Assembly: GCA_025351485.1 (NCBI GenBank)
Contig: JANXVU010000147.1
Coordinates: forward strand, 6,067 to 70,066
DNA: 64,000 bases
Reading direction: 5' to 3'
Source of the DNA: Candidatus Eiseniibacteriota bacterium
Lineage (GTDB): Bacteria > Eisenbacteria > RBG-16-71-46 > JACRLI01
In this document: positions 1 to 64,000 of the stretch, one piece after another
How positions within the stretch are numbered: the first letter of the stretch is position 1
Layout: the number at the start of each line of letters is the position of its first letter
Position numbers and translations under genes: made by a program
Notes under the pieces: generated by a model
Told to the model about the DNA's origin: nothing
Databases searched by the model: none
The model's input: the letters and a program-made list of their open reading frames with translations, nothing else

Positions 1-1023
1 CGGGAACTGCACCGGGGGGGACTTCTTGAAGTAGGACGAGGGCCCGACGAGCGCGCCCTTCAGGCCGTGGTCCATCGCCAGCTTGCAGCAGCGCACCGCG
101 TCGATGACGACGCCCGCGGAGTTGGGCGAGTCCCACACCTCGAGCTTCATTTCCAGGTTGAGCGGCACGTTGCCGAAGGTGGTGCCTTCCATGCGGATGT
201 GGCACCACTTGCGGTCTTCCAGCCAGGGCACGTAGTCGCTGGGGCCCACGTGGATGTCCTTCTCGGGCAGGGCATAAGGAATGATGCTGGTCACGGCGGC
301 GGTCTTGGAGATCTTCTTGGACTCCAGGCGCTCGCGCTCCAGCATGTTCAGGAAGTCGGTGTTGCCGCCGAAGTTCAGCTGGTAGGTGCGGTCGATCCGC
401 ACACCGCGATCCACGAACAGGTTCGCGAGCACGCGGTGCGTGATGGTGGCGCCAACCTGCGACTTGATGTCGTCACCGATGACCGGCAGGCCCTTCTTCT
501 CGAAGCGCTGCTGCCAGTACCGCTCGCGCGCGATGAACACCGGGATGCAGTTCACGAAGCCGCAACCGGCCTCCAGGATCTGCTCCTCGTACCACTTGGT
601 GGCTTCCTCGGAACCGACCGGCAGGTAGTTGATCACCACGTCGGTCCTGGTTTCGCGGAGCAGCTTGACCACGTCCACGGTGGACCCGGGGGCCTTGTGG
701 ATGATCTGGGAGAGGTACTTGCCCAGGCCGTCGTGGGTCATGCCGCGGTGCACCGGCACGTTGAGCTTGGGAACGCTGTCGAACTTGAAGGTGCAGTTCG
801 GCTTGGCGTAGATGGCCTCGGAGAGGTCCTTGCCCACCTTGTTGCGGTCGATGTCGATCGCGGCGCTGAACTCGATGTCGCGGATGTGGTAACCGCCCAG
901 GTTGACATGCATGAGCCCCGGGACCATGTCGTTGTCCTTGGCGTTCCGGTAGAAGTGGACGCCCTGGACGAGGGACGAGGCGCAGTTGCCCACGCCAATG
1001 ATGGCGACTCGGACCTTGGACAT
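1..1023 (-). CDS. ino1: myo-inositol-1-phosphate synthase (partial; C-terminus runs off the window start)
   Basis: Reverse-strand ATG at 1021-1023 with GGAGGAAG RBS upstream. Translation [32 protein letters not shown]...[30 protein letters not shown]...[20 protein letters not shown] matches bacterial/actinobacterial-type Ino1 (Rossmann GxGxxA, SKKISKT motif). The listed + ORF 67..1095 is antisense. Confidence 0.9.
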
Positions 1024-1042
1024 GTTAGGAATCTTCCTCCCT

Positions 1043-1642
1043 TTAGAGTTGGCGCCCGACGTGGACCAGGCGTTGCACGAAAGTCAAAAAGTTAAGCGCG
1101 GCGAGAATCGCCAGGGCCCATGCCCACGCCGGTTCCCAGAAGGCTGCCAGCAGCAGCGCCGCGATCTGAAGAATCATCCGCTCGGTGCGCTCCATGAGCC
1201 CCACGCGGCACTCCGCGCCAAGCCCCTCGGCGCGAGCGCGCACATAGCTGACGAGCAGGGCGCTGGCCAGGGCCAGCAGCGGGAGCGTCACCTCCCAGCG
1301 GGTGCCGGCCCACTCGCGCACCAGCGCGAGCCCGCGCCAGGCGGACCCCACGTACAGGGCCGCCTCCCCGGCGCGGTCCAGGGTTGAGTCCAGGAACGCG
1401 CCGAGCCGGGTTTCGCCGCCGCCCATGCGCGCCACCGATCCGTCCAGCATGTCGCACAGCCCGGCGAGGGTCAGCAGGCCGGCGGCGTAATCGTAGCGTC
1501 CCTGGGCCAGCTCGAATGCGGCTCCAACCGAGACGGCGAAGCCGAACACCGTGAGATGGTTGGCCGTGACCCCGGCGCCGACCAGCAGTCGGGTGGGGCC
1601 CTCCATCCATGAGCGTCCCAGGGCCCTGATGGCCAGCTTCAC
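1043..1642 (-). CDS. CDP-alcohol phosphatidyltransferase family membrane protein (phosphatidylinositol-phosphate synthase-like)
   Basis: 199 aa beginning at GTG 1640-1642. Signature [30 protein letters not shown] (D-x2-DG-x2-AR...G-x3-D-x3-D) plus several TM helices. Sits directly downstream of rsmI and upstream of ino1. The longer 319-aa ORF N-terminus is an Arg-rich artefact. Confidence 0.75.
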
Positions 1643-2388
1643 TCGAAATCCTCTTGCGCGCCGCCGGACTCGCCGGCCTGGGCACGCTCCCCGCGCGTCA
1701 GGCCGCCCACGCAAACCACCAGTTCGCCCAGCACCTTGGCCTCGCCGTAGCGCGCCGCCAGCCGGTCGAGCGGCTCCCGCACGACTTCCTCGTAGAGCTT
1801 GGTGAGCTCCCGGCACACGGCCCCAGGCCTCGGTCCAAGGACCTCGAAGGCGTCCTTCAGGAACGCTCCGAGCCGGTGCGGGCTTTCGTAAAAGACCAGC
1901 GTGCCCTCGTAATCGCGCAACTCTTCCAGCGCGCGCCGCCTGGCTCCGCTCTTTCGTGAAAGAAACCCGCGGAACAGGAACTGGTCGGTGGGCAGGCCGC
2001 ACACTTGCAGGGCCGTGATCGCCGCCGAGGGTCCCGGAATGGAAATCACGCGGATTCCACGGGCCACCGCCTCGCGCACCAGCCGGTAGCCCGGATCACT
2101 CACGCCGGGAGAACCGGCGTCGGTGATGAGAGCCACCTTTTCCCCGCCCTCGAGGGCCCGGAGCACCGGCTCCAGGCGGCGCACTTCATTGTGCTCGAAG
2201 AAACTCGACAGGGGCCGCGAGATTTCATAACGGTCCAACAGCACCCGTGCCCGCCGGGTGTCCTCCGCCAGGATCCTGTCCGCCTCCTTGAGCGTGCGGA
2301 CGGCGCGGTGGGTGATGTCCTCGAGGTTTCCGATCGGCGTGCCGACCAGGTAGAGGGCGCCTGCCTTCGGGCTGGAGTCAGCGGACAT
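1639..2388 (-). CDS. rsmI: 16S rRNA (cytidine1402-2'-O)-methyltransferase
   Basis: MSADSSPKAGALYLVGTPIGNLEDITHRAVRTLKEADRILAEDTRRARVLLDRYEI... is a tetrapyrrole-methylase-fold RsmI. ATG at 2386-2388. Its stop TGA overlaps the GTG of the downstream gene (GTGA). Confidence 0.85.
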   Translation of the reverse strand: MSADSSPKAGALYLVGTPIGNLEDITHRAVRTLKEADRILAEDTRRARVLLDRYEISRPLSSFFEHNEVRRLEPVLRALEGGEKVALITDAGSPGVSDPGYRLVREAVARGIRVISIPGPSAAITALQVCGLPTDQFLFRGFLSRKSGARRRALEELRDYEGTLVFYESPHRLGAFLKDAFEVLGPRPGAVCRELTKLYEEVVREPLDRLAARYGEAKVLGELVVCVGGLTRGERAQAGESGGAQEDFE

Positions 2389-2522
2389 TAGCACACCCCG
2401 GAAACAGGGGGCAACCGCAGCGGGGGAGCCGCATTGACAAAGCTCCACCGGGCGGCTTGAATCGGCCGTGGGGCCGGTGCATCTTCCGGCCGTCCCTTCT
2501 CATCCAAGATATCAGGAGGTGC

Positions 2523-3224
2523 ATGAATATGTTTTTTCCCTTTTGGGATCCGACCTATCTGATGATCCTGCCGGCCCTGGCGCTGGCGATGTACGCCCAG
2601 TGGAAGGTCCGGTCCACTTACCAGAAGATGAGCGAGGTGCCGTCTGCCGCCGGGAAGACCGGCCGTGAAGTGGCACAATATCTGATGCAGGCGAACGGCA
2701 TCACCGGCGTGACCATCGAAGAGGTCCCCGGGACGCTGACCGACAACTATGATCCGCGCAGCCACACGGTACACCTGTCCTCGGACATCTACAACGGCAC
2801 GTCCGTGGCGGCTATCGGGGTGGCAGCCCACGAGATCGGGCACGTCATCCAGCATGCCCGCGGCTACGCGCCCATCGCGATCCGTGACGCCATCGTGCCG
2901 GTGGCCGGGATCGGGTCGTGGGCCGCTTTCCCGCTGTTCTTCATCGGGCTGATCTTCCACAGCGGCGTGAGCCATCTGTTCATGGATCTTGGAATCGCCC
3001 TGTTCGGGGTGGCGGTGCTGTTCCACGTGGTCACGCTCCCGACGGAGTTCGATGCCAGCAGCCGTGCCCTCAACGAGTTGCAGAGTCGCGCGCTGCTCGC
3101 CCCGGGAGAGGTGGTCATGGCGCGCCAGGTACTGAGTGCGGCCGCCCTGACCTACGTCGCCGCCGCCGCCATGGCCGCCCTGCAACTCATCCGAATGGTG
3201 CTGCTCCGCAACAGCCGCGACTAG
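2523..3224 (+). CDS. YugP-like membrane zinc metallopeptidase (Zn_peptidase_2 family)
   Basis: AGGAGG precedes ATG 2523. MNMFFPFWDPTYLMILPALALAMYAQWKV...GKTGREVAQYLMQANGITGVTIEEVPGTLTDNYDPRSHTVHLSSDIYNGTSVAAIGVAAHEIGHVIQHA... carries an HEIGH zinc motif and TM helices. Confidence 0.85.
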   Translation: MNMFFPFWDPTYLMILPALALAMYAQWKVRSTYQKMSEVPSAAGKTGREVAQYLMQANGITGVTIEEVPGTLTDNYDPRSHTVHLSSDIYNGTSVAAIGVAAHEIGHVIQHARGYAPIAIRDAIVPVAGIGSWAAFPLFFIGLIFHSGVSHLFMDLGIALFGVAVLFHVVTLPTEFDASSRALNELQSRALLAPGEVVMARQVLSAAALTYVAAAAMAALQLIRMVLLRNSRD

Positions 3225-3245
3225 CCTTCGAGCCCGTGCAGGCCC

Positions 3246-3290
3246 AAAGAAAAGGGGAAGAGACGACGTCTCTTCCCCTTGGTTCTTTTT
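3246..3290. terminator. bidirectional intrinsic terminator between convergent genes
   Basis: A-run aaagaaaa, then an 11-bp stem ggggaagagac / gtctcttcccc (3254-3278) with a 3-nt loop, then ttggttcttttt. Confidence 0.7.
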
Positions 3291-3317
3291 GCCCGGAACG
3301 GATGCGGGCAGTGGCGG

Positions 3318-3596
3318 TTAACCCTGCGCCACCATGTCTTTCAATTCCTTGGAGACCTTGAACAGGGGCACCCTGCGCGCCGGCACGGGCACCGACTCTC
3401 CGGTGCGCGGATTGCGAGCCAGGCGCGGCTTGCGGTCCTTGACCTTGAATGTGCCGAATCCCCTGATTTCGATGTGATGGCCCTGCTGGAGCGACCGTGA
3501 AACGGCCGCGAGGAACTCATCCACCGTCTCTGCGACGTCTTTTTTCGTCAAGCCGGTACGCTCGGCGATTTCGTCCACGATGTCCGCCTTGGTCAT
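3318..3596 (-). CDS. HU/IHF-family nucleoid-associated DNA-binding protein
   Basis: 92 aa MTKADIVDEIAERTGLTKKDVAETVDEFLAAVSRSLQQGHHIEIRGFGTFKVKDRKPRLARNPRTGESVPVPARRVPLFKVSKELKDMV shows the bacterial histone-like fold signature (GFGTF...R.ARNP.TGE). Confidence 0.85.
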   Translation of the reverse strand: MTKADIVDEIAERTGLTKKDVAETVDEFLAAVSRSLQQGHHIEIRGFGTFKVKDRKPRLARNPRTGESVPVPARRVPLFKVSKELKDMVAQG

Positions 3597-4021
3597 CGGA
3601 CTCCTCCTCGGCTTGGCCTCAACTTGGAACGCGGCTTGACCTTAGGTGTTTGGTCGCGCTGTTGCCGAATTCATATTCCGCGATGCCCCGGAGGCTGTCA
3701 AGCTAAATGCTGATGTGGCAACGTGCAATGGGCGCGGTGCAGACTGCCCCCCTTTCGGCGCCTCCCTCGGCCAGTCCCCCAAAGACGCTGTTTTCGGCGG
3801 GTTTACCCAAGTCTAACTCATTGAACGACTTGAATTTGGAGGAGCCTCGCCGGGCCCGGCATGGCACACCGGTTGCGTTACGGGAAAGCAGCCTGATTCC
3901 GGCCCGGCGAGGACGGCAGGGGTGCTGTGGCGCAATGACGACAACGCCATCGACCACTGACCAACCGCAACGTCGCTGCTCACCCCTGTCCGTCCCGGCT
4001 GGGTTGGAATCGAGTAAAGAC

Positions 4022-4103
4022 GCACGAAAAGGCCCGGTTGCTTCCCCCTCCGCTCAGGCGCATTCGCGATTCGCTCGGGGGAAGCAACCGGGCCTTTTCG
4101 TGC
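4022..4103. repeat. perfect 27-bp inverted repeat with a 28-nt spacer
   Basis: gcacgaaaaggcccggttgcttccccc (4022-4048) pairs with gggggaagcaaccgggccttttcgtgc (4077-4103). It lies 12 nt 3' of the stop (TAA 4115-4117) of the minus-strand gene. Confidence 0.8.
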
Positions 4104-4114
4104 TCCGGGCTTCC

Positions 4115-4645
4115 TTACTGCAGTTCGTCCTTGTTCTCGCTTTGCTCCCCTTCTTCATCTTCTTCCCAGTGGGTGCCGCCGTTGACGAGGGAGATCTCGG
4201 CGGATTCGAGGACTTCCTTGGCTTCTTCGTCGCGGCTCGGGGGAATCCGGAGTTCGTGCTCGTTGGCGTGCACGCCCCGGTAGTCGCCGGGGGCGAATCT
4301 CACCGCGCTGATGTGGCTCTGGTTCAGCAACTGGCGGCGCGCCTCCACCTCCCACTCCTCGGCGCTGCTGAAGATCACCGTCCACGGCTCGGTCTCGGCG
4401 GCGCCCACGTCGTTTTCGCAGGTGTAGCGGCCGTCGTGCTCGCGGGCGCACTCGTCGCACAGCGGGGTCTCGCAGGCCACGCACCGGGCCAGCGCCTCTC
4501 GACGGGGATGCTCACCGCACATCTCCCCGCTGTCGGCCTGCATGGATCCACAGTGGGGGCAGTAGCCCAGCGCGGGATCGAAAATGGCCGAACAGTTCTC
4601 GCAATCCGCCACCGCCGCCTCGCTCTCCTTGAATTCGTCGCTCAT
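4115..4645 (-). CDS. double zinc-ribbon plus DUF2007-like domain protein with an acidic C-terminal tail
   Basis: ATG at 4643-4645 gives MSDEFKESEAAVADCENCSAIFDPALGYCPHCGSM...CGEHPRREALARCVACETPLCDECAREH with four CxxC pairs. The following WTVIFSSAEEWEVEARRQLLNQSHISAVRF resembles the PII-like DUF2007 fold. The tail is Glu/Asp-rich. Confidence 0.55.
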   Translation of the reverse strand: MSDEFKESEAAVADCENCSAIFDPALGYCPHCGSMQADSGEMCGEHPRREALARCVACETPLCDECAREHDGRYTCENDVGAAETEPWTVIFSSAEEWEVEARRQLLNQSHISAVRFAPGDYRGVHANEHELRIPPSRDEEAKEVLESAEISLVNGGTHWEEDEEGEQSENKDELQ

Positions 4646-4667
4646 GAATGCAGTCCCTTCCAGTTTT

Positions 4668-5294
4668 TTATTTCGCGATCCGCGCCCGCACCTGCCGGGG
4701 CGTGACATGTAGATAAGTCGAGGCGGATTTCAGATTCAACATCCATTCACCCTTGGCGCCCGCCGGCGCGCTTTCGGTCTGGATCCACTCGGTATGGTTC
4801 ACCAGCGCGGCCGGTCCATCCACGCTCACCGATTCGGGCAGCGCCCGGGCCCCGAGGACGACCCCCGAGGCGGCCATCACCCGCACCGGGACCCGGCGCT
4901 CGGCGTGGCGGTCGAGCTGGACTTCGAGCGTCTCCGGGGAAGCGACGTCGGTCACCAGCACGTCGAGCCCCGCCGGGATGCTCACGTCCCGGCTCGAGGC
5001 CAGGTGGCGACGCCAGCCCGGACCGGCGGTCCCCAGGTCCAGCTCCATGCGCGCGCCGCGGAGCAGCGCCAGGTAAATGTCACGGCCGCGGCCGCGAAAG
5101 GTCACCTGCGCCTCGGCCGGAACAGGGCTCATGATGCTGAGCGTATCGGCCAGGTTCTTGACCCGCAGCGGAACCTTGTAGGTGAGGTCCTGCTCGCGGT
5201 TGGTCGCGACGTGCGCGTACACCAGCACCGCCAGAAAGACGGACACCAGCTTGATGCTCAGGTTGCTGAAGAACAGCCGCCACAGTGTTTTCAT
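4668..5294 (-). CDS. YbbR-like domain membrane-anchored protein
   Basis: N-terminal TM helix MKTLWRLFFSNLSIKLVSVFLAVLVYAHVA, then repeated V-P-V / G-P segments typical of YbbR repeats. It sits in an operon with the upstream HK and RR. Confidence 0.45.
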   Translation of the reverse strand: MKTLWRLFFSNLSIKLVSVFLAVLVYAHVATNREQDLTYKVPLRVKNLADTLSIMSPVPAEAQVTFRGRGRDIYLALLRGARMELDLGTAGPGWRRHLASSRDVSIPAGLDVLVTDVASPETLEVQLDRHAERRVPVRVMAASGVVLGARALPESVSVDGPAALVNHTEWIQTESAPAGAKGEWMLNLKSASTYLHVTPRQVRARIAK

Positions 5295-6682
5295 TCTTCC
5301 ACGCCCTCGTCCCCTTCGCCGGCCGGCGCCAGCCCGTAGCGCTCCAGCCGCGAGTACAGCGTGCGTCGGGTGAGGCCCAGCAGCCGCGCCGCCTGGCTCT
5401 TGTTGCCCTGGGAGCGCGCGATCGCTTTCAGGATCAGGTCCTTTTCAAGGTCTTCCAGCACCAGGCCGCCCGGCGGGATCTCGAAATCGTAGGAGCCGCC
5501 CGCGCCGCCGCGTTCCTTGAGCTCCGGAATGTGCTCGGCGCCGATCGGATCGGGACCCGCGGTGATCACGATGCGTTCGATCAGATTTTGCATCTCGCGG
5601 ATGTTCCCCGGGTAACTGTAGCCGAGGAGCCTGCGGCGCACCTCCGGGGCCACCCTGGAAATGTCGGAACCGAACTGCTTGAGAAAGAAATCCAGCAGCA
5701 GCGGCAGGTCCCCGGCGCGCTCGCGGAGCGGCGGCAGGTGGATTGGAAACACGTTGAGCCGGTAGAACAGGTCCTCGCGGAACTCCTTCTTCGCGATGGC
5801 CTCTTCCAGGTTCCTGTTGGTCGCGGTCACGATGCGGCAATCGGATTGGAGAGTTTCGGTTCCGCCGACCGGCACGAAGCTCTTTTCCTCCAGCACCTGG
5901 AGAATCTTCACCTGCAATGCTCCGGCGATGTCCCCGATCTCGTCCAGGAAGATGGTGCCGCCGTGGGCCAGCGAAAACCGGCCCGGCCTGTCGGCGATGG
6001 CCCCGGTGAACGCGCCCTTCTTGTGCCCGAAGAGCTCGCTTTCCAGGAGCTGCTCGGGGATGGCCCCGCAGTTCACCTTCACGAACGGCCCCCGGGAGCG
6101 GCCGCTGGCAACGTGGATGGAGCGCGCGACCACGTCCTTGCCGGTGCCGCTCTCGCCCCGCAGGAGCACCGTGGCATCGGTCTGGGCCACCCGCTCGGCC
6201 AGCGCCAGGGCCTTTTGAAACGTGGGCGCCTGCCCGATCAGGCCCTCGAATCCGGGGGCCCCGCCGAGCGTCTTGCGAAGCGATTCGTTCTCCACCGCGA
6301 GCCGTTCGCGCTCGGAGCGGTCCTCCAGCTTGGAGCCCACCTTGCGCACCCGGATGCGCAGCTCGTCCAGTTCGATCGGCTTGTTCAGGAAGTCGAACGC
6401 CCCGTCCTTCATGGCCTGCACCGCGGCGGCCACGGTGGCGAACGCCGTCATCACGATCACCTCGGTGCGCGGATACCTTTCCTTGACGATCTTGAGGAGC
6501 GCCAGCCCGTCGGGCGGCGGCATCTTCAGATCGGTGAGCAGCAGGTCGAATCGCTCCTTTTCCAGCACCTCCACCGCCTCGGAGCCGCTGTGGCGCAGAA
6601 CCAGGTCGTGGCCCTCCTCCGAGAGCGTGTCTCCCAGCAGGCGGGCCAGCCGCGGCTCGTCGTCAACCAGCAGGATTTTCAT
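5291..6682 (-). CDS. sigma-54-dependent response regulator (NtrC family: REC + AAA+ + HTH)
   Basis: MKILLVDDEPRLARLL...DLKMPPPDG (receiver), GESGTGKDVVARSIH (Walker A), GAFTG, ESELFGH, and a C-terminal Fis-type HTH QAARLLGLTRRTLYSRL. ATG at 6680-6682. Confidence 0.9.
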   Translation of the reverse strand: MKILLVDDEPRLARLLGDTLSEEGHDLVLRHSGSEAVEVLEKERFDLLLTDLKMPPPDGLALLKIVKERYPRTEVIVMTAFATVAAAVQAMKDGAFDFLNKPIELDELRIRVRKVGSKLEDRSERERLAVENESLRKTLGGAPGFEGLIGQAPTFQKALALAERVAQTDATVLLRGESGTGKDVVARSIHVASGRSRGPFVKVNCGAIPEQLLESELFGHKKGAFTGAIADRPGRFSLAHGGTIFLDEIGDIAGALQVKILQVLEEKSFVPVGGTETLQSDCRIVTATNRNLEEAIAKKEFREDLFYRLNVFPIHLPPLRERAGDLPLLLDFFLKQFGSDISRVAPEVRRRLLGYSYPGNIREMQNLIERIVITAGPDPIGAEHIPELKERGGAGGSYDFEIPPGGLVLEDLEKDLILKAIARSQGNKSQAARLLGLTRRTLYSRLERYGLAPAGEGDEGVEE

Positions 6683-8021
6683 TCGACCTCGCGGGGAATC
6701 GGACCTGGAACACGGAACCCTTGCCCGGGGCGCTCTGCACCTCGACGCGGCCACGGTGCTCGCGCACGATGCGGTCCACCACGGCGAGCCCCAGGCCGGT
6801 GCCGCGTTCCTTGTTGGAATAGAAGGGATCGAAAATCTTGCGGAGCGCTTCCCGCGGGATTCCCTGGCCGGTGTCGCCCACCTCGCAGACCCACTCGCGG
6901 CCGTCGCGCCTGAGCCCCAGCGTGAGCGTGCCTCCTTCGGCCATGGAATCCTGCGCGTTCAGGATCAGGTTCAGGAACACCTGCCGAACTCCGGCCGGGC
7001 TACCCTGCACGAACGCCGGCCCGGTGCCCTCGGGGTAGCGGGTCTCCACGCTCACGCCGTGCTTGGACAGGTTGGGTTCGCACAGGAGCCGCACCCGCTC
7101 CAGCGACTCGCGCAGGTCCAGTTCCGAGGACTGGTCCGGATCGCTGCGCGCAAAATCGAGGTAGGTGGAAAGAATCCTGTTCAGCCGCTCCACTTCTTCA
7201 GGGATATATTGCCAGATTTCATCCTCGGGCGGGGCCTTCTTCAGCCGCTCGGCGGTGGCCCGGATGATGGCCAGGGGGTTGCGGATCTCGTGGGCCATGG
7301 TCGCGGCCAGCTGGCCCATGGTGGCCAGCGTCTCGTTCCGGCGCGCCCGCTGCTCGGCCTCCAGCAATCCGCGGGTGGCCCGGGCGAAAACCCAGCCCAG
7401 CAGCAGCACCGCCAGGGTGGATACCGCCGCCACCCCGAGGAGGTTCCGCCGCAGCTGCTCCAGCCCGCCGAAAAACGAGGCGTCCGCCTCCACCGAGAGC
7501 ACCGCGCCGATGTCGGAAGAATCGTACGCCACCGGGGCGAAGGCCGTCTTGTAGTAGACCCCCTGCTGACTGTAGAGAGAGCTGGCCGAGGGCCGGCCCA
7601 TGAGGGCCGCGTCGGCGGCCGGTCGGTCGAACACCAGGGCCGGGTTGGGCCCCGCGAGCGGCGGATCGGCGTCCAGGTCCAGCAGCGGATGGCGCTCCCG
7701 GTCGAACAGGAAGATGTTGCGGATCCAGCCCGTGCCGCTCCGGGTTCGCAGGAGCTGGTGGCGCAGCGTCACGTAGGCAAAGCCGAACCGGCCGTTGTCC
7801 AGCAGGTCTTGCAGTTCGGACTGGGTGATGCGGGAGGCGGCCGTGACCGCGACGGCGGTGAGGCTGCGGCTAAGCTCGGATTCCCAGTGCTCCCGGAACG
7901 ACCGGTAGTAGAACCACCCGGCGGCGTTGAGGACGAGCAGCATGAACACCAGGAAGGACAGGGTCCAGCCCAGCTGGACGGCATGGGTGGGGATCCCCGG
8001 GCGGGGCGAACGGACGCGCAT
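6663..8021 (-). CDS. sensor histidine kinase (TM, HisKA, HATPase_c)
   Basis: TM helix LGWTLSFLVFMLLVLNAAGWFYY, H-box MAHEIRNPLAIIRATAERL, and N/G boxes LILNAQDSM...GDTGQGIP...GTGLGLAVV. Overlaps the RR start by 20 nt. The start could be ATG 8021 or an upstream TTG at 8057; neither has a clear RBS. Confidence 0.8.
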   Translation of the reverse strand: MRVRSPRPGIPTHAVQLGWTLSFLVFMLLVLNAAGWFYYRSFREHWESELSRSLTAVAVTAASRITQSELQDLLDNGRFGFAYVTLRHQLLRTRSGTGWIRNIFLFDRERHPLLDLDADPPLAGPNPALVFDRPAADAALMGRPSASSLYSQQGVYYKTAFAPVAYDSSDIGAVLSVEADASFFGGLEQLRRNLLGVAAVSTLAVLLLGWVFARATRGLLEAEQRARRNETLATMGQLAATMAHEIRNPLAIIRATAERLKKAPPEDEIWQYIPEEVERLNRILSTYLDFARSDPDQSSELDLRESLERVRLLCEPNLSKHGVSVETRYPEGTGPAFVQGSPAGVRQVFLNLILNAQDSMAEGGTLTLGLRRDGREWVCEVGDTGQGIPREALRKIFDPFYSNKERGTGLGLAVVDRIVREHRGRVEVQSAPGKGSVFQVRFPARSNENPAG

Positions 8022-8201
8022 GCCTGCATAGTAGGGGCGCGGTCCGGCGAAGGGCAACGTGGTTGCACAGTTCGTTTGGGCGCGGCGCCGGGCGTGGCCC
8101 GGTTGCGCGCCGGGAAGTTCAAGCCGGCCAGGCGCCGGGGAAAGGAGCCGCGGCCCGCCGTGCGGCGCACCACGCTCCTCCCCACGGGCGCCCGGTCGTG
8201 A

Positions 8202-8960
8202 TCAGACCTTGGTTCCGATTTCCAGCGGGGCGCCGGTCTCGAGCAGCGTCTTCAGCCCGCTCAGCACCGGGTTCCAGCCCGGCTGCACGCTCTTGTAGGT
8301 GGCGGTCTCGCCGTCGAAGTCGTCGTGGGTCAGAATCACCAGCACCGATCCGCTGTAGGGACGGATTTCCCAGGTTACCCGCGAGGCCCGGTCGGCCTTC
8401 GACTCGGGATTGTGGGTGGCGTTGAAGGTCATCACCAGCTTGCGGTTGGGCTGGACTTCCAGGATTTCACCCGAGAGCGCCACGCCGCCGTCGGCGTTGT
8501 TGTAGGTGTACCTGGATCCGGGCTTCAGCTCGGCCTGCAGGGTCGTGCCGTAGAAATACTGGCGGGTGAACTCGGGGTTCGTGATCGCCTGCCAGACGTT
8601 TTCCGGCGTGGACTTGATGTACACCTCGTAGACGTGCTTCAGGTTCGAGGGCATGGATTCCTCCAGTGCGGACTTGAGCGCCCCCATGGCGCTCACCCAG
8701 GGTTTGGCAAACTTGCTGATCCAACGGTCGTGGATGAGCTGGATTGGAACAGAATTCAGGAAGTGCAGCTTTTCGCGGCCCTCCCGGCGGGTGACCACCA
8801 GGTGCGCCTCCTCCAGCAGGCGCAGGTGCTTCATGACCCCGTAGCGGGTCATGGGGAGCCCCTCGCACAGTTCGGCCAGCGTCTGGCCGTCCTTTTCACG
8901 AAGTCTATCCAGCAGCTTCCTGCGACTGGGGTCGGCCAGCGCCCTGAATGCCTCTTCCAT
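8202..8960 (-). CDS. ArsR-family HTH regulator fused to an SRPBCC (AHSA1/START-like) domain
   Basis: MEEAFRALADPSRRKLLDRLREKDGQTLAELCEGLPMTRYGVMKHLRLLEEAHLV (ArsR wHTH) followed by an Aha1/BPI-like C-terminal half. Confidence 0.8.
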   Translation of the reverse strand: MEEAFRALADPSRRKLLDRLREKDGQTLAELCEGLPMTRYGVMKHLRLLEEAHLVVTRREGREKLHFLNSVPIQLIHDRWISKFAKPWVSAMGALKSALEESMPSNLKHVYEVYIKSTPENVWQAITNPEFTRQYFYGTTLQAELKPGSRYTYNNADGGVALSGEILEVQPNRKLVMTFNATHNPESKADRASRVTWEIRPYSGSVLVILTHDDFDGETATYKSVQPGWNPVLSGLKTLLETGAPLEIGTKV

Positions 8961-8973
8961 TCCCGGATTATAT

Positions 8974-8989
8974 GTGACTATTTGGTCAC
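8974..8989. promoter_or_regulatory. candidate autoregulatory operator palindrome for the ArsR-like gene
   Basis: GTGAC-TATTTG-GTCAC is a perfect 5-6-5 inverted repeat 14 nt upstream of the start codon (8960, minus strand). Confidence 0.45.
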
Positions 8990-9000
8990 CTGTTAAGTCT

Positions 9001-9037
9001 TAAAAGAAAGACGGGCCCCTGATCCCCGGGGCCCGTC
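9001..9037 (-). terminator. orphan intrinsic-terminator-like hairpin oriented on the minus strand
   Basis: 10-bp GC stem gacgggcccc / ggggcccgtc (9010-9019 / 9028-9037) with an 8-nt loop. On the minus strand it is followed by UUUCUUUUA (plus-strand taaaagaaa 9001-9009). No annotated minus-strand gene ends here. Confidence 0.45.
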
Positions 9038-9300
9038 CGACACCGTCCCTATGTTCCGGTGTCCCATCTATGTGAAAACGTGTTCCCCACCGCGAAGTCG
9101 TTCCGTAAACTACTGAAACACCCCGTGTAAGGATGCCCAGCGTTGGGTTGCGAACTTGGCAGGGAACAACACCGTGCTCCTGCTCTCATGGTGTTGGATG
9201 CACCGCGACCCTGCGGAGTTGCCCGGCGTCTCCTCTTGAAGGAAATCGGAAGGAAATCCCACTGAAAACGAACCTGAGCCCGGGGCACGACCACCTGGCC

Positions 9301-9969
9301 GTGATGGCCCGCGAGCCCGTGGCCGGTCGCGCCAAGACCCGCCTGTCGCCGCTGTTCGGCGCCGACGGCGCCGCGCACTTGTACGAAGCCTTTCTGAGGG
9401 ACACTCTGGAGCTTTCGCGGCTCTCGGGGACACGAACCAGCGTGTTCACCAGCGGCGGCACCTTGAAATCACTTCGCGGGGCGGCCCCGCACGTGAGCCG
9501 GTGGCTGCCGCAGGGCAAGGGAGACCTGGGCGAGCGCATGCGACGCGCCTTCGCCTCGTGCTTTCGCGCCGGCGCCCGGCGCGTGGTGCTGATCGGCACC
9601 GACAGCCCCGGCCTGCCCCTGCTGGAGCTTCGCGCGGCGTTCCGCGGCCTGCGCCGGTCGGACGTGGTGGTCGGCCCCGCTTCGGATGGCGGGTACTATC
9701 TGCTGGGGCTCGCGAGGCCGCTCCCCGCTCTCCTGCATCGAATGCCGTGGAGCACCCCGTCGCTGCTTTCGGCCACCGCCGCGCGCGCGCGGGAGCTCCA
9801 CCTGAAACTGGAAACGCTTCCCCTGTGGTTTGACGTGGACGCACCGGAAGACCTGGGCGTGCTGGAAGGGCTGGCGGCGCTGGGGCGCCTCCGTCCCCGG
9901 CCGCGCCACTCCCTGGCGGCGCTCGAGCAGTTGCGCGCGCGCCTCACCCCCAAGAAACGAGGCTCCTGA
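9301..9969 (+). CDS. DUF2064 family protein (TIGR04282-like nucleotide-diphospho-sugar-transferase fold)
   Basis: (M)MAREPVAGRAKTRLSPLFG...RVVLIGTDSPGLP...VVGPASDGGYYLLGL matches DUF2064 conserved blocks. The start is GTG 9301 or ATG 9304. The stop overlaps the next ATG (TGATG). Confidence 0.6.
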   Translation: MMAREPVAGRAKTRLSPLFGADGAAHLYEAFLRDTLELSRLSGTRTSVFTSGGTLKSLRGAAPHVSRWLPQGKGDLGERMRRAFASCFRAGARRVVLIGTDSPGLPLLELRAAFRGLRRSDVVVGPASDGGYYLLGLARPLPALLHRMPWSTPSLLSATAARARELHLKLETLPLWFDVDAPEDLGVLEGLAALGRLRPRPRHSLAALEQLRARLTPKKRGS

Positions 9970-10820
9970 TGTCCAAGACGTGGTTCATCACCGGCTGCTC
10001 CACCGGCTTCGGCCGCCTGCTCACGCAACGCTGCCTCGACGAAGGGCACAACGTCGCCGCCACCGCCCGGGACGCCTCGAAGATGGAAGGTTTCAAGGCG
10101 GTCCGGGACGGACAGCTCCTCGCGCTCCCGCTGGACGTGACCTCCGGCGCCCAGGTGACCTCCGCGGTCGAGGCGGCCCGGAAGAAATTCGGGCACGTCG
10201 ACGTGCTGGTGAACAACGCCGGCTACGGCTACTTCGCCACCCAGGAGGAGTCCGATCTGGACGAGGTGAGAAGGATGTTCGAGACCAACGTGCTGGGGCT
10301 CGCGCGGGTCACTTCGGCGGTGTTGCCCCTGCTGCGCGCCCAGGGCGGCGGGACGGTGGTGAACCTGTCCAGCATCGGCGGCCGGATGGCCACGCCGCGC
10401 GGAGGCTTCTACCAGGCCACCAAGTGGGGCGTGGAGGCCATGTCCGAGGCGTTGTACTTCGAGACCTGCTCGTTCGGCATCAAGGTGGTGGTGATCGAGC
10501 CGGGCGCCTACGAGACGGACTTCGGCCCCCGCTCGGCGAAGAGCTCGCCGAAGCTCACCGACCCGGGCTCGCCGTACGCGGAGCTGTACCCGAAGTGGAC
10601 CGAAATGTCCGGGCACGTGTTCGTGCCGCGCCAGGACCCCAAGGAAGTGGTGGACGCGATCTGGAACGCGGTGAAATCGGAGGAACCCTTCGTGCGCGTG
10701 CCGGTGGGACGCGACGCCGTGGACCTGGTGTCCCAGCGCGAGAAGCGCACCAGCGCCGAATACATCCAGTACCTGCACGAGCGGGCAGGCTACGGAGTGG
10801 GAGCGGCGAAGTCGAAGTAG
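9969..10820 (+). CDS. SDR-family short-chain dehydrogenase/reductase
   Basis: MSKTWFITGCSTGFGRLL (TGxxxGxG), NNAG, and S-Y-K catalytic triad residues (...SSIGG..., YQATKWG). Confidence 0.9.
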   Translation: MSKTWFITGCSTGFGRLLTQRCLDEGHNVAATARDASKMEGFKAVRDGQLLALPLDVTSGAQVTSAVEAARKKFGHVDVLVNNAGYGYFATQEESDLDEVRRMFETNVLGLARVTSAVLPLLRAQGGGTVVNLSSIGGRMATPRGGFYQATKWGVEAMSEALYFETCSFGIKVVVIEPGAYETDFGPRSAKSSPKLTDPGSPYAELYPKWTEMSGHVFVPRQDPKEVVDAIWNAVKSEEPFVRVPVGRDAVDLVSQREKRTSAEYIQYLHERAGYGVGAAKSK

Positions 10821-10904
10821 CCGCGGAGACCGAGACAATCACGGCCCGTCGGGGTGTTCCCGGCGGGCCGTCCTGTTGCGGGATGTCCGTGCAGTGCCGC
10901 GGCG

Positions 10905-11816
10905 CTAGTAGATGCCCTTGCCCATGGCCGAACAGAGCAATTCCACCCCCAGGGCCGCGGTGCGATTGGCATCGTCCAGCACCGGGTTGATTTCAACCAG
11001 GTCGATGGAGCGGATCCGCTCGCAGTCGGAGAGCATTTCCATGGCCAGGTGCGCCTCGCGGTACGAGATGCCGCCGCGCACCGGCGTTCCGGTCCCGGGC
11101 GCGTCGCGCGGGTCCAGCGCGTCCATGTCGAAGCTCAGGTGGACCCCCGCCGTGCCCGCGGTGGCCCGCTCGATGGCGAGCTCCATCACCCTGCGCATGC
11201 CCAGTTCGTCGATGTGGCGCATGGTGTACACCGTGACGCCCGCGCGGCGCATGTTCTCGCGCTCGCCCGGGTCCAGGTCGCGGGCCCCGATGAGCACGGA
11301 TTCCTCCGGGCGCACCTTGGGCGAGAATCCCATGAGCCCGGTGAGTTGCGGCGCGCCCAGTCCGCAGGAGACCGCGAAGGACATGCCGTGGATGTTCCCC
11401 GACGGCGTGGTCTCCGGAGTGTTGAAGTCCCCGTGGGCGTCGATCCACACCAGACCCAGTCGCTCCCCGCGCTCATGAAAATAGGCCGAGGAGCCCGCCA
11501 CCGAGCCCACGGAAAGCGAGTGGTCCCCTCCCAGCACCACGGGAGTGCGCCCGTCGGTGATGGACTGCTTCACCTGGGCCGCGAGTTCGCGGGAGATCGT
11601 GGAAATGACGTCGCAGAACTTGAGCTTGGGATCGCCGACGGTGGAGGTTTCCAGGATGGAGGCGTTGATGTCCCCGGAATCCTCCACGTCCAGCCCCAGC
11701 GCGCGCAGCCGGGGCTCGAGATCCGCCACGCGCAGCGCCGACGGACCCATGTCCACGCCCCGGCGCCCCGCGCCTAGGTCGATACGCATTCCGATCAAAC
11801 GGACTTTGTCGCTCAC
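10905..11816 (-). CDS. arginase-family ureohydrolase (arginase/agmatinase)
   Basis: GTG start at 11814-11816 with GAGGAAG upstream. (M)SDKVRLIGMRIDLGAGRRGVDMGPSALR, GGDHSLS, DAHGDFNTPETTPSGNIHGM, SFDMDALDP - the binuclear-Mn arginase-fold motifs. Confidence 0.85.
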   Translation of the reverse strand: MSDKVRLIGMRIDLGAGRRGVDMGPSALRVADLEPRLRALGLDVEDSGDINASILETSTVGDPKLKFCDVISTISRELAAQVKQSITDGRTPVVLGGDHSLSVGSVAGSSAYFHERGERLGLVWIDAHGDFNTPETTPSGNIHGMSFAVSCGLGAPQLTGLMGFSPKVRPEESVLIGARDLDPGERENMRRAGVTVYTMRHIDELGMRRVMELAIERATAGTAGVHLSFDMDALDPRDAPGTGTPVRGGISYREAHLAMEMLSDCERIRSIDLVEINPVLDDANRTAALGVELLCSAMGKGIY

Positions 11817-11839
11817 GGCTTCCTCTGGGGGATGGGGAT

Positions 11840-12634
11840 TCAGGGCATCTTTTTGCCGGCGATGAGCGCCTTCACTTCCGCGGTGTGCGGCCCGTTCGGC
11901 TCCGCCTTGAGATAGGCCTGCCACGAAGCCTTGGCCTCCGCTTCCCGGCCCATCATGTGCAGGATCACGCCGCGGTTGTAAATGGCATTGGGATGGCCGG
12001 GCCCGTGCGCGAGCACGCTGTCCAGTTCCCCCAGGGCCAGGTCGTGCTTGCCGGTCTGGTACAGGCAGGTCGCCAGGTCCACGCGGGCGTCGTCCTTGTC
12101 CGGCTCCAGGGCGAGGGCGCGGCGATAGTAGGTCGCCGCCTGGTCGAAGTGGCCGGCGTCGTAGAGCACGTTGGCCATGCCGATCAGGTGCATGGGGTTG
12201 TTGGGCTGTTTTTCCACGGCCTGCTTGAGGATCGCCAACTGGCTGGTGTCGCCGGGGACGCCGGCGCCCGCGGTCACGCGCCCGTTCTCGGCCCGGGCAT
12301 CGGCTCCGGCCTCGGAGCCGGCGGGCTTCTGTTGTTTGAGATACAGCAGGAACAGCGCGACCACGGTCACAGCTGTAAATACGCCGATGATCGCGTTCCG
12401 GGTGCCCCGGGAAAGCGGGCCGTGGGCGGCATGGGGCTTCGCAGCGGCGGCCGCGGGCTTACGCGGAGCAGGAGCCGGGGCCGGGGCCGGTTTGGCCGCC
12501 GGTGGCGCGGGCGGGGCCGCGTGGGCCTCGGCGGGGATCGCGGAGGCATGCAGCGGCAGCCCGCACTCCGGGCAGACGGCCCCTCCCGGCAAGATCGATG
12601 CACCGCATTCCCTGCAACGGATCGATTCGTTCAC
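11840..12634 (-). CDS. zinc-ribbon / TM / TPR-repeat protein
   Basis: GTG 12632-12634 with AGGAGGAG RBS 7 nt upstream. (M)NESIRCRECGASILPGGAVCPECGLP is a zinc ribbon, followed by a Pro/Ala-rich linker, a TM helix AIIGVFTAVTVVALFLLYL, and C-terminal TPR repeats (...YYRRALALEPDKDDARVDLATCLYQTGKHDLA...). Confidence 0.7.
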   Translation of the reverse strand: MNESIRCRECGASILPGGAVCPECGLPLHASAIPAEAHAAPPAPPAAKPAPAPAPAPRKPAAAAAKPHAAHGPLSRGTRNAIIGVFTAVTVVALFLLYLKQQKPAGSEAGADARAENGRVTAGAGVPGDTSQLAILKQAVEKQPNNPMHLIGMANVLYDAGHFDQAATYYRRALALEPDKDDARVDLATCLYQTGKHDLALGELDSVLAHGPGHPNAIYNRGVILHMMGREAEAKASWQAYLKAEPNGPHTAEVKALIAGKKMP

Positions 12635-12654
12635 GAACTCTCCTCCTGACATAG

Positions 12655-12685
12655 GAAAGGGCAGGGCGGATCGCCCTGCCCTTTC
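12655..12685. repeat. perfect 14-bp stem / 3-nt loop hairpin in the intercistronic region
   Basis: gaaagggcagggcg-gat-cgccctgccctttc. No flanking T-run. It lies between the HMA-like gene stop and the Zn-ribbon/TPR gene RBS. Confidence 0.7.
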
Positions 12686-12707
12686 CCGAATTGAGCTGAC
12701 GGGCGAT

Positions 12708-13253
12708 CTAGAGCGTCTTGTCCTTGCTGCCGGAGCCGGTGCTCACCTTGGCGCCGGTGGTCGAGTGCGGGCAGGCCTTGCCGGCCGAAGCGCCCTTGGC
12801 GTACGGGCAGCTGCCGCCGTTTTCCGACATGTCGGCCGTGACGACCTCGGCCTTGTAGCCGAGGGTCGCGAGCTTGCGGGCGCAGGCGGCCGAGGAGGCG
12901 GTGCCGTTGTGGCAGACCACCGCGGTGCCGTTCTCCAGGTCGCAGTTCACGTCGTTCACGCCCTTCATGGAGGCGAAGGCCGCCTGGATCTTCTTGGCGT
13001 CCTTGTCGGCCTTCAGGCCGGCGATCGCGAACGTGGTGTGCTCCATCTTCATCGACTTGGTGGCGGAAGCGCCCTCGGCGCCGTCGCAGTGCATCTTGGA
13101 GCACTGGCCGGCGGACATCCCGGCGGAACACTGGCCGGCGCCCGTCGAGGCCGCGCTGGCGGAAGCGCCCTTCGCGCCCTTGTCGTTGGGGCAGGCCATG
13201 GCCGCGGAAGCGACCAGGGCGAGGAGCACGGTAAGAGCGAGAATCTTCTTCAT
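12708..13253 (-). CDS. secreted Cys/Met-rich protein with an HMA-like (ferredoxin-fold) core lacking the canonical MxCxxC
   Basis: GGGAGGA RBS. Signal peptide MKKILALTVLLALVASAAMAC (possible lipobox). Core beta-alpha-beta-beta-alpha-beta TTFAIAGLKADKDAKKIQAAFASMKGVNDVNCDLENGTAVV...AACARKLATLGYKAEV. Flanking GQCSAGMSAGQCSKMHC and SCPYAKGASAGKACPHS Cys/His clusters. Confidence 0.55.
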   Translation of the reverse strand: MKKILALTVLLALVASAAMACPNDKGAKGASASAASTGAGQCSAGMSAGQCSKMHCDGAEGASATKSMKMEHTTFAIAGLKADKDAKKIQAAFASMKGVNDVNCDLENGTAVVCHNGTASSAACARKLATLGYKAEVVTADMSENGGSCPYAKGASAGKACPHSTTGAKVSTGSGSKDKTL

Positions 13254-13483
13254 GAATATCCTCCCGTAAGGATGTGGGTATCGATTCCGAGCTTCAAACC
13301 GGGGCCGGGGAAGGGGCCCTCGGGTTCTGACATCTCATGGATAAGGGTATCATCGGCACAATCCGGGAGCAAGCCCAGTTCAATCTTGGGACACCTGCTT
13401 TAAACTTCTGCGATATAAGAGGTTGCGGTCACGGGTCCAACCTGCCCCGGCCGGCTCCCGCCCGCGCCTGCTATGTTCCTCCC

Positions 13484-14518
13484 ATGAACATCCAGGAAAA
13501 CGTGCCGCTCGCCCCCCACACCACCCTGCGGATCGGCGGCCCCGCGCGCTACTATGCCACTGCCCTGAGCGAGGAAGAGCTGCGTGACGCGGCGCTGTGG
13601 GCGCGCTCCAGGTCGCTGCCGGTCTTCGTGCTTGGAGGCGGCAGCAACCTGGTGATTTCCGACGACGGTTTCCCGGGACTGGTCCTGCACGTGAGGCTGC
13701 GCGGCATCGAGGCGACCCAGGACGGTCGCGTGGTGGCCGCGGCCGGCGAGGACTGGGACGCGCTGGTCTCCCGCTGCGTCGCCGCCGGACTCGCCGGGAT
13801 CGAGTGCCTGAGCGGCATCCCCGGCAGCGTGGGCGGAACTCCGGTGCAGAACGTGGGCGCGTACGGGCAGGAAGTGAGCGCGACGATCCGCTCGGTGCGC
13901 GCCATGGACATCGCCACCGGGGAGTTCCGCAACCTGGCCGCCTCCGAATGCGGCTTCTCGTACCGCACCAGCATCTTCAATTCATCGGAGCGCGGCAGGC
14001 ACGTGGTCTCTTCCGTCACCTATGAGCTCGATCCCGGCGGCGCGCCCCGGCTGGACTACAAGGAATTGAAAGACCGGTTCGAAGGCAGGCCTGCGCCCTC
14101 GCTGGCGGAAGTGCGCGAGGCGGTGCTCACGGTGCGCGCGGGCAAATCCATGCTGCTCGCCTCCGACGACCCGAATTCGCGCAGCGCCGGGTCCTTTTTC
14201 AAGAACCCGATCGTGAGGGAGCCTTTGTGGGCGGCGCTGGAAAAGACCACCGGCGTGCCCGCGCCGCGCTACGCGGTGAGCCCGGGCCTGGTCAAGGTGC
14301 CGGCCGCCTGGCTGATCGACCGGGCCGGGTTCCAGCGCGGAGAGCGGCGCGGACCGGTGGGAATCTCGTCGCGCCACACCCTGGCCCTGGTCAACTTCGG
14401 GGGCAACGCGACCGCGGCGCAGTTGATGAAGTTGGCCGTGGAGATCCAGGCGCGCGTGATGAAGCGTTTCGGAATTGAGCTGGAGATGGAACCGGTGCGG
14501 GTGGGCTTCGGGGAGTGA
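13484..14518 (+). CDS. murB: UDP-N-acetylenolpyruvoylglucosamine reductase
   Basis: MNIQENVPLAPHTTLRIGGPARYYA...VLGGGSNLVISDDGFPGLV...GIECLSGIPGSVGGTPVQNVGAYGQE...RSAGSFFKNP - FAD-binding MurB motifs. The upstream 49 codons of the listed ORF are an artefact. Confidence 0.9.
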   Translation: MNIQENVPLAPHTTLRIGGPARYYATALSEEELRDAALWARSRSLPVFVLGGGSNLVISDDGFPGLVLHVRLRGIEATQDGRVVAAAGEDWDALVSRCVAAGLAGIECLSGIPGSVGGTPVQNVGAYGQEVSATIRSVRAMDIATGEFRNLAASECGFSYRTSIFNSSERGRHVVSSVTYELDPGGAPRLDYKELKDRFEGRPAPSLAEVREAVLTVRAGKSMLLASDDPNSRSAGSFFKNPIVREPLWAALEKTTGVPAPRYAVSPGLVKVPAAWLIDRAGFQRGERRGPVGISSRHTLALVNFGGNATAAQLMKLAVEIQARVMKRFGIELEMEPVRVGFGE

Positions 14519-14978
14519 TCGTGGTCTCAAGGAAGTAGAAGTTGGACAGCAGGGCAAGGGTTGGCAAGTCCCGGGACTCATGCGGCGCGGCAGGCAAGCC
14601 ATACCCAAAGAAACCGACTCTGTTACCTAGCGTTAGACGTTCGATCCGCCGGCTGCAGACCCTTCTCGATCACGCAATCGATGCCCACAGAGCCTGCGCA
14701 CCAAGTGGCAACGCTTTCCAGGGAGCTCCCAGATCGTTACCCGGGAGGTCAATCCTGTTTCCGCGCCGTTTGAGCGTCGCCTCGGTCCCGCAGAACAACA
14801 CAGAACAGAGGCGTGGGGCACCAAGCCGCGAGTTCGTCATGTATCTTGAACCTGACGATTGATCAGGTAATTTGATGAGACCCAGAGTCAGGAGGTTGGG
14901 ACTTCAGTCATATCCGCGATCCCTGCTCTGCCTAAGAGACGCGCTTCCCGACGTCAGCCATGCGCTTCAAACAAGCGG

Positions 14979-16259
14979 CTACTGATCGAACTCCGGGCTC
15001 ACGGCGGACACCGCGTCCTTGAGCGTGATCAATCCCTTGAGGTGGCCGCCCTCGTCCACCACCGGCAGCGCCAGGAAATCGTACTTGGCGAAGGCCGACA
15101 CCACCTCCTGGTGGTCGGCATCCAGCGGAATGGTCTTGGGGTGGGTCTCCATGATCTCGGAGACCGGCGTGTCCGACGTGGCACGCAGCAGGTCCACGAT
15201 GGTCAGCGCGCCGCGCAGCGTCTCGTCGCGGTCGATGACGAAGACGTAGGCGGAGGACTCCAGCGGCTGGTCGATGGCGCGGATCCGATCCAGGGCGTGG
15301 GATGCGGTCTGGTGCTTTTCCACGCTCACGAACTCGGTCGTCATCAGCGCGCCGGCCGAACCCTCCGGGTAGCTGAGCAGCTCCCGCAGTTCTTCCCGCC
15401 GCTCCGATTCCATGTCTTCCATCAGGCTCTCGGCGTCGCTCTCCGGCATGTCTTGCAGCAGGTCCGCGGCCTCGTCGGGGGCCATTTCCTCCAGGATATC
15501 GGCGGCCATCTCCTCGCCCACCGACTCCAGCAGCGGGATCTGCAGCTTTTCGTCCACCTCTTCCAGGGTCTCGGCGGCGGTCTCCACGTCGAGCGAGCGG
15601 AACATGGCCTGGCGCTGGTGGATGTTGAGGTCTTCCATGATGTCGGCCAGGTCGGAGGGGTGCAGGTCGTTGAGCTTGCGCTGGGTGACGTTGATCTTGA
15701 GCGCCGCGGCCCCGGGGTCCGACACCAGCGGCTGCACGAACTTCCAGGAAACCAGGTGGTCGGGTACGGTGTAGCTGAAGAGCCAGTCGGTGAAGGCGTC
15801 GAACGCCCGGGCCAGCCCCAGCCGCCGCACCAATCCTCGAAAACCGACGTCCACGTGCACCACCCGCAGCTCGCGCTCGGCCACCAGGAAGTGCAGGTCG
15901 TTCACCCGCTCCAGCTTGGCTCCGTGGGTGTCCACGATCTGCTTGTCCAGGATCTCGCGGCGCAACTGGATGTGCTGGGTCTGGGGATTGAACGGAACCA
16001 TCTGGTCCTCGGCCCCCGCGCGCAGGCGCAGCTCCTTGCCATTCAACCCTTCCACCCCGCTCCAGTCCAGCTGCATCAGTCCGCGCCGGCTCTTCAGGAC
16101 CACCGTGGTCACCCGAGGATAGATCTCCCCCAGCTGGATGATCAGGTCATGCACCTTCCCGTGATGCCCCCCGTCCGGCGTGACGGCGCGCGCGTCCAGG
16201 ACTTCCGTGAGGAAGACGAACATTTTCAGGACGTCCATGGGGTAGGCGGAAGTGCTCAT
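14979..16259 (-). CDS. soluble MgtE-N / CBS-pair protein with an N-terminal PRC-barrel-like domain (no membrane domain)
   Basis: GKVHDLIIQLGEIYPRVTTVVL (PRC-barrel-like); acidic MgtE_N helix bundle ADIMEDLNIHQRQAMFRSLDVETAAETLEEVDEKLQ...; two CBS motifs (ALMTTEFVSVEKHQT..., VSEIMETHPKTIPLDADHQEV...FLALPVVDEGGHLKGLITLKDAV). ATG at 16257-16259. Confidence 0.8.
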   Translation of the reverse strand: MSTSAYPMDVLKMFVFLTEVLDARAVTPDGGHHGKVHDLIIQLGEIYPRVTTVVLKSRRGLMQLDWSGVEGLNGKELRLRAGAEDQMVPFNPQTQHIQLRREILDKQIVDTHGAKLERVNDLHFLVAERELRVVHVDVGFRGLVRRLGLARAFDAFTDWLFSYTVPDHLVSWKFVQPLVSDPGAAALKINVTQRKLNDLHPSDLADIMEDLNIHQRQAMFRSLDVETAAETLEEVDEKLQIPLLESVGEEMAADILEEMAPDEAADLLQDMPESDAESLMEDMESERREELRELLSYPEGSAGALMTTEFVSVEKHQTASHALDRIRAIDQPLESSAYVFVIDRDETLRGALTIVDLLRATSDTPVSEIMETHPKTIPLDADHQEVVSAFAKYDFLALPVVDEGGHLKGLITLKDAVSAVSPEFDQ

Positions 16260-17425
16260 GGGTTCGTTTCCGGGTCGATGGTCTGCCGAGGCAAGGAAGC
16301 CGGATGCAATCGGCCTAAGATCGCGCCAAGCGTGCGTCGCTCGTAGATCCACAACAGAGTCGAAAGCCACGCCGGATCCGGCTCCGCGCCGATCCGGGGG
16401 ACTTCCAGGGAGTCGGTCCCGGCCACCGCGGCGAAAGGCTCGGTCGTGAATATCAGGTCGTAGCCGAGCTCGTGCGCGCGGCGAACAAGTTCGGGGCTGC
16501 GCTGGCCCCATGGCCAGGCGAAGGCGTCGGTCGGAGCGCCAAGGTGTTCTTCGATGGCTCTTCGCGAGCCGGCAAGCTCGAGATTCAGGCGGGCTTCGTA
16601 GTCGGACCTGGCTTCGAAACGGCCAGAGCCTCCGCGCAATCTGAAGTTTCTCACGGTTTCCCGTCCCGAGGCAACCGTTCGAGCCTTGGAGCCGGAGGCG
16701 ACCAAGGCAGCGACGAGGTTCGAGTCGGGATGAAACGACGGCCCGAGCAGCGCAGATCGCCCCAGGAACACCGGAAGAGATGCCCGGGAATCCCCCGACG
16801 AGGCTTGAATGGTCTTCCAGTTGGGGCTGGTCGCAAACCCCAGGAGCGACTCGGAGCCGAAGGCGAACGAGTGCGAAGCGCTATGCGATCCGAGTTCGAC
16901 GATGCCGGCCCGCGCCATGAGGACAACCTCGGACCAGCGCAGGGAGTAGGGGTTCGGGGCGTGCGGAGCGCTCGCCGCATACCGATCCGCGTCGCCGGCC
17001 CCTCGAAGGGCCGCCGCGGGGGAATTCTCCTGAGGCGACTTGGAGCGAAGCGACGGAGCCGAAGGGGAAATCCCCCGTGGTGGCCCTTCGCCCAGTCTGT
17101 CCGTCACGAGGAACAGTATCGCGTGCTCGCGATGCCGGATCAGCGGACGCATCAGCCCCGCGTAGTTCGAGGCGTCGCCGTCGTCGAAGGTCAACAAGAT
17201 CTCGCCGCGACCGGGCTTTCGCGTCCCCCTTAGAACTCCTCGAAATTCCTCAAGGCTGAGAGTTCGGAACCCGTTTCTGGACAGCCAGGCTGCGGTGCGC
17301 TCAAAGTCTTTCGTCTTGTGGAAGAACAGCACTGGAACAGTCGGCAGAACTACCGGCTCCAGCCAGATGATCCAGGTCGCCAACATCATCAAGGCGACCA
17401 CGCCCCACAGGATCAGCCGGCGCAC
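16256..17425 (-). CDS. polysaccharide deacetylase (NodB-homology) with an N-terminal TM anchor
   Basis: TM MRRLILWGVVALMMLATWIIWL; NodB motifs LLTFDDGDASNY and AILFLVTDRLG...; C-terminal ELGYDLIFTTEP. Confidence 0.75.
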   Translation of the reverse strand: MRRLILWGVVALMMLATWIIWLEPVVLPTVPVLFFHKTKDFERTAAWLSRNGFRTLSLEEFRGVLRGTRKPGRGEILLTFDDGDASNYAGLMRPLIRHREHAILFLVTDRLGEGPPRGISPSAPSLRSKSPQENSPAAALRGAGDADRYAASAPHAPNPYSLRWSEVVLMARAGIVELGSHSASHSFAFGSESLLGFATSPNWKTIQASSGDSRASLPVFLGRSALLGPSFHPDSNLVAALVASGSKARTVASGRETVRNFRLRGGSGRFEARSDYEARLNLELAGSRRAIEEHLGAPTDAFAWPWGQRSPELVRRAHELGYDLIFTTEPFAAVAGTDSLEVPRIGAEPDPAWLSTLLWIYERRTLGAILGRLHPASLPRQTIDPETNP

Positions 17426-17428
17426 TTC

Positions 17429-19150
17429 TCAACTCTTCCCGGCGGGCGACGTTTCGGGGCGCTCGACTCCGTCTACGAACAGGAAGCGCTTCACCTTTCC
17501 CGTGGTCGTCCTCGGGAAATCCTCCCGGCGCAGCGCAAAGTCCCTCACTCGCTTGAAGTCCGCCAACTGGCTGCACACGCGGCTGACTTCCGCCTTCATG
17601 AACGTCTTCGCGGCAGCTTCGTCCGAGGCTCCGCCGGCTTCAGCCAGCTTCGCTTCCAGCCGTTCCCAATCGGGAAAGATCACGGCGCACACGTCCTCGT
17701 GCCCCACCCGGTCGCGCTTTCCGTAGACCATGGAATCCACGATGCATGGGCTCGCTTGCAGCGCGGCTTCGACCTCTTCCGGATAGATCTTCTTCCCGGC
17801 GCCGCTCGCGATCATGAGCTTGCTCCTGCCGCTCAGGTACAGGTAGCCGTCCTGGTCCAGGCGGCCCAGGTCTCCGGTGCGGAAGAAATCGCCGCTCATC
17901 ACCGAGGCGGTCAGATAGGGGTCGCCATAGTATCCCTGCATCACGTTTTCGCCGCGGGCCAGCACCTCGCCGACCCCGTCCGGCCCGGGGCGGTCGAGCA
18001 GGATCTCCACTCCCTGGATCGGCGGGCCCACGGAGCCTTCGCGGGCCTTGCCGGGCGGGTTCACCGTGAGCACCGGGGAGGTCTCCGTGAGGCCGTAGCC
18101 CTGCAGCATATCCACGCCCAGGGCGCGAAAACCGTGGAAGGCTTCCGGGCCCAGCGCGGCGGCGCCGGAGACGAAGAACTTCAGGTGCCGGATACCGGCC
18201 CGGGAGCGAATCGGAGCCAGCAGAACCCGGCCGAGCCCCATGGGCGCCCGGGTGCGGCGCAGGGCCCGGAACACCGGCAGGAAGATTCCGCGCGCGATCA
18301 GGTTGCCCTCGGCGAGCGTCCGCTCGATGCCGGCGATCATCTTGGAGTAGAGCAGCGGCACGCCCAGCATGAGCGTGGCCTGGCTGTCGCGCAGGTCTTC
18401 CATGAGTTCCCGGGATTTCAGGCTGCGCGAGTACACCACCGTGGCCCCGGCGCTCAGCGGCATCATCATTCCCATGGTGCACTCGAAGGTGTGGTGGAGC
18501 GGCAGGACCGACAGCAGGCGATCTCCGGGACCGATGGAAAATTCGGTCAGCACCGCGTTGACGTTGGTGGTGAGGTTCCGGTGGGAAAGCGCCACGGCCT
18601 TGGGCCGCCCGGTGGTCCCCGAAGTGAAGATGAGCGCCGCCAGGGATTCCGGGGAGACCCGCCGCTCGGCCAGTTGGGCGTGCCGGGTGGACTGGTCGCC
18701 CCGGGCCAGCGCCTGGGCGTAGCCGGCGTGGGCCCCGGCGGATTCGTCCAGGGAAAGGACTCTCACCCTGGGTAGCGCCGCCTTCACCACCGGCTCCAGG
18801 CGCTCGCTGGCGAAGACATATCGCAGTTCGGCGGCCTTGCCGATCTCCCCCACCTCCCGCTCCTTTAAGAGGGCGTCCATTGGAACGGCGATCCCGCCCG
18901 CCCGCTGCACCGCCAGGTAGGCGGCGCACCAGCGCGGACGGTTCTCGCTGAACACCCCGACGCGCTCCTCGCGCACCAGGCCCATCTCCAGCAGCGCCAG
19001 CGCCAGACGGGTGGTTTCCTGGTCCAGCTCGGCGAACGTAAAGGTTTCGCCCTCGCGATTGGCGCGCCGGGAGAAGAGTTTGTCGGGGTACAGGCGCGCG
19101 GACCGCTCCAGGATTTCCAGGACGGTGCGCGGCGGGGCGTTGGAGTCCAC
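17429..19150 (-). CDS. long-chain fatty-acid--CoA ligase (AMP-binding family)
   Basis: FTSGTTGRPKAVALSH (AMP-binding P-loop), GYGLTETS, FRTGDLG, GRSKLMIASGAGKKIYPEEVE (A8/A10). GTG start at 19148-19150. Confidence 0.9.
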   Translation of the reverse strand: MDSNAPPRTVLEILERSARLYPDKLFSRRANREGETFTFAELDQETTRLALALLEMGLVREERVGVFSENRPRWCAAYLAVQRAGGIAVPMDALLKEREVGEIGKAAELRYVFASERLEPVVKAALPRVRVLSLDESAGAHAGYAQALARGDQSTRHAQLAERRVSPESLAALIFTSGTTGRPKAVALSHRNLTTNVNAVLTEFSIGPGDRLLSVLPLHHTFECTMGMMMPLSAGATVVYSRSLKSRELMEDLRDSQATLMLGVPLLYSKMIAGIERTLAEGNLIARGIFLPVFRALRRTRAPMGLGRVLLAPIRSRAGIRHLKFFVSGAAALGPEAFHGFRALGVDMLQGYGLTETSPVLTVNPPGKAREGSVGPPIQGVEILLDRPGPDGVGEVLARGENVMQGYYGDPYLTASVMSGDFFRTGDLGRLDQDGYLYLSGRSKLMIASGAGKKIYPEEVEAALQASPCIVDSMVYGKRDRVGHEDVCAVIFPDWERLEAKLAEAGGASDEAAAKTFMKAEVSRVCSQLADFKRVRDFALRREDFPRTTTGKVKRFLFVDGVERPETSPAGKS

Positions 19151-19389
19151 TTGGGTTCGGCTACTCCTATGGATTCGGTGTCCCGGAATGGGGGCGCGGT
19201 CTTCCGGGGAGGGGTTCGGACCGCGGCGTGCCGTGGTGGGCGGCCGGAAACCCTTCTCTGGCGGGAAAGAATACCACCTTCCCCGCCCCTAACGAAGCCC
19301 GGACGGCCCGCCGATAACCCCGCGGAGAGAATATTTCCCGGCCCGCTCATTCCGCGACGCCGGAAACTGCCCCAAAATACGAGGGAACC

Positions 19390-21096
19390 ATGCCGGCAGA
19401 AACCCGGAAATCGCTCGGACAGTACCTGCTCGAGCGCAACCTGCTCTCCCGCGAGCAGCTGCAGACCGCGCTGAACGAGGCCCGCAAGCAGGGTATCTTC
19501 CTGCGCCAGTCCCTGGCCAAGATGAACCTGGTCAAGGAAGAGCACCTGCTGGACTACCTCGAGAACGAGCTGGGCATCCCGCGCATGGACCTGTCGTCCT
19601 ACGACAGCGACCCGGTGCTCCAGAAGCTGGTCCCGGAGCGGCTGGCCCGCAAGCACATGCTGCTGCCGGTCTTCAAGATCTCCAACATCCTCACGGTCGC
19701 CATGGTGGACCCGCTGGACATCATCGCGCTGGACGAGGTGAAGATGGCCTCCGGCTGCGAGGTGGAGGCGGTGGCTTCCCCCGAGTCGCAGATCCTGGAT
19801 GCCATCGACAAGTACTACCCGATGGGCCGGATGGTCGAAAGCCATGACCTTTCGGCCGACGAGCCGCGCGACGTGGACTTCATGGCCGAAACGGGCAAGC
19901 CGGTGGCGGCCGAGGAAGGCCCCATCGTCAAGCTGGTGAACGCGCTCATGACCCAGGCCATGCGCGAGAACGCGAGCGACATCCACATCGAACCCGAAGA
20001 GACCTGCATCCGGGTGCGCATCCGGGTGGACGGCATGCTCCGCGACGTGGGCACGCACCCCAAGGCGCTCCACAGCTCCATTGTCTCGCGCATCAAAGTG
20101 GTTTCGGAGATGGACATCTCCGAGCGCCGCGTGCCGCAGGACGGCCGCTTCAAGGTGAGCCTGGAGGGCAAGGAACTGGACCTGCGCGTGTCCACCTGCC
20201 CCACCATCCACGGCGAAAACGTGGTGATCCGGATCCTGCGCAAGGACGCGCTGGTACTGAGCCTGGATTCCATCGGGATGTCCGCGCGGGACCTGGTCCT
20301 GGTGCAGGGCATGATCGCCCGCCCGCACGGGATGCTGCTCGTGACCGGCCCGACCGGATCGGGCAAGACCACCACCCTGTACTCGTGCCTGAACGCGATC
20401 AACAACCCGAACCGCAACGTGGTGACGCTGGAAGACCCGGTGGAATACCGTCTCCCCTACGTGCGACAGACCCAGGTCGACCCGGAAGCGGGATTGACCT
20501 TTGCGCGCGGCCTGCGCTCGTTCCTGCGCCAGGATCCGGACGTGATCATGCTGGGCGAGATCCGCGACAGCGAAACCGCCGAAATCGCGATCCGCTCCGC
20601 GCTCACCGGCCACATGATGCTTTCGACGCTCCACACCAACGACGCGCCCAGCTCCCTGGCCCGGCTCCTGGACATGGGCATCGACCCGTTCCTGGTGTCG
20701 TCTTCGATCATCGGCGTGATCGCCCAGCGGCTGCTGCGCGGGGTGTGCGAGAAGTGCAAGGAACCCGAGGTGGTGCGCCCCGAGGTGCTCCTGCGCCTGG
20801 GCATGCGCGCGGCCGAGGACCAGTTCGTGCGCGGGGCCGGCTGCAAGGCCTGCAACGGCACCGGCCTCAAGGGCCGTCTGCCAGTGTTCGAAGTGCTGCA
20901 GGTGGACGACGAAGTGCGCGGCATGATCGCCCAGCGTGCCTCGTTCGAGGCGATCGGGCAGGCGGCCCGCCGCTCGGGCATGCGCACGCTGCGCGACGAC
21001 GCCCTGGACAAGGCGCGCCGCGGGCTGACCACCCTGGGCGAGGTCTCGCGCGTCACCGGCGAGGACCCGGAAGCGGTCCGCGAGGTGGCGGCTTGA
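19390..21096 (+). CDS. pilB: type IV pilus assembly / T2SS ATPase (PilB/GspE family)
   Basis: N-terminal GSPII domain LGQYLLERNLLSREQLQTAL; Walker A TGPTGSGKTTTLYS; Asp box; tetracysteine CEKCKE...GCKACNGTG. Confidence 0.9.
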   Translation: MPAETRKSLGQYLLERNLLSREQLQTALNEARKQGIFLRQSLAKMNLVKEEHLLDYLENELGIPRMDLSSYDSDPVLQKLVPERLARKHMLLPVFKISNILTVAMVDPLDIIALDEVKMASGCEVEAVASPESQILDAIDKYYPMGRMVESHDLSADEPRDVDFMAETGKPVAAEEGPIVKLVNALMTQAMRENASDIHIEPEETCIRVRIRVDGMLRDVGTHPKALHSSIVSRIKVVSEMDISERRVPQDGRFKVSLEGKELDLRVSTCPTIHGENVVIRILRKDALVLSLDSIGMSARDLVLVQGMIARPHGMLLVTGPTGSGKTTTLYSCLNAINNPNRNVVTLEDPVEYRLPYVRQTQVDPEAGLTFARGLRSFLRQDPDVIMLGEIRDSETAEIAIRSALTGHMMLSTLHTNDAPSSLARLLDMGIDPFLVSSSIIGVIAQRLLRGVCEKCKEPEVVRPEVLLRLGMRAAEDQFVRGAGCKACNGTGLKGRLPVFEVLQVDDEVRGMIAQRASFEAIGQAARRSGMRTLRDDALDKARRGLTTLGEVSRVTGEDPEAVREVAA

Positions 21097-21143
21097 GCAT
21101 GGCCCGGGGCCTTCGGTACGCCGAAGGGACGGAGGGCTAGCCG

Positions 21144-22376
21144 ATGGCGGCCTACGAATTCAAGGCGCGCGAGCGCGCGGGCGCGGTGCGCGAGGGCGTG
21201 CTGCACGCCGAAGGCGAAGCGGAAGTCCTGAAATTGCTCGAAGAGCAGGGGCTGCTCCCCATCCGCATCGTGAAGCAGGCGGCCGCGGACAATCCCCGGC
21301 CCGCGGGATCCGTCCCCTCGATCCCCTTCATGGCCCGGAAGGTCCCGGTCAACGAACTGATCATCTTCACCCGCCAGCTCGAGACGCTGCTCGACGCCGG
21401 CATCCCGATCACGCAGAGCCTGGAGATCCTGGAGGACCAGACCCCGGGCCAGCAGCTCCGCGAAGCCACCGGCCGGGTGCGGGAATCGGTCCAGCAGGGC
21501 GACAGCATGGCCGAGGCGCTGGCCCGCGAGCCGCTGGCGTTCCCCCTGCTGTACGTGAACATGATGCGGGCCGGCGAAGAAGGCGGTGTGATGGCCGCCA
21601 TGCTGGAGCGCACCGCCACCCTGATGGAGCACGAGGCCGAGACCCGCGAGCGCGTCAAGTCGGCGCTGTTCTACCCGCAGCTCATCCTGGGCGAGCTGGT
21701 GCTGGCGTTCGCGGTGCTGGTGAAATTCGTCCTTCCCCGCTACAACGCATTCTTCAAGGGCATGGGCGCCAAACTGCCGCTCCCGACGCGGATGCTGATC
21801 GCCATGGACGTGTTCATGGAACAGCACGGCCTGGTGGTGCTGGTGGCCGCCGTGGCCCTGGTGGGGCTGTTCATGTACCTGGTCCGGCTTCCGGCCGGAC
21901 GCTGGAAGTTTCACGAGTTCCAGATCCGCGTGCCGCTGTTCGGCGAGATCGTGCTCAAGAGCATCATGTCCAGGTTCGCGCGGGTCCTCGCAGCATTGAT
22001 CGATTCGGGCATCCCGATCACGGTCGGGCTCGATATCTCCCGCCGGGTCGCCGAGAACCTGGTGGTCGAGCGCGAGATCGAGCGGATGCACGAGGGGATC
22101 ATCTCGGGCCGCGGGGTGACCGGATCGCTCAAGGGCGGCAAGGTGTTCCCGCCGCTGGTGGTCAAGATGCTGGCCGTGGGCGAGGAGACCGGCACGATGG
22201 ACAAGATGCTGCTCAAGGTGAGCGCCTATTTCGACCGCGACGTCGAGTACGCGGTGAAGAACCTGACCCAGGCCATCGAGCCGATCCTGCTGGTGATCAT
22301 GGGCGTGGCGGTGCTGTTCATCGCGCTGGCCGTATTCCTCCCCATGTGGAACCTGATGCAGGCCATGACCCACTAG
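21144..22376 (+). CDS. pilC: type IV pilus inner-membrane platform protein (PilC/GspF family)
   Basis: Two T2SSF domains (ELIIFTRQLETLLDAGIPITQSLEIL... and LKSIMSRFARVLAALIDSGIPITVGLDI...) with 3 TM segments. Confidence 0.9.
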   Translation: MAAYEFKARERAGAVREGVLHAEGEAEVLKLLEEQGLLPIRIVKQAAADNPRPAGSVPSIPFMARKVPVNELIIFTRQLETLLDAGIPITQSLEILEDQTPGQQLREATGRVRESVQQGDSMAEALAREPLAFPLLYVNMMRAGEEGGVMAAMLERTATLMEHEAETRERVKSALFYPQLILGELVLAFAVLVKFVLPRYNAFFKGMGAKLPLPTRMLIAMDVFMEQHGLVVLVAAVALVGLFMYLVRLPAGRWKFHEFQIRVPLFGEIVLKSIMSRFARVLAALIDSGIPITVGLDISRRVAENLVVEREIERMHEGIISGRGVTGSLKGGKVFPPLVVKMLAVGEETGTMDKMLLKVSAYFDRDVEYAVKNLTQAIEPILLVIMGVAVLFIALAVFLPMWNLMQAMTH

Positions 22377-22700
22377 AAGGCCCCGGCCCGGCCGGCGGCC
22401 GAATGGGATTCCCGGGGCCAATCCCGGCGCCGGCCCCCCGGTGCCGGGTTCCCGGCCCGCCGGGCCCCGATTCCCAACTTCAATCATCCCAACGTTTTTC
22501 CGCTTTCCCGTGCCATGGGTAATTGAGCCGGAATCCCTCTCAAACCGCTCAAGATGCAATCCGCCCCTCCCGATACATATCTCGTGACACCCCCGCCCCC
22601 GGGCGGGCGCCAGCAGGTCGCGTTCGTTTCGCCGTCAGGCGGCCCGGGCAGCGGCCCGGTACGCCGCCACCGCGGCAATTCCACACAGGAGGAAGTTCCC

Positions 22701-23084
22701 GTGAAACTCATCCGCAGCCAGCGTGGCTTCACGCTCATCGAGCTCGTGATCGTCATCGTGATCCTGGGCATCATCGCTTCGATCGCCCTTCCGAAGTATG
22801 AAGACATGCGCGAGAACGCCCGTTCGGCCGCCATCAAGGGCCAGCTGGGCGCCATCCGCGCGGCGGTCGCCATCCAGTACGCCAAGACCTCGTTGACCAC
22901 CAACGCGGCGGCCTTCCCCAGCCTGACCGGCGCCATCTTCGCCGACGGACAGATCCCGCTGGAGCCGGTGACCAACGTGCGCACGGTCAAGGCCACCAGC
23001 GGCGTGGACAACGCGGGCGGCTGGCAGTACCTGTCGGCCACCGGCGTCGTGAAGTGCAACCTGAACTCCTACTCGAGCTACTAA
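22701..23084 (+). CDS. pilA: type IV pilin (class III prepilin signal)
   Basis: AGGAGG RBS then GTG 22701. (M)KLIRSQRG|FTLIELVIVIVILGIIASIALPKY is the canonical prepilin cleavage/methylation motif. 127 aa with a single Cys and a C-terminus ...NLNSYSSY. Confidence 0.85.
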   Translation: MKLIRSQRGFTLIELVIVIVILGIIASIALPKYEDMRENARSAAIKGQLGAIRAAVAIQYAKTSLTTNAAAFPSLTGAIFADGQIPLEPVTNVRTVKATSGVDNAGGWQYLSATGVVKCNLNSYSSY

Positions 23085-23094
23085 GGGACCGCAG

Positions 23095-24945
23095 GTGAGG
23101 TTCACGGGAACCACCACGCAGCGTCCTGGGGGCGCGCCGGGCCAGTCCCGGCGCGCCTTCCCCGAAGCCGCGTTGGTGGCCCTGGCCGGGGGCGTCGCGT
23201 TCCTGGCGACGGCCTCGCGCGACCTGGCGGCGGGCGATTCGGGGGAGCTTCTCCTGGCCGCCCGGACGTTCGGCATCCCGCATCCTCCCGGGTACCCCCT
23301 GTGGGTGCTGCTGGCGGGGCTCTTCGGAATGATCCCGGTTGGAACGTTCGCGCTTCGCGTGGCGCTCCTCTCGGTGCTGTCCGCTTCCGTGGGCCTGGGA
23401 ATCCTCTACCTGATCATGCGTCGCTGCGGCCTGGACCGGCCCGTGTGCGCCGCCTCGACCCTGGCGCTCGCGTTTACCCCGCAGTTCTGGTCATCGGCCG
23501 GATCGGTGGAGGTGTACGCGCTGGCGTTCGCGGTGGACGCGGCTGCGGCATGGACGGCCTGGAACTACGTCGAGCTCGGCGGACCGAGGCGGCTCTTCGC
23601 GTGCATGACGCTCGCGGGACTCGCCCTTGTTTCGCACCAGAGCGCGGCGGTCTTCCTGCCGCTGCTTCTCATGGTGACCGCGCCAAGGATGGCGAGGGAC
23701 GGCATCCGGGGATGCATGCTGGCGGCCGCCGGCCTGGTCACGGGCCTCCTGCCGTTCGCGTGGCTGCCCCTGCGTTCCTCCCAGCATCCGGTGTTGGACT
23801 GGGGCCATGACGCCAACCCGGTCCGGCTCCTGGCGAACCTGAGCCGTGCCTGCTACGGGGATGTTGCCCAGCATGCGTTCAGCTGGGGACGCCTGGGCCG
23901 CGAAATGGCGTTCTTCGGATCGCAGCAGGTATCGGAGTGGGGGGTCGGCATGGTGTTCGCGGCGCTCGCAGGGTTCGTGCTGTGGGCCTTTCGCAGCCGG
24001 CGCGGAGCGACCCTGGGAATCGTGGCGCTGCTGTCACTCCCGTTTGGACTGGCCGTGATCTTGAATTTTGAACCCGATCCCACGCACGCCTTCCAGGTTT
24101 CGCAGTTCCTGATGCCGGTCTCGGCGGTGATGGCGATCGCCATCGCCCACGGTCTCGCGCCGCTGCTGCGTTCCCCTGCCAGGATCCCGGCGCTGACGCT
24201 GATGGCCGCGTGGGTGCTGGGCGGCGCGGCGGCCCACTATCCGCTGGCCGACCAGCACGACCTGCATCTGGCCCGCCGCTACGGCCAGGACCTGCTCGCC
24301 GGCCTGCCGCGCGGGGCCACGCTGTTCGTGGAAGGCGACAACGAGACCTTCACCGTGGCCTACCTCCAGAAGGCGGAGGGGCTTCGTCCGGACGTGCGGG
24401 TGATTCACCGCAAAGGATTTGTGTTCGAGGATCCCTACGGGCTGGCTTCGCTTCCGCGCCGGGAGTGGCCCGCCCGCCAGCGCGCGGTGGAAGCCTCGCT
24501 CCTCTCTGCGATCCGGGGCCCGGTCTATTCCACCTCGGACATGCCGCTGCCGACTGGTTTCGGGCTGGAACCCGTGGGCCTGGTCTCCCGGGTGGTGCGC
24601 GGCCAGGTCGTTCCCGCCCCGGCTGCGGTGCCGGCGTTGTCGGCCGACCTCGCCCGGGTGCGGCGCACCGACTACGTCACGCGCAAACTGGCCGTGAGCT
24701 ACCTGGAAGGGGACGCGCGCGAGGCGTTGCGCCGCGGCTCGCTCATGCAGGCGGTGGAGGCCTACCGAAGGCTGGCCTACGTGGCCTACGACTTTCCCGA
24801 GGCTCATTACGACCTGAGCCGTCTCTTGCTTCTCGACGGGCAGCGCGATGCCGCCCGGGCCGAGTTTCTAACCGCGCTCCACCTGGCGCCGCACGAAGTG
24901 TGGCTGCGCGAGGAAGGTCGCAAGATGGGATTCGTGCTCTCATGA
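23095..24945 (+). CDS. DUF2723-family polytopic membrane protein (GT-C-like, PMT/ArnT-type fold) with C-terminal TPR repeats
   Basis: ...DSGELLLAARTFGIPHPPGYPLWVLLAGLFGMIPVGTFALRV... is the DUF2723 signature, with more than 10 TM helices. C-terminal TPR-like ...QAVEAYRRLAYVAYDFPEAHYDLSRLLLLDGQRDAARAEFLTALHLAP. GTG start at 23095. Confidence 0.7.
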   Translation: MRFTGTTTQRPGGAPGQSRRAFPEAALVALAGGVAFLATASRDLAAGDSGELLLAARTFGIPHPPGYPLWVLLAGLFGMIPVGTFALRVALLSVLSASVGLGILYLIMRRCGLDRPVCAASTLALAFTPQFWSSAGSVEVYALAFAVDAAAAWTAWNYVELGGPRRLFACMTLAGLALVSHQSAAVFLPLLLMVTAPRMARDGIRGCMLAAAGLVTGLLPFAWLPLRSSQHPVLDWGHDANPVRLLANLSRACYGDVAQHAFSWGRLGREMAFFGSQQVSEWGVGMVFAALAGFVLWAFRSRRGATLGIVALLSLPFGLAVILNFEPDPTHAFQVSQFLMPVSAVMAIAIAHGLAPLLRSPARIPALTLMAAWVLGGAAAHYPLADQHDLHLARRYGQDLLAGLPRGATLFVEGDNETFTVAYLQKAEGLRPDVRVIHRKGFVFEDPYGLASLPRREWPARQRAVEASLLSAIRGPVYSTSDMPLPTGFGLEPVGLVSRVVRGQVVPAPAAVPALSADLARVRRTDYVTRKLAVSYLEGDAREALRRGSLMQAVEAYRRLAYVAYDFPEAHYDLSRLLLLDGQRDAARAEFLTALHLAPHEVWLREEGRKMGFVLS

Positions 24946-26702
24946 GCCTCAAGCCGCCTGCCGTGATTGAGTTCGGCAACCTGCTGGGCAGGGGCCGCGC
25001 GCTGATTGCCTCCCTGGGCCGGCCCGGCCGCTCTGCCGCTGTGCGGGGAGAGCTGGTGGGCGTGGACCTGGGAGGCAGCAGCATCAAGCTGACCCGGATG
25101 CGCCGCGGCAAGGGCAGGCCGCAGCTGCTGGACTTTGCCGAGCTCGCGCTTCCCCCGGCGGAGGCGTTCGCCAAGGAGTCGCGCACCGGGGCGCTCAAGG
25201 AGGGGCTCGCGGAGCTGGTGCGCACCCATCGCCTCAAGGGCAAGCAGGCGGTCGGCCTGGTCTACGGGCTGGACGTGGTGCTGCGCCGGACCATCATGCC
25301 CAGCATGCCCCACGCCGACCTGCATTCGGCGCTGGAGCTGGAAGCCCACAAGTACGTGCCCTTTCCCCCCGACCGGATCGCGCTGGACTACGAGGTGATC
25401 GGCCCCACGGCCGACGCCGGCCAGGTGGAAGTCCTGGTGGCGGCGTGCGACCGCGAACGACTGGCGGAGATCTACGAGATCCTTTCTTCGGCCGGGCTCA
25501 AGGTGCGCGGGATCACGGTCCCTCCGCTGGCCTTCCGAAACGTGATGCGCCACACCAGTCTCGCGGGCAGCCAGGAAGTGACCGCGTTCTTCGACGTGGG
25601 CCATCACTCGATCAACCTGTGCATCTTCAAGCGCGACGAGCTGCGCTTTTCGCGCGAGCTCTCGCTGGGCAGCCACGCGTTCACCGAAGCGCTCCGCACC
25701 ATCATCGTGCCGGGGCAGGGCACCATCAAGCTCACCGAGGAAGAGGCCGAGCGCCTCAAGCTGGAGCACGGCATCCCGATGGGCGAGGACGAGAAGAAGA
25801 TCGTGGGCGGAATCGCGCTCGCCAACGTGACCGTCATGCTCCGGCCCACGCTGGAAAGGCTGACCCGCGAGATCTGGAGCTCGTTCGACTACTGCAACGA
25901 GGAGTTCTTCGGCGAATCGGTGCAGCGGGTGTTCCTGACCGGGCGGGGTGCGCGGCTGAAGAACCTGCCGGCCTACCTGGAGTCGGTGCTGCGCGTGCCG
26001 GTATCTCTTTTCGACGTGGGGACGGAGTTCGGCATCTCCGGCGAGCGGACAGCCGGCGAGTTGGACGGGCTCGGCTTCGCCCCGGCGCTGAGCCTGGAGG
26101 ACTTTGCCGGGATCAACCTGGAGCGCGCGCTGCTGCCGGCCGAGGTCGCTCCCATCCGGGTCGTGGCCGGCTACCTCACCGTGCCGCGAATGGCGACCGC
26201 CGCGCTGCTGGCGGTGGCCGTGGACGCCTCGCTGCTGGAGCTTCATCACAATGGCGTGCAGCAGCGGCTTTCGGCGATGGAAGCCGCGCAGGCCCGCATG
26301 ACCCAGGAAGCCCCGGAATTGACCAGGATCCAGTCGCGCATGAAGGCAAGCCAGAACCGCGCCGCCATCCGCGCCCAGCTTTCGATGGGATCGCCGGACT
26401 GGTCGCTGGTCTTGAAAGATCTGTCGCTGCGCATCGGCCCCCGGGTCCGGTTGCGTGAGATACGCCCCGAGATGACGCATCCCGACCAGGCCTCCCAGCC
26501 CGGCGCGCTTCCCGAGCAGCGGCTGCTCCTGGATGGGAACGTGGACAAGTGGGTGGACCGGCCGGAACTGGAAGTGGCGTCCACCATGCGCTCCCTGATG
26601 GCTTCGGCCTTCTTCAGCGACGTGCGCCTGGTGGAGAGCTCGCCGAGCGATTCGAACGGGACGCGCGTGGTGATCTCTTGCGCATTGCGGGGTGGCCAGT
26701 GA
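24942..26702 (+). CDS. pilMN: fused PilM (actin-like ATPase) / PilN type IV pilus alignment protein
   Basis: ATG 24942 overlaps the upstream stop (ATGA). The N-terminal 350 aa LVGVDLGGSSIKLTRM...GYDLGHHSINLCIF... is PilM/FtsA-like. The C-terminal 230 aa has a TM helix (RMATAALLAVAVDASLL), a coiled coil and a PilN-like periplasmic part. The listed ORF 24210..26702 has an artefactual 244-aa N-terminus. Confidence 0.8.
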   Translation: MSLKPPAVIEFGNLLGRGRALIASLGRPGRSAAVRGELVGVDLGGSSIKLTRMRRGKGRPQLLDFAELALPPAEAFAKESRTGALKEGLAELVRTHRLKGKQAVGLVYGLDVVLRRTIMPSMPHADLHSALELEAHKYVPFPPDRIALDYEVIGPTADAGQVEVLVAACDRERLAEIYEILSSAGLKVRGITVPPLAFRNVMRHTSLAGSQEVTAFFDVGHHSINLCIFKRDELRFSRELSLGSHAFTEALRTIIVPGQGTIKLTEEEAERLKLEHGIPMGEDEKKIVGGIALANVTVMLRPTLERLTREIWSSFDYCNEEFFGESVQRVFLTGRGARLKNLPAYLESVLRVPVSLFDVGTEFGISGERTAGELDGLGFAPALSLEDFAGINLERALLPAEVAPIRVVAGYLTVPRMATAALLAVAVDASLLELHHNGVQQRLSAMEAAQARMTQEAPELTRIQSRMKASQNRAAIRAQLSMGSPDWSLVLKDLSLRIGPRVRLREIRPEMTHPDQASQPGALPEQRLLLDGNVDKWVDRPELEVASTMRSLMASAFFSDVRLVESSPSDSNGTRVVISCALRGGQ

Positions 26703-27265
26703 AAGAACCGATCAACCAGGCATCCCGGCGGGCCGTGACCGCGATCGTGATCGCGGCGGTGGCCGTGGCGGCCTTCCACGCGCTGGCCCTCGCGCCGCGC
26801 CGCGTCCAGACCCGCAACCTGGAAGTGCAGGCGGCCTCGCTGGCGTACCAGCAGGCGGCGCAGCTCCAGGACACCCGGGAATTGACCGACTGGCTCAAGG
26901 AGCACGTGGGCGCCGCGCCCACCCTGCCGCCGGAGCCGGTCAGCTCCGCCTCGGCCGTGCCGACGCTGCTCCAGAAGATGGCGGACATCGGAAGCAAGCA
27001 CGGCATCCAGGTGGTCAGCGTCAGGCCCGATGCCCCGGAAGCCCCGGTGACCGTGAACACCGGCGACGGCGAGACCCGCACCTATGCGCGCATCCCGGTG
27101 CACCTGACCGCCCGCGCCGATTACCGGGCGCTGGGCGCGTTCCTGGAAGAGCTCCGGGCCCAGGGGGATCTGGCCGTGGTGCGCAGCGTCCACCTCAGCC
27201 TGGACGTCCCGCACCACGCGTGGAACGTGGACCTCCTGGTGGACGCGTTCGGGAGGATCTCCTGA
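26699..27265 (+). CDS. pilO: PilO-like type IV pilus assembly protein
   Basis: GTG 26699 overlaps the pilMN stop (GTGA). TM helix AVTAIVIAAVAVAAFHALAL, a coiled coil, and a C-terminal IPVHLTARADYRALGAFLEELRAQGDLAVVRSVHLS ferredoxin-like PilO/GspM domain. Confidence 0.65.
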   Translation: MKEPINQASRRAVTAIVIAAVAVAAFHALALAPRRVQTRNLEVQAASLAYQQAAQLQDTRELTDWLKEHVGAAPTLPPEPVSSASAVPTLLQKMADIGSKHGIQVVSVRPDAPEAPVTVNTGDGETRTYARIPVHLTARADYRALGAFLEELRAQGDLAVVRSVHLSLDVPHHAWNVDLLVDAFGRIS

Positions 27266-27762
27266 TGCAGATGTCCGCCAAGCTGACTCGCAACAGCAAA
27301 GTCATGATCGGGCTGCTCGCAGTGCTGCTGCTGTGGTCGCTCCACGAGCAGTCGCAGATGAAGGCGCGCAAGGCCGGACTGGCAGCCGCGCGCGCGGCAG
27401 CCCCGCCCGCCGCGCCGGTCGGGCCATCCGGGATCGCGCCCGTGACGGAGGCCGCGCTGGCTTCGCTCCGGGTGGCGCCGTGGGGCCAGGATCCCTATTT
27501 CAAGAGCCAGGACGCTCCGGTTTCAGCCGGCCCGCTCCAGGCCACCCACCTTCAACGGCCGGGCCGGCCGACCGGCGCCGGGCTCAAGCTGAATGGAATC
27601 CTCTTCGCCGGCGCCAATTCCAGCGCTCAGATCTGCGACCGGGTCGCGGGCGTGGGTGAATCCGTGTACGGCTGGAAGATCGTAGATATCCGCCCGACGA
27701 CGGTCACACTCGTCCATCGCGGCGTCACCATCAAACTCCAACTCCACGAGGACGAGCCATGA
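27265..27762 (+). CDS. pilP: PilP-like type IV pilus assembly protein
   Basis: GGGAGGA RBS; ATG overlaps the pilO stop (TGATG). N-terminal TM/signal, Pro/Ala linker, and a C-terminal beta-sandwich LKLNGILFAGANSSAQICDRVAGVGESVYGWKIVDIRPTTVTLVHRGVTIKLQL. Confidence 0.6.
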   Translation: MQMSAKLTRNSKVMIGLLAVLLLWSLHEQSQMKARKAGLAAARAAAPPAAPVGPSGIAPVTEAALASLRVAPWGQDPYFKSQDAPVSAGPLQATHLQRPGRPTGAGLKLNGILFAGANSSAQICDRVAGVGESVYGWKIVDIRPTTVTLVHRGVTIKLQLHEDEP

Positions 27763-29069
27763 ACGTGCGCATCACCACCGGCCTTTGCGCCGCGGCGCTG
27801 GTGCTCACCCTGAGCCTGGCCACCGCCGACGAGCCGCGCTTTTCCATGGACTACCGGAACGCGCGCCTGGAGGACGTCCTGCGCGCCCTGGCCGCCCAGG
27901 CCAACATCGGCCTGGTGACGCCGGGAACGTTGACCGGAAGCGTGACCTTGAAGCTCAAGGACGTGACGTTCGACGAGGCCCTGCGCCACGTCTCGGACGC
28001 CACCGGAGTGCACTGCGCCCGGAGCGGCAGCGTGCTCACCGTGAACCCCCAGGGCGTCAGCACCCGCACCTACAACATTCGCTACGTGAGCGCGTCCGCC
28101 GTGAGGGACGCCATTTCCAAGGTGCTCAGCGCCCAGGGCACCGCCGACGTGTTCAACGGGTCGGTCAAGGACGACATCGGCAAGACCGGCGAACTGGTGG
28201 CCTCGAACACCCTGGTGGTACGCGACAACGACGCCAAGCTGGACGAGGTCGCGGCGCTGGTGGCCTCGCTCGACAAACGCCCCCGCCAAATCGAGATCGA
28301 CGCCAAGCTGGTGGAGGTCTCGCTCAACAACGACGACAAGATGGGCATCGAATGGCAGCTGGCCGCGCACATTTCGGGCGCCACCATGCCGACCACGTTC
28401 CCCTTCGACAAGAACGCCACCGGCGGCGACTACAGCCCGACCGGCAACACCACCGGCGGGACCACCGGGGGCGCGCCCTTCCCCAAGGGGCAGGTGTTCC
28501 CCTACGCCTCGCCGGGCGACTTTACGTTCGGAAAGCTGTCGGCCTCCGAGTTCAGCGTGGCGCTGGCGTTCCTGTCCTCGCACAACAAGACCAACCTGGT
28601 GTCCAACCCCAGGATCTCCACGCTGGAAAACAAGCCGGCCGAGATCCTGGTGGGCACGGTGGTGCCGATCGCCATCTACCAGTACTCGCAGCTGGGCGGC
28701 AATCTTCAACTCTCGGGCTACGAGGAAAAGCGGATCGGCGTGAAGCTCGCGGTGAATCCCCGGGTCACCGAGGACGGGCGCATCCTGATGTCGGTGCACC
28801 CGGAGATCAGCGAGATCGTGGAGTACCGCGGCCAGTTCAACGAGCGCCCAGTCACCAGCAACCGCGAGGCCAGCACCGAGGTCATGATCAAGGACGGCGA
28901 GACCCTGGTGATCGGCGGCCTGGTGCGGGAGACGTCCGTGGAGACCGTCAAGAAGGTCCCGTTCCTGGGGGACATCCCGTTCCTGGGCGCCCTGTTCACC
29001 AGCAAGCACACCGCCAAGGAAAAAGTGGAGTTGATGGTGTTCGTGACGCCGCACCTGCTGCCGGAATAG
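27759..29069 (+). CDS. pilQ: type IV pilus secretin (PilQ/GspD family, short form)
   Basis: Signal peptide, N0/N1 domains, and a secretin C-domain ...NKPAEILVGTVVPI...VMIKDGETLVIGGLVRETSVETVKKVPFLGDIPFLGALF... The start overlaps the pilP stop. Confidence 0.85.
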   Translation: MNVRITTGLCAAALVLTLSLATADEPRFSMDYRNARLEDVLRALAAQANIGLVTPGTLTGSVTLKLKDVTFDEALRHVSDATGVHCARSGSVLTVNPQGVSTRTYNIRYVSASAVRDAISKVLSAQGTADVFNGSVKDDIGKTGELVASNTLVVRDNDAKLDEVAALVASLDKRPRQIEIDAKLVEVSLNNDDKMGIEWQLAAHISGATMPTTFPFDKNATGGDYSPTGNTTGGTTGGAPFPKGQVFPYASPGDFTFGKLSASEFSVALAFLSSHNKTNLVSNPRISTLENKPAEILVGTVVPIAIYQYSQLGGNLQLSGYEEKRIGVKLAVNPRVTEDGRILMSVHPEISEIVEYRGQFNERPVTSNREASTEVMIKDGETLVIGGLVRETSVETVKKVPFLGDIPFLGALFTSKHTAKEKVELMVFVTPHLLPE

Positions 29070-29171
29070 AGGCGGCCGGGGTCAGTCAGAAGGGTAAAGT
29101 CGCGCCGCCCGGCGGCCGATATTCCCATTCAGACACATTCGAATTGCCTTCGCACCGCAAAGGAGTCGTCG

Positions 29172-29579
29172 ATGGAGGTCAAAGCCAAGGCCCGGATCCT
29201 GGTCGTGGATGACGAGGAAGACCTGGGACGGATTCTCAAGTTCGCGCTCATGGCCGCGGGGCACGAAGTGCTCCTGGCAATGGACGGCGCGGAAGGACTG
29301 AAGCTGGCCCGCGAAGGCGGCCCGGACCTCATCCTGCTGGACCTGATGCTGCCCAAGATCGACGGCTACAAGGTGTGTCGGATGCTGAAATTCGACGAGC
29401 GCTACAAGAGCATCCCCATCGTGATCCTGAGCGCGCGCACCCAGGAGGCGGACAAGGAAATGGCCCGCGACACCGGCGCCGACCTGTTCATCACCAAGCC
29501 GTACAACCTGGAAGAAATTCTCCGGACGATCGACCGGCTGCTTTTGACCTCGCCGAGCTATCTCCAGAAGGCCAGCTAG
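29172..29579 (+). CDS. single-domain response regulator (CheY-like receiver)
   Basis: ARILVVDDEEDLGRIL...DLILLDLMLPKIDGY...IPIVILSAR...DLFITKPY - complete receiver consensus (DD, D, T/S, K) with no output domain. Confidence 0.9.
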   Translation: MEVKAKARILVVDDEEDLGRILKFALMAAGHEVLLAMDGAEGLKLAREGGPDLILLDLMLPKIDGYKVCRMLKFDERYKSIPIVILSARTQEADKEMARDTGADLFITKPYNLEEILRTIDRLLLTSPSYLQKAS

Positions 29580-29614
29580 TCCCGGTCTCCGGCAGTTCCT
29601 GAAAGCCCCTTGCA

Positions 29615-29648
29615 CGGCGGCCCGTCCCACGGCGGGCCGTTTTGCTTG
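29615..29648 (+). terminator. intrinsic terminator after the receiver gene
   Basis: Stem cggcccg / cgggccg (29618-29624 / 29633-29639), 8-nt loop, then ttttgcttg. Confidence 0.55.
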
Positions 29649-29711
29649 ACTCCCGCCGCGCCGGCATTACACTCCGCGAAGAGACCCAACCCCCAACGCG
29701 GAGGCCCTGCC

Positions 29712-30080
29712 ATGCTGTCGGTTCTAGCCCGCTGGATCGCGATGACGCTCGCCGTCCTGATCACCGCCTACATTTTCAAGGGATCGATCACCGTCCAGAA
29801 CCCCCAGACGGCGTTCCTGGTGGCGGTGGTGCTGAGCCTGCTCAACGTATTCCTGCGCCCGATCCTGATCCTGCTCACCCTGCCCTTCAATCTGATCACG
29901 CTGGGATTGTTTACCCTGGTCATCAACGCGTTCCTGCTGTGGCTGACGTCCCAGCTCCTGCACGGGGCGTTCTCCGTGAGCGGGATCGTGCCGGCCCTGC
30001 TGGGTTCGATCACCATCTCGATCCTGAGCGGGCTCATCAACTGGATGATCAAGCCCAAGAAGCAAGAGGATGCCCGCTAG
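29712..30080 (+). CDS. small 4-TM membrane protein of the phage-holin-4 (Phage_holin_4_2) family
   Basis: MLSVLARWIAMTLAVLITAYIF...LSLLNVFLRPILILLTLPFNLITLGLFTLVINAFLLWLTSQLL... The first 34 codons of the listed ORF are not conserved-looking. Confidence 0.6.
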   Translation: MLSVLARWIAMTLAVLITAYIFKGSITVQNPQTAFLVAVVLSLLNVFLRPILILLTLPFNLITLGLFTLVINAFLLWLTSQLLHGAFSVSGIVPALLGSITISILSGLINWMIKPKKQEDAR

Positions 30081-30648
30081 GGCCGGGATGTTCACCGCGG
30101 CCGCCCGGCGCCTGTTGCAGGCGCTGGCGCTGACCACGGCCCTGTGGGCATCCCCCGCCCGGGCCGCGGACTTCGGGATCGGGCTCTTCGGCGGGGCCAG
30201 CCTGCCGGTGAACCAGGCGGACGAGGAGAACGGCAACATCTTTGGAGCGCGCTTTCCGGTGAGCCTGCTGGGGCTGGTCACCGTGGAGCCGTACTTCGCC
30301 ACTTCCAGGCAGAAGGACGTGATCCGGACGGTGGGCGGGATGCAGGTGCCGGACCCGGGCTGGGAGGGCTCGCTCTTCGGGGCCAACTTGATGCTGGGGT
30401 CGCCGCTCCGGGTGGGATTGATCTTCTTTCCGTATGCCGGGATCAACAGCGCCCGCCTGATTCGCGTGGGCGGGGAGCGGGTCAGCGGCACCGGAGTCGA
30501 CATCGGGGCAGGAGTGGGAATCGCCCCGAGCCGGCACATGTCGATGGTGTTGCGGGCGGAAGCGAATTCGATCGCCGCGGGCGGTTCCACCCGCCGGTTC
30601 GGATATCTTACGTTCGGCCTGAACTACCGGCTGGATCGGATCGACTGA
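30070..30648 (+). CDS. small outer-membrane beta-barrel protein
   Basis: Signal peptide ...ALWASPARA|AD, then alternating hydrophobic beta-strand pattern (FGIGLFGGASL, VSLLGLVTV, LIFFPYAGI, GAGVGIAP, YLTFGLNYRL). The start is ATG 30070, which overlaps the upstream gene by 11 nt, or ATG 30088. Confidence 0.5.
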   Translation: MPARAGMFTAAARRLLQALALTTALWASPARAADFGIGLFGGASLPVNQADEENGNIFGARFPVSLLGLVTVEPYFATSRQKDVIRTVGGMQVPDPGWEGSLFGANLMLGSPLRVGLIFFPYAGINSARLIRVGGERVSGTGVDIGAGVGIAPSRHMSMVLRAEANSIAAGGSTRRFGYLTFGLNYRLDRID

Positions 30649-30654
30649 TCGGGC

Positions 30655-31926
30655 CTAGCCGGCTTTCGGACCGCCGTGCAGGTCGGGGCGCCGGTGGTTC
30701 CACAGCACCGGCGTTCGCGCGGCGATCCACATCGTGGCCAGCACGCACCCGATTCCCCCGCTGATCACCGAGAAGGGCGCGCCCAGCGTGCCCGCGACCA
30801 GCCCCGCCTCCATCTCCCCCAGCTGCGGTCCGCCCATGAAGAACACCATGTTCACGCTGGTCATCCGGCCGCGCATTTCATCGGGCGTGGAGAGCTGTCG
30901 CACCACGTTGCGCAGGGTCATGCTGACGGTGTCGGTCACCCCGGTGAGCGCAAGGCAAGCGAAGGTCAGCCAGAAGCTCCTGGAAAATCCGAACAGCACG
31001 GTGGCCAGCCCGAACCCCGCCGCGGCCAGGATCATCACCCGGCCCCGCCATTGGATCCGGTCCACGAAGCGGACCATCAAGAAACTGGTAAACAAAGCGC
31101 CGATCGACGGGGCCGCGTAGAGCCAGCCGTAGCCGCTGGCGCCCACCTTCAGGATGTCCTGGGCAAAGATCGGCAGCAGCGCCGTGGCGGACGCAAAGAA
31201 GGTCGCGAAGAAATCCAGCAGCATGGCCGACCGGATGAGCGGCCGCGAGAACACGAAGCGCAGGCCCTCCAGCCCGGCGCCCAGGCTCACGTCGCTGCGG
31301 GTTCCCGCCGCCGGCTTGGGCACCGAGCGCATGGCGATCAGCGCCCCGATCACCGCCAGGAACGACGCCGCGTTGAACGCGTACACCGCTCCCACCCCGC
31401 TCGTGGCGATGAAGATGCCGGCCAGCGAAGGGCCCAGCACCGAGGCCGCCTGGAACATGGCGCTGGAAAGGGTGATGGCGTTGGGCAGGTCCTCCACCGG
31501 AACCAGGGATGGCATCAAGGAAGCGCGGGCGGGAATGTCGAACGCGGTGGCCCCGGCGCTCACCGCGGCCAGGATGTAGATCGGCCACACGTCGTGCAGC
31601 CCGCGGAAGGTCAGGAAGGCCAGCACGCCCGCGGACAGGGCCATCACCGTCTGGGTGCCGAGCATCACGGTGCGGCGGTCGCGCGCGTCGGCGACCACGC
31701 CGCCGAGGATGGAAAATCCCAGGATCGGAAGGAGTCGCACGAATCCAACCGCGCCCAGGGCAAAGCCCTTCTGCGCGGGCGGCACCAGCAGCGAGACGTG
31801 CCACAGCTGTGCGGCCATCTGCATCATGCTGCCGGTCATGGAGACGAGTTGGCCGAGCCACAGGAGCCGGAAGTTGCGATGCCGGAGGGCGCGGAAGGGC
31901 GAAGTCGAGGGGCTCACGGAGGGCAT
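30655..31926 (-). CDS. MFS transporter (EntS/YbdA-like exporter family)
   Basis: 12 predicted TM segments, FRLLWLGQLVSMTGSMMQ..., MFS motif A-like VVADARDRRTVML. Confidence 0.85.
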   Translation of the reverse strand: MPSVSPSTSPFRALRHRNFRLLWLGQLVSMTGSMMQMAAQLWHVSLLVPPAQKGFALGAVGFVRLLPILGFSILGGVVADARDRRTVMLGTQTVMALSAGVLAFLTFRGLHDVWPIYILAAVSAGATAFDIPARASLMPSLVPVEDLPNAITLSSAMFQAASVLGPSLAGIFIATSGVGAVYAFNAASFLAVIGALIAMRSVPKPAAGTRSDVSLGAGLEGLRFVFSRPLIRSAMLLDFFATFFASATALLPIFAQDILKVGASGYGWLYAAPSIGALFTSFLMVRFVDRIQWRGRVMILAAAGFGLATVLFGFSRSFWLTFACLALTGVTDTVSMTLRNVVRQLSTPDEMRGRMTSVNMVFFMGGPQLGEMEAGLVAGTLGAPFSVISGGIGCVLATMWIAARTPVLWNHRRPDLHGGPKAG

Positions 31927-31965
31927 TCTAGGACATCGCGGGGAGGGGCGCCAGAACGACGCCCC

Positions 31966-33285
31966 TCAGCCGGCGAGCTTCTGCAGCGTGGCTTTCAGCC
32001 GCGGCAGAAGCGCATCGATCTGTGCCGGGGAAACCGCGCCGACGGAAAGGCGGAACCAGCCGGTCTCGTCCATCAGCCCGAAAGCCTGGAACGGCACCAC
32101 GGCCATGCCCGCGTCCTCCAGGAGATGGCGGCGGATGTCCTCATTGGTCCCGAGCGTCTGCCCGGCGGGGGTGCGCCGGCCGATCAGGTTGAACCGCGCG
32201 CTCAGGTAGATCGCGCCCATGGGCGCGATGGACTCCACCGGGAATCCTTCCGCCTGGAGGATGGCGATCCCCGCGTGCAGCGCGTCCAGCCGGGCCTTCA
32301 GGCCACTCTTGAAATCCTTGTGATAGGCGACGATTTCGTCCGTCGCCTGCAGCAGCGCCGCCGTGGCGAGTTGCTCCGCCTTGGGCGCCCACGCGCCCAC
32401 GTGGCCCAGGTGGTTGCTCATGCGGTCCACGATGTCTTCGGGGCCCAGCGTCCAGCCCACGCGCACGCCGGTCGCGGCGAATGCCTTGGAGATGCCGTCC
32501 ACGAAGATGGTGTAGGGCGCCATGTCCGGGCGCAGGCTCACCGGGTTGCAGTGCTGCGCGGCCCCGAACGTGAGCATCCAGTAAACCTGGTCGTACAGAA
32601 CGCAAAGCGGGCGGCCGGCGCGTTCCGGGCGGGCGTTCTCCTCGAGCACCGCGTCGCAGATATCCCCGAGCGCCCGCTCGGAAAAGACCGTGCCGGAGGG
32701 ATTCAGCGGCGAATTGAGCGACAGCAGCCGGGCGCCCCGCAGGTGCGGGCGCAGCAGGGCAGCCGTCGGCAGGAACGCGTCCGCGCTTCCGCACACCACC
32801 TTCACCCCTTCGACTCCCGAGAGATGGCAGTAGTGGTTGTTGTTCCAGCTCGGAACCGGGTAGACCACCTTGTCGCCCGGATCGCACACCGCGCGGTACG
32901 CTCCGTAGATGATGGGCCTCGATCCGCCCGCGACCAGCACCGAGCCCACCGGGTACTTGAGTCCCAGCCAGCGCTCGTAGAAGGCCACCACCGCGTCCCG
33001 CAGCTGGGGCACGCCGTTGGACGGCGGATAGTTGGTCTCGCCCTTGCGCAAGAGCTCGGCGATCTTGTCCTCGAGCAGGCGCGGGATCCGGAACTCGGTG
33101 GAGCTGAAATCGCCCACGGTCAGGTTGCACACGTCCTTGCCGGCGGCCACGATGGCGCGCACTTCCGCGGCGATCTTGAGCACTTCGGAGCCCAGCAGGC
33201 CCCGGGCCATGCCGGAGATCCGGCCCGCGTCCTCGGTCTTCGGAAATTTCACTTCGACGGGCGTCTGCAGGGTCCTGGGATTCAT
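31966..33285 (-). CDS. class I/II pyridoxal-phosphate-dependent aminotransferase (aspartate/aromatic type)
   Basis: ATG 33283-33285. ...NYPPSNGVPQLRDAVVAFY..., the PLP-lysine region SKAFAATGVRVGW, YDQVYWMLTF. Confidence 0.85.
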   Translation of the reverse strand: MNPRTLQTPVEVKFPKTEDAGRISGMARGLLGSEVLKIAAEVRAIVAAGKDVCNLTVGDFSSTEFRIPRLLEDKIAELLRKGETNYPPSNGVPQLRDAVVAFYERWLGLKYPVGSVLVAGGSRPIIYGAYRAVCDPGDKVVYPVPSWNNNHYCHLSGVEGVKVVCGSADAFLPTAALLRPHLRGARLLSLNSPLNPSGTVFSERALGDICDAVLEENARPERAGRPLCVLYDQVYWMLTFGAAQHCNPVSLRPDMAPYTIFVDGISKAFAATGVRVGWTLGPEDIVDRMSNHLGHVGAWAPKAEQLATAALLQATDEIVAYHKDFKSGLKARLDALHAGIAILQAEGFPVESIAPMGAIYLSARFNLIGRRTPAGQTLGTNEDIRRHLLEDAGMAVVPFQAFGLMDETGWFRLSVGAVSPAQIDALLPRLKATLQKLAG

Positions 33286-34595
33286 GATCGCGGCTCCGCT
33301 GTGAGCTGAGAGGTCTCCAACGCGGGCATGACCACGCCCGTCACTTCTCCAAATCCGATCCTGTACCCGGCGCCCTGGCACCAGCCCCGGATGGTCAGCC
33401 GGTCGCCGTCGCGCAGGAACGTGCGCTCTTCCCCGTTCGAGAGGCGGATCGGCTCCTTGCCGCCCCAGCACAGCTCGAGCATGGAACCCCGCGATTCGCG
33501 CGTAGGCCCGCTGATGGTGCCGGAGGCCACCAGGTCCCCGGGCCGGGTGTTGCAGCCGTTCACCGTGTGGTGCGCCAGTTGCTGGGCCATGTTCCAGTAG
33601 AGATACTTGAAGTTGGTGAGGGTGAGCCGCTCCTCGTTCCTGCCGCCCGCGGGCGCCAGCAAGGCCTCCAGCTGGATGTCAAAACCATGGGCGCCGGGCG
33701 TGTGCAGATATTCGAGAGGCTCGGGATCCTGGATCGGGCCGGCGCACCGGAAAGGCTCGAGCGCATCCAGCGTCACCACCCACGGGGAAACCGACGTCGC
33801 GAAATTCTTTCCCAGGAACGGGCCCAGCGGCTGGTACTCCCACTTCTGGATGTCTCGCGCGCTCCAGTCGTTCACCAAGAGCAGCCCGAAGATGTGGTCT
33901 TCTGCCTCCGCCGCCGGGATCGGGCGGCCCAGCTCGTTGCCCGGGCCGGTCAGGAAACCGACCTCCAGCTCGAAATCCAGCAGGCGGCTGGCTCCAAACG
34001 AAGGCGCGGGCGCCGTGTCGGCCTTGGTCTGCCCGCACGGACGCCTCACCGGCGTGCCGCTCACCACCAGCGAGCTGGAGCGTCCGTGGTAGGCGATCGG
34101 CATGTGGAGCCAGTTGGGCATCAGGGCGTTGTCGGGCCCGCGGAACATCACCCCGACGTTGGTGGCATGCTCGCGCGAGGAATAGAAATCGGTGTAGTCC
34201 CCCACCTGGGCGGGCAGGCACATCTCCACGGAGGAGGCGGGAAGCAGCGCCCGCGCGCGCAGCGCCTGATTGTCCCGCAGGGCCTCCTCGGTGTCGCGCA
34301 GCAGCAGGCTGAGGGTCTGGCGCGCCTCCCGCCATGCTGGACGCCTGGCGGCGAGGAACGCGTTCAGCGACGGACCACGCAGAAGGTCCCGGCCGCGAAG
34401 CTCCGGGCCGTCGAACAGGCCGGCAGCCTCAATTTCTAACAGGTCCAGCACATGATCGCCGATGCGCGCCCCGATCCTGGGCGCCGGGGAATCGGCCCGA
34501 CGGAACACGCCGAACGGCAGGTTCTGGATGGGAAAGTCCGAGCCTTCGGGAACGGGGACAAAGCTCCTGAGAGAAGGATCGTTCGCCGCGATCAT
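33282..34595 (-). CDS. fumarylacetoacetase (FAH family)
   Basis: GGGAGGA RBS, ATG 34593-34595. MIAANDPSLRSFVPVPEGSDFPIQNLPFGVF...DYTDFYSSREHATNVG...HMPIAYHGRSSSLVVSGT...GLLLVNDWSARDIQKWEYQPLGPFLGKNFATS...RPGDLVASGTISGP - diagnostic FAH blocks. Confidence 0.85.
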   Translation of the reverse strand: MIAANDPSLRSFVPVPEGSDFPIQNLPFGVFRRADSPAPRIGARIGDHVLDLLEIEAAGLFDGPELRGRDLLRGPSLNAFLAARRPAWREARQTLSLLLRDTEEALRDNQALRARALLPASSVEMCLPAQVGDYTDFYSSREHATNVGVMFRGPDNALMPNWLHMPIAYHGRSSSLVVSGTPVRRPCGQTKADTAPAPSFGASRLLDFELEVGFLTGPGNELGRPIPAAEAEDHIFGLLLVNDWSARDIQKWEYQPLGPFLGKNFATSVSPWVVTLDALEPFRCAGPIQDPEPLEYLHTPGAHGFDIQLEALLAPAGGRNEERLTLTNFKYLYWNMAQQLAHHTVNGCNTRPGDLVASGTISGPTRESRGSMLELCWGGKEPIRLSNGEERTFLRDGDRLTIRGWCQGAGYRIGFGEVTGVVMPALETSQLTAEPRS

Positions 34596-35590
34596 TGGGA
34601 TCCTCCCGAGGCGGCGGCCGGCTCCAGCAGCTTGAGGGCGCGCAGGTCTTCCCGCGGCTCGTCGAAGCTGCACGAGCCGAAACTGGTGACCAGAGCGCGG
34701 GACGCCTCGATCTCCTGCGTCTTCGCCTCGAGCTTCTTCCAGGCGAAGGCATCTTCCGTGAACGTGAAGTGCGTCCCGTCCTCGTCGCCCAGGATCGCCA
34801 GCAACGCCTTTTCGTCCAGGCGCCGGGCGTGCGCCAGGACCGCTCCGCCGATCACGTTGAGGAAACCGTGCGTGGTGGCGCCCAGGCCCTTGTCGCGGCG
34901 CCGCACCGGGTGGTGCAGCCCGGCGGTGAACTTGAGCGGCACCCCGTTGTCGCGGCAGCACAGGATCACGTGGGCCACCACCGCGGGCTCGGGAAAGGCG
35001 TCGGCCTTGACCCCGCCGCAGCGAAGCTTGAATCCCTCGGGGGTCTTGCGATCCCGGCGGATCTCGGCAATTTCGCGGATGGCCGCTTCGAAGATCGCTG
35101 CCGGATTCCCCGCGGGGACGATTTCGTGGAATACGGGCAGGGCGGCAAAGCCGCCGTCCGCGAGCCGTTCGCGCGCGGCCGGGAGCAGCACCGCCACCGA
35201 TCCGGGCACGTCGCGCTCGTGGGCCAGCGCGCCGGGCAGCCGGGTCTCCAGCGCGTCGAGCGTGACCTCGCCCTCGTAGTAGTCCAGGAAGCTCCTCATG
35301 GATTCGACGTCGCTCTCCAGGCCGGAAAGGAATCCGGACGCGGACTCGCCGGCCCCGCTCAGGGCAGAGACGGCGAGCGGCGAGCTATCGTCAAGGAAAA
35401 CGGACGACGCGTCGGCGAGCTCCTGGAGCTTGCCCGCAGGGCACACGAAGCGCCCCAGCATCCAGGAGTCGGGATCGTCGCGGTAGGAAAAGTAGTTCCG
35501 GGCGGCCGGTTCCATCGCGAGCCCGGCCGGAGGAAACAGCCCGGCGTAGTCCACGAGAGCGCCCATGAAGGCCTTGAGGGATGTGGTCAT
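34592..35590 (-). CDS. hypothetical protein (332 aa) translationally coupled to fumarylacetoacetase
   Basis: ATG 35588-35590; the stop overlaps the FAH start (ATGA). MTTSLKAFMGALVDYAGLFPPAGLAMEPAARNYFSYRDDPDSW... I recognise no family. The upstream 55 codons of the listed ORF are an artefact. Confidence 0.5.
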   Translation of the reverse strand: MTTSLKAFMGALVDYAGLFPPAGLAMEPAARNYFSYRDDPDSWMLGRFVCPAGKLQELADASSVFLDDSSPLAVSALSGAGESASGFLSGLESDVESMRSFLDYYEGEVTLDALETRLPGALAHERDVPGSVAVLLPAARERLADGGFAALPVFHEIVPAGNPAAIFEAAIREIAEIRRDRKTPEGFKLRCGGVKADAFPEPAVVAHVILCCRDNGVPLKFTAGLHHPVRRRDKGLGATTHGFLNVIGGAVLAHARRLDEKALLAILGDEDGTHFTFTEDAFAWKKLEAKTQEIEASRALVTSFGSCSFDEPREDLRALKLLEPAAASGGSQ

Positions 35591-35753
35591 GATGAAGGCA
35601 TTGTAGCCGCCGGACCCGATCCCGGCCACAGGAAAGCTCTTCCTTCCGGGCGGCCCCGGCGGTTGCGCGGGCGCACCGGTTCGGCCATAATCCCGGACGG
35701 ATATCGTAGCTGAGCCAGGCCGCTCCTGAAGACTCCCGGAGACCGAAATCCCC

Positions 35754-36764
35754 ATGAATTCCCGCTGCGTGCTGCTCCTGACCTACGGCGAACCACCCAC
35801 ACCCGAATTTTTCTCCCAGCTGCAATATTCGTGGCGGATCCTGCTGGGATTGACGCGCTCCGTGGCCCCGATTCCCATGGCGGTGCTCCCGATCATCGCG
35901 CTCAAGCGCGGCTTCGCCCGCAACAAGATGTGGTCCGATGAAAAGTACGGATCGCCGCTGGAGAAGATCCACGACGCGCAGGTGCGCGCGGTGAAGCAGG
36001 CGCTGGAAAAGGCCGACCCGCGCACCCGGTGGGATGTGCGCGCGGCCTACGAGTTCCGGGACCCGCTGCTCCAGGACGTGGTGAATGGCGCGCCCGCGGG
36101 CATTCCGGTGGACGTGGTCCCGATGTACGCGGCCTGCTCGGCATTCACGCACGATCTTTCGCGCCAGCTCCTGGCATCCGATTCGAGCCTGGCCGCTTCC
36201 GGCCGGGCCGTGCACGTGCTGCCGCCGCTGCCCGAGGAGCGCCTTGCCGACATGATGATCGCCCACGTCAAATCGGAGCTCAAGAAGCGCGGCGTCACCA
36301 CCGGCAAAGACTGGGCGCTGCTCCTCTCCGCCCACGGCACGCTTCTCCAACCCCCGCGCCCCTACGAGACCGGCAGGCTGGCCACCGAGCGGTTGTGCGA
36401 GCGCATCCGGCGGGGCCTCCAGGGTGAGTTCGGAAAGGTCTGCAACGGCTGGCTTAACCATATTTACGGCGGAGAGTGGACCAAGCCCCCGGCCGACGAG
36501 GCGCTCAAGTGCCTGGCCGGGGAAGGCTATAAGAAAGTGGTGTATTTCCCGTACGGGTTCCTGGCGGACAACGCGGAGAGCGAGCTGGAAGGACGGCAGG
36601 TGCTGCGCACCCAGCCCCAAATGGAATCCGTCCATCTGGCTTGCCTGAACGAGAGCCCGGCGCTGGCGGAACTGATCGCGTGGCAAGTGGCGGGACGGAT
36701 ACCGCTGCGGGCCGCGAGCCGCGCCGGAGCGAAGGCGCGGGCCCCCGAAGCCGTGGGCGTGTAG
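35754..36764 (+). CDS. ferrochelatase-family protein (divergent)
   Basis: CVLLLTYGEPPTPEF (compare GxLLxNLGGPxT), LLLSAHGTLL (compare LLxSxHGxP), and C-terminal VVYFPYGFLADNAESELE (compare PGFxADCLETLEE). Confidence 0.5.
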   Translation: MNSRCVLLLTYGEPPTPEFFSQLQYSWRILLGLTRSVAPIPMAVLPIIALKRGFARNKMWSDEKYGSPLEKIHDAQVRAVKQALEKADPRTRWDVRAAYEFRDPLLQDVVNGAPAGIPVDVVPMYAACSAFTHDLSRQLLASDSSLAASGRAVHVLPPLPEERLADMMIAHVKSELKKRGVTTGKDWALLLSAHGTLLQPPRPYETGRLATERLCERIRRGLQGEFGKVCNGWLNHIYGGEWTKPPADEALKCLAGEGYKKVVYFPYGFLADNAESELEGRQVLRTQPQMESVHLACLNESPALAELIAWQVAGRIPLRAASRAGAKARAPEAVGV

Positions 36765-36774
36765 CGAAGCGGCT

Positions 36775-37818
36775 CTACTTCAGGAAGTAGAACGTCAGGG
36801 CAAACAACGAATAGACCGCGATCAGCAGCACCCCCTCGAACCAGGTGGTCTCCCCGTCCTGGGCGATCGAGTTCACCGCGAACGCCGCCCCGGCGATCGC
36901 GAAGAGCTCCAGCGGATCGTGGAACACCAGGTCCATCGGCGTGCCCATGGCGTAGGAAATCAGTACCAGGAGCGGCGCGGTCAGGAGCGCCACCTGGATT
37001 CCCGAGCCCGCCGTGAGCCCCACCACCAGGTCCATCCGCCCCTTGCGCGCAAAGTAGATCGCCGAGAAGTACTCCGAGGCATTCCCCAGCAACGGCAGGA
37101 TGATCACGCCAAGGAAGATGGTGGAAAGCCCGGTGGTGAGCGCCGCGGCCTCCAGCGCCCCGGTCACGAGCTCGGCCTCCAGCGCCACCGCCAGCGTGGC
37201 GGCCACCAGGATCCCCAGCGACCGGGCCAGCGGCCACGGATCGGAGGCGGCCTCTTCGTCGTCCCCGTCCAGGAACACCCGGTGAGTGATCAGCGTGTAG
37301 CCCAGGTTGGCAAAGTAAGCCAGCAGCAGCACCACCGCCACGCCCAGGCTCAGGTGCTGGTCCAGCGCGGCGGCGCGCGGCGCGCCGACGCTGGCGCGCT
37401 CCACGCTGTCGAACACCGCCGGCACCAGCAGCGCGATCACCGAGAGCATCAGCAGGCTGCCCAGGAGCCCCGCGCGCTCGCGGCGGAAGCTCTGCTTTTC
37501 CCGCCCCACCGTACCCGCCAGGATCGCCACGCCCAGGCCCAGCAGGCTGTTCCCCAGGATCGAACCGATAATGGTGGCCTTGACCACCGCCAGGTTGCCC
37601 GCGCGCAGCACGAACAGGGCCAGGATAAGCTCGGCCATGTTGCCGAACGTCACATTCAGCAGGCCGCCGATGGCCGAACCGGTGCGGTGGGCCAGTTGCT
37701 CGGTGGCCCGACGGATCCACTCGGCCAGCGGCAGGATGGCCGCCGCCGCGCACGCGAACACCGCCACCGCCGGCGCGTGCAGGAAGTGCAGCGCCACCGA
37801 GACCGGGATCAGCAGCAA
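36775..37818 (-). CDS. Ca2+/cation antiporter (CaCA family, ChaA/CAX-like)
   Basis: Two alpha-repeat regions: GNMAELILALFVLRAGNLAVVKATIIGSILGNSLLGLG and GNASEYFSAIYFARKGRMDLVVGLTAGSGIQVALLTAPLLVL. 10-11 TM segments. Start uncertain (TTG near 37818). The upstream 80 codons of the listed ORF are Arg/Pro-rich and probably untranslated. Confidence 0.75.
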   Translation of the reverse strand: MLLIPVSVALHFLHAPAVAVFACAAAAILPLAEWIRRATEQLAHRTGSAIGGLLNVTFGNMAELILALFVLRAGNLAVVKATIIGSILGNSLLGLGVAILAGTVGREKQSFRRERAGLLGSLLMLSVIALLVPAVFDSVERASVGAPRAAALDQHLSLGVAVVLLLAYFANLGYTLITHRVFLDGDDEEAASDPWPLARSLGILVAATLAVALEAELVTGALEAAALTTGLSTIFLGVIILPLLGNASEYFSAIYFARKGRMDLVVGLTAGSGIQVALLTAPLLVLISYAMGTPMDLVFHDPLELFAIAGAAFAVNSIAQDGETTWFEGVLLIAVYSLFALTFYFLK

Positions 37819-38081
37819 GAGCAGTTGAAAGAGCAGGGGTCCCCCGCGGGTTCGGGCTGGCCCCGAGGAACCGGCCGGGCGGCCGCTCGCGGGGGAGCTT
37901 CGCGGGTAGATTACATCGGATGCCCCGCGCGACGCACCCGGTTTGGCGGATGGGGCGTGGCAGGCAGCCGCGGGGCGGTGTAGAGTCGCGGCCTCAGGCC
38001 GCCCGGGGCATCCCGGGCCCGACTCCCACCCGATCACCACCGCCGGACGCGCAGGCCGACCACCGCGCACGAGGAGGGCCG

Positions 38082-38678
38082 ATGGCCCCGATGTACCACG
38101 AAGGCAGCCGCCGCTTCCAGGACCTGTTCGACACCCGGCGCCTGGCCGACCGGATCGAAGAACAGCGCGTGAAACCGGGAATCGACGCCTCCCAGAAGGA
38201 GTTCATCGAGGGCCGCGACATGTTCTTCCTGGCCACCGCCGACGCGGAAGGCCGGCCGAGTTGCTCCTACAAGGGCGGCGACCCGGGGTTCGTGCGGGTG
38301 CTGGACGAGCGCACCCTGGCCTTTCCGCTCTACGACGGCAACGGAATGTACCTATCCGCCGGCAACTCCGCGATCAATCCCCAGGTGGGCCTGCTGTTCA
38401 TTTCCTTCGAGAAGCCGCGCCGGGTGCGGGTGAGCGGCGAGGCCTCGGTGGATCCGGAAGATCCCCTGCTTTCGGAATATCCGGGGGCGCAGATGGTGGT
38501 GCGGGTGCGGACCCGCGAAGTGTTCACCAACTGTCCGCGCTACATTCACCGCTATAAGAAGGAAGAAGCCTCCAGGTTCGTCCCGCGCGGGGACGCGCCG
38601 CCCCCCATCCCGGATTGGAAGCGGGACGCCTGGGCCAAGGACGTTCTTCCGAAGGGAGATCCGGCGACGGAAAGTTAG
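38082..38678 (+). CDS. pyridoxamine-5'-phosphate-oxidase-like FMN-binding split-barrel protein
   Basis: GAGGAGGG RBS, ATG 38082. ...FFLATADAEGRPSCSYKGGDPGFVRVLDERTLAFPLYDGNGMYLSAGN... is the PNPOx-like fold. Confidence 0.7.
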   Translation: MAPMYHEGSRRFQDLFDTRRLADRIEEQRVKPGIDASQKEFIEGRDMFFLATADAEGRPSCSYKGGDPGFVRVLDERTLAFPLYDGNGMYLSAGNSAINPQVGLLFISFEKPRRVRVSGEASVDPEDPLLSEYPGAQMVVRVRTREVFTNCPRYIHRYKKEEASRFVPRGDAPPPIPDWKRDAWAKDVLPKGDPATES

Positions 38679-38789
38679 CGGGCGAATCGGGCTGGCCCAC
38701 CCGGCCGGTCCGGGTGTAGAATCCCCCCATTGCAAGCACAGGCGGCCCCGGACACTTCGCCGCTCTCCATCCACGAATCGGAGGCACCC

Positions 38790-39218
38790 ATGGGTCTGCT
38801 CGACAATCTGCTGGGCCAGGTCGGCCAGATGCTCGGCGGCACCGCCACCGGCACCACCCAGAACAACCTGCTAGGCGGAATCATCGAAATGGTGCAGCAG
38901 CACCCCGAAGGCCTGCAGGGCCTGATGAACCAGTTCAACGGCGCGGGCCTTGGAAACATCGTGCAGTCCTGGATTTCCACCGGCCAGAATCTGCCGATCT
39001 CGCCGGAACAGATCCAGGGCGCGCTCAACAATGAGCAGTTGCAGACTCTGGCCGCCAAGGCCGGCGTCAATCCCCAGGAAGTCGCCACCCAGCTATCCAG
39101 CCTGCTGCCGGGGCTGGTGGACAAACTCACGCCGAACGGGCAGCTGCCGACGGGCGGGATTGTGGACCACCTGCAGGGATTGCTGGGAGGCCTGGGAAAC
39201 CTGGGCGGAACCAAGTAG
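38790..39218 (+). CDS. YidB-family (DUF937) protein
   Basis: GGAGG RBS, ATG 38790. MGLLDNLLGQVGQMLGG...GLQGLMNQFNGAGLGNIVQSWISTGQNLPISPEQIQGALNNEQLQTLAAKAGVNPQEVATQLSSLLPGLVDKLTPNG shows the typical YidB repeat architecture. Confidence 0.7.
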   Translation: MGLLDNLLGQVGQMLGGTATGTTQNNLLGGIIEMVQQHPEGLQGLMNQFNGAGLGNIVQSWISTGQNLPISPEQIQGALNNEQLQTLAAKAGVNPQEVATQLSSLLPGLVDKLTPNGQLPTGGIVDHLQGLLGGLGNLGGTK

Positions 39219-39250
39219 GCCGCTCCGGTGCCCTGCGCCGGATGCGAGAA

Positions 39251-39289
39251 GCCCCCGGAGACGCCAATCCCCGGGGGCTTCGTTTTTTG
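39251..39289 (+). terminator. intrinsic terminator downstream of the YidB-like gene
   Basis: Stem gcccccgg / ccgggggc (39251-39258 / 39271-39278), 12-nt loop, then ttcgttttttg. Confidence 0.7.
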
Positions 39290-39596
39290 CTGGTGCAACC
39301 CGAACAGCGGGCTAGGAGCCTGTCCAATTAGATCGTAGCTACCGCACTTGAGGGCTCGGCACGAGGAAATATACTCTGCCCGGATTCCTCGAAAGTGACT
39401 GCACCCGAGACCTCCAGGATGGTCGCTCGGATACCGCCTCGATCGTATTGATAGAATTGAATGCTTGGTGGTTTCGTAGCGGGGTTTGGAAAGGTCCGGA
39501 TCGCTTCTTTTGCGCCAACATGCTCCCCGGAGACCGACGTGACCGAAGATATCCCGACGGTCGGGGGGGACCCGGAGCCTACCCCACTGCCCGGAC

Positions 39597-40991
39597 CTAG
39601 ACCGTTCGCGAGTAAGTCGGCTTCCCCGCATCCGGCTGCTTCAGGTAGCGGTCGAACTCCATCGCGACCAGCCGCACGAACAGCCGCCCCATTTCGGTGA
39701 CCTCCACCACTCCGCCCTCGACGTTGGCAATGCCGTCCGCCACCGGGCCGCGCTTGAGCGACTCGAGCTCGGTCGCGAAGTGCCTCCGGAAGTCGATCCC
39801 GAACTTCTGCTCCACCGCCGGCACGTTCACCCTGAAGTTGCACATCAGCTGCATGATCACGTCGCGGCGCAGCGCGTCGTCGCCCACCAGCGCGTAGCCC
39901 TTTTCGGTGGCCGGGCGGCCGCCATCCACCGCCGCGTAGTAGATCGGCAGCTTCTTGGTGTTCTGCGCGAAGGCCTCGCGCACGTCGCCGATCGCCGAAA
40001 CTCCCATGCCGATCTGGTCGCTTGCCGGCATCACGGTGTATCCCATGAAGTTCCGATACAGGCTTCCGGAGGCCGAGGCGCGCGCCAACTCGTCGGTCGC
40101 GAGCGCGAAGTGGTCCATGCCCACCTGCACGTAGCCGCCCGACAGGAATCCGTCGATGGCGGTGGCGAAGAGCTCCACCTTCACCTCGCGCGCCGGCAGG
40201 TCCTCGGGCTGGATGCCCTTCTGGTTGTGCTTGATCCAGGGCACGTGCGCGTAGGAATAGCAGGCGACGCGGTCGGGACGCAGGCTCACCACCTGCTCCA
40301 CGGTCTGCGCGAACGACTCGGGGTTCTGGTAGGGCAGGCCGTAGATGAGGTCCAGGTTGATGGAGCCGAAGCCCTCCGCGCGGCAGGCGTCGAAGCACTC
40401 CTTGGTCATGTCGAAGGGCTGGATGCGGTTCACCGCCTCCTGCACCTCGGGCGTGAAGTCCTGCACCCCCATCGAGATCCGGTTCCATCCGAGCTTTCGG
40501 AGCAGCGCGATCTGGTCGCGCGTGGTGACCCGCGGGTCCACTTCGATCGCGACCTCGGCGTCGGGCGTGAACTGGAACTCCTCGCGCACCACGTGGTGCA
40601 GATGCTCGATCTGTTCGCAGGTCAGGTAGGTCGGCGTGCCGCCGCCCCAGTGGTACTGGTTCACCTGGCGGCGGTCCTTGAGGCGGGAGGCGATCAATCG
40701 CACCTCGCGCTCCAGGGACTCCAGGTAGCGGTCCGAGATCCCGGTCTTGCGGGTGATGATCACGTTGCAGCCGCAGAACCAGCAGCGCTCTTCGCAGAAC
40801 GGCAGGTGCAGGTACAGCGAGACCGGCGAGTCCTTGAGCTCGGAGGCGCGCTCCAGGTGCTCCAGGTACTGGTCGGCCCCGAAGCTCTCGGAAAACTCGA
40901 CCGCGGTGGGATAGCTGGTGTAGCGCGGTCCCGGCCGGTCGAACCGGGCCAGCCGTTCCGCGGTGACCTGGATTCTCTCGTTTCGGATCAT
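39597..40991 (-). CDS. hemN: oxygen-independent coproporphyrinogen-III oxidase (radical SAM)
   Basis: MIRNERIQVTAERLARFDRPGPRYTSYPTAVEF...SLYLHLPFCEERCWFCGCN (CxxxCxxC radical-SAM motif)...GGGTPTYL. ATG 40989-40991. Confidence 0.9.
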   Translation of the reverse strand: MIRNERIQVTAERLARFDRPGPRYTSYPTAVEFSESFGADQYLEHLERASELKDSPVSLYLHLPFCEERCWFCGCNVIITRKTGISDRYLESLEREVRLIASRLKDRRQVNQYHWGGGTPTYLTCEQIEHLHHVVREEFQFTPDAEVAIEVDPRVTTRDQIALLRKLGWNRISMGVQDFTPEVQEAVNRIQPFDMTKECFDACRAEGFGSINLDLIYGLPYQNPESFAQTVEQVVSLRPDRVACYSYAHVPWIKHNQKGIQPEDLPAREVKVELFATAIDGFLSGGYVQVGMDHFALATDELARASASGSLYRNFMGYTVMPASDQIGMGVSAIGDVREAFAQNTKKLPIYYAAVDGGRPATEKGYALVGDDALRRDVIMQLMCNFRVNVPAVEQKFGIDFRRHFATELESLKRGPVADGIANVEGGVVEVTEMGRLFVRLVAMEFDRYLKQPDAGKPTYSRTV

Positions 40992-42028
40992 GCCGTGGGC
41001 CTCCACTCGCGCACCGTGTCCACTAGGGCCTGCACGCATTCGAGCGGGGCGTTCGGCAGGATGCCGTGCCCCAGGTTAAAGATGTGTCCGGGTCTGCCGG
41101 CGTTGCTTTCCAGAACCTGCCGCGCGCGGCGGCGCACCTGGTCAGGGCCCGCGAGCAGCGAGACCGGGTCCATGTTGCCCTGGACGGCCAGGTTCGGCCC
41201 CAGAATGTCGCGCGCCGAGCCGATGTCCATCCGAAAATCCAGTCCCACCACCTGCACCGGCAACTGCGAGATGCGCTTGAGCGCCCCTGCCGTGCCGTTG
41301 GAATAGTAGATGATCGGCACGTTGTATCGCGCCATGGCCCGGGCCACCTTGTCGACCGGCCCGGCCACGTAGCGGTCGAACTCTTCGGGAGCCAGCAGCC
41401 CCGCGTGGGTGTCGAACAGCATCAGCGCGTCGGCGCCGGCCTCGGCCTGCGATCCCAGGTACTCGATGGTTCCCTGGGTGAGCGTGTCCAGCAACGCGTT
41501 GGCCGCCTCGGGCGCGGTAAACAGCAGCGACTTGATTCGCTCGAAGTTCCGCGAGCCGCCGCCTTCGACCATGTAGGTCGCCACGGTGAACGGGGCGCCC
41601 GCGAACCCGATCAGCGGCGTCTCGCCCTTCAGCAGTTCGCGCGATGCGCGCACCGCACCGGGCACGAAGGAAAGCTTTTCCGCGACCTCCCCGGTGTGCA
41701 GCTTGCTCACGTCCGCCAGCGATTCGATCCGCGACTTGAACACCGGGCCGGGATTGAATTCCACGTCCATGCCCAGCGCCTGGCAGATGAGCAGGATGTC
41801 GCTGAACAGGATCGCCGCGTCGAATCCGTAGCGGCGGATCGGCTGCACCGTCACCTCCGCGGCCAGCTCCGGCGTGCGGCACACGGTCAGGAAGTCGTGC
41901 TTCGCGCGCAGTTCCCGGTACTCGGGCAGGTAGCGGCCCGCCTGGCGCATGACCCAGATGGGAGTGCGCTCCAACGGCTGGCGGCGGCAGGCGCGGATGA
42001 AGAGCGATGTTTCGAGCGACGTGGGCAA
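40988..42028 (-). CDS. hemE: uroporphyrinogen decarboxylase
   Basis: TTG start 42026-42028 with GGGAG 6 nt upstream, giving (M)PTSLETSLFIRACRRQPLERTPIWVMRQAGRYLPEYRELR... The N-terminal block is characteristic of HemE. The stop overlaps the hemN start (ATGA). Confidence 0.9.
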   Translation of the reverse strand: MPTSLETSLFIRACRRQPLERTPIWVMRQAGRYLPEYRELRAKHDFLTVCRTPELAAEVTVQPIRRYGFDAAILFSDILLICQALGMDVEFNPGPVFKSRIESLADVSKLHTGEVAEKLSFVPGAVRASRELLKGETPLIGFAGAPFTVATYMVEGGGSRNFERIKSLLFTAPEAANALLDTLTQGTIEYLGSQAEAGADALMLFDTHAGLLAPEEFDRYVAGPVDKVARAMARYNVPIIYYSNGTAGALKRISQLPVQVVGLDFRMDIGSARDILGPNLAVQGNMDPVSLLAGPDQVRRRARQVLESNAGRPGHIFNLGHGILPNAPLECVQALVDTVREWRPTA

Positions 42029-42030
42029 GT

Positions 42031-43353
42031 CTATCTCCCGTCCCTGGCGGCGGCCAGCGACTCGGCGGCGGCGCGCAGCGTGAAATCGATGTCGGCGTCG
42101 GTGTGCGCCGAAGAAAGAAAAGCCGATTCGAACGGCGAGGGCGGCAGGTAGATCCCCCGCGCGAGCATGGCGGCATGAAAGCGCACGAACATCGCCCGGT
42201 CGGCGCGCAGGACGGACTCCATGTCGTCCACCGGACCGGGCGCGAAAAACAGGCTCCACATCGAGCCCACCTGGTTGACCGTGGCGGTGAGGCCCGCCGT
42301 GGCCACGGCCTTGCGTAGTCCTTCGGCGAGCCGGGCGGCGGACGCTTCCGCCCGCTCCGAGGCCCCGGAAGTTTCCACCTCGTGCAGCGCGGCGATCCCC
42401 GCGGCGCACGACACCGGGTTACCGGAATTGGTCCCGGCCTGGTAAACCGGGCCGGCCGGCGCGATACGCTCCATCAGGTCCGCCCGGCCGCCGTAGGCCG
42501 CGATCGGCATGCCGCCCCCGATCACCTTGCCAAGGGTCACCAGGTCCGCGCGCACGCCGTAGCGCGCCTGCGCGCCGCCGCGGGCCACCCGGAACCCGGT
42601 CATGACCTCGTCGAAGCACAGCAGCGCCCCCTCGGCGTCGCACAGCTCGCGCAGGCCCTGCAGGAATCCCGGTCGCGGCGGGAGAACACCGTAGTTCCCC
42701 ACCACCGGCTCCACGAACAGCGCCGCGATCTTCCCCGGGTGCGCCTTGAATACCGCGCGCACCGAATCCAGGTCGTTGTAGCGCGCCACCCGGGTCATGG
42801 CCGCCAGCGCCGCGGGCACGCCCGGGGAGTCCGGCAGATCCAGGGTGGCCGCGCCGCTCCCCGCCTTGACCAGGAAGGAATCCGCGTGGCCGTGATAGCA
42901 GCCGTCGAACTTAATGAGCAGGTCGCGGCCGGTGGCGGCCCGCGCCAGGCGCAGCGCGCTCATGGTGGCCTCGGTCCCGGAACTCACCAGGCGCACCCGT
43001 TCCATGTTGGGCACCAGTCTCAGGATGGCCTCCGCCAGCTCCACTTCGCCGGCGCACGGGGCCCCGAACACCATCCCGCGGCCGGCCTGCTCCTGCACCG
43101 CCCGGACCACCGTGGGCGCGCCGTGGCCCAGCAGCAGCGGTCCCCAGGCCAGCACGTAGTCCAGGTAGCGGTTCCCGTCCACGTCGAACAGGTACGGCCC
43201 CTCGGCGTGGTCCATGAACCGCGGCGTACCGCCCACCGACTTGAACGCGCGCACCGGGGAATTCACCCCGCCGGGCATGAGCGTGCAGGCCCGGCGAAAG
43301 AGTTCGGCGCTCTTCTGCACCGCGGAGGCGGCGATGTTTCCGGTGTCGGTCAT
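42031..43353 (-). CDS. hemL: glutamate-1-semialdehyde 2,1-aminomutase
   Basis: ...LMPGGVNSPVRAF...YLDYVLAWGPLLLGH...CFDEVMTGFRV...TLGKVIGGGMPIAAYGG (PLP lysine) - canonical HemL. Confidence 0.9.
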   Translation of the reverse strand: MTDTGNIAASAVQKSAELFRRACTLMPGGVNSPVRAFKSVGGTPRFMDHAEGPYLFDVDGNRYLDYVLAWGPLLLGHGAPTVVRAVQEQAGRGMVFGAPCAGEVELAEAILRLVPNMERVRLVSSGTEATMSALRLARAATGRDLLIKFDGCYHGHADSFLVKAGSGAATLDLPDSPGVPAALAAMTRVARYNDLDSVRAVFKAHPGKIAALFVEPVVGNYGVLPPRPGFLQGLRELCDAEGALLCFDEVMTGFRVARGGAQARYGVRADLVTLGKVIGGGMPIAAYGGRADLMERIAPAGPVYQAGTNSGNPVSCAAGIAALHEVETSGASERAEASAARLAEGLRKAVATAGLTATVNQVGSMWSLFFAPGPVDDMESVLRADRAMFVRFHAAMLARGIYLPPSPFESAFLSSAHTDADIDFTLRAAAESLAAARDGR

Positions 43354-43363
43354 GTCGTTCCCT

Positions 43364-44332
43364 CTAGAGCAGCTCCGCGAGCTCGCGGGCGTGGTAGGTG
43401 ATGATCATGTCGGCGCCGGCCCGGCGGATGGAGGTCAGCACCTCCAGCGCGGCTCGCTCGCCGTCCAGCCAGCCCTTTTCCGCGGCCGCCTTGATCATGG
43501 AATACTCGCCGGAAACGTTGTACGCGCACACCGGCACCCGGAAGGTGTCCTTGACCCGGCGGATGATGTCCAGGTAGGGCAGCGCGGGCTTGATCATCAC
43601 CGCGTCCGCTCCCTCGGCCAGGTCCATCTCCACCTCGCGCAGCGCCTCGTCGGTGTTCGGCGGGTCCATCTGGTAGCCGCGCCGGTCGCCGGACTTGGGA
43701 GTGGACTCGGCCGCTTCCCGGAACGGCCCGTAGAAGGCCGAGGCGTACTTGGCGGCGTAGGAAACGATCGGGGTCATTTCGAAGCCCTCGCCGTCCAGCG
43801 TCTCGCGGATCGCGCCCACGCGGCCGTCCATCATGTCGGAGGGGGCGATGATGTCGGCGCCGGCCTTGGCGTACTCGACCGCCATGCGCGAGAGCAGCTC
43901 CAGGGTGGCGTCATTGTCCACGTGGGCGTTCCTGAGCACGCCGCAGTGGCCGTGGTCGGTGTACTCGCACAGGCACACGTCGGTCCACACCACCAGGTCG
44001 GGGTGCGCCTTCTTGAGCGCCCGGACGGCGGTGGCCACCACGCCCTTGGGATCGTAGCCGGAGGAGCCCAACGCGTCCTTGGTCTCGGGGATTCCGAACA
44101 GCAGCACCGAGTTCACCCCGCGTGCCAGCGACTCGCCGGCGGCCTTCACGGTGAGGTCGACGGACTGCTGCGAATAGCCGGGCATGGATGCGATGGGCCG
44201 GTCCAGCCCCTGGCCCGGGCACACGAACAGCGGCTGGACCAGCTGGTCCGGGGAGACTCGGGTCTCGCGCACCAGGGCGCGCAGCGCGGGCGTGCGGCGA
44301 AAGCGGCGCATGCGAAGCTCGGGAAAATTCAC
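43364..44332 (-). CDS. hemB: porphobilinogen synthase (delta-aminolevulinate dehydratase)
   Basis: RMRRFRRTPALRALVRET...VLLFGIP...CLCEYTDHGHCG...SDMMDGRV...YAAKYASAFYGPFREA...VMIKPALPYLDIIR - the active-site Lys blocks. Confidence 0.9.
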   Translation of the reverse strand: MNFPELRMRRFRRTPALRALVRETRVSPDQLVQPLFVCPGQGLDRPIASMPGYSQQSVDLTVKAAGESLARGVNSVLLFGIPETKDALGSSGYDPKGVVATAVRALKKAHPDLVVWTDVCLCEYTDHGHCGVLRNAHVDNDATLELLSRMAVEYAKAGADIIAPSDMMDGRVGAIRETLDGEGFEMTPIVSYAAKYASAFYGPFREAAESTPKSGDRRGYQMDPPNTDEALREVEMDLAEGADAVMIKPALPYLDIIRRVKDTFRVPVCAYNVSGEYSMIKAAAEKGWLDGERAALEVLTSIRRAGADMIITYHARELAELL

Positions 44333-44339
44333 TTCGGGT

Positions 44340-45092
44340 TCATCCTTTCAGGATCGAGGTCAGGGCCTCGGCCACGCCCTCTCCGTCGGCGGCCGGGGCG
44401 CGCATCACCCGGGTCGCTCCGGCGCGGGTGAGGCGGATCTCGGTCGTCGTGCCCTGGGCGATGCAGGGAATTCCCATCAGCGTGCGCCACGCCGCGCTGT
44501 CCATGTTCTGCCGCAGCGAATCCACGGCCGAGGGCGACGCAAACACCGCCGCCGCCAGCAAGTGCTTGTCCATGGCGGAAAGAAGCTGCGCCACGTTCAC
44601 GTGCACCCCGATGGTGCGATAGACTTCCAACTCTTCCACTTCCCACCCGGCATCTTCCAGCGCGTCGGGCAGCGTGTCGAGCGACAGATTGCCCCTCAGG
44701 AACAGCGCCCGCCGCGGCTCGGGGTGACGGGCCAGCAGCCATTCGGCCATCTCCAGCGCTCCGGTGCCGGGCGAGATTTCCACTTCTACTCCCAGGCGCG
44801 CGAGCGGCTCGGCGGTGGCCTTTCCAACCGCCACGCACACCGGCAGCACTTCCAGGTCCGGCCCGAGGGCCGCGGCCAGGGCCGCGGAAGCCCGCGCGCT
44901 GGTGAGCGCGATCAGGTCGGGGGGAGTGTCCGAGCGCAGCCTTTCCGAAAGTTTCGAGATCTCGCGGCCGGGCTCGAACCGCAGCACTTCCAGTTCGATC
45001 TGGGCGCAGCCGGCCGACTGGACCGCGTGCCGCTCCGGGCAGTCCTTGTCGAGGACCCGCGTGAACAGGACCTTCCGGCGTCCCTCGCTCAT
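44340..45092 (-). CDS. hemD: uroporphyrinogen-III synthase
   Basis: 250 aa with a HEM4 two-lobe pattern (VLFTRVL...ALTSARA...; ...LFLRGNLS...AAVFASPSAV...). Sits between hemB and hemC. Confidence 0.8.
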   Translation of the reverse strand: MSEGRRKVLFTRVLDKDCPERHAVQSAGCAQIELEVLRFEPGREISKLSERLRSDTPPDLIALTSARASAALAAALGPDLEVLPVCVAVGKATAEPLARLGVEVEISPGTGALEMAEWLLARHPEPRRALFLRGNLSLDTLPDALEDAGWEVEELEVYRTIGVHVNVAQLLSAMDKHLLAAAVFASPSAVDSLRQNMDSAAWRTLMGIPCIAQGTTTEIRLTRAGATRVMRAPAADGEGVAEALTSILKG

Positions 45093-45105
45093 CGGTCGCG
45101 CTTGC

Positions 45106-46008
45106 TCACAGGCTCGGCAGCAATTCCGCGGCGCCCTGCTCCAGCAGCGCCGTGGCCACCTGCCGGCCCAGCGCCTCGGGGTCGCGGGCGGTGCCGGCGC
45201 CCGAGGCGCGCAGCACCGTCTTGCCGTCCAGCGAGCAGGCGCATCCGGTCAGGAGCAGCCGGCCGTCTTCGATGCGGCCCCAGCCGCCGATCGGGAGCCG
45301 GCACCCGCCGCCGAGCCGGCGCAGAAGCGCTCTCTCGGCCAGCACCGCCGCCTTGGTGTCGGCGTGGCTGATCCCCACGGCCGCGGCGCACGTCTCGGTG
45401 TCGCCCGAGCGGGCCTCCAGCCCCAGCGCGCCCTGCGAGATGGCGGGCAGCATCACCTCGGGCTCCAGGACCTGCGTGATCCGGTCCGCGAGCCCGAGCC
45501 GCTTCAGCCCGGCCACGGCCAGCACGATGGCGTCGAACTCTCCCTCGTCCATCTTCCGGATGCGCGTGGGCACGTTGCCGCGGATCTCCACGCATACCAG
45601 GTCCGGGCGCGCCGCCAGCACCTGGGAACTTCGCCGCTGCGAGGAAGTGCCGACGCGGCCGCCCGCGGGGATTCGTTCCAACGTCAGGCCGCCGCGCGAG
45701 AGCCACGCATCCCGCGGATCCTCCCGCACCGGCACGCCCGCCAGGGTCAACCCCTCGGGCAAAATGGTGGGCAGATCCTTCAAAGAATGCACCGCCAGGT
45801 CGGCCACCTCGCCGAGCAGCGCCTGCTCCAGCTCGCGCGTGAACACCCCGAGCCCGCCGATTTCTGAAAGCGGGCGCACCCGGTCCTTGTCTCCCGAGGT
45901 GCGGATCTCCAGGAGCTCCACCCCCGGAACCCCGGCATCCCGGAGCAGACCTGCAATGTGGTTGGACTGTGCCAGCGCCAGCGCGCTAGCGCGCGTCGCG
46001 ATCTTCAT
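45106..46008 (-). CDS. hemC: hydroxymethylbilane synthase (porphobilinogen deaminase)
   Basis: MKIATRASALALAQSNHIAGLL...AVHSLKDLPT...RVGTSSQRRSSQ...IRGNVPTRIRK...GGCRLPIGG (dipyrromethane cofactor Cys). Confidence 0.9.
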   Translation of the reverse strand: MKIATRASALALAQSNHIAGLLRDAGVPGVELLEIRTSGDKDRVRPLSEIGGLGVFTRELEQALLGEVADLAVHSLKDLPTILPEGLTLAGVPVREDPRDAWLSRGGLTLERIPAGGRVGTSSQRRSSQVLAARPDLVCVEIRGNVPTRIRKMDEGEFDAIVLAVAGLKRLGLADRITQVLEPEVMLPAISQGALGLEARSGDTETCAAAVGISHADTKAAVLAERALLRRLGGGCRLPIGGWGRIEDGRLLLTGCACSLDGKTVLRASGAGTARDPEALGRQVATALLEQGAAELLPSL

Positions 46009-47284
46009 CGGTCTCCCCTGGCCCGGTGGGCTCTTTCTCGAGGTCGAACAGGTGCCGCACCGCGCCCGCCAGTTCCGGGCCTCGGCGCGGATCGTCCTTG
46101 GCCTGCATCAGGCGCAGGGTCGGTTCACGAAGTATATCGTTGATGATGCTCCGCGTGAGCAACTCCAGCTTTTCGCGGTCCTCCGCGCGGAACTTGCCCG
46201 CCACCGCCTCCACCCGCGCGTGGCGCAGCGATTCCAGCCGCGAGCGCATGTCGGCCAGCGTCGGCGTGACGGCAAGGCTGCGGTACCAGTCCAGGAACTT
46301 CGCGCTCTCTTCGGCGACGATCGCCTCGGCCCGCGGCGCCTCGCGGCGGCGGCGCTCCAGGTTGTCGTCCACGATGGACTTCACGGATTCGGTGGAATAC
46401 ACGAACACGTTGGAAATCTTGTTCACCGCGGGATCCACGTCGCGGGGCATGGCCAGGTCCACGATCACCATGCTGCGGCCGCGCCGTGCGCGGATCGCCT
46501 GCCGCACCATCTCCTCGCCGATCAAAGGCGCCGGGGACGAGGTCGCGCTGAACACCAGGTCGGCTTCGGGGAGCAACCTGGGCAGGTCCTCCAGCGAATG
46601 GGCGCGACCTCCGAGGCGCTGGGCCAGGACCCCGGCGCGCTCCAGGGTGCGGTTGGCCACCGTGAAATCCTTTACGCCGGCGTCGCGCAGGTAGTCTGCG
46701 GCCACGCGGCAGGTCTCGCCGGCGCCCACGATCAGCACCCGGGTCTCCTGGAGCGCGCCCAGCACCTTGGCGGCCAGGCCCACCGAGACCGAGGCCATGG
46801 AAATGGAGCCCTCGGTGAGCGAAGTTTCGGTGCGCACCCGGCGAGAGCAACGCACCGCGCTGTCCACCATGCGGCGCAGCACCGGCCCGCTCGCGCCCAT
46901 TCGCGCGGCGAGGTCGGCGGCGTTGCGGACCTGGCCGGCGATTTCCGTCTCCCCGATCACCATCGAGTCCAGCCCCGAGGTGACGCGAAAGAAGTGGGGC
47001 ACGGTGTCGGCGGTCTTCCAGACGTAGGTGAGTCCTTCGTGCTCCAGGATGTCCACGCCCTTGAGCCATCGGAAGATCGCGGCCAGCGCTTCCACCGGCG
47101 GCTGTTCCTCCGGGCTGCGCGCGTAGAACTCCATGCGGTTGCAGGTGGCCAGGATGAGGGTTTCCTTGTGGCCTTCCTCGCGCAGCCGGCTCAGGGCCTT
47201 CTCGGTTTCTTCCGGAGTGAGCGCCACGGCTTCGCGGATCTCGGCGGGCGAAGTCGTGTGGTTCAGTCCGATGCAGTGGATCAT
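45986..47284 (-). CDS. hemA: glutamyl-tRNA reductase
   Basis: ATG 47282-47284. MIHCIGLNHTTSPAEIRE...LILATCNRMEFY (catalytic Cys)...VLIVGAGETCRVAADYL. Its 3' end overlaps the hemC start by 23 nt. The 198-codon N-terminal extension of the listed ORF is an artefact. Confidence 0.9.
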   Translation of the reverse strand: MIHCIGLNHTTSPAEIREAVALTPEETEKALSRLREEGHKETLILATCNRMEFYARSPEEQPPVEALAAIFRWLKGVDILEHEGLTYVWKTADTVPHFFRVTSGLDSMVIGETEIAGQVRNAADLAARMGASGPVLRRMVDSAVRCSRRVRTETSLTEGSISMASVSVGLAAKVLGALQETRVLIVGAGETCRVAADYLRDAGVKDFTVANRTLERAGVLAQRLGGRAHSLEDLPRLLPEADLVFSATSSPAPLIGEEMVRQAIRARRGRSMVIVDLAMPRDVDPAVNKISNVFVYSTESVKSIVDDNLERRRREAPRAEAIVAEESAKFLDWYRSLAVTPTLADMRSRLESLRHARVEAVAGKFRAEDREKLELLTRSIINDILREPTLRLMQAKDDPRRGPELAGAVRHLFDLEKEPTGPGETDEDRDAR

Positions 47285-47289
47285 GCGGC

Positions 47290-48111
47290 CTACCTGAACT
47301 GGTGGAACGACCCGGCGAGGTGTCCCGGGATCAGGGTCGAGATCAGGAGCAGGCCGAAACCCGCGAGCGACAGGTACACCGTGAGCGTCCCGCCCCGGTG
47401 CAGCCGGTAGTGCACGAACAGCGCGCTGCCCGAGACCAGCCACACCAGCACGGTCAGGATCACCTTGGGGTCGGCGTAGTAGCCCGGAAACACGTGCGAG
47501 ATCCACACGATTCCCAGGATGATGGTGATGCCCAGCAGCGTGAATCCCGCGGCGGTGGACCGGATCATGGTGCGCGAGAGTTCGTCCAACGACGGCAGCC
47601 GGTGGTAGACCAGCGAGAAGCGGCCGAGCTTGAGTTCGTGGTAGAGCAGCAGGAACAGCACGCCGTAGACCGCGGCCAGGGCCAGCGCGCAGTAGCTGGC
47701 GATGGCGGCCAGCGTGTGCATGGCAAAAAGCGGAGAGCGCAGGACCGCCGAAGGATGCGGCTCGGTTCCGAAGCCCAGCGCCCCGGGCAGCATGAGCAGG
47801 GCCACCACCGCGACCACGAACATTCCGATCATGGGCGTGCCGCGGCGGATCTCGATCCAGAAGTAGCAGATCGCCAGGCACAGCGCGACCATGCCCAGGG
47901 CCTCGCCCGCGCTGGTGATGGGAAGCATTCCCAGCTTGGTGGCCCGAAGCATCAGGGCGTTGGCGTGCAACAGGATGGCAGCCATCAGGAGCGGCTGCGC
48001 GGCGCGGCCCAGGCCCGGGGCGCGGCCCCAGAACACGGCGGCGTAGGAGGCGGCGGTCAGGGCGTACATTCCGAGCACCAGGAGCAGGATCAGGGACACG
48101 AGGGCTTCCAT
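47290..48111 (-). CDS. CcsA-family (cytochrome c assembly / HemX-like) polytopic membrane protein
   Basis: ATG 48109-48111. 8 TM segments with the CcsA-like Trp-rich region ...ICYFWIEIRRG... and conserved His-containing helices. Sits directly upstream of hemA, as in B. subtilis hemAXCDBL. Confidence 0.7.
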   Translation of the reverse strand: MEALVSLILLLVLGMYALTAASYAAVFWGRAPGLGRAAQPLLMAAILLHANALMLRATKLGMLPITSAGEALGMVALCLAICYFWIEIRRGTPMIGMFVVAVVALLMLPGALGFGTEPHPSAVLRSPLFAMHTLAAIASYCALALAAVYGVLFLLLYHELKLGRFSLVYHRLPSLDELSRTMIRSTAAGFTLLGITIILGIVWISHVFPGYYADPKVILTVLVWLVSGSALFVHYRLHRGGTLTVYLSLAGFGLLLISTLIPGHLAGSFHQFR

Positions 48112-48227
48112 GGATACGGGGTGGACTCCGCCCGGCCGGGGATCTCCCGGTCCGGTAACCCTAAGAATATAATGGTGGAAGGCGATTCTGACAAACGGGG
48201 AGTACCGGGGGGCCGGCCTTGCCGGAC

Positions 48228-49490
48228 CTAGCCCACCTTGCGGGTCGGCACGATCACGTTGGCCAGCAGCATCCCGGCGGCCAGGGCGGCCGTCATCAGC
48301 AGCATGCGGAAGGCGGTTTCCACGCCCGGCACCACCTCGTGACCCATGAGCGAAAGCAGGCTCCGAAAACCCATGCTTCCCGGCACCAATAGAATTAGCC
48401 CCGGCACGAGGGTGACCGTGGGCGGCCGCCGGAAAACGCGGCTGTAAAGATTGCTCGCCACCCCCAGAGCCAGCGAGCCCACGAACACTCCCAACCGGTG
48501 CCCCAGCAGCACTCCTCCCAGGCGCGCCCCGCCGAACCCCGCCAGGCCGGCGGCCAGCACCCACGGGATGTCCCGCGGCGCCGCGCGAAAGAGCACGCTG
48601 AACGCCAGCGGTCCCACCACGAGGCCCACCGCCGTGGTCCATGGAGGCAGCGCAGCCACCAGGGCCGGCCCGGGAACTCCAAAGACCGATGCCGCCACCG
48701 TGTTTCCGACCGCCACACCAAAGGCGATCGCCAGGAACAGCATGAACGCTCCGGCCAGGCGCGTCGTGCCCGACACCAGGTGGCGGGAAGAGAGTTCCAT
48801 CATGGCCAGCGTCAGGGTGAGGCCCGGCAGCACCACCAGCAGGCTGGCCAGGGTGACGTTGGAAGTGTCCAGTCCGTGCAGGCTACGCGCGGCCCCGGCC
48901 GAAAGAAACGCCGCCACGAAGGCCGCCGCCGGCTCGAACACCCGGCCGGTGCCGGGGCTTCGCGTGAGCAGCAGCGCCAGCAGGCCGGTCAGGAGGCCGA
49001 TCACCCCGGCCACGGCCGCTTCGCGCGCCCCCCCGCCCAGCAGCACCGCGCCCGCACAGGCCGACACCGCCGAGGCCAGCAGCGTGAGAGCCGAACGGTA
49101 GCGCCGGGGAGCCGCCACGATTTCCTGGATCCGGGCCAGTCCTTCGGCGGGATTGCCGCCGCCGTGCAGGACCTTCTGGGCCACGCCTTCCAGGTCGGCC
49201 AGTTTTTCCAGGTTCACTTCGCCGGGCTCGGCGCGCAGCAGGAACGACTTCTGTTCCGGGAGCGGCCCGAAGGCCGCAAAGATGGCCGTGGGAGTGGAAA
49301 AGAACTGTCCCACCACCCCCAGCCGGAGGGCCGCGTGCTCCAGGACTTCTTCAAGGCGCTGGGAAGAGTAACCGTAGCGATGGAGGGCGCGGGCGAGCTG
49401 CAGGATGAAGTGGATAGGCTCGCGGTCGGGCGTGGCGGGAGATTCGGAGGCGGCGGATACGGCGGAACCTGGAGCAGGCCTTTCGGCCAT
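48228..49490 (-). CDS. ThrE-family putative threonine/serine exporter (DUF1212 + DUF3815)
   Basis: Cytoplasmic N-domain IHFILQLARALHRYGYSSQRLEEVLEHAALRLG..., then 10 Gly/Ala-rich TM helices typical of ThrE. Confidence 0.75.
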   Translation of the reverse strand: MAERPAPGSAVSAASESPATPDREPIHFILQLARALHRYGYSSQRLEEVLEHAALRLGVVGQFFSTPTAIFAAFGPLPEQKSFLLRAEPGEVNLEKLADLEGVAQKVLHGGGNPAEGLARIQEIVAAPRRYRSALTLLASAVSACAGAVLLGGGAREAAVAGVIGLLTGLLALLLTRSPGTGRVFEPAAAFVAAFLSAGAARSLHGLDTSNVTLASLLVVLPGLTLTLAMMELSSRHLVSGTTRLAGAFMLFLAIAFGVAVGNTVAASVFGVPGPALVAALPPWTTAVGLVVGPLAFSVLFRAAPRDIPWVLAAGLAGFGGARLGGVLLGHRLGVFVGSLALGVASNLYSRVFRRPPTVTLVPGLILLVPGSMGFRSLLSLMGHEVVPGVETAFRMLLMTAALAAGMLLANVIVPTRKVG

Positions 49491-49759
49491 CAGTCCACGT
49501 CCACCCGGTCCACCACACCGACCACCATGGTGCGCACCGGGCCCTGCTTGATGCCCAGGATCTGGGAGGCGGCGTTGCCCTCGTCCACCACCAGGACCTT
49601 TTCGCCTTCGCCGGCGGACACGGTGTCGAGCGCGATCACCGGCGGGCCCTTGGGCTGATCCTTCTCATCCACGAGCTGCACGTACAGCAGCTTGTGGCAG
49701 CAGAGGGGATCGATCTTGACAGTGGCGACCACTTCGCCCACCACGATGCCGAGCTTCAT
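49490..49759 (-). CDS. bacterial microcompartment vertex protein (BMC-P; EutN/CcmL/PduN family)
   Basis: 89 aa MKLGIVVGEVVATVKIDPLCCHKLLYVQLVDEKDQ...VIALDTVSAGEGEKVLVVDEGNAASQILGIKQGPVRTMVVGVVDRVDVD aligns along its full length with the EutN/PduN consensus (M.lg.VvG.VvaT.K...L.G.KLL.V...AlDtVgAG.GE.VLV..G.aA.....PvdamvVGvvDrVd). Its ATG directly follows the dNK stop. Confidence 0.8.
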   Translation of the reverse strand: MKLGIVVGEVVATVKIDPLCCHKLLYVQLVDEKDQPKGPPVIALDTVSAGEGEKVLVVDEGNAASQILGIKQGPVRTMVVGVVDRVDVD

Positions 49760-50437
49760 CTAGCCCGCCGTGCCGCTGCGCGCGGGCTGGGCCGGCTGCG
49801 GATCGCGCTTGACCGTGCCGGTCTCCCGGCACAGGACGTCCAGGAGCTCTTCGACCTCCGCCGAGCCGTCCAGGTCCTTGAGCGTGTTGGTGTCGATCCG
49901 GACCACGCGCGTGGCCGACGCCATTTCCGTGGCCCAGCGCTCGTAGCTCTCTTCGAGGCCCGCCAGGTACTCGCGGGAAATGGTGCGCTCGCAATCCCGG
50001 CCGCGCTGGGCGATGCGCCCGAGCAGCGTGTCGGGCGAGGCGGCCAGAAAGACAATCATGTCGGGGTGGCGGAACTCCTGTAGAAAGCGCTCGTACTCGG
50101 CGCGATAGTAGGCGTGCTCCTCGGCGGTCATCATGCCCATGTCGTGCAGCGCCCGCTCGAACACCTCGGCGTCTTCGTAAATGGTCCGGTCCTGGATGAA
50201 ATGACGTTCGGAGCTCATCATGCGGCGCTGGAACTTGACGCGGTGCTCCAGGAAGTAGAGCTGCGACTTGAGCGCCCACTTCTTCATGTCGGCGTAGAAG
50301 TCGGCCAGGTGCGGATTTTCCACGGAGGGCTCGAAATACGCGATCCAGTCCAGGCGCGCATGGATCAAGCGCGTGAGATAGGTCTTACCGACCCCGATGT
50401 TGCCGGCGATGGCGAGGAAGAACGGTCGCGATTCCAT
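49760..50437 (-). CDS. deoxynucleoside kinase (dGK/dCK/TK2 family)
   Basis: ATG 50435-50437. FLAIAGNIGVGKTYLTRL (P-loop), FEPSVENP..., ERHFIQDRTIYEDAEVF (ERS/DR motif), LQEFRHPDMIVFLAASPDTLLGRIAQRGRDCE (LID). Confidence 0.85.
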   Translation of the reverse strand: MESRPFFLAIAGNIGVGKTYLTRLIHARLDWIAYFEPSVENPHLADFYADMKKWALKSQLYFLEHRVKFQRRMMSSERHFIQDRTIYEDAEVFERALHDMGMMTAEEHAYYRAEYERFLQEFRHPDMIVFLAASPDTLLGRIAQRGRDCERTISREYLAGLEESYERWATEMASATRVVRIDTNTLKDLDGSAEVEELLDVLCRETGTVKRDPQPAQPARSGTAG

Positions 50438-50669
50438 TGAAAAACGATTATCGCACCACAGGTGACAGCTTACAAGGATTGGCTGCGCGACAGGTGACGC
50501 GGGGGGAAAAATTTGCGCCGGCCCTGGTCGCCGCTCGCACAAGGCGTGGCGGGCGATAGAGCCGGCGGCAAGTTCTTAAAGGCCGGGGGGAAACCGCCTC
50601 GAGGGGCGGTGTCCCTTCACATCGTTGGATGCTTTTCGGTGCGATTTAGTTCCGGAAAATCTGCGTTTT

Positions 50670-51128
50670 CTAGTCGCGATCGCGATCCCGGTCCCGGTCC
50701 TCGTCGCCATGGCGTCCGTGGTCGTGATGTTCGCGCTTCATCTTCCAAAGGTGGCGCGAATCCCGGTCCTCGTACATGCCATGGTGATAACGGCGATAGT
50801 GCCGGTTGGCGCCGAGCAACTGGCGAGGCACGCGATCGATTCCCACGGACATCCAGGGCCCGCGGTGCGCGCGCGACCAGAACCAGTTGCGGCCGCGGCA
50901 GGAGTACCAGCCGCCTTCCCCGCGATAGACTTCGGCTTCCTGGTAGTCGGCGGCGTACCCGGATCGGGTTCCCGGCTCCAGGACGCACCCCGCTTGATCT
51001 CCCCCGCTCCGGACATCCACATGGATATACGTGGCGGCGGAAGCTACCGTGACGCTGAATCCGACGGTCACCAGGACCGCCAGGGCGGCCGCGGCCCCCA
51101 GCCGTAGTTGCTTCGATGTCAAGTTCAT
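50670..51128 (-). CDS. secreted protein with a His/Asp/Arg-rich C-terminal tail
   Basis: GGGAGGAG RBS, ATG 51126-51128. Signal peptide MNLTSKQLRLGAAAALAVLVTVGFSVTVASA, then ...WYSCRGRNWFWSRAHRGPW..., ending RYHHGMYEDRDSRHLWKMKREHHDHGRHGDEDRDRDRDRD. Confidence 0.5.
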   Translation of the reverse strand: MNLTSKQLRLGAAAALAVLVTVGFSVTVASAATYIHVDVRSGGDQAGCVLEPGTRSGYAADYQEAEVYRGEGGWYSCRGRNWFWSRAHRGPWMSVGIDRVPRQLLGANRHYRRYHHGMYEDRDSRHLWKMKREHHDHGRHGDEDRDRDRDRD

Positions 51129-51289
51129 GCGCTCCTCCCTTTCCAGGGCCCCGAGCTGGCCTGTCCGGATGTCTGGAATCCTCAATTGCGTCCCAAACTC
51201 GAGCTCGAATCCATAGATCCTGCATAAGGCAACGGGCGTGCCGGACCTGGGGCTACTGTAGAAAACAGACTAAGACGCTATCAAATTAA

Positions 51290-51472
51290 CACATAGGCTA
51301 ACAGGCCCCACCGGGACCCGTGCCAACTCCCGGAGCCAAGTGACCGTGCTGACACACCCTTGCTGCGCCAGGGTCACACTTCCCGGCGGGGATCCCTCAA
51401 GTTCAATCCCCACGTGACCGATCTTCTGGTTGGAGCCGAACTTTAGATTCCCCTAAACTTCCTTTTAGGCTA
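51290..51472. promoter_or_regulatory. candidate DtxR/MntR-type operator half-sites in the mntR upstream region
   Basis: TAGGCTA occurs twice (ataggctaacag at ~51292 and ttttaggctattct at ~51461, about 15 nt before the mntR ATG). It resembles the TTAGGTTAGCCTAACCTAA iron-box half-site. Confidence 0.25.
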
Positions 51473-51482
51473 TTCTCAACTT

Positions 51483-52151
51483 ATGCCCAGCCCAACCGTG
51501 GAAAACTACCTGAAAGCGTTGTTCCAGCTCGCCGTTCCGGAGCGGGGGGTCAGCACGCGCGAGCTGGCCGGCAGGTTGCTGGTCAAGGACGCCTCGGTCA
51601 CCCATATGCTCAAGCGGCTGTCCGGGACCGGGATGGTGAGCTACGAGCCGTACCGGGGGGCGACCCTTACACCGGAGGGACGGCAGGCGGCCACGGCGGT
51701 CCTGCGGCGCCACCGAATATTGGAATTGTTCCTTCACCGGATGTGCCGGCTGTCGCTGGACAAGGTGCACGCCGAGGCGGAGCGGCTGGAGCACGCCGCC
51801 TCCGAGGACTTCGTGGACGCCCTGGACCGGCTGATGGACTTTCCCACCCTGGATCCGCATGGAGATCCCATCCCCGACCGCGAAGGCCGGCTGCGCGGGA
51901 TCGACTCCCGCCCGCTGACCGATATCCCACCGGGCGCACGGGTGGTGCTGGTGCGCGTGGAAGATGCCCGCCCGGAGGCCCTCACTTACCTGGTCAGCGA
52001 GGGACTGGTCCCGGGCCGCAAAGTCACGGTGGCGCGCCGGCTGGACTTCGATGGATCGGTGGAGCTCCAGTTGGGCCGCCGCCGCCTCATGCTGGCACGC
52101 GAGCTGGCCGAGGGCATCCATGTGACCCCCGACGAGGGGAGCGCGGAATGA
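51483..52151 (+). CDS. mntR: DtxR/MntR-family metal-dependent transcriptional repressor with a C-terminal FeoA/SH3-like domain
   Basis: MPSPTVENYLKALFQLAVPERGVSTRELAGRLLVKDASVTHMLKRL (wHTH); the metal-site helices ...RRHRILELFL...HAEAERLEHAASEDF...; C-terminal ...GARVVLVRVED... (FeoA-like). Confidence 0.85.
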   Translation: MPSPTVENYLKALFQLAVPERGVSTRELAGRLLVKDASVTHMLKRLSGTGMVSYEPYRGATLTPEGRQAATAVLRRHRILELFLHRMCRLSLDKVHAEAERLEHAASEDFVDALDRLMDFPTLDPHGDPIPDREGRLRGIDSRPLTDIPPGARVVLVRVEDARPEALTYLVSEGLVPGRKVTVARRLDFDGSVELQLGRRRLMLARELAEGIHVTPDEGSAE

Positions 52152-53566
52152 GCTCTCCCAACCCGAAGCAGCCCGAGAGGTCCGCCCCGCCCGGGCGTCC
52201 TTCCACGCCGTCCCTTTCGGAGGTTTTCCGAAGCGTCCCGGTCAGCGGACGCGGCTGGCTCCGACGGCTGTTCGCCTTTGCGGGGCCGGGCTATCTGGTG
52301 AGCGTGGGCTACATGGACCCGGGCAACTGGGGCACCGACATCGCCGGCGGCGCGCAGTTCGGCTATGCGCTGCTGTGGGTGATCCTGCTTTCCAATCTCA
52401 TGGCGATGCTGCTGCAGACCCTGTGCGTGCGACTGGGCCTCGCGACCGGAAGAGACCTGGCGCAGGCGTGCCGGGACTACTACAAGAGGCCGGTGGCCGT
52501 GGCGCTGTGGCTGCTGTGCGAGATCGCCATCGTGGCCTGCGACCTGGCCGAGGTGGTGGGTTCGGCCGTGGCGCTCAACCTGCTGTTCCATATCCCGCTG
52601 CTGTGGGGCGTGCTCATCACCGGGCTGGACGTGCTGCTGCTGCTGGGCGCCATGAGTTTCGGATTCCGAAAGATCGAGGCCGTGGTGGTCACGCTGGTGT
52701 TCACGGTGGGGATCTGCTTCGCCATGCAGACCTTCCTGGCCCACCCGGCGTGGCCGCAGGTGGCCGCGGGCTTCGTGCCGAGCATTCCGGGGCCGCAGGC
52801 CTTCGTGATCGCGCTCGGGATCCTGGGAGCGACGGTCATGCCGCACAATCTGTACCTGCATTCGGCGCTGGTGCAGACCCGCGCGAGCCGGCAGACGCCC
52901 GCGGGTATCACCGAAGCCATCAAGTTCAACACCATCGACACCATCGTGGCGCTGGGCGCGGCGTTCTTCGTGAACGCGGCCATCCTGGTGGTGGCATCCG
53001 CGGTGTTCCACACTCGCGGATACACCCACGTCTCGGAGCTGCAGGAGGCGCACAAACTGCTCACCCCGCTGCTGGGCGCCCCGGTGGCGGCCACGGCGTT
53101 CGCGGTGGCGCTGCTGGCCTCGGGGCAGTCGTCCACCATCACCGGAACGCTGGCCGGGCAGATCGTGATGGAAGGCTTTCTCAACATCCGGATCCGGCCG
53201 TGGCTGCGGAGGATCATCACCCGGAGCCTGGCGATCATTCCGGCGATGGTGCTGTTCTCCTTCACCGGCGGCAGGGACACGGTGGCCCTGCTGGTCATGT
53301 CCCAGGTGGTGCTGTCGCTGCAACTCTCCTTCGCGATCTTTCCGCTGATGATGTTCACCAGCGACCGGCGGCTCATGGGCGAGTTCGTGAACCCGCCGGC
53401 GCTCAAGATCGCGGGCTATGCGACGTGCCTGCTGATCGCCTCGCTGAATGCCTACTACTTGTACACCAGCATCGGGCCGCTGTGGCTGGGCGTGGTGGCC
53501 GCGGCGATGATTGGTTTTGCGGTCTGGGTCCGGTATTTCTACCGGGAGGGCCCGGCGGCCGCCTGA
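52148..53566 (+). CDS. mntH: NRAMP-family divalent metal (Mn2+/Fe2+) transporter
   Basis: ATG overlaps the mntR stop (ATGA). ...FAFAGPGYLVSVGYMDPGNWGTDIAGGAQFGYALLWVILLSNLMAMLLQ... (DPGN motif) and MPHNLYLHSAL (consensus transport motif). Confidence 0.9.
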   Translation: MSSPNPKQPERSAPPGRPSTPSLSEVFRSVPVSGRGWLRRLFAFAGPGYLVSVGYMDPGNWGTDIAGGAQFGYALLWVILLSNLMAMLLQTLCVRLGLATGRDLAQACRDYYKRPVAVALWLLCEIAIVACDLAEVVGSAVALNLLFHIPLLWGVLITGLDVLLLLGAMSFGFRKIEAVVVTLVFTVGICFAMQTFLAHPAWPQVAAGFVPSIPGPQAFVIALGILGATVMPHNLYLHSALVQTRASRQTPAGITEAIKFNTIDTIVALGAAFFVNAAILVVASAVFHTRGYTHVSELQEAHKLLTPLLGAPVAATAFAVALLASGQSSTITGTLAGQIVMEGFLNIRIRPWLRRIITRSLAIIPAMVLFSFTGGRDTVALLVMSQVVLSLQLSFAIFPLMMFTSDRRLMGEFVNPPALKIAGYATCLLIASLNAYYLYTSIGPLWLGVVAAAMIGFAVWVRYFYREGPAAA

Positions 53567-53668
53567 GGCGAATGGTCAGCGCCTGGTGCGCCCGCTCCCT
53601 GCCCTTTTCAAGCCTTGCCCCCCCATCCCCTGTTCAGCCCCCCTTCAAAGTGGTAAATTTCCCATCCC

Positions 53669-54310
53669 ATGGAACGCAAGGATCTGGAAGGTCTGGTTCG
53701 GCAGTTGGTGACGGACGTGGTGGCCCGCGTGGATGCGGCCGCCAAGGCTCCGGTGGCCCCGCCGTGCCATGAAACCGAGCCGCTTTCGCCGAAAAAGTCC
53801 GCGGCTCCGGCCGGGGCCTCGCCCGCCGCCGCGGGACCCGCGCCGCTCTCCAAGGAGCTTCGCGTGGTGATCGGCTCCGACCATGGCGGCTTTGCGCTGA
53901 AAGAGGAGCTGGTCTCGCACCTGCATGCGCTGGGCTACGCGGTGATCGACGTGGGCACGCACGGCACCGAGGCGGTGGACTATCCTGACTTTGCCAAGGC
54001 GGTGGCCCAGCGGGTCGCGCGCGGCGAATGCGACCGTGGGATCGTCATCGACGGGGCCGGGATCGGCTCCGGGATGGCGTGCAACAAGGTGGCCGGTGTT
54101 CGCGCCGCGGTGTGTCACGACCTGAAGAGCGTGCTGAACTCGCGCGACCACAACGACGCCAACGTGCTTTCCCTGGGCTCCGGCGTGGTGAGCCCCGAAC
54201 TGGCCCGCGAAATGGTGGCCACCTGGCTCAAGACCCCCTTTGGCGCCGGCCGCCACTCCCGCCGGATCGCCAAGATCAACGAACTCGACCGCGACAGGAC
54301 CCGCGCATGA
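53669..54310 (+). CDS. rpiB: ribose-5-phosphate isomerase B (RpiB/LacAB family) with a 62-aa N-terminal extension
   Basis: Core [19 protein letters not shown]...[30 protein letters not shown]...[10 protein letters not shown] is RpiB. The extension [21 protein letters not shown] + [40 protein letters not shown] is a predicted amphipathic helix followed by an Ala/Pro-rich linker. Confidence 0.85.
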
Positions 54311-55215
54311 CCGACCCCAAGCTGATCGAAGCCATCGTCCAGGAAGTGCTGCGCCGCCTGCCGTCCTCCGCGGGAGCCAGCACCTGCGGCGACTGCACCT
54401 CGTGCGGGCACTGCGCGGTGAAGAAGCCCGAGATGATCAAGAGCCTCGTGGACCAGGGCGCCTGCCGCATCGGCTGCTGCCCCGGCGTGGGATCGGGCAT
54501 GCCGCCCACGCTGGCCTGCCTGATCGACCACACCCTGCTCAAGCCCGACGCCCCGCGCTCCGACGTGGAAAAGCTGTGCACGGAAGCGCTCGAGTACAAC
54601 TTTGCCTCGGTGTGCATCAACCCCTCGTGGGTCTCCCTGTGCCGCGACAAGCTGCGCGGCAGCGAGGTCAAAGTTTGCACCGTGATTGGTTTCCCGCTGG
54701 GGGCCAACACCACCCAGACCAAGGCGTTCGAAACCCGGCGGGCCATCCTGGACGGGGCCACCGAGGTGGATATGGTGATCAACGTCGGGCGGCTCAAGAG
54801 CGGCGACAACGACTACGTGGAAAAGGACATTCGCGAAGTGGTGGAGCAGGCCCGCCCCAACGTGCTGACCAAGGTGATCCTCGAGACCGCCCTGCTCAGC
54901 AAGGAAGAGATCGTGCGCGCTTCGCTGCTCGCGCGTTCCGCCGGGGCCAACTTCGTGAAAACCTCCACCGGGTTCGCCTCCGGCGGGGCCACCGCCGAGG
55001 ACGTGCGCCTGATGCGCCAGGCCGTGGGCGACCGCATGGGCGTGAAAGCTTCCGGCGGCATCCGAGACCGCAAAGTGGCCGAGGAAATGGTGGAGGCCGG
55101 CGCAACCCGCATCGGCGCCTCCGCCAGCGTGAAGATCGTGACCGAGGCGGCGGCCGCGGCCGGCGCGCCCAAGGCGGTCACCGAGAGCGCGGCCTCGGCA
55201 AAGTCGCAGTACTAG
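54307..55215 (+). CDS. deoC: deoxyribose-phosphate aldolase (DERA) with a 78-aa N-terminal extension
   Basis: ATG overlaps the rpiB stop (ATGA). Core [14 protein letters not shown]...CINPSWV...[12 protein letters not shown]...[10 protein letters not shown]...[10 protein letters not shown] (Schiff-base Lys)...VKASGGIRD is DeoC. The extension [18 protein letters not shown] + [50 protein letters not shown] is a predicted amphipathic helix followed by a Cys-rich segment. Confidence 0.85.
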
Positions 55216-55281
55216 GCAGCTTCCTTCCGCGCTACACTTGCTGCATGGGCGACCCTCCGCCCCGGCTTCGGAGATCCGGCC

Positions 55282-57417
55282 ATGCCCGTCCGCAAGATTG
55301 CCGCCCGCGCCACTCTTCTGACGCTCCTCCTGGGGCTGCTTCCGCTTATCAATTCCTGCGGCGACTCCACCACCCAACCCAATCCCGCTGTGTGCGAGAT
55401 CACCCCGGCGTCGCTCGACTTCTCGATCGTCCTGGCCGGGAGTAGCTCCGACCGGCAGATCACCGTCCGGAACACCGGCGGCTCCCGGTTGGAGGGCGCA
55501 GCGCGGGTGACCAGCGCGGTGTTCCACCTGGTGGGCGATACAACGTTTTCCCTGGATGCCGGACGCAGCGCGGTGCTCACGTTGCGCTATTCACCCGCAG
55601 CGGCGGGATCCGATTCGTGCGTGGTGAGCTTCACGGCGGCGGGCTGCGGGAGCCTCCGCGCGCGGGGCACGGGCACGGTGGTGGCGCAGACGTCCTGCCG
55701 GGTGCGGCCGGCGCAGATTGACTTCGGCCCGGTGCCTACCACCGGCTTCTCCGATCGCACCTTTACATTGGCCAACACCGGCAACGTCCGGATCACCGGC
55801 ATGGTCCAGGCCAATTGTGCATGGTTCCAGGTGGTCTCGCCGCCTTCCGGGTACGACCTCGCGCCCGGGGACTCGGCCACGTTCACCGTGCGCTTCCGTC
55901 CCGGATCGGTCGGTGCGCAGTCGTGCAGCATTTCCACGGGACAGAATGGTTGCGGCTCCGTGCTGGTCTCCGGAACGGGCAGCAGCAATTCCGGTGCGGT
56001 GTGCCAGTTCGATCCTGCCTCCCTCGATTTCGGGCGGGTCACGGGCGGGAGCCAGGACCGCACCTTCACTTTGGCCAACAATTCCGAACTGCCGATCACC
56101 GGGAGCATCCAACTGAGCTGCCCGGATTTCTCGCTGCTCGGAGCCGGCTCGGTTTCGCTGGCCGCACACCAGTCGGCATCGTATACGGTGAGATTTCACC
56201 CCGCGGTCTATGGAACCGAGACGTGCATGCTATCCGCGACCATCGCGGGCTGCGGAACCCTGCCCATGAGCGGAAGCTATGGCGGCCTGAACAGCTGCGA
56301 CGTGGCTCCGACAGATCTCGACTACGGGCTCCTGACCACGGGCCAGTCCCGGGAACTCACTTTCCGGATCCTGAATACCAGCGTGCAGGTGGTGGCAGGC
56401 GTGGTGTCCTCGCCCGAAGCGGGGTTCACCGTCGAAAACCCGACCTACAGCCTTGCCCCGGGCGCCCAGGTCACCATCCGGGTCACGGCGCATGCGCTCG
56501 GCGCCGGAACTCGTACCGCCCAACTCGACCTGGGCACGACCGCTTGCTTCGGCCCCCGGGCCAGGGTGCGGGTCTCGGAACCGCTGGCGCCGGGCTACCT
56601 GAAATGGGGTTCGCTGGGAAGCGCGGACGGCCAGTTCAGCAGCCCCTCGGGTGTGGCGGTGGGAGTGGACGGATCCGTCTATGTGACGGACGAGCACAAT
56701 GACCGGGTGCAGAAGTTCGGCGCAGACGGAGTTTTCCAGGCGTCGTTCACCGGATTCCATGGTCCTGCGGGTATCGCCGCCGATAAGCTGGGCGATATCT
56801 TCGTGAAAGATTCCGGGACCGGGATGATCCTCCGGATGAATTCCAGCGGCGCTGTGCTTGGCTCCTGGCAAGTCGGGATCTACAGCACGGGTCTCGCCTC
56901 GGACGACTCGGGAAACGTCTACGTGGCCATCGATGCAGCGCCCGCTGGGGTCTACAAGTACACCCGGGAAGGCGTACTGACGGGCCGTCTCACCGGCCAG
57001 ACGGGGGCCGGCCTGGGAGTGGATGGGGCCGGCGACGTTTACATCGGAGCCGCGGAGGCGGTGTACAGGTTGCATGCGGGCAGCGTGATCGCCACCTGGC
57101 CGAGCCCCCTGGGCCCGAACCTGCCATACAATCAATCGAGCCTGGGAGGGCTGGCCCTGGACGGGGCCGGGAACGTGTTGGTGACCCGCTACACCAACGA
57201 CACGGGAGTGGCGGCCGAAGTGGAAGTGCTCGAATCCCACGGAATCCTGGTCCACCGCTTCGGCGTGCAGGGCAGCGAGGACGGGGCCTTCTACTACCCC
57301 ACCGGCATCGCCGTCTCCCCCTCCGGTTACGTCTACGTGGTGGACCGCGCCAACCACCGGATCCAGCGCTTCGGGCCGGGGCAGTACTCCAAAGGCAGGT
57401 CAACTCTCCATCCTTGA
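55282..57417 (+). CDS. lipoprotein with five tandem Ig-like (ASH / choice-of-anchor-D-type) domains followed by an NHL-repeat beta-propeller
   Basis: Signal + lipobox LLPLINSC. Five ~75-aa repeats share C..I.P..LDFG.V..G.S.DRTFTL.N.G...ITG......C.F........Y.LAPG.S..F.VRF.P...G...C.....GCG. C-terminal NHL repeats (GSADGQFSSPSGVAVGVDGSVYVTDEHNDRVQKF..., ...YVVDRANHRIQRF). Confidence 0.75.
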   Translation: MPVRKIAARATLLTLLLGLLPLINSCGDSTTQPNPAVCEITPASLDFSIVLAGSSSDRQITVRNTGGSRLEGAARVTSAVFHLVGDTTFSLDAGRSAVLTLRYSPAAAGSDSCVVSFTAAGCGSLRARGTGTVVAQTSCRVRPAQIDFGPVPTTGFSDRTFTLANTGNVRITGMVQANCAWFQVVSPPSGYDLAPGDSATFTVRFRPGSVGAQSCSISTGQNGCGSVLVSGTGSSNSGAVCQFDPASLDFGRVTGGSQDRTFTLANNSELPITGSIQLSCPDFSLLGAGSVSLAAHQSASYTVRFHPAVYGTETCMLSATIAGCGTLPMSGSYGGLNSCDVAPTDLDYGLLTTGQSRELTFRILNTSVQVVAGVVSSPEAGFTVENPTYSLAPGAQVTIRVTAHALGAGTRTAQLDLGTTACFGPRARVRVSEPLAPGYLKWGSLGSADGQFSSPSGVAVGVDGSVYVTDEHNDRVQKFGADGVFQASFTGFHGPAGIAADKLGDIFVKDSGTGMILRMNSSGAVLGSWQVGIYSTGLASDDSGNVYVAIDAAPAGVYKYTREGVLTGRLTGQTGAGLGVDGAGDVYIGAAEAVYRLHAGSVIATWPSPLGPNLPYNQSSLGGLALDGAGNVLVTRYTNDTGVAAEVEVLESHGILVHRFGVQGSEDGAFYYPTGIAVSPSGYVYVVDRANHRIQRFGPGQYSKGRSTLHP

Positions 57418-57699
57418 GGTCTTTGCGGCCTCTGAAATATCCCCATTGAGCCGCCGCCCCCGCTTGGGCTAAAGTGGCTGGACTCGAAACCCACGAGAGT
57501 GCGCGACCGGAAACCCACCCTCCCCGGATGCCCGCACCGGCAGCAGCGCGGCCCCTTGAGAGCCCGCCAGGCGTGATTCGTCACGAAGAATTCATCCGGA
57601 CGGTGGCCGTTTGTCGCTTGCCTGCCCTGTATCGTTGGGGCAGACTCGCGCCTCACCCATGACTGCCAGCGTCCTTTACCGGGGCCCACAAACGCACGC

Positions 57700-60558
57700 A
57701 TGATCCTGCGCCGCTCGACTCACCTCGCCCTCGCCCTGATCGTGTTCTTGATCACCTCCCTGGCCACCGCCCATGCGGACCAGCGAGGCCTTCTTTCCGG
57801 AAGGATCCTGGACCAGGACGGCCACGCCATCCCTTTTGCCAGCGTGGGCATCCCGGCGGCCAAGACCGGGGGCCTCAGCGATGCCGAGGGCAACTACCGC
57901 GTTTCAGGCCTCACGGCCGGCACCTACCAGGTCAAGGTTAACTATATTGGTTATGAACCGACCACGGACGATGTGGTCATCGAAGAGGGTAAAACCACCC
58001 AGAAGAATTTCAAGCTCAAACAAATTATCGTCAAAAGAGAGAAGGAAGTAGTCGTTACCGCCGACCGGCCGCTGGTCGAAGTCCGCTCCTCCTCCACCGT
58101 CCGCTCCGTCACCAGCGAAGACATCAAGAAGCTGGCCGTCACCAACCTGGAGCAGGTGCTGGAGCAGCAGACCGGCACGGCCAAGACCAACGACGAGATC
58201 CACGTGCGTGGAGGTCGTTCGGACGAAGTGAGTTACGTGGTGGACGGGGCTAAGACCCGCGACCTGGTCTCGGGCAAGGGCACCGCCGGCAAGATCTCCT
58301 CGGGATCGGTCGCCGAAGTCGGCGTGATCACCGGGGGCTTCGACGCCGAGTTCGGGCAGGCGCTCTCGGGCGTGGTGCAGGTGCGGCTCAAGGAAGGCTC
58401 GTCGAAGTACCACGGCAGCTTCGAGTACCGCACCGACAAGGTCGGTTCCCTGGTGGACTCGTCCAGCTCGTTCAACACCGACGGGGCCAGCTTCCAGGTG
58501 GACGGGCCGGAGCCGCTGACCCGCCTGCTGGGCTGGAACGGGGATTCCAAGCTGACCTTCCTGGCCAGCCTGAACACCGAGTTCTCCGACACTTACCTGA
58601 AGAACATCCACAGCAACGGCAACGACTTCAAGCTCACGCCCGGCTACCAGGACTCGTTCCTGGGCAGCCTGCTCCGCTACGGCCACTTCTTTTCGCCGCG
58701 GCAGGACAACGGCTGGCAGTGCCTGTACAAGCTGGCCTACAAGGCCGCCACCAGCGACAAGTATTCGATCACTTACAATAAGTCGCTGCAGATCGACCAG
58801 GGCTTTGGCCGCCACCTGGTGAGCGACATCGCCGACGACCGCAACACCTACCCCTACCGCTGGACCAACCGCCTGGATCACGCGGCCATCGACACCGAGG
58901 ACAACACCACGATCTCCGGCACCTGGACCCACGTGTTCGGAACCAGCCTGGTCCAGCAGGTGCAGCTGGCCCGCAACGTGAGCGTGCTGCACGTAGGGGT
59001 GCAGGGCAAGAACGGCGAAGAGACCCCGTGGCGCGAGTACGTGGCCCCCAACGACGACATCTGGAAGGTGCTGGGCGCCGGGACCGCCGATACGCTGCGG
59101 GCCTACGACCTGTTCTACGACACCGGCGACGACTCCATCTTCCAGGACCGCTACAGCCGCGAGACCACGCTTTCCTACAGCTTGAACAGCGCCTCGCGTC
59201 ACCACGACATCAAGTTCGGCACCGAGCTCAATCTGCAATCGGCGCAGTTCATCGACATCGAGAACCCGTGGGACTACGACCCCGACACCCTGGGCAGCAA
59301 GCACGACATCTTCACCGTGCACCCGGCCACGGGCGACCTGTACCTGCGCGACCGCGTGGACTACGAGGGTTTCGTGGCCGACATCGGCGCCCGCTGGGAC
59401 CTGTACTTCCCGGGCAAGGAAGCCGAAGCCGCGGTCCTGGACACCAACAACCTGAACATCACCAGGACCGTGCGGGACGGATTCCAGAACGAAACCTTCA
59501 GCCTGATGGGCCGGCGCGTGAAGGCCCATCTTTCGCCGCGCATCTCGGTGTCGCACCCGATCACCGAGCGGGACAACTTCTATTTCAACTACGGCGAATT
59601 CACGCAGTGGCCGGCCTACTACTACATCTATTCCAAGATCGGCTCGATCTCGAGCGAGAACTTTCCGCAGATCGGCAACGTGAATCTGGACCCGACGGTC
59701 TCCATCCAGTTCGAGCTGGGCGGCCGGCACCAGATCTCGGATTTCCTCGGGGCCAACATCGCGTTCTACCAGAAGGACACCTACGGCTACCCGACGCTGG
59801 CCAGCTCGCAGCGCATCCAGGGCGCCAGCAACGCGCCGTTCTCGATCTACCTGAACAGCGACTTTTCGCGCTCCCGCGGAATCGAGCTGGAGCTGGAGAA
59901 GCGCCGCTCGAAGTATTTCTCGTACAAGGGCACCTACGAATACTCCACCATCCGCTCCAAGTCGTCCTCGCCCAACCAGCTGAAGATCATCCAGGAACTG
60001 GGCGGCGACACGCGCGAGGCGCGGGTGGGCGAGGAGATCGCCTACTGGCATCGCCCGCACCAGGGCCGGTTGCGGCTCTCCTGGAGCACCGGGGACGAAA
60101 CCGGCAAGAAGGCGTTCCTGGGCCTGATCGATCTGCCCAGCCGCTTCAGCATGTCGTGGAACTTCAGTCTGCGCTCGGGCCGCGCCTACACGCCGGGCCG
60201 GGTGCGGTTGACGTACGACTCCAAGGACTCGTCGGTGGCGGTTTCTTCGGAAGCCATCGGCGCTTCCAATTCGGCCAACGCGCCGGCGGAGTTCAACTGC
60301 GACCTGAAGCTGGCCAAGTCTTTCAGCATTTTCGGCCGCTCCCTGGATGCGAACCTGACCGCCACCAATCTTTTCAACACCGGCCGCTCGAAGTTCATCG
60401 ACCCGACCACCGGCAAGGCGTACACGGACGGCCAGGGGCTGTGGGGCTACTACGAGAAGACGGCGATCCAGAAGTACCGGCACACCCAGATCGCATCGAA
60501 TCCGTCGGTGCTGGGACAGGGAAGGAACATCCGATTGAGCGTGGGCTATGACTGGTAG
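57700..60558 (+). CDS. TonB-dependent outer-membrane receptor with an N-terminal carboxypeptidase-regulatory-like domain (SusC/RagA-like architecture)
   Basis: Signal peptide; GRILDQDGHAIPFASVGIPAAKTGGLSDAEGNYRVSGLTAGTYQVKVNYIGYEP (CarbopepD_reg_2); plug (EVVVTADRPLVEVRSSSTVRSVTSEDI...EIHVRGGRSDE...YVVDG); ~22-strand barrel ending ...GRNIRLSVGYDW. Confidence 0.8.
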   Translation: MILRRSTHLALALIVFLITSLATAHADQRGLLSGRILDQDGHAIPFASVGIPAAKTGGLSDAEGNYRVSGLTAGTYQVKVNYIGYEPTTDDVVIEEGKTTQKNFKLKQIIVKREKEVVVTADRPLVEVRSSSTVRSVTSEDIKKLAVTNLEQVLEQQTGTAKTNDEIHVRGGRSDEVSYVVDGAKTRDLVSGKGTAGKISSGSVAEVGVITGGFDAEFGQALSGVVQVRLKEGSSKYHGSFEYRTDKVGSLVDSSSSFNTDGASFQVDGPEPLTRLLGWNGDSKLTFLASLNTEFSDTYLKNIHSNGNDFKLTPGYQDSFLGSLLRYGHFFSPRQDNGWQCLYKLAYKAATSDKYSITYNKSLQIDQGFGRHLVSDIADDRNTYPYRWTNRLDHAAIDTEDNTTISGTWTHVFGTSLVQQVQLARNVSVLHVGVQGKNGEETPWREYVAPNDDIWKVLGAGTADTLRAYDLFYDTGDDSIFQDRYSRETTLSYSLNSASRHHDIKFGTELNLQSAQFIDIENPWDYDPDTLGSKHDIFTVHPATGDLYLRDRVDYEGFVADIGARWDLYFPGKEAEAAVLDTNNLNITRTVRDGFQNETFSLMGRRVKAHLSPRISVSHPITERDNFYFNYGEFTQWPAYYYIYSKIGSISSENFPQIGNVNLDPTVSIQFELGGRHQISDFLGANIAFYQKDTYGYPTLASSQRIQGASNAPFSIYLNSDFSRSRGIELELEKRRSKYFSYKGTYEYSTIRSKSSSPNQLKIIQELGGDTREARVGEEIAYWHRPHQGRLRLSWSTGDETGKKAFLGLIDLPSRFSMSWNFSLRSGRAYTPGRVRLTYDSKDSSVAVSSEAIGASNSANAPAEFNCDLKLAKSFSIFGRSLDANLTATNLFNTGRSKFIDPTTGKAYTDGQGLWGYYEKTAIQKYRHTQIASNPSVLGQGRNIRLSVGYDW

Positions 60559-61546
60559 CGTGAAGAAGATGGCCCTGCTGGCCGCCCTGCTCGCCCTTCC
60601 GTGCGCCGCGCATGCCCAGGATCAGCAGTTGGGCGGACAGCGCCGCGGCACGGCCTCGCTGGAGTTCTTGAAGATCGGCGTGGGCGCCCGGGCCGAGGCC
60701 ATGGGCGAGGCGTTCGTCTCGGTGGCCAACGACCCCAGCGCCATGTACTGGAACCCCGCGGGCGTGGCCTCGCTGCAGCGCCGTTCGGCCCAGATTTCCA
60801 CGACCCAGTATCCGGCCGACATCCGGTACAACCACCTCTCGGTGGTGTTCCCTTCCGAGGCGCTCGACGGCTCGATCGGGATCCAGATTGGCGGCCTGGC
60901 CTCCGACATGCCGGAGACGGACGAGTTCCATCCCTACGGCACCGGCCGCACCTTCACGTTCACGGACTTCGTGATGGGCGCCACCTACGCGCGGCGCTTC
61001 ACGGACAAGCTGCTGATCGGCTTTGGAATGAAGTTCGCGCGCGAGGACTACGGCTCGCAGCTCGACGCCCCGGTCACGCAGGCGCTGCTCTTCGACATCG
61101 GCTCGATCTACTACATCGGCTTCCGCAGCCTGCGCGTGGGCATGTCGCTCACCAATTTCGGCGGCGACGTGGGCCCACGGGGCTCGTTCGTCTCCTCCAA
61201 CGGCAGCGGCACCCGCTCCTACGACACTTTCACCGCGCCCACGACGTTCCGCTACGGCGTCGGCTTCGAGCCGCTGGAACGCGAGAACCTCCGCGTGACC
61301 GCGGCCCTGGAGGCCACCCAGCCTTCCGACAACCGGATCGAGTACCGGGTGGGCACCGAGGTCCTGTTCCAGGGCCACCTGGCGCTCCGCTCGGGATACC
61401 AGATCCGCAGCGACGCGTTCAAGTTCTCGGCCGGCGCCGGATTCAAGGGCGAGATCAGCTCGCTGGCGGGCGAAGTGGACTACGCCTACACCGACGGCGG
61501 CCCGCTGGGGCACGTGAACCGGCTTTCGCTGCAGGTGGCGTTCTGA
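60548..61546 (+). CDS. PorV/PorQ-family outer-membrane beta-barrel protein (T9SS PorV-like; FadL-like fold)
   Basis: Signal peptide ALLAALLALPCAAHAQ; family signature GTASLEFLKIGVGARAEAMGEAFVSVANDPSAMYWNPAGVA; C-terminal ...NRLSLQVAF. ATG 60548 overlaps the TBDT stop by 11 nt (alternative ATG 60569). Confidence 0.7.
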   Translation: MTGSVKKMALLAALLALPCAAHAQDQQLGGQRRGTASLEFLKIGVGARAEAMGEAFVSVANDPSAMYWNPAGVASLQRRSAQISTTQYPADIRYNHLSVVFPSEALDGSIGIQIGGLASDMPETDEFHPYGTGRTFTFTDFVMGATYARRFTDKLLIGFGMKFAREDYGSQLDAPVTQALLFDIGSIYYIGFRSLRVGMSLTNFGGDVGPRGSFVSSNGSGTRSYDTFTAPTTFRYGVGFEPLERENLRVTAALEATQPSDNRIEYRVGTEVLFQGHLALRSGYQIRSDAFKFSAGAGFKGEISSLAGEVDYAYTDGGPLGHVNRLSLQVAF

Positions 61547-62589
61547 TGGCCCGCACGCGAGGCGGCGCGTTTGCCGCGATCTCCCTGCTCACCCTGGCCC
61601 TGACCGGCTGCGGGCGGCTCTTCCCCGCGCCGATCGAGCGGCCCAAGGTCGGGGTGATTCCCCCGCCCGCGACGTTCATCCGCGTGGCCAGCTGGACGCG
61701 TTCCGACTGGAATCCCACCTGCGTCTTCCTGTCCCACAGCGGCGTGCTGCTGGTGGCCGAGGACAGCGCCCGGGTCCAGTACTACACCTCGCTGGGCTAC
61801 CGCGGGCAGGCCCAGCCGTTCAACGACATCTACTCCTTCGGCGGCCTGACCAGGCCGGTGCAGATCGCCGAGGGCGCGGGGCACATCTTCATCGCCGACA
61901 TGGGCGACGGCACCGCGGCGCACCCGATGGCGGTTTTCGAATACGACCCGGTGGGCGCCCTTCCGTTCGCGCCGATCAAGACCATCCGGGACACCTCCTG
62001 GGTCAGGATCCGCGGGCTCGCGGCGGACGAGGCCCGCACGGTGTACGTCTCCTGCGATGCCCGGGTGCTGGTGCCGCAGACGCCCAACCCCGCGGTCATC
62101 GATGTGCAGTCCCTCATTTACCACTACCACGCCAACGGCCTGCGGGACACGACGGCCGAGCAGGGCACCGGGATCGGAACCGTGCAGGGCGCCGGCGCGC
62201 TGGCCTACAAGGACGGCGCGATCTACGCGGCCGACACCGAGAAGGACTGGGGCCAGAAGATCGACGCGGCCGGGAAGAACCTGGGTTACTTCAAGGTGGA
62301 CGGCACCGAGGACGGCGCCCCCGGCCCGCTCAAGGGCCCGGTGGGCGTGGCGGTGGACGACAGCAACTATTTCTACATTTCCGACACCGGGCACGGGCGG
62401 GTGCTGCGCTACTACGTGGACGGCACGTTCAACCAGGTGGTGAACCAGAACGACACGCTGAATGTGGCCGGCGCCAACAACCTGGCCCATCCGGGCTCGG
62501 TGACCGTCGGGCTGGTGAGCGGCAGGCTGTACGCCTACGTGGCCGATCCCTTCCTTCACATCATCAACCTGTACAAGTTCCAGCGATGA
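61546..62589 (+). CDS. lipoprotein with NHL/YVTN-like beta-propeller repeats
   Basis: ATG overlaps the upstream stop (TGATG). Signal + lipobox LTLALTGCG. Repeats HIFIADMGDG..., GPVGVAVDDSNYFYISDTGHGRVLRYY. The upstream 315 codons of the listed ORF 60601..62589 are an artefact. Confidence 0.7.
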   Translation: MARTRGGAFAAISLLTLALTGCGRLFPAPIERPKVGVIPPPATFIRVASWTRSDWNPTCVFLSHSGVLLVAEDSARVQYYTSLGYRGQAQPFNDIYSFGGLTRPVQIAEGAGHIFIADMGDGTAAHPMAVFEYDPVGALPFAPIKTIRDTSWVRIRGLAADEARTVYVSCDARVLVPQTPNPAVIDVQSLIYHYHANGLRDTTAEQGTGIGTVQGAGALAYKDGAIYAADTEKDWGQKIDAAGKNLGYFKVDGTEDGAPGPLKGPVGVAVDDSNYFYISDTGHGRVLRYYVDGTFNQVVNQNDTLNVAGANNLAHPGSVTVGLVSGRLYAYVADPFLHIINLYKFQR

Positions 62590-64000
62590 TGCGCGCGCGA
62601 CTCCTTTCCCTGCTGCTCCTGTCCGGAATGGCTCTGCCGTCGGCGGCGCGAGCCCAGGACCCCGCGCGCCAGAACTACGTCCGGCCGCAGGTGGTGGCGG
62701 TGGGCGGCACCGACTCGATCGGGCTCTACGGCACGAAGACCACCTCGAACAACCTGATCAACCTGACCATATCCAACTCCGGCGGCTGGGGCGTGGGCTT
62801 CACCAGCGCGTCCATCCCGAACATGACTTATCCCGCGGGCCTGCCCTACGAGCACATGGTGCGCGGCGGCCTCTGGATCGGGGCCAAGGTGCTGTGCCCG
62901 GACTGCGACACCTCCGCGCACGGACAGCGGATCGCGGTCTCATTCGGATCCCAGGACGAGGACGGTGGGCAGTCCACCCCGCTCACCGAGTACACTCCGC
63001 TCCCGAACACCGCCTCCAACCGTATCTCCGAGCGCAGCAATCTGGCCAACAGCCCGTTCTTTTCCAAGTTCGCGGTTTCGGAGCAGGACCTGGTGGCGCG
63101 CTTCCGCGACACTCCCGGCAACCGGGTGGGCTCGGAGCCGCACGTGCCACTCAACGTGGAAGTGACCGAGTCCATGTACAGCTGGTCGTTCAGTTTTGCC
63201 GAGAGCTTCGTGATCCAGCACCTGGTGATCAAGAACACCGGCGACCTGCTGCGGGACGTGTACGTGACCCACTACACGGAAATGCAGAGTCTGAACAAGG
63301 CCATCTACGCCAATTACCCGGCCTCCCCGCTGCGTCCGAGCCCCTACAGCAAGAAGAAGTTGACCTACTTTCCGGAGCTGCGGCTGATCGCGGAGAACTA
63401 CTGCGAGTCGCCGCAGAACTGCCACCTGGAGAGGGTGCCGGCCTACGCCGGGGTGATGATCCTGGGGACTCACCCGGACACGGTCGTCAACCTGAACCCC
63501 AAGATCCTGACCCACAAGTACGCGGGCACCGGGCTGGATGAAGGCACGCCCTACGCGCGCGTGGACGATTCGGAGAAGTACGCTTTCCAGCAGTTACCCG
63601 GCGATATCGAGGCCCAGAGCCCCGGGTCCAGCGACCCTTCCCAATGGTTGACGGTGGGACCGATTCCCTCCATCAACCGCGGCGACTCCGTGGTGGTGGA
63701 CTTCGCGTTTGTGGGCGGCATGAGCCCGGAAGAAATCAAGACCACTGCCCGCCACGCGCAACTGGCTTTCGACCTGAACTACAAGCTGCCCACCCCGCCG
63801 CCGTCGCCGCGCATGTACGCGCGCCCGGTGGAACAGGGCGTGGAACTGCTGTGGGAAGGCTCGCCGGACACCACCTTCGACTCCACGGGGCCCGACGGCG
63901 CCCAGCGCGACTTCGAGGGCTACCGGATCTACCTGGGCCCGAACCAGACCAGCCTGAAGTTGATTGCCGCCTTTGACCGGAAGGACACCACCGGGTTCAA
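62586..64000 (+). CDS. secreted hypothetical protein (partial; continues past the window end)
   Basis: ATG overlaps the upstream stop (ATGA). Signal peptide MMRARLLSLLLLSGMALPSAARA|QD. Open frame to 64000 with no stop. No recognised domain. Confidence 0.5.
   Translation, partial: MMRARLLSLLLLSGMALPSAARAQDPARQNYVRPQVVAVGGTDSIGLYGTKTTSNNLINLTISNSGGWGVGFTSASIPNMTYPAGLPYEHMVRGGLWIGAKVLCPDCDTSAHGQRIAVSFGSQDEDGGQSTPLTEYTPLPNTASNRISERSNLANSPFFSKFAVSEQDLVARFRDTPGNRVGSEPHVPLNVEVTESMYSWSFSFAESFVIQHLVIKNTGDLLRDVYVTHYTEMQSLNKAIYANYPASPLRPSPYSKKKLTYFPELRLIAENYCESPQNCHLERVPAYAGVMILGTHPDTVVNLNPKILTHKYAGTGLDEGTPYARVDDSEKYAFQQLPGDIEAQSPGSSDPSQWLTVGPIPSINRGDSVVVDFAFVGGMSPEEIKTTARHAQLAFDLNYKLPTPPPSPRMYARPVEQGVELLWEGSPDTTFDSTGPDGAQRDFEGYRIYLGPNQTSLKLIAAFDRKDTTGF

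Follow-up and report, generated by a model that had tools for sequence, protein, structure and literature searches.

Pilin glycosyltransferases of the TfpO/PilO and PglL type are O-antigen-ligase-type enzymes that transfer preassembled undecaprenyl-diphosphate-linked oligosaccharides and not single sugars from a monophosphate carrier. The TfpO glycosite is the C-terminal serine of the strain 1244 pilin, providing a precedent for modification at the pilin C-terminus. The tfpO gene adjoins pilA and its product modifies the associated pilin, and TfpO and TfpW have been described as unrelated glycosyltransferases (J Bacteriol 2025, PMC11841053). TfpW, the pilin D-arabinofuranosyl transferase of Pseudomonas aeruginosa group IV strains, is a GT-C enzyme that uses a lipid-phosphate sugar and combines 11 transmembrane segments with a periplasmic TPR region (bioRxiv 10.1101/2020.04.19.049825). 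A few cultured proteobacteria are known to possess dedicated pilin glycosyltransferases, which alter susceptibility to phage, recognition by the immune system and the assembly of pili (PMC11841053). For CPR pilins, glycosylation has until now been no more than a guess based on sequence predictors (bioRxiv 10.1101/2024.11.25.624915).

The closest characterized relative of the protein considered here is human TMEM260 (PF11028; PDB 9RQL, 9RQM and 9RQN), a protein O-mannosyltransferase of the ER that uses dolichol-P-mannose to modify IPT domains. The gene is a disease gene and the only characterized member of its family. Alanine substitution at any of TMEM260 D52, H67, R264, Y267 or D441 abolishes activity (PMC10214176; bioRxiv 10.64898/2026.03.17.711096), and an alanine mutant of R355, the fourth mannose-contacting residue, retains about 20% activity. 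Bacterial relatives have been mentioned only as 'distant homologs in bacteria' (PMC10214176), and in the searchable literature we found neither a study of them nor a paper linking the PF11028 family to pilins.

We have analyzed a 64,000-nucleotide stretch of a Candidatus Eiseniibacteriota genome (hereafter the window) in which a gene for such a relative lies directly behind a pilin gene, within a tightly packed operon of the order pilB-pilC-pilin-X-pilMN-pilO-pilP-pilQ. All of the genes are on the forward strand. The operon begins with a pilB-type assembly ATPase (19390..21096; 568 aa; Pfam T2SSE, E 6e-137, and MshEN), with which the conserved cluster also opens in the three loci L001, L003 and L004, and continues with a pilC-type platform protein (21144..22376; 410 aa; two T2SSF repeats, E 1.8e-50). 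The following 324-nt intergenic region (22377..22700) holds the pilin ribosome-binding site, AGGAGG, and contains no match to a sigma-70, sigma-54 or terminator consensus; the same is true of all the spacers from pilC through the pilin gene to the enzyme gene. From the pilin gene onward successive gaps are 10, -4, -4, -1 and -4 nt, and nothing resembling a terminator was found. The stop codon of the enzyme gene overlaps the start of a pilM gene fused to a pilN-like C-terminal part (ATGA; 24942..26702; 586 aa; PilM_2 at residues 39-367, E 1.5e-31), and the same 585-aa pilMN gene directly follows the enzyme gene in L001 and L003. The pilMN stop codon is in turn overlapped by the GTG start of a pilO-like gene (26699..27265; ~188 aa; PilO, E 1.2e-5, and T2SSM_b), which has a 190-aa equivalent in L001. 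Next comes a small protein whose N-terminus carries a membrane segment (27265..27762; ~165 aa; open reading frame and start as read), and which by its position is a candidate pilP and has equivalents of 164-170 aa in L001, L003 and L004. The secretin is of the pilQ type (27759..29069; 436 aa; Secretin, E 5.7e-48, with Secretin_N and STN), and the cluster ends with a stand-alone response-regulator receiver protein (29172..29579; Response_reg, E 2.4e-25) that occupies the corresponding position in L001, L003 and L004.

The pilin gene (22701..23084) encodes a 127-aa major prepilin, 118 aa when mature. It starts with GTG, which is preceded by AGGAGG 8 nt upstream as read from the sequence, and gene callers applied to public contigs give the same 127-aa product. 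The leader VKLIRSQRG is short and basic and ends in Gly, and it is followed by FTLIELV, the start of a hydrophobic helix with Glu at +5; these features identify the product as a type IV pilin, as do matches to Pfam N_methyl (E 7.4e-10) and, also above threshold, TIGR02532. No other open reading frame in the window has a prepilin motif. The first-pass annotation, which had picked out this gene and an adjoining DUF2723/TPR membrane protein gene at 22701-24945, was right as to both coordinates and content, the two being separated by 10 intergenic bases. It had also pointed to a single Cys, with no disulfide loop, and to a Ser/Tyr-rich tail ending NLNSYSSY. The window pilin indeed has one Cys, C119, and no disulfide-bonded C-terminal loop of the sort typical of type IVa pilins, but 93 of 120 relatives (cluster representatives) have no Cys at all, and the family has no conserved Cys. 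The missing loop sets the protein apart from the classical IVa pilins without excluding it from the pilin superfamily. The C-terminal peptide of the window pilin is ...VVKCNLNSYSSY, conforming to the pattern N-L-x-x-Y-S-S-Y, and among the 120 cluster representatives 116 end in YSSY and every one keeps S125. Other conserved hydroxyl residues are T99 and T114. An AF2 model built from 40 homologues has a mean pLDDT of 59.8, and its C-terminal half falls below 50 and is unreliable.

The enzyme gene (23095..24945) starts with GTG and encodes a 616-aa protein predicted to be a GT-C glycosyltransferase of the TMEM260 family. Its match to PF11028 (TMEM260-like, formerly DUF2723) has an E-value of 2.6e-21 and a score of 76.6 bits (cutoff 24.2), in line with the DUF2723 assignment made at first pass, and an identical protein in the databases (P0001) carries precomputed matches to PF11028 and to PF28495 (TMEM260_2). 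The match to PMT_2 is only just at threshold. The motif FGIPHPPGYPLWVLL, at residues 59-73, had been read as a PMT/ArnT signature; that reading does not hold, the region being a mark of the TMEM260/DUF2723 family with which PMT and ArnT share only the GT-C fold. With phmmer, residues 31-459 match the human TMEM260 structure 9rql with an E-value of 2.9e-23, and a profile of 20 sequences does so with an E-value of 3.8e-81. Judged from this similarity, the protein is a true homologue of TMEM260. The five TMEM260 residues required for activity, D52, H67, R264, Y267 and D441, align with D48, H63, R251, Y254 and D415, and E55 and E144 are likewise conserved (E51 and E139). Residue conservation was computed over 82 homologues, and D48, H63, R251, Y254 and D415 are invariant in all 22 of the pilin-linked ones, which span 24-100% identity. 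R355 is replaced by Q337.

The AF2 model of the enzyme is of high confidence (pLDDT 91.6). Helices extend to about residue 385, strands and helices occupy 409-502, and a final set of helices runs from 527 to 610, so that the model divides into a membrane core (~1-390), an alpha/beta domain (~405-505) and TPR-like helices (527-610). A structure search with the model returned GT-C and TPR folds, bearing out the GT-C fold and the C-terminal TPR region that had been proposed. The predicted structure thus has the three-part architecture of TMEM260 (GT-C core, Rossmann-like domain, TPR) in the same order, with a TPR region that is shorter, comprising some four or five helices. The basic N-terminus, together with homology, suggests that the TPR side is non-cytoplasmic. 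The window protein further differs from TMEM260 in being bacterial and in the inner membrane rather than the ER, in its expected donor, a bacterial polyprenyl phosphate sugar in place of dolichol-P-mannose, and in its presumed acceptor, a pilin in place of an IPT domain.

The pair had been likened to the pilA-tfpO and pilA-tfpW arrangements of Pseudomonas, a likeness that survives for gene order and for the overall design of TfpW. As with tfpW, the enzyme gene comes directly after the major pilin gene, an order kept in relatives, and on the model the enzyme shares with TfpW a plan of 11 transmembrane segments plus a periplasmic TPR region. However, both of the published TfpW motifs are absent. 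There is no loop-1 DDX motif: loop 1 reads AAGDSGELL, and the whole enzyme is devoid of DD or D[DE] dipeptides. Nor is there a match to the YX6PFX7P motif near the TPR region, or to the looser YX6PX5-8P. The enzyme instead carries the PF11028 signature GDSGE...GIPHPPGYP. Compared by these motifs only, membership of TfpW is rejected, and the sequence marks the enzyme as analogous to TfpW and not a TfpW. TfpO is a poorer comparison than TfpW, and TfpO/PilO and PglL belong to a different enzyme family from the window protein. The PMT/POMT enzymes (GT39), including actinobacterial Pmt, show no significant similarity to the window protein beyond the PMT_2 core. PMTs also have a MIR domain, which the window protein lacks; their substrates include many secreted proteins, and they are not known to be encoded alongside pilins. 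The locus follows the known gene logic of pilin glycosylation but with a different enzyme family, and the enzyme would be a third kind of pilin glycosyltransferase, undescribed so far.

The proposal that the enzyme would be found beside pilins in related genomes is borne out in all Eisenbacteria pilus clusters examined and in two other phyla. The computational checks put forward at first pass have all favored its reading of the two genes as a candidate glycosylation pair. We surveyed 80 loci of the enzyme family, each from a different species, out of a full family of at least 541 loci. A prepilin gene lies immediately upstream on the same strand in 17 of the 80, compared with a chance expectation of about 0.4 loci derived from the density of prepilin motifs in the remaining loci, ruling out chance adjacency. 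The order pilB-pilC-pilin-enzyme is kept throughout the Eisenbacteria clusters, with enzyme identities of about 36-100%, and the pilin-then-enzyme order recurs in nine Patescibacteria-type loci and one Omnitrophota locus, the enzymes of which lie on separate branches of the family tree. Since the deep branches of this neighbour-joining tree are long and without support, we make no claim of separate origins for the pilin link in the three lineages. Seen from the pilins, wherever a YSSY-tailed pilin follows pilC and downstream sequence is available the enzyme gene comes next, while of some 60 other pilins, from other lineages, not one is followed by it; all the YSSY pilins come from one lineage, and so phylogeny confounds this correlation of tail and enzyme. 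Outside the pilus cluster there are five pilin paralogues with this tail and no adjoining enzyme gene.

Taken from sequence and gene context, the most likely role of the enzyme is to add a sugar to the pilin. Our preferred reading, to which we give a probability of about 60%, is that it is a periplasm-facing, polyprenyl-phosphate-sugar-dependent pilin O-glycosyltransferase with a TMEM260-like mechanism, and that the pilin is modified before assembly. It is the position of the gene that points to the pilin as acceptor. The protein would be an active inner-membrane GT-C glycosyltransferase of the TMEM260 family, with a membrane core that takes a polyprenyl-phosphate-linked monosaccharide at the periplasmic face. 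The periplasmic alpha/beta and TPR-like domains would hold an extended stretch of the still membrane-anchored pilin, and one sugar would pass to a Ser or Thr hydroxyl. As in human TMEM260, D415 would be the general base, and D48, H63, R251 and Y254 would place the donor. Polymerization of the modified pilin would then fall to the PilB/C/M/N/O/P/Q machine, whose genes lie in this operon. As the site of modification we offer, speculatively, S125/S126 in the invariant C-terminal Y-S-S-Y tail. In the ternary complex of TMEM260 the peptide is extended and the glycosite lies one residue from its C-terminal end (bioRxiv 10.64898/2026.03.17.711096), a geometry compatible with a C-terminal pilin tail. 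In 9RQM the groove from the TPR to the general base is occupied by a PLXNB2 peptide. That the transferred sugar is mannose is also speculative, because TMEM260 R355 corresponds to Q337 here.

Genes that might supply the donor are seen near some family members. In the Omnitrophota locus GT2, GT4 and GT2 genes directly follow the enzyme gene, and in several members of the family a small GT2 gene lies no more than about 6 kb away, at L048 directly downstream; such neighbors fit lipid-phosphate-sugar donors. Among the 38 window open reading frames scanned with Pfam there are no GT2, GtrA-like, flippase or sugar-nucleotide genes, and no genes for D-Araf precursors (DprE1/DprE2, phosphoribosyltransferase), the only FAD_binding_4 protein among them being MurB.

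It is possible, though we consider it unlikely, that the enzyme is active on some other acceptor, such as minor pilins, an NHL-repeat protein, the secretin or envelope proteins in general, and that the major pilin is a mere operon neighbor. About three quarters of the family loci have no pilus genes within 10 kb, and thus the family as a whole has other substrates. Several kinds of protein, with folded domains or rich in Ser/Thr, are substrates of TMEM260 and the PMTs (PMC10214176). Furthermore, in an Eisenbacteria clade of roughly 38% identity the enzyme gene sits between the major pilin gene and genes for three minor pilins and an NHL-repeat protein. However, the clusters of the window, L001 and L003 contain neither minor pilins nor the NHL gene, and still retain the enzyme directly after the major pilin, and across the three lineages the constant immediate upstream partner is a pilin.

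An altogether less probable alternative is that the protein is mainly an assembly factor, in which the TPR region serves as a chaperone or pilotin-like adaptor for the pilin or secretin (compare PilF, PilW and Tgl), or the protein stabilizes the pilin in the membrane, with sugar transfer secondary or lost. The TPR-like C-terminus is real on the evidence of the model and fold matches, the cluster shows no gene for a separate pilotin, and the enzyme gene is translationally coupled to pilMN. Against this, known pilotins are small lipoproteins and not 11-TM GT-C enzymes, and the invariance of all donor-binding and catalytic residues in the 22 pilin-linked members, down to 24% identity, is unexpected if catalysis is dispensable. 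It is equally improbable that the acceptor is lipid A or a cell-wall or capsular glycan, as for GT-C enzymes of the ArnT, Emb/Aft and YfhO types, with the operon location reflecting co-regulated surface properties, given that the sole characterized family member is protein-specific, that the general base of the Rossmann-like domain (TMEM260 D441, here D415) and the acceptor-binding TPR are retained (bioRxiv 10.64898/2026.03.17.711096), and that such an acceptor would hardly explain why in three lineages the gene recurs immediately behind a pilin gene.

Extending pilin O-glycosylation from the window to the family, we tentatively propose, at slightly less than even odds, that the pilin-adjoining bacterial TMEM260-family enzymes form a third dedicated class of pilin O-glycosyltransferase besides TfpO/PglL and TfpW, spread through Eisenbacteria, Patescibacteria/CPR and Omnitrophota, and that the Eisenbacteria enzyme reads the Y-S-S-Y tag. 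If true, the bacterial homologues of TMEM260 would gain their first function, and a widespread family of unknown function would acquire a substrate. The 118-aa pilin and 616-aa enzyme would provide a small and tractable bacterial enzyme-substrate pair with which to study the TMEM260 mechanism. Pilus glycosylation would be predicted in Eisenbacteria, Omnitrophota and CPR bacteria, and the pili by which CPR episymbionts attach to their hosts would be glycosylated by an enzyme encoded in the pilus operon.

The pilin and its neighbour sit in the window as the first-pass annotation described them, with the claimed coordinates, spacing and motif, and the pilin does carry a single cysteine and end in NLNSYSSY. 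The 127-residue prepilin is encoded at 22701-23084 on the plus strand, from a GTG start with an AGGAGG ribosome-binding site 8 nt upstream. It has a class III signal peptide (VKLIRSQRG then FTLIELV), and matches Pfam N_methyl (E 7.4e-10) and TIGR02532; no other ORF in the 64 kb window has a prepilin motif. Ten bases past its stop codon begins the gene for a 616-residue protein (23095-24945, plus strand), hereafter the enzyme, which carries the motif FGIPHPPGYPLWVLL at residues 59-73. Both genes are embedded in a type IV pilus cluster, entirely on the plus strand, in which they are preceded by pilB (19390-21096) and pilC (21144-22376) and followed by a pilM-pilN fusion (24942-26702), a pilO-like gene (26699-27265), a small gene in the pilP position (27265-27762), a secretin gene (27759-29069) and a receiver-only response regulator gene (29172-29579). 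Because the intergenic distances from the pilin onward are 10, -4, -4, -1 and -4 nt and there are no terminator-like sites in 22300-25100, the enzyme gene is almost certainly transcribed together with the genes of the pilus machinery and coupled to them in translation.

The window has a G+C content of 67%, and its nearest relatives in public data are metagenome-assembled genomes that carry the label Candidatus Eisenbacteria. Its PilM is fused to a C-terminal extension of ~220 residues at the pilN position (586 residues in total), and the fused gene is found in all Eisenbacteria relatives inspected. The 324-nt spacer between pilC and the pilin gene (22377-22700), which might serve as promoter or leader of the pilin gene, is very rich in G+C and proline codons and has no match to a promoter or terminator consensus; spacers of similar length occur at three public loci carrying homologues (L003, L005, L006). 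An exact sigma-54 promoter consensus, TGGCACACCGGTTGC, lies at 3862-3876 (plus strand), about 1.4 kb from the gene for a sigma-54-dependent response regulator with receiver, AAA+ and Fis-type HTH domains (5291-6754, minus strand), and no such site precedes the pilin gene. Elsewhere, genes for tetrapyrrole synthesis, ordinary housekeeping content, cluster at 35754-36764 and 39597-46008 (Pfam matches to ferrochelatase, HemN-like radical SAM, class III aminotransferase, probably HemL, ALAD (HemB), HemD and porphobilinogen deaminase (HemC)), and a TP_methylase gene is present at 1639-2448. A lone gene for an 89-residue EutN/CcmL-type microcompartment vertex protein (49490-49759, minus strand; E 4.7e-23) is flanked by genes for a ThrE-family exporter and a deoxynucleoside kinase; there are no further microcompartment shell genes among the window ORFs scanned.

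The enzyme belongs to PF11028 (76.6 bits, threshold 24.2; E 2.6e-21), formerly DUF2723 and now named TMEM260-like protein O-mannosyltransferase. A PMT_2 match is borderline, TPR matches fall below threshold, and NCBIfam has no model for the protein. A phmmer search of PDB sequences establishes homology to human TMEM260 (9RQL/9RQM/9RQN) at E 2.9e-23 over enzyme residues 31-459, improving to E 3.8e-81 with a 20-homologue profile. TMEM260 is a proven protein O-mannosyltransferase, inactivated by D52A (PMC10214176). According to a 2026 cryo-EM preprint, the mannose is contacted by D52, H67, Y267 and R355, R264 binds phosphate, and the general base is D441 in a luminal Rossmann-like domain; D441A, D52A, H67A, R264A and Y267A abolish activity, and R355A keeps about 20% (10.64898/2026.03.17.711096). 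Pairwise alignment equates D52, H67, Y267, R355, R264 and D441 with D48, H63, Y254, Q337, R251 and D415 of the enzyme, which thus has all five essential TMEM260 residues and differs only at the non-essential R355. Across an 82-sequence family alignment D48, H63 and D415 are invariant, with the one exception of a gap at D415 in a non-pilin-linked sequence, and the six catalytic positions (D, H, E, R, Y, D) are kept in 22 of 22 pilin-linked members.

The claimed GT-C fold with TPR repeats is borne out by comparison of the predicted structure. The enzyme model matches ALG12 (25.5), Pmt4 (25.3), an archaeal AglB-type OST (20.7), ArnT (20.5), AftB (20.3) and PglB (18.6), with TPR proteins matching its C-terminal part (10-11), and Foldseek concurs; on these matches the modelled protein is a GT-C enzyme with the three-part layout of TMEM260. 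From its basic N-terminus and from homology, loop 1 (which holds D48) and the C-terminal domains are predicted to face the periplasm, where the globular part of a membrane-anchored pilin is located before assembly.

Functionally, the closest system is the P. aeruginosa pilA-tfpW pair, to which the first-pass annotation had likened these genes. There the tfpW gene directly follows pilA, and its product is needed for D-arabinofuranosylation of the pilin; this 646-residue GT-C enzyme has its N-terminus in the cytoplasm, 11 predicted TM helices and a TPR domain on the periplasmic side (10.1101/2020.04.19.049825). The likeness holds for gene order and design, but both motifs that define TfpW homologues (DDX in loop 1 and YX6PFX7P) are absent, which sets the enzyme apart, and by sequence it is a TMEM260 family member. 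The pilin O-oligosaccharyltransferases TfpO and PglL are of a different enzyme family again. A pilin gene followed by a dedicated glycosyltransferase is already known as a kind of system; the enzyme family and the lineages are new to it. A full-text literature search of incomplete coverage returned nothing on DUF2723 or TMEM260 with pilin. Within the literature searched, DUF2723 appears only in the TMEM260 discovery work, which has just "distant homologs in bacteria" (PMC10214176), and a recent study on the pili of Saccharibacteria, in which O-glycosylation of the pilins is predicted from sequence, names no enzyme (bioRxiv 10.1101/2024.11.25.624915).

The adjacency of the DUF2723 gene to pilins is kept in related genomes. 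An identical enzyme occurs on four public contigs, with neighbours unchanged in the three listed. Homologues at 59-60% identity (loci L001 and L003) lie in the order pilB-pilC-pilin-enzyme-...-pilM-...-secretin-response regulator, with two tandem pilins before the enzyme in L001, and a 39%-identity homologue (L004) has the same arrangement, except that the enzyme is followed first by three minor pilin genes and an NHL-repeat gene. In Eisenbacteria clusters of the L004 type the NHL-repeat protein is encoded within the pilus operon, behind the minor pilins; the window has no minor pilins, and the NHL protein nearest its pilus operon is 30 kb off. A gene at 55282-57417 (plus strand) encodes a 711-residue protein that combines Ig-like domains of the HYDIN/ASH type with NHL repeats.

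Searching the GTDB representatives, one genome for each species, for the two best-conserved motifs of the family gave 541 relatives, of which we kept the best 80. Within this set, 17 enzymes have a prepilin-motif ORF ending within about 185 nt upstream on the same strand: seven of Eisenbacteria type (five so labelled, one labelled Dormiibacterota, and uncultured-bacterium bins), nine of Patescibacteria (CPR) type (Gottesmanbacteria, Paceibacterota, unclassified Patescibacteria and two Gammaproteobacteria-labelled bins whose pilins are of CPR type) and one from Omnitrophota. Contigs that reach far enough all have pilB and pilC upstream; at two more Gottesmanbacteria loci the contig ends just upstream of the enzyme, and minor pilins follow downstream. 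The remaining ~60 loci (Gemmatimonadota, Firestonebacteria, Chloroflexota, Myxococcota, Planctomycetota and others) have no pilB, pilC, pilM or pilQ homologues within 10 kb of the enzyme and only about five stray prepilin-motif ORFs in roughly 1.2 Mb, a density from which about 0.4 chance adjacencies are expected against the 17 observed. The pilin-linked members split into three separate groups in a neighbour-joining tree; since the deep branches are long and unsupported, we do not claim independent origins.

The window pilin belongs to a family in which, across 120 cluster representatives, the extreme C-terminus is the most conserved feature apart from the N-terminal helix: the final four positions read YSSY in 116, YSTY in two, and YSAY and YSRY in one each, with S125 invariant. 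Elsewhere in the pilin, hydroxyl residues are conserved at T11, within the N-terminal helix, at the invariant T99 and at T114 (at least 90%). Cysteine is absent from 93 of the 120, so the disulfide loop that marks classical type IVa pilins is missing from the family. An invariant cysteine-free pilin with a YSSY C-terminus is new.

A metagenome scan with the Eisenbacteria pilin alignment gave 80 loci, in which every YSSY-tail pilin lying behind pilC and having downstream sequence is followed by the enzyme (L089, L091, L092, L093, L096), as are four more with truncated upstream sequence (L090, L101, L102, L103). Five YSSY paralogues, ending ...NLNAYSSY, sit at unrelated loci with neither pilB/pilC upstream nor PF11028 downstream (L088, L095, L097, L099, L100); that at L097:2015-2395 is flanked by unrelated ORFs, with no pilus gene called nearby. 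Some genomes thus hold extra copies that would need service in trans. No PF11028 gene lies downstream of ~60 pilins with other C-termini from other lineages, among them full-length relatives at 34-43% identity in pilB-pilC-pilin-pilM/Q clusters. Shared ancestry confounds the correlation between tail and enzyme, which is no more than suggestive.

No donor-synthesis gene is present among the 38 ORFs scanned in the window. Several non-pilus-linked family members have a small GT2 gene no more than about 6 kb away, and in locus L048 it is directly downstream of the enzyme. Where a small GT2 accompanies a GT-C enzyme, it is usually the synthase of the polyprenyl-phosphate sugar that the GT-C enzyme transfers, a role that the size and position of these GT2s suggest for them. 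In Omnitrophota, GT2, GT4 and GT2 genes come directly after the pilin-linked enzyme (L084:12058-14949), the first overlapping its stop codon, in what resembles a full glycosylation module within a pilus operon. The R355-equivalent (window residue 337) is R in 11 of 11 CPR-type members (nine with a pilin directly upstream and the two cut loci), Q, P or V in the other 11 pilin-linked members (ten Eisenbacteria-type and the Omnitrophota one), and mostly Y or V in non-pilus-linked relatives, variation that may mark different donor sugars. At CPR pilus loci a ~750-residue membrane protein, convergent to the enzyme, is always next, followed by prepilin peptidase and minor pilins (L026, L028, L029, L035, L038, L045, L049, L054, L070, L086; for example L028:11895-14150, minus strand). 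It shows 28-44% identity among loci and a sole, weak YfhO-like Pfam match below threshold (E 4e-6), and may be a second GT-C-like enzyme of the pilus locus.

These data confirm the pairing of pilin and enzyme and support, as a hypothesis, that the enzyme is a pilin glycosyltransferase, with a sugar predicted on the pilin. A polyprenyl-phosphate monosaccharide would be bound in the membrane core, with an extended pilin segment held by the TPR and alpha/beta domains, and one sugar would pass to Ser or Thr, with D415 as base, before the pilin is polymerised by PilB/C/M/N/O/P/Q. Speculatively, the sugar would be placed on S125/S126 of the C-terminal tail. The acceptor peptide in the ternary complex of TMEM260 stretches between the TPR fingers and the active site, and its glycosite lies one residue short of the peptide's C-terminal end (10.64898/2026.03.17.711096); by analogy the pilin tail could mimic this geometry. 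Alternatively, the enzyme might modify another acceptor in the pilus system, have a mainly structural role through its TPR repeats, or use a non-protein acceptor; to these three together we assign about a third of the probability. The hypothesis is directly testable with two small genes. The finding does not overturn current understanding; of note to specialists are the link to TMEM260 and the spread of the pairing into CPR bacteria and Omnitrophota.

What the first reader, a model, noticed from the sequence alone, without database searches (positions are those of the whole stretch)
49490..50437. Orphan BMC vertex protein (EutN/CcmL family) translationally coupled to a deoxynucleoside kinase
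An 89-aa ORF aligns along its whole length with the EutN/PduN/CcmL pentamer family. Its ATG immediately follows the stop of a dGK/dCK-type deoxynucleoside kinase. No BMC-H hexamer gene exists anywhere in the 64-kb window. A vertex protein next to a deoxynucleoside-metabolism gene, 4 kb from the EP-tagged RpiB/DERA pair, suggests a deoxyribose-linked microcompartment assembled from dispersed loci. Alternatively the pentamer may be used outside a shell context.
Basis: partly seen in the sequence, partly recalled or inferred. Interest (0 to 1): 0.65.

Follow-up and report, generated by a model that had tools for sequence, protein, structure and literature searches.

The report
Microcompartment vertex gene in nucleoside-kinase operon
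A real gene for the five-sided corner protein of a bacterial microcompartment sits away from the other shell genes, fused into an operon behind a deoxynucleoside kinase; this rare layout ties a widespread DNA-sugar-degrading organelle of untested function to nucleoside scavenging.

Summary
Window 49490-49759 (minus strand) encodes an 89-aa protein that matches PF03319 end to end (E 4.7e-23). Its model has the BMC-P fold (TM 0.85 to EutN, GrpN and CcmL) and it is under purifying selection. Its ATG abuts the TAG of a PF01712 deoxynucleoside kinase, and its TGA overlaps the ATG of a ThrE-family gene. The 64 kb holds no BMC-H, BMC-T, aldehyde dehydrogenase or second BMC-P.

The protein is the third paralog ("P3") of the BMC-P triplet of sugar-phosphate-utilisation (SPU) type metabolosomes. 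In 103 of 110 informative genomes, P3 is the last gene of a main locus (RpiB-DERA-H-P1-AldDH-T-P2-P3). None of 119 sampled loci has a kinase nearby. The kinase-P3 pair recurs in all six contexts of the window's own clade. It also recurs in a second, divergent clade, where P3 lies among hpt, dNK, udk and tdk beside an encapsulation-peptide-tagged RpiB, and a related fragment continues into a nucleoside ABC transporter.

The best reading is a satellite SPU locus, with the vertex protein co-expressed with nucleoside phosphorylation and the facet genes elsewhere. I could not reach the rest of this genome, so "orphan" is shown only for the window. This is a new variant of a known kind, of moderate interest.

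The parts
49490..49759 (-). BMC-P vertex protein gene, P3 paralog of the BMC-P triplet (89 aa; stop TGA at 49490-49492)
   Evidence: PF03319 full length, E 4.7e-23. Model has the BMC-P fold, TM 0.85. 53-57% identical to Eisenbacteria P3 against 32-40% to P1 and P2, and it shares the P3 one-residue insertion and DEGNxAxQ motif. dN/dS 0.08-0.37.
49760..50437 (-). Deoxynucleoside kinase gene (225 aa); its TAG stop (49760-49762) abuts the BMC-P ATG
   Evidence: PF01712, E 3.5e-45. Junction sequence read. The same gene pair occurs in L006, L014, L018, L156 and L019-L021.
48228..49490 (-). ThrE-family membrane protein gene (420 aa); its ATG shares one base with the BMC-P stop. Third gene of the unit, but not conserved outside close relatives
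   Evidence: PF06738 and PF12821. Present in L014 and L156, replaced by an unrelated 208-aa gene in L006.
50447..50475 (-). Promoter-like site (TTGTAA, 17 nt, TG-n-GATAAT) ending 10 nt before the dNK ATG
   Evidence: Consensus scan. The -10 block GGTGCGATAAT is conserved in L014 and L006. This is an inference, not evidence of function.
50506..50571 (-). Conserved G+C-rich hairpin followed by a U-run. It is probably the terminator of the upstream 171-aa gene, and it marks the dNK-P3-ThrE unit as a separate transcript
   Evidence: Folding energy -35.4 kcal/mol, z -3.45. Stem arms conserved in L014, L006 and L018.
53669..54310 (+). RpiB (213 aa) with a 65-aa N-terminal extension that begins with an amphipathic encapsulation-peptide-like helix ([17 protein letters not shown])
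   Evidence: PF02502 on residues 66-203. Comparable extensions occur on RpiB in canonical SPU loci L072, L086, L114, L135 and L142.
54307..55215 (+). Deoxyribose-phosphate aldolase (DERA, 302 aa) with an N-terminal encapsulation-peptide-like helix ([14 protein letters not shown]) and a Cys-rich linker; ATGA overlap with RpiB
   Evidence: PF01791 on residues 69-270. Junction read. The same kind of helix precedes DERA in many SPU main loci.
51483..53566 (+). MntR-type repressor and Nramp transporter between the two BMC-related units. Context only, probably unrelated to the compartment
   Evidence: Pfam annotations of the identical genes in L001 and L014. Also conserved beside the dNK-P3 pair in L006.

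Best explanation
The ORF encodes a functional pentameric vertex protein. It is the P3 paralog of the BMC-P triplet of an SPU-type (deoxyribose and ribose phosphate utilising) metabolosome. In this lineage, whose P3 groups with Candidatus Eisenbacteria, P3 has left its usual place at the 3' end of the main shell operon. It is now the second gene of a short dNK-P3-ThrE unit with its own promoter. That unit lies 4 kb from, and divergent to, the RpiB-DERA cargo pair that carries encapsulation peptides. Together these form a satellite locus. The stop/start abutment makes P3 synthesis follow dNK translation, so the vertex protein is made when the cell expresses deoxynucleoside phosphorylation. P3 pentamers would then cap, or change the vertices of, a shell built from BMC-H, BMC-T, P1 and P2. 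Those genes, and the aldehyde dehydrogenase, would be encoded elsewhere in the genome. [quoted passage not shown] Shown here: gene identity, fold, selection, P3 orthology, gene junctions, cargo tags, rarity of the arrangement and its recurrence. Inferred: the existence of the remaining shell genes, pentamer assembly, co-regulation by nucleosides, and any role of dNK in feeding the pathway. One such route would be dNMP converted to deoxyribose-5-phosphate by an N-glycosidase, which I did not find.
For: Identity and fold. P3 orthology: the alignment and identity matrix and a neighbour-joining tree that places the window clade with Eisenbacteria P3. Normal position of P3: a motif scan of species-representative genomes gave 119 loci; P3 directly follows another BMC-P at the end of a main locus in 103 of 110 informative loci, often RpiB-DERA-H-P1-AldDH-T-P2-P3. 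Eisenbacteria main loci read H-H-P1-AldDH-T-P2-P3-HU. Cargo: the window's RpiB and DERA carry N-terminal amphipathic extensions like those of SPU-locus enzymes. Purifying selection: dN/dS 0.05-0.37. The window protein keeps the 12 invariant and 16 near-invariant columns of the P3 alignment. Recurrence: all six window-clade contexts are dNK then P3 (window, L001/L002, L014, L006, L018, L156). A second clade has a dNK 43-44% identical and a P3 49-54% identical. In L019 the order is EP-RpiB, amidohydrolase, Hpt, dNK, P3, Udk, TK. In L026 it is P3, Udk, TK, a PnrA/Bmp nucleoside-binding protein and an ABC ATPase. Separate transcription unit. The literature proposes that SPU compartments degrade DNA-derived sugar phosphates, defines satellite loci and describes the BMC-P triplet (PMC8217296, PMC4207490, PMC12747264).
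Against: No BMC-H, BMC-T, P1, P2 or AldDH was found for this organism. The 64-kb window has none, and I could not reach the rest of the genome; searches with Eisenbacteria AldDH and P2 returned thousands of hits, none traceable to it. The kinase makes dNMPs, which are not a known direct substrate of DERA, so the metabolic link is indirect. The third gene of the unit varies (ThrE or an unknown gene). L006 has an 80-nt gap between dNK and P3, so tight coupling is not universal. The tree rests on about 90 residues and cannot tell one ancient relocation from two independent ones. Promoter and terminator calls are consensus matches only.
Confidence: 0.68

Rival explanations
1. P3 is an ordinary shell vertex protein of a dispersed SPU compartment, and its position behind dNK is a neutral rearrangement product with no functional link to nucleoside metabolism.
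For: Within the window clade the whole neighbourhood is syntenic (MntR-Nramp, unknown gene, dNK, P3, then CcsA-HemA), so adjacency there could be inherited inertia. The gene after P3 is not conserved. Other P3 satellites in Chloroflexota sit beside unrelated genes: a GNAT-Dabb protein, a sensor kinase and unknowns.
Against: The same dNK-then-P3 order, with overlapping or abutting reading frames, occurs in a clade whose dNK is only 43-44% identical. There the operon is otherwise entirely nucleoside salvage and uptake genes and lies beside EP-RpiB. Against this, no dNK neighbour appeared in 119 sampled P3 loci.
Confidence: 0.2
2. The lineage has lost the shell facets, and this BMC-P works outside any compartment. 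It could, for example, act as a small OB-fold pentamer that scaffolds or regulates nucleoside-kinase or sugar-phosphate enzymes.
For: No BMC-H or BMC-T lies in 64 kb or on any contig recovered for this clade or the L019 clade. The window clade has lineage-specific features such as a Cys pair in the β1-β2 loop. [quoted passage not shown]
Against: RpiB and DERA keep encapsulation-peptide-like extensions that serve no known purpose without a shell. P3 keeps all family-invariant residues and the BMC-P fold. Every well-sampled relative of this P3 sits in a full shell locus. Main and satellite loci tens to hundreds of kb apart are normal.
Confidence: 0.1
3. The ORF is a decaying remnant of a broken-up SPU locus and is not functional.
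For: It is isolated from the other shell genes, and RpiB-DERA and P3 are normally the two ends of one locus.
Against: The reading frame is intact in at least 13 clusters at 90% identity. dN/dS is well below 1. The operon junctions are conserved. The Pfam match is full length.
Confidence: 0.02

Closest known systems
P3 member of the BMC-P triplet in SPU-type metabolosome loci (Sutter et al. 2021, PMC8217296; H1, P1, H2, T, P2, P3 operons in PMC12747264)
   Same: Same protein subfamily: 53-57% identical to Eisenbacteria P3, with the shared insertion and DEGNxAxQ motif. Same fold. The same partner enzymes (RpiB PF02502 and DERA PF01791 with encapsulation peptides) are encoded nearby.
   Different: It is not the last gene of a shell operon after P2. 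It is instead the middle gene of a dNK-P3-ThrE unit, with no H, T, P1, P2 or AldDH within 64 kb.
Satellite BMC loci, for example the Haliangium ochraceum type I satellite (two BMC-P plus an aldolase), CcmK3/K4, and HO genomes with EP-tagged DeoC elsewhere (Sutter 2021; Axen 2014, PMC4207490)
   Same: Shell gene(s), with or without cargo enzymes, encoded away from the main locus. Separate regulation of a shell component is the proposed rationale.
   Different: The partner gene here is a cytosolic-type nucleoside kinase. In the second clade the partner is a whole nucleoside salvage and uptake operon. The two surveys I read do not mention this, and a full-text search for 'microcompartment' plus 'deoxynucleoside kinase' found nothing relevant.
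EutN, CcmL, GrpN and HO BMC-P, the structurally solved vertex pentamers (2hd3, 2qw7, 4i7a, 5v74)
   Same: Fold match at TM 0.83-0.86 and 35-44% identity. Conserved N-terminal GxVVxTxK, AGxGE and VG(I/V)VD blocks.
   Different: P3-specific one-residue insertion and a DEGNAASQ helix replace the GSSAR-type segment. That segment is the least confident part of the model (pLDDT 62-76). The oligomeric state was not tested.

Membership tests
BMC-P / EutN_CcmL (PF03319) | Significant full-length match to the family profile | tested here: met
   81.9 bits against a gathering cut-off of 25, residues 1-84 on profile positions 1-83 of 83.
BMC-P / EutN_CcmL (PF03319) | OB-like β-barrel fold of solved vertex proteins | tested here: met
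   AlphaFold2 model with pLDDT 86.9. Foldseek TM 0.85 and rmsd 1.5 Å to EutN 2hd3, and also to GrpN, CcmL and the HO shell BMC-P.
BMC-P / EutN_CcmL (PF03319) | Forms pentamers that occupy shell vertices | not testable with these tools
   Only a monomer prediction was available. No multimer modelling or experiment was possible.
BMC-P / EutN_CcmL (PF03319) | Co-occurs with BMC-H (PF00936) in the same genome | tested here: inconclusive
   Absent from the 64-kb window.
P3 paralog of the BMC-P triplet | Closer to P3 than to P1 or P2 of triplet loci, with P3-specific sequence features | tested here: met
   53-57% identity to P3 against 32-40% to P1 and P2. Shared insertion and DEGNxAxQ motif. Groups with Eisenbacteria P3 in the neighbour-joining tree.
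P3 paralog of the BMC-P triplet | Encoded directly after P2 at the 3' end of the main locus | tested here: not met
   Preceded by dNK and followed by ThrE. This contrasts with 103 of 110 informative P3 loci.
SPU-type metabolosome | Signature enzymes PF01791 (DeoC/DERA) and PF02502 (RpiB) | tested here: met
   Both are present 4 kb away as an overlapping gene pair.
SPU-type metabolosome | Cargo enzymes carry encapsulation peptides | tested here: met
   N-terminal amphipathic extensions of 65 and about 68 aa, of the same kind as in canonical SPU loci. Encapsulation itself was not tested.
SPU-type metabolosome | Acylating aldehyde dehydrogenase plus BMC-H and BMC-T shell genes | tested here: inconclusive
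   None in the window. The genome-wide state is unknown.
Satellite BMC locus (Sutter 2021 definition) | Shell gene(s), with or without enzymes, distal from a main locus that holds BMC-H and BMC-P | tested here: inconclusive
   The locus has BMC-P and enzymes and no BMC-H (met). The existence of a main locus in this genome was not shown.
Deoxynucleoside kinase (PF01712) | Full-length profile match with a P-loop | tested here: met
   154.7 bits, residues 8-195, with P-loop GNIGVGKT. Substrate specificity was not tested.

The most novel reading that the evidence does not exclude
P3 is not just a spare vertex. It would be a separately regulated, substrate-linked shell component. Its synthesis would be coupled to nucleoside uptake and phosphorylation so that SPU compartments are completed or re-tuned only when nucleosides or DNA are available. 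P3 might also dock the nucleoside kinases or admit nucleotide-derived sugar phosphates at the vertices. That would give the unexplained BMC-P triplet a function and would identify the physiological feedstock of SPU compartments.
Probability: 0.15. Interest if true: 0.7.

Novelty: new variant of a known kind. Interest (0 to 1): 0.45.

Why it matters
SPU compartments are among the most widespread bacterial microcompartment types; Sutter 2021 counts more than 280 loci in 26 phyla, and a 2025 preprint reports them in Asgard archaea. The sources I read treat their role in degrading nucleic-acid-derived sugars as a genomic inference. The reason for three BMC-P paralogs is also open. In this arrangement the third paralog lies inside nucleoside kinase and transporter operons next to tagged cargo. 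That is independent gene-context support for the nucleoside hypothesis. It also points to P3 as the paralog to test for conditional, substrate-linked expression. If the link is only a rearrangement, the locus is simply one more satellite.

Tried and rejected
1. I tried to find the main shell locus of the window's own genome.
- The Eisenbacteria AldDH search gave more than 8000 candidates, and the top 120 were all 75-82% identical.
- The P2 profile search gave 6319 hits.
- Context look-ups of P0274 and P0148 were ordinary three-P Eisenbacteria main loci from other organisms.
- A look-up of an edge gene to see beyond the window returned only short contigs.
- Cluster look-ups gave no organism names.

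2. The metagenome scan with the BMC-P was noisy: 600 pattern matches and only 11 real. It still yielded the decisive L019-L021 and L026 loci.

3. I considered Ser in DEGNAASQ as a marker of kinase-linked P3 and rejected it.

4. I considered the window's HU gene (3318-3641) as the empty site of a lost main locus and rejected it. None of the Eisenbacteria flanking genes (RNB, PilZ, AroA, Opp) is in the window.

5. Rfam found no riboswitch or other RNA family in the window.

6. The repeated ACAGGTGAC in the dNK promoter is over-represented in the window. It is not conserved in relatives, so I did not pursue it.

7. The dNK has no obvious encapsulation-peptide extension. Its C-terminal tail looks like the ordinary end of the family, so it is treated as cytosolic.
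Full report
**1.

On the minus strand, 49490-49759 encodes an 89-aa protein. It matches Pfam PF03319 (EutN_CcmL) from end to end: E 4.7e-23, 81.9 bits against a cut-off of 25.

Its closest solved relatives by sequence are EutN and several CcmL proteins. An AlphaFold2 model built on 40 homologs has a mean pLDDT of 86.9. It superposes on EutN, GrpN, CcmL and the BMC-P of the Haliangium ochraceum shell at TM 0.83-0.86.

The gene upstream (49760-50437) is a PF01712 deoxynucleoside kinase, E 3.5e-45. The junction reads TAG|ATG with no spacer.

The BMC-P stop overlaps by one base the ATG of a 420-aa ThrE-family membrane protein.

A hairpin with a U-run lies upstream of the kinase (-35.4 kcal/mol, z -3.45). 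It is conserved in relatives and is followed by a conserved extended -10 element that ends 10 nt before the kinase ATG. This suggests that dNK-P3-ThrE is its own transcription unit. These are consensus-level inferences.

**2. No other shell gene lies in the window**

- tblastn with textbook BMC-H sequences found nothing but this ORF.
- tblastn with real BMC-H, BMC-T, P1, P2 and aldehyde dehydrogenase sequences from related loci also found nothing else.
- Pfam scans of about 46 window ORFs show heme biosynthesis, type IV pilus and type II secretion genes, regulators and transporters, and no PF00936.

**3. The neighbouring RpiB and DERA are microcompartment cargo**

RpiB (53669-54310) and DERA (54307-55215, ATGA overlap) carry N-terminal extensions of 65 and about 68 residues. 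Each extension begins with an amphipathic helix: [17 protein letters not shown] in RpiB and [14 protein letters not shown] in DERA.

The same kind of extension precedes RpiB and DERA inside canonical microcompartment loci from many phyla. From my own knowledge, these helices resemble the experimentally defined PduD and PduP encapsulation peptides.

PF01791 plus PF02502 are the signature enzymes of the sugar-phosphate-utilisation (SPU) microcompartment. That compartment is proposed to degrade deoxyribose-5-phosphate from DNA breakdown (Sutter 2021 and Axen 2014).

**4. The protein is the P3 paralog**

Its relatives at 52-60% identity lie in Candidatus Eisenbacteria contigs. There they are the third BMC-P at the end of a complete locus: H-H-P1-AldDH-T-P2-P3-HU.

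The window protein is 53-57% identical to those P3 proteins and only 32-40% identical to P1 or P2. It shares a P3-specific one-residue insertion and the motif DEGNxAxQ.

A tblastn panel then classified them:

| Class | Loci |
|---|---|
| P3 directly after another BMC-P at the end of a main locus, often RpiB-DERA-H-P1-AldDH-T-P2-P3 | 103 |
| P3 apart from other shell genes (five of the seven are Chloroflexota) | 7 |
| Uninformative (P3 at the block edge) | 9 |
| Any deoxynucleoside kinase in the block | 0 |

The phyla covered include Acidobacteriota, Chloroflexota, Planctomycetota, Verrucomicrobiota, Gemmatimonadota and Myxococcota.

This matches the "BMC-P triplet" described by Sutter 2021. 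P3 normally belongs to a full shell operon, so the window's arrangement is a rare exception.

**5. The kinase-P3 pairing is not a one-off**

All six contexts recovered for the window's own clade (75-100% identical P3) show dNK immediately followed by P3. They are the window, L001/L002, L014, L006, L018 and L156. The gene after P3 is ThrE in the window, L001/L002, L014 and L156. It is an unrelated gene in L006 and is not visible on the short L018 contig.

More telling is a second, lower-G+C clade from metagenomes (L019-L021, L026). It has the same order although its kinase is only 43-44% identical and its P3 49-54% identical.

- In L019 the order is RpiB with an 86-aa extension, an amidohydrolase, a phosphoribosyltransferase, dNK, P3, a uridine-kinase-family protein and thymidine kinase.
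- In L026, P3 is followed by uridine kinase, thymidine kinase, a PnrA/Bmp nucleoside-binding protein and an ABC ATPase.

In that clade P3 is embedded in a nucleoside uptake and phosphorylation operon beside tagged cargo.

A neighbour-joining tree places both kinase-linked clades with Eisenbacteria P3. About 90 residues cannot decide between one ancient relocation and two independent ones. Either history argues for maintenance of the link.

**6. The gene is functional**

- Pairwise dN/dS is 0.08-0.37 in the window clade and 0.05-0.08 in the second clade.
- The window protein keeps the 12 invariant and 16 near-invariant columns of the P3 alignment.
- At least 13 clusters at 90% identity keep the frame intact.

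**7. Best explanation and its limits**

The locus is best read as a satellite of an SPU-type compartment. The vertex paralog P3 is co-transcribed and translationally coupled with a deoxynucleoside kinase. The tagged RpiB-DERA pair lies 4 kb away, and the facet proteins and aldehyde dehydrogenase are presumably elsewhere.

What I could not show is the "elsewhere". I could not obtain the rest of the genome. Homolog searches with AldDH and P2 were swamped by thousands of Eisenbacteria sequences. The two candidates I looked up belonged to other organisms. A shell-independent role for this pentamer therefore remains possible, at about 10%. The retained encapsulation peptides and invariant residues argue against it.

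The biochemical role of the kinase is also inferred. It makes dNMPs, not deoxyribose-5-phosphate. It either competes with catabolism as salvage, or feeds it through an N-glycosidase that I did not find.

**8. Comparison with what is known**

SPU compartments, BMC-P triplets, satellite loci and EP-tagged DeoC genes away from the shell locus are all documented. This is not a new kind of system.

The two surveys I read do not mention a link to nucleoside kinases. A full-text search for "microcompartment" plus "deoxynucleoside kinase" returned one irrelevant paper. A 2025 preprint on archaeal SPU compartments derives deoxyribose-5-phosphate through nucleotidase, phosphorylase and mutase and does not invoke these kinases.

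I rate this a new variant of a known kind, with moderate interest. It offers context evidence for the untested substrate of a very widespread organelle. It also gives a handle on why there are three vertex paralogs.

Noticed in passing
window 54307-54510 (DERA N-terminus); also L083, L102, L105, L141, L146, L148: Between the encapsulation-peptide-like helix and the DeoC domain, DERA has a Cys-rich stretch ([10 protein letters not shown]...ACRIGCC). Similar Cys-rich stretches followed by a GAxRI motif occur in DERAs of several canonical SPU loci. This may be a metal or Fe-S site; the function is unknown.
   Followed up: partly
window 49694-49714 (BMC-P residues 16-22): P3 proteins of the window clade carry a Cys pair or Cys-x2-Cys in the β1-β2 loop (PLCCH, SICCH, CPICNH). 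Main-locus P3 proteins lack it.
   Followed up: partly
window 50447-50575, minus strand: A conserved hairpin with a U-run is followed by a conserved TG-extended -10 that ends only 10 nt before the dNK ATG. This implies a leaderless or near-leaderless dNK-P3-ThrE transcript. ACAGGTGAC occurs twice here (3 in the window against 0.29 expected) but is not conserved in relatives.
   Followed up: partly
window 39597-48100, minus strand: A long same-strand heme biosynthesis cluster lies directly downstream of the dNK-P3-ThrE unit: HemN-like radical SAM, HemE, HemL, HemB, HemD, HemC, HemA and CcsA. A separate promoter-like site lies at 48166-48194.
   Followed up: no
L044 (JAIWHF010000058.1, labelled Methanosarcinales archaeon): This contig carries a complete bacterial-type H-P1-AldDH-T-P2-P3 locus. 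Its P3 is nearly identical to that of an Anaerolineales MAG (L071). Mis-binning or recent transfer are the likely explanations.
   Followed up: no
L051, L058, L091, L094, L110 (Chloroflexota MAGs): These form a different class of P3 satellite. P3 is separated from the other shell genes and sits next to a GNAT-Dabb protein, a large sensor kinase or unknown proteins. These P3 sequences cluster together in the tree.
   Followed up: partly
L095 (CAYLSO010000059.1): This Eisenbacteria-like main locus reads H-H-P1-T-P2-P3-HU, with no aldehyde dehydrogenase between P1 and T. It shows further plasticity of these loci.
   Followed up: no
window 50670-51185, minus strand; L006 4570-5082; L156 338-877: A conserved 150-180-aa protein with a signal-peptide-like N-terminus and a His/Arg/Asp-rich C-terminus precedes dNK throughout the window clade. 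It has no Pfam match.
   Followed up: no

Follow-up and report, generated by a model that had tools for sequence, protein, structure and literature searches.

A translationally coupled RPI-DERA operon as a probable satellite cargo locus of a split SPU-type bacterial microcompartment in Candidatus Eisenbacteria

The closest described relatives of the operon reported here are the signature enzymes of the sugar-phosphate-utilising (SPU) class of bacterial microcompartments (BMCs). In these systems adjacent genes encode deoxyribose-5-phosphate aldolase (DERA), with an N-terminal extension of approximately 70 residues headed by an amphipathic helix, and an RpiB-like protein (RPI), with an N-terminal encapsulation peptide, a long disordered linker and an aspartate in place of the catalytic cysteine (Sutter 2021, PMC8217296; Dwyer 2024, PMC11585597); they are accompanied by an aldehyde dehydrogenase (AldDH) with its own encapsulation peptide, and a BMC-P triplet forms part of the shell. 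The aspartate is found in every SPU RPI, at the position of Cys66 in E. coli numbering (Dwyer 2024, PMC11585597). A sequence-only reading of the present DNA had described the class as not experimentally characterised. In fact, Dwyer, Sutter and Kerfeld 2024 (PMC11585597) purified and assayed SPU6 DERA and RPI from Chloroflexi, reporting that DERA is active, that RPI is nearly inactive and that the two form a complex, and described both extensions. Encapsulation peptides on RpiB and DERA are already published, as are the Cys-to-Asp RpiB variant and the DERA-RPI complex (Sutter 2021, PMC8217296; Dwyer 2024, PMC11585597), and the novelty of the present locus is modest, namely the separation of this pair from the shell genes.

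Candidatus Eisenbacteria possess shell loci of their own. In approximately 63 species we found a compact locus with the order BMC-H, BMC-H, BMC-P, AldDH, BMC-T, BMC-P, BMC-P, as on an Eiseniibacteriota contig whose AldDH begins MTVDERRIRSIVADVLERLE, and never RPI or DERA within 10 kb of it. With its two BMC-H, its BMC-P triplet (P1-P2-P3, present in about 60 of these loci), its PduT-like BMC-T without the pore cysteine and its AldDH, closest to that of SPU3, with an N-terminal encapsulation peptide, this main locus is of the MIC7 type, a 'metabolosome with incomplete core' catalogued from six loci of Eisenbacteria and Latescibacteria (Sutter 2021, PMC8217296, Supplementary Data 2), for which no signature enzyme is listed; one of our loci (L031) is the catalogued RBG_16_71_46 genome. 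The same order of shell and AldDH genes (H, P, AldDH, T, P, P) characterises the SPU3-type loci, which encode a fused RPI-DERA chimera (Dwyer 2024, PMC11585597; our L074, L076, L079, L080 and L086-L088), and outside the phylum no AldDHs are closer than those of the SPU3-type loci, at 55-62% identity. In Calditrichota, Phycisphaerae, Planctomycetota, Acidobacteria and Neomarinimicrobiota the fused gene lies directly upstream of the syntenic shell genes. A precedent for a more scattered arrangement comes from genomes with HO-type BMCs, in which a pfam01791 aldolase with an extension resembling an encapsulation peptide lies distal to the main shell locus and in which satellite loci pair BMC-P genes with an enzyme, albeit in different phyla, with a different shell set and with no RPI partner or deoxynucleoside kinase described (Sutter 2021, PMC8217296).

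The window, by which we mean the whole 64-kb stretch of DNA analysed, contains an RPI-DERA operon in which both proteins start with an amphipathic helix (Table 1). The two genes are coupled through an ATGA at 54307-54310, where the DERA start overlaps the RPI stop codon; both this overlap and the N-terminal peptides quoted in the sequence-only reading were borne out. Unlike the SPU3-type chimera, RPI and DERA are here separate proteins, each with its own N-terminal helix, and are unlinked from a shell cluster. A TGnTA-like element stands at an equal distance from the RPI start codon in five orthologous loci and may represent a promoter, although a scan for consensus promoters and terminators returned nothing adjoining the operon and left this element uncalled. 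Rfam gave no match in the window at gathering thresholds.

Table 1. Features of the RPI-DERA operon and of the neighbouring shell gene, in window coordinates.
Feature	Position	Strand	Details
BMC-P (EutN/CcmL pentamer, shell vertex protein)	49490..49759	-	89 aa; Pfam PF03319, aa 1-84 of 83-position profile, E 4.7e-23
Deoxynucleoside kinase (dNK)	49760..50437	-	~225 aa; Pfam PF01712, E 5.6e-45; directly upstream of BMC-P, no spacer
Extended -10-like element TGgTAAATT (candidate promoter)	53651..53659	+	10 nt upstream of RPI ATG
RPI (RpiB-like, SPU type)	53669..54310	+	213 aa; Pfam LacAB_rpiB PF02502, aa 66-203, E 1.1e-53
RPI helix (putative encapsulation peptide)	53669..53740	+	aa 1-24; conserved in five orthologues
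RPI Pro/Ala-rich flexible linker	53741..53863	+	aa 25-65; length and sequence vary among orthologues
DERA (deoxyribose-5-phosphate aldolase)	54307..55215	+	302 aa, 67-aa N-terminal extension; Pfam DeoC PF01791, aa 70-271, E 2.2e-21
DERA helix (putative encapsulation peptide)	54307..54360	+	aa 1-18; AlphaFold2 helix aa 4-17
Four-Cys motif	54385..54414	+	DERA aa 27-36; C27 and C36 invariant in alignment A3
Helix-strand unit	54427..54477	+	DERA aa 41-57; similar to aa 256-272, the C-terminal unit of the same protein

RPI has the anatomy of a cargo protein with an encapsulation peptide throughout, namely a terminal helix followed by a poorly conserved flexible linker. All five RPI orthologues, from Eisenbacteria-like sources, share the start codon and the helix and differ in their Pro/Ala-rich linkers: the linker of the window, with 11 alanines and 9 prolines in 39 residues, is interrupted by an insertion in L001 and replaced by different sequences in L002, L093 and L098. 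No solved RpiB structure covers residues 1-54. In the catalytic domain, alignment to the solved structures 3ph3 and 3he8 places an aspartate at the catalytic cysteine and an alanine at the neighbouring threonine (IVIDGAGIG versus IVICGTGLG). Aspartate occupies this position in 77 of the 97 scorable RPI relatives, and 50 of these 77 also carry an extension of at least 40 residues. RPI lacks the catalytic cysteine and threonine and is most likely a DERA-binding packaging partner rather than a ribose-5-phosphate isomerase. In its domains, extension, gene adjacency and RPI aspartate the locus thus agrees with the proposal that RpiB and DeoC here are the SPU cargo pair.

The DERA core retains its C-terminal tyrosine and has D155, K218 and K247 invariant in alignment A1, which we take to be the equivalents of the catalytic Asp/Lys/Lys of E. 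coli DERA (D102, K167 and K201). Solved DERA structures align to residues 68-282 only (8qps to 69-282), leaving residues 1-67 uncovered. An extension of about 70 residues also occurs in DERA homologues, in 110 of the best 120. AlphaFold2 predicts a helix at residues 4-17 and disorder at residues 19-32 of full-length DERA; for the extension modelled alone, the helix reaches a pLDDT of 82-90 and residues 22-26 are disordered. The sequence-only reading had placed a low-complexity linker behind both helices, which describes RPI but not DERA: past the helix and a brief disordered segment, DERA residues 27-57 are conserved and consist of a four-Cys motif and a helix-strand unit. Scanned alone against Pfam at E values up to 10, neither the RPI nor the DERA extension found a match, and Foldseek returned nothing from the PDB for the modelled DERA extension (E above 9).

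Are these helices encapsulation peptides? Classical examples, which Fan et al. reportedly described in 2010, are those of PduD, PduP and EutC, each a terminal amphipathic helix of some 15-18 residues with the pattern h-xx-hh-xx-hh, followed by a linker. They belong to different enzymes, and the DERA helix precedes a conserved structured element rather than a flexible linker only, yet the hydrophobic moments are similar: 0.58 for RPI and 0.64 for DERA, against 0.47-0.61 for the three classical peptides. Amphipathicity alone is weak evidence, because 4-16% of shuffled sequences reach the observed moments. The hydrophobic pattern h-xx-hh-xx-hh-xx-h, with polar x, occurs only five times in the six-frame translation of the window, and three of these occurrences share residues with the N-terminal helices, namely two mutually overlapping ones in RPI and a single one in DERA. 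A profile built from the first 22 residues of the AldDHs of 63 Eisenbacteria main loci matches the six-frame window only at DERA residues 3-18 (13.0 bits, E 0.0033, with the next segment at 3.9 bits), and in a hand alignment 9 of 14 residues of the DERA helix core are identical to the AldDH N-terminal consensus. This profile misses the RPI helix, although the hydrophobic pattern is common to both. The earlier proposal that both extensions are built like BMC encapsulation peptides is strengthened by the conservation of the helices and by the resemblance of the DERA helix to that of the shell-locus AldDH, and we infer that RPI and DERA are recruited to, and physically enclosed in, a shell through these N-terminal amphipathic peptides.

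The operon had been thought to lie in a region devoid of shell genes. On the contrary, a complete EutN/CcmL-type BMC-P gene, sharing an operon with a deoxynucleoside kinase gene, lies 3.9 kb, or about 5-6 ORFs, upstream of RPI-DERA, well within the 12-ORF rule of the BMC catalogue (Sutter 2021, PMC8217296); in tblastn searches it was found with EutN (E 1e-11) and also with CcmL. The other half of the claim, that no AldDH or PduL is nearby, held for the full 64 kb: Pfam scans of approximately 45 ORFs in the window revealed no AldDH, PduL/PTAC, PduS, TPI or BMC-domain protein, and tblastn with PduA, EutM and CcmK2 queries detected no BMC-H. Since BMC-H and AldDH, as well as BMC-T, are absent from the 64 kb, the operon is distal from any main locus, which combines BMC-H, BMC-P and AldDH, and with a BMC-P 5-6 ORFs from RPI-DERA it corresponds to a satellite locus as defined by Sutter 2021 (PMC8217296). 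The pair thus differs from that of described SPU systems in standing outside any locus with BMC-H and AldDH, beside one BMC-P and a deoxynucleoside kinase. The same arrangement of BMC-P near RPI-DERA recurs in L001 and L002, and the adjacency of dNK and BMC-P is kept in L001, L002 and L009, in the last of which RPI-DERA is not at the syntenic position. The kinase produces deoxynucleoside monophosphates, not deoxyribose 5-phosphate, and its link to the pathway is for this reason only thematic.

The BMC-P of the window is 71-96% identical to the other dNK-adjacent BMC-P proteins and approximately 53% identical to P3, the third BMC-P of the Eisenbacteria main loci. We considered whether it might be a relocated third pentamer; this is unlikely, as P3 is retained in almost every main locus whose contig reaches that far, the P3 proteins are approximately 70% identical to one another and the satellite clade shares only about 53% identity with them. 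From these identities, a fourth paralogue appears more likely.

Taken together, we consider it probable that the operon is the signature-enzyme module of an SPU-type BMC of a probable Candidatus Eisenbacteria member, and that, as a satellite locus, it supplies cargo to a split BMC of SPU3-like type. In this lineage the RPI-DERA module would have come apart from the shell genes and AldDH, standing as a satellite with an extra BMC-P and a deoxynucleoside kinase, and a MIC7-type main locus would lie elsewhere in the genome. Following the model in the literature, DERA would cleave deoxyribose 5-phosphate, the presumed substrate, inside the shell, yielding glyceraldehyde 3-phosphate plus acetaldehyde, and a co-encapsulated CoA-acylating AldDH would convert the acetaldehyde to acetyl-CoA. 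In favour of this reading, related DERAs adjoin genes for phosphopentomutase-like proteins, cytidine deaminase and pyrimidine-nucleoside phosphorylase. The sequence-only reading had left the choice between a satellite cargo locus and a minimal system, of which the former is the better description: BMC-P pentamers cap vertices and cannot alone tile a shell, so a minimal system of BMC-P and two enzymes is rejected, and the phylum has a full shell-AldDH locus. A satellite and a main locus were not found in one genome; the contig prefixes JAYSNK (the contig with the DERA of the window), JACRLI (L002), DATKKS (L009) and JAYUHD (P0006) had no match among 80 main loci, and a scan of metagenome contigs with DERA yielded five loci, none linked to a main locus. 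That the source genome encodes a main locus is nevertheless what its presence in some 63 species of the phylum would suggest.

Could the extensions be artefacts of misplaced start codons, with translation truly beginning at GTG 53864 or 53867 for RPI and ATG 54499 for DERA? These are the in-frame alternatives, there being no ATG at 53855, where the sequence-only reading had put an alternative RpiB start, and the internal methionine of DERA (M65) lying at 54499 rather than 54502. In favour of such starts, the NCBI automated annotation of the L002 orthologue begins DERA at the equivalent internal methionine (P0008, 236 aa), and no strong Shine-Dalgarno sequence precedes ATG 53669. However, the RPI frame becomes open just four codons ahead of ATG 53669 in both the window and L001, an ATG stands there in five of five orthologues, a GGAGG lies in front of the GTG with which the DERA extension of L002 begins, and automated calls commonly miss such extensions (Dwyer 2024, PMC11585597). 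Furthermore, in comparison with L001, a 96% relative, the RPI helix has five synonymous and no non-synonymous codon changes and the DERA extension has ten and four, respectively, and GC3 is of the coding type in both extensions (RPI extension 0.78, RPI body 0.88 and upstream intergenic DNA 0.59; DERA extension 0.94 and gene body 0.90). Together with the conservation of their amino acids, these patterns indicate that both extensions are translated and under purifying selection, and we regard misplaced starts as highly improbable.

A different objection accepts the extensions but holds that RPI and DERA are ordinary cytosolic enzymes of the deo type, the extensions serving oligomerisation, the DERA-RPI complex or, by way of the four cysteines, regulation by metal or redox state. 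The same extension does occur on DERAs that stand alone or in deo-like operons and have no shell gene closer than 10 kb (L004/L005, L006 and L094); the conserved elements beyond a simple targeting helix and the lack of BMC-H and AldDH in the window point the same way. Nonetheless, a BMC-P gene lies six ORFs away in a conserved arrangement, the targeting helix of the AldDH from the shell loci has its sole match in the window in the DERA helix, the fused RPI-DERA is embedded in shell loci of other phyla, and L003 has a BMC-P gene immediately ahead of DERA and two BMC-H genes after it, all of which makes a purely cytosolic role unlikely. Less likely again is that the shell locus has been lost and that RPI, DERA and the lone BMC-P are leftovers acting in the cytosol. 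Such decay would fit with the failure to find a main locus for the source genome and with L009, which has the dNK-BMC-P pair and lacks RPI-DERA at the syntenic position, but it sits poorly with a full-length BMC-P that is 71-96% conserved across at least three lineages, with helices whose changes are biased towards synonymous ones and with the main locus being so widespread in the phylum. We therefore favour the satellite cargo locus over each of these alternatives.

The DERA extension may be more than a targeting tag. All 110 extension-bearing DERA homologues have three to five cysteines at the four-Cys motif, and 90 of them have exactly four, usually spaced C-x(2-8)-C-x2-C-x2-C and often followed by x(3-5)-P. 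The motif has no Pfam match, and in a search of all retrieved loci was found only in DERA or RPI-DERA proteins. An HMM of extension residues 24-62 matches the C-terminal unit in 116 of 116 DERA cores, with a median of 12.9 bits and a minimum of 9.3, whereas the maximum among 2,320 shuffled DERA cores was 9.0 bits. In the SPU3-type chimera the four-Cys and helix-strand part is retained as the segment between the two domains. Tentatively, a ferredoxin-like half-motif joined to a duplicate of the last helix-strand unit of DERA could serve as a binding site for a metal or an Fe-S cluster, which might make the assembly of DERA, its binding of RPI or its activity respond to redox or metal conditions within the organelle, though we would judge this doubtful rather than probable. 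The main text of Dwyer 2024 (PMC11585597) makes no mention of the element. It is a concrete, testable lead and, speculatively, might have something to do with full-length SPU DERA being insoluble in E. coli.

A likelier, albeit smaller, novelty than metal or Fe-S binding is that DERA and RPI would be the missing signature enzymes of MIC7, sharing one organelle with the products of the main locus. This would link a catalogued BMC type of unknown function to deoxyribose-phosphate catabolism. It would also mean that a shell locus and its signature enzymes can lie unlinked, so that surveys which go by the content of loci will under-call function. In soils and groundwater, where Eisenbacteria are common, an organelle that processes DNA detritus would be of ecological interest.

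We consider it likely that the RpiB-like protein (RPI) and deoxyribose-5-phosphate aldolase (DERA) of the window belong to a satellite cargo locus of a split SPU3-like (MIC7) bacterial microcompartment (BMC) in this Eisenbacteria genome. The sugar-phosphate-utilising (SPU) class is defined by pfam01791 together with pfam02502 and a triplet of the shell protein BMC-P; part of its enzymes carry encapsulation peptides (EPs), split loci have been noted, and in HO genomes a distal pfam01791 gene has an EP-like extension (Sutter et al., 2021, PMC8217296). All SPU DERAs have an N-terminal extension of ~70 residues, consisting of an amphipathic helix and two strands, and in SPU RPIs a typical EP at the N-terminus is joined to a linker of ~75 residues, with the catalytic Cys replaced by Asp in every case (Dwyer, Sutter and Kerfeld, 2024, PMC11585597). 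The sequence-only reading, which proposed an EP-bearing SPU cargo pair in either a satellite locus or an unusual minimal system, took the class to be experimentally uncharacterised, a view that is out of date: SPU DERA, made soluble by deleting its extension, acts on deoxyribose 5-phosphate, DERA and RPI form a ~1:1 complex, and RPI is nearly inactive (Dwyer et al., 2024). The core of that reading stands, although several details do not, and it was already published; the EP-bearing RPI-DERA pair is a correct rediscovery of known SPU features.

The two genes are coupled through ATGA, as had been proposed, and the N-terminal peptides quoted for both proteins were correct. Solved RpiB structures cover RPI only from residue 55-65 on, and solved DERA structures cover only residues 68-282 of DERA, so that each protein has ~65 extra N-terminal residues. 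Several lines of evidence indicate that these extensions are translated and conserved. In a window of 67% G+C, the G+C of third codon positions reaches 0.94 in the DERA extension versus 0.90 in the gene body, and 0.78 in the RPI extension and 0.88 in its body; the intergenic region upstream of RPI gives 0.59. Compared with L001, the locus of a 96%-identical relative used as reference for codon changes, the RPI helix has five synonymous and no non-synonymous changes and the DERA extension ten and four, respectively. The RPI frame opens just four codons 5' of ATG 53669 in the window and L001, and the same ATG is used in five Eisenbacteria-like orthologues (the window, L001, L002, L093 and L098), which share the N-terminus ME(R/D)xDLExxVRxxVxxVVxR(V/L), followed by Pro/Ala-rich linkers that differ in length and sequence. 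The extensions are found in these five RPIs and in 110 of the 120 closest DERA homologues listed. The DERA of L002 (Candidatus Eisenbacteria MAG, GCA_016235265.1) is annotated by NCBI from an internal Met, with the extension in frame 5' of it behind a GTG preceded by GGAGG; missing the SPU extension is a common annotation error (Dwyer et al., 2024). As for the alternative starts suggested earlier, position 53855 carries no ATG, the alternatives in frame for RPI being GTG 53864 and GTG 53867, and the internal DERA ATG placed at 54502 lies at 54499 (M65). No Shine-Dalgarno sequence precedes the RPI ATG in any of the five orthologues; a TGnTA(A/C)... element conserved 10-18 nt 5' of that ATG in all five may act as an extended -10 box, in which case the mRNA would have a very short leader or none. 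Aligned to solved RpiB, RPI has Asp for the catalytic Cys and Ala for the adjacent Thr; among the best 150 cluster representatives, 77 of 97 scorable relatives have this Asp, 50 of them with an extension of at least 40 aa.

Features of the window (window coordinates; PF, Pfam family)
Feature	Position	Strand	Remarks
Type IV pilus/type II secretion cluster	19390-29069	+	ATPase, platform protein, pseudopilin with N-methylation motif, PilO-like protein, secretin; TMEM260-like O-mannosyltransferase homologue inside
Ferrochelatase	35754-36764	+	near haem cluster
Haem-biosynthesis cluster	39597-48642	-	HemN-like radical SAM, HemL, HemB, HemD, HemC, HemA, cytochrome c assembly protein
BMC-P, EutN/CcmL type, complete	49490-49759	-	PF03319, E 4.7e-23
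Deoxynucleoside kinase (dNK)	directly 5' of BMC-P; pair 49490-50437	-	PF01712; no spacer
Secreted protein	50670-51185	-	171 aa; His/Asp-rich C-terminal tail ending (DR)n; no Pfam match
DtxR/MntR-type repressor	51483-52151	+	between BMC-P operon and RPI-DERA
Nramp transporter	52148-53566	+	between BMC-P operon and RPI-DERA
TGnTA(A/C)... element	53651-53659		5' of RPI ATG
RPI	53669-54310	+	213 aa; LacAB_rpiB at residues 66-203, full-length match, E 1.1e-53
ATGA overlap	54307-54310	+	RPI stop codon, DERA start codon
DERA	54307-55215	+	302 aa; DeoC at residues 70-271, E 2.2e-21
Four-Cys motif of DERA	54385-54414	+	residues 27-36; conserved among homologues
Helix-strand segment of DERA extension	54427-54477	+	residues 41-57
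C-terminal helix-strand unit of DERA	55072-55122	+	residues 256-272

The earlier statement that no shell gene lies nearby overlooked the BMC-P gene, whose stop codon is overlapped by one base by a ThrE-family exporter gene on its 3' side. Since the dNK-BMC-P pairing is kept in the relatives' loci L001, L002 and L009, the gene of this shell vertex protein is apparently transcribed together with that of a nucleoside-salvage enzyme. The reported lack of AldDH (aldehyde dehydrogenase) and PduL does apply to the window, the rest of which also contains no BMC-H, BMC-T, PduS or TPI gene; other genes present include regulators and a TonB-dependent receptor with a PorV-like protein. Three genes, for the secreted protein, repressor and Nramp transporter, separate the dNK-BMC-P operon from RPI-DERA; they are syntenic in L001, L002 and L009 and probably serve manganese or iron uptake, with no relation to the BMC. 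The order dNK-BMC-P ... DtxR-Nramp-RPI-DERA recurs in L001 and L002, and L009 has dNK-BMC-P and DtxR-Nramp with RPI-DERA missing at that place. The satellite BMC-P proteins form a group of their own (71-96% mutual identity) and are ~53% identical to P3, the third BMC-P of the main shell locus, whereas P3 proteins share ~70% among themselves; the satellite protein thus looks less like a P3 that has moved than like a fourth paralogue. An unusually long transketolase gene (789-793 aa), not found in the window, adjoins the satellite BMC-P in L002 (1019-3400) and L009 (7776-10145), and the L002 protein shows no EP-like N-terminus in its first 150 residues. Inside an SPU BMC, a transketolase would be required to link ribose 5-phosphate with glyceraldehyde 3-phosphate (Dwyer et al., 2024).

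The main locus was reached through P0167, an Eiseniibacteriota BMC-P 57% identical to that of the window, which lies in a compact cluster of BMC-H, BMC-H, BMC-P, AldDH, BMC-T (182 aa), BMC-P and BMC-P, with an AldDH that starts MTVDERRIRSIVADVLERLE. When this AldDH was searched in one genome per species and the best 80 loci were kept, ~63 came from Eisenbacteria or mislabelled relatives, all with identical gene order and none with RPI or DERA within 10 kb. In more distant matches, from Calditrichota, Phycisphaerae, Planctomycetota, Acidobacteria and Neomarinimicrobiota, the shell and AldDH genes keep this order, but directly upstream of them RPI and DERA lie fused in a single ORF of ~480 aa, an SPU3-type chimera as described by Dwyer et al. 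(2024). The simplest history would be that the RPI-DERA cargo module was split from the shell locus in Eisenbacteria. None of the satellite assemblies JAYSNK, JACRLI, DATKKS and JAYUHD is among the best 80 main-locus records. A divergent Eisenbacteria main locus, L084 (4927-7935; AldDH 55% identical), reads H, P1, AldDH, T, P2 and lacks a third BMC-P although the contig runs on; in this lineage the third pentamer might be encoded at another site.

Of the 18-20-residue helices described at the start of both enzymes, AlphaFold2 bears out that of DERA, predicting a helix at residues 4-17 and disorder at 19-32 in the full-length model, and a helix of pLDDT 82-90 with residues 22-26 disordered when the extension is modelled alone. 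The claimed amphipathicity holds in that the hydrophobic moments (RPI 0.58, DERA 0.64) are near those of the PduD, PduP and EutC peptides (0.47-0.61), but it is not distinctive: values as high arise in 4-16% of shuffles, which makes amphipathicity weak evidence when taken alone. The pattern h-xx-hh-xx-hh-xx-h, with polar residues at x, is more telling, since a six-frame scan of the 64 kb gives just five occurrences, three of them in the N-terminal helices (two overlapping in RPI, one in DERA). By hand alignment the DERA helix equals the AldDH N-terminal consensus over 63 species, MSLDPRRIESIVAEVLERLE, at 9 of 14 core positions. Run with filters off against all 923 six-frame window segments, a profile of these 63 N-termini had a sole match at DERA residues 3-18 (13.0 bits, E 0.0033); the runner-up scored 3.9 bits.

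The low-complexity linker ascribed to both proteins is present in RPI, where it is Pro/Ala-rich, but DERA has instead a conserved four-Cys motif and a helix-strand unit. An alignment of 33 sequences shows no variation at C27 or C36, and all 110 extension-bearing homologues have 3-5 Cys in the segment (exactly four in 90), mostly spaced C-x(2-8)-C-x2-C-x2-C, with His replacing Cys in some variants. The form CxxCxxC-x(3-5)-P, seen in 72 of the 120 closest homologues listed, resembles a ferredoxin motif without its last Cys. A metal or Fe-S site in the extension is a reasonable hypothesis; where Dwyer et al. (2024) treat DERA in their main text, they mention no metal, Fe-S or cysteine. Residues 41-57 are like DERA's own residues 256-272, sharing the pattern xxMxxLVxxGAxRIG. 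An extension-only HMM matches the C-terminal unit in all 116 DERA cores searched, with a median of 12.9 bits and no score below 9.3, whereas 2,320 shuffled cores give at most 9.0 bits. The extension's second half appears to be an internal duplicate of the helix-strand unit that ends the DERA barrel. The four-Cys and helix-strand segment is retained in the fused RPI-DERA proteins and has no Pfam match and no structural match in the PDB; modelled alone, the helix-strand part has a pLDDT of ~80.

Related DERAs that bear the extension lie among genes in line with the published proposal of a substrate derived from deoxynucleosides. L003 encodes a PGM/PMM-type phosphomutase, BMC-P, DERA and pyrimidine-nucleoside phosphorylase, then two BMC-H; L004 encodes a phosphopentomutase-like protein, cytidine deaminase, RPI, DERA and nucleoside phosphorylase. 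L003 (8334-16113) comes from a lower-GC relative (51% G+C) and is dispersed, its two BMC-H lying 4.5 kb further on; its DERA has the extension but there is no RPI, and no AldDH within 10 kb. It is another split SPU-like arrangement. The dNK beside BMC-P fits the deoxynucleoside theme only loosely.

The Eisenbacteria main locus, including that of RBG_16_71_46 (L031), has been filed as MIC7, a 'metabolosome with incomplete core', and MIC2-7 are among the types without an obvious aldehyde-generating signature enzyme (Sutter et al., 2021); no paper pairing MIC7 with microcompartments was found in the literature searched. Since MIC7 has no known signature enzyme, what is modestly new is that the window offers a candidate signature module for it, DERA and RPI in a satellite locus with an extra BMC-P.
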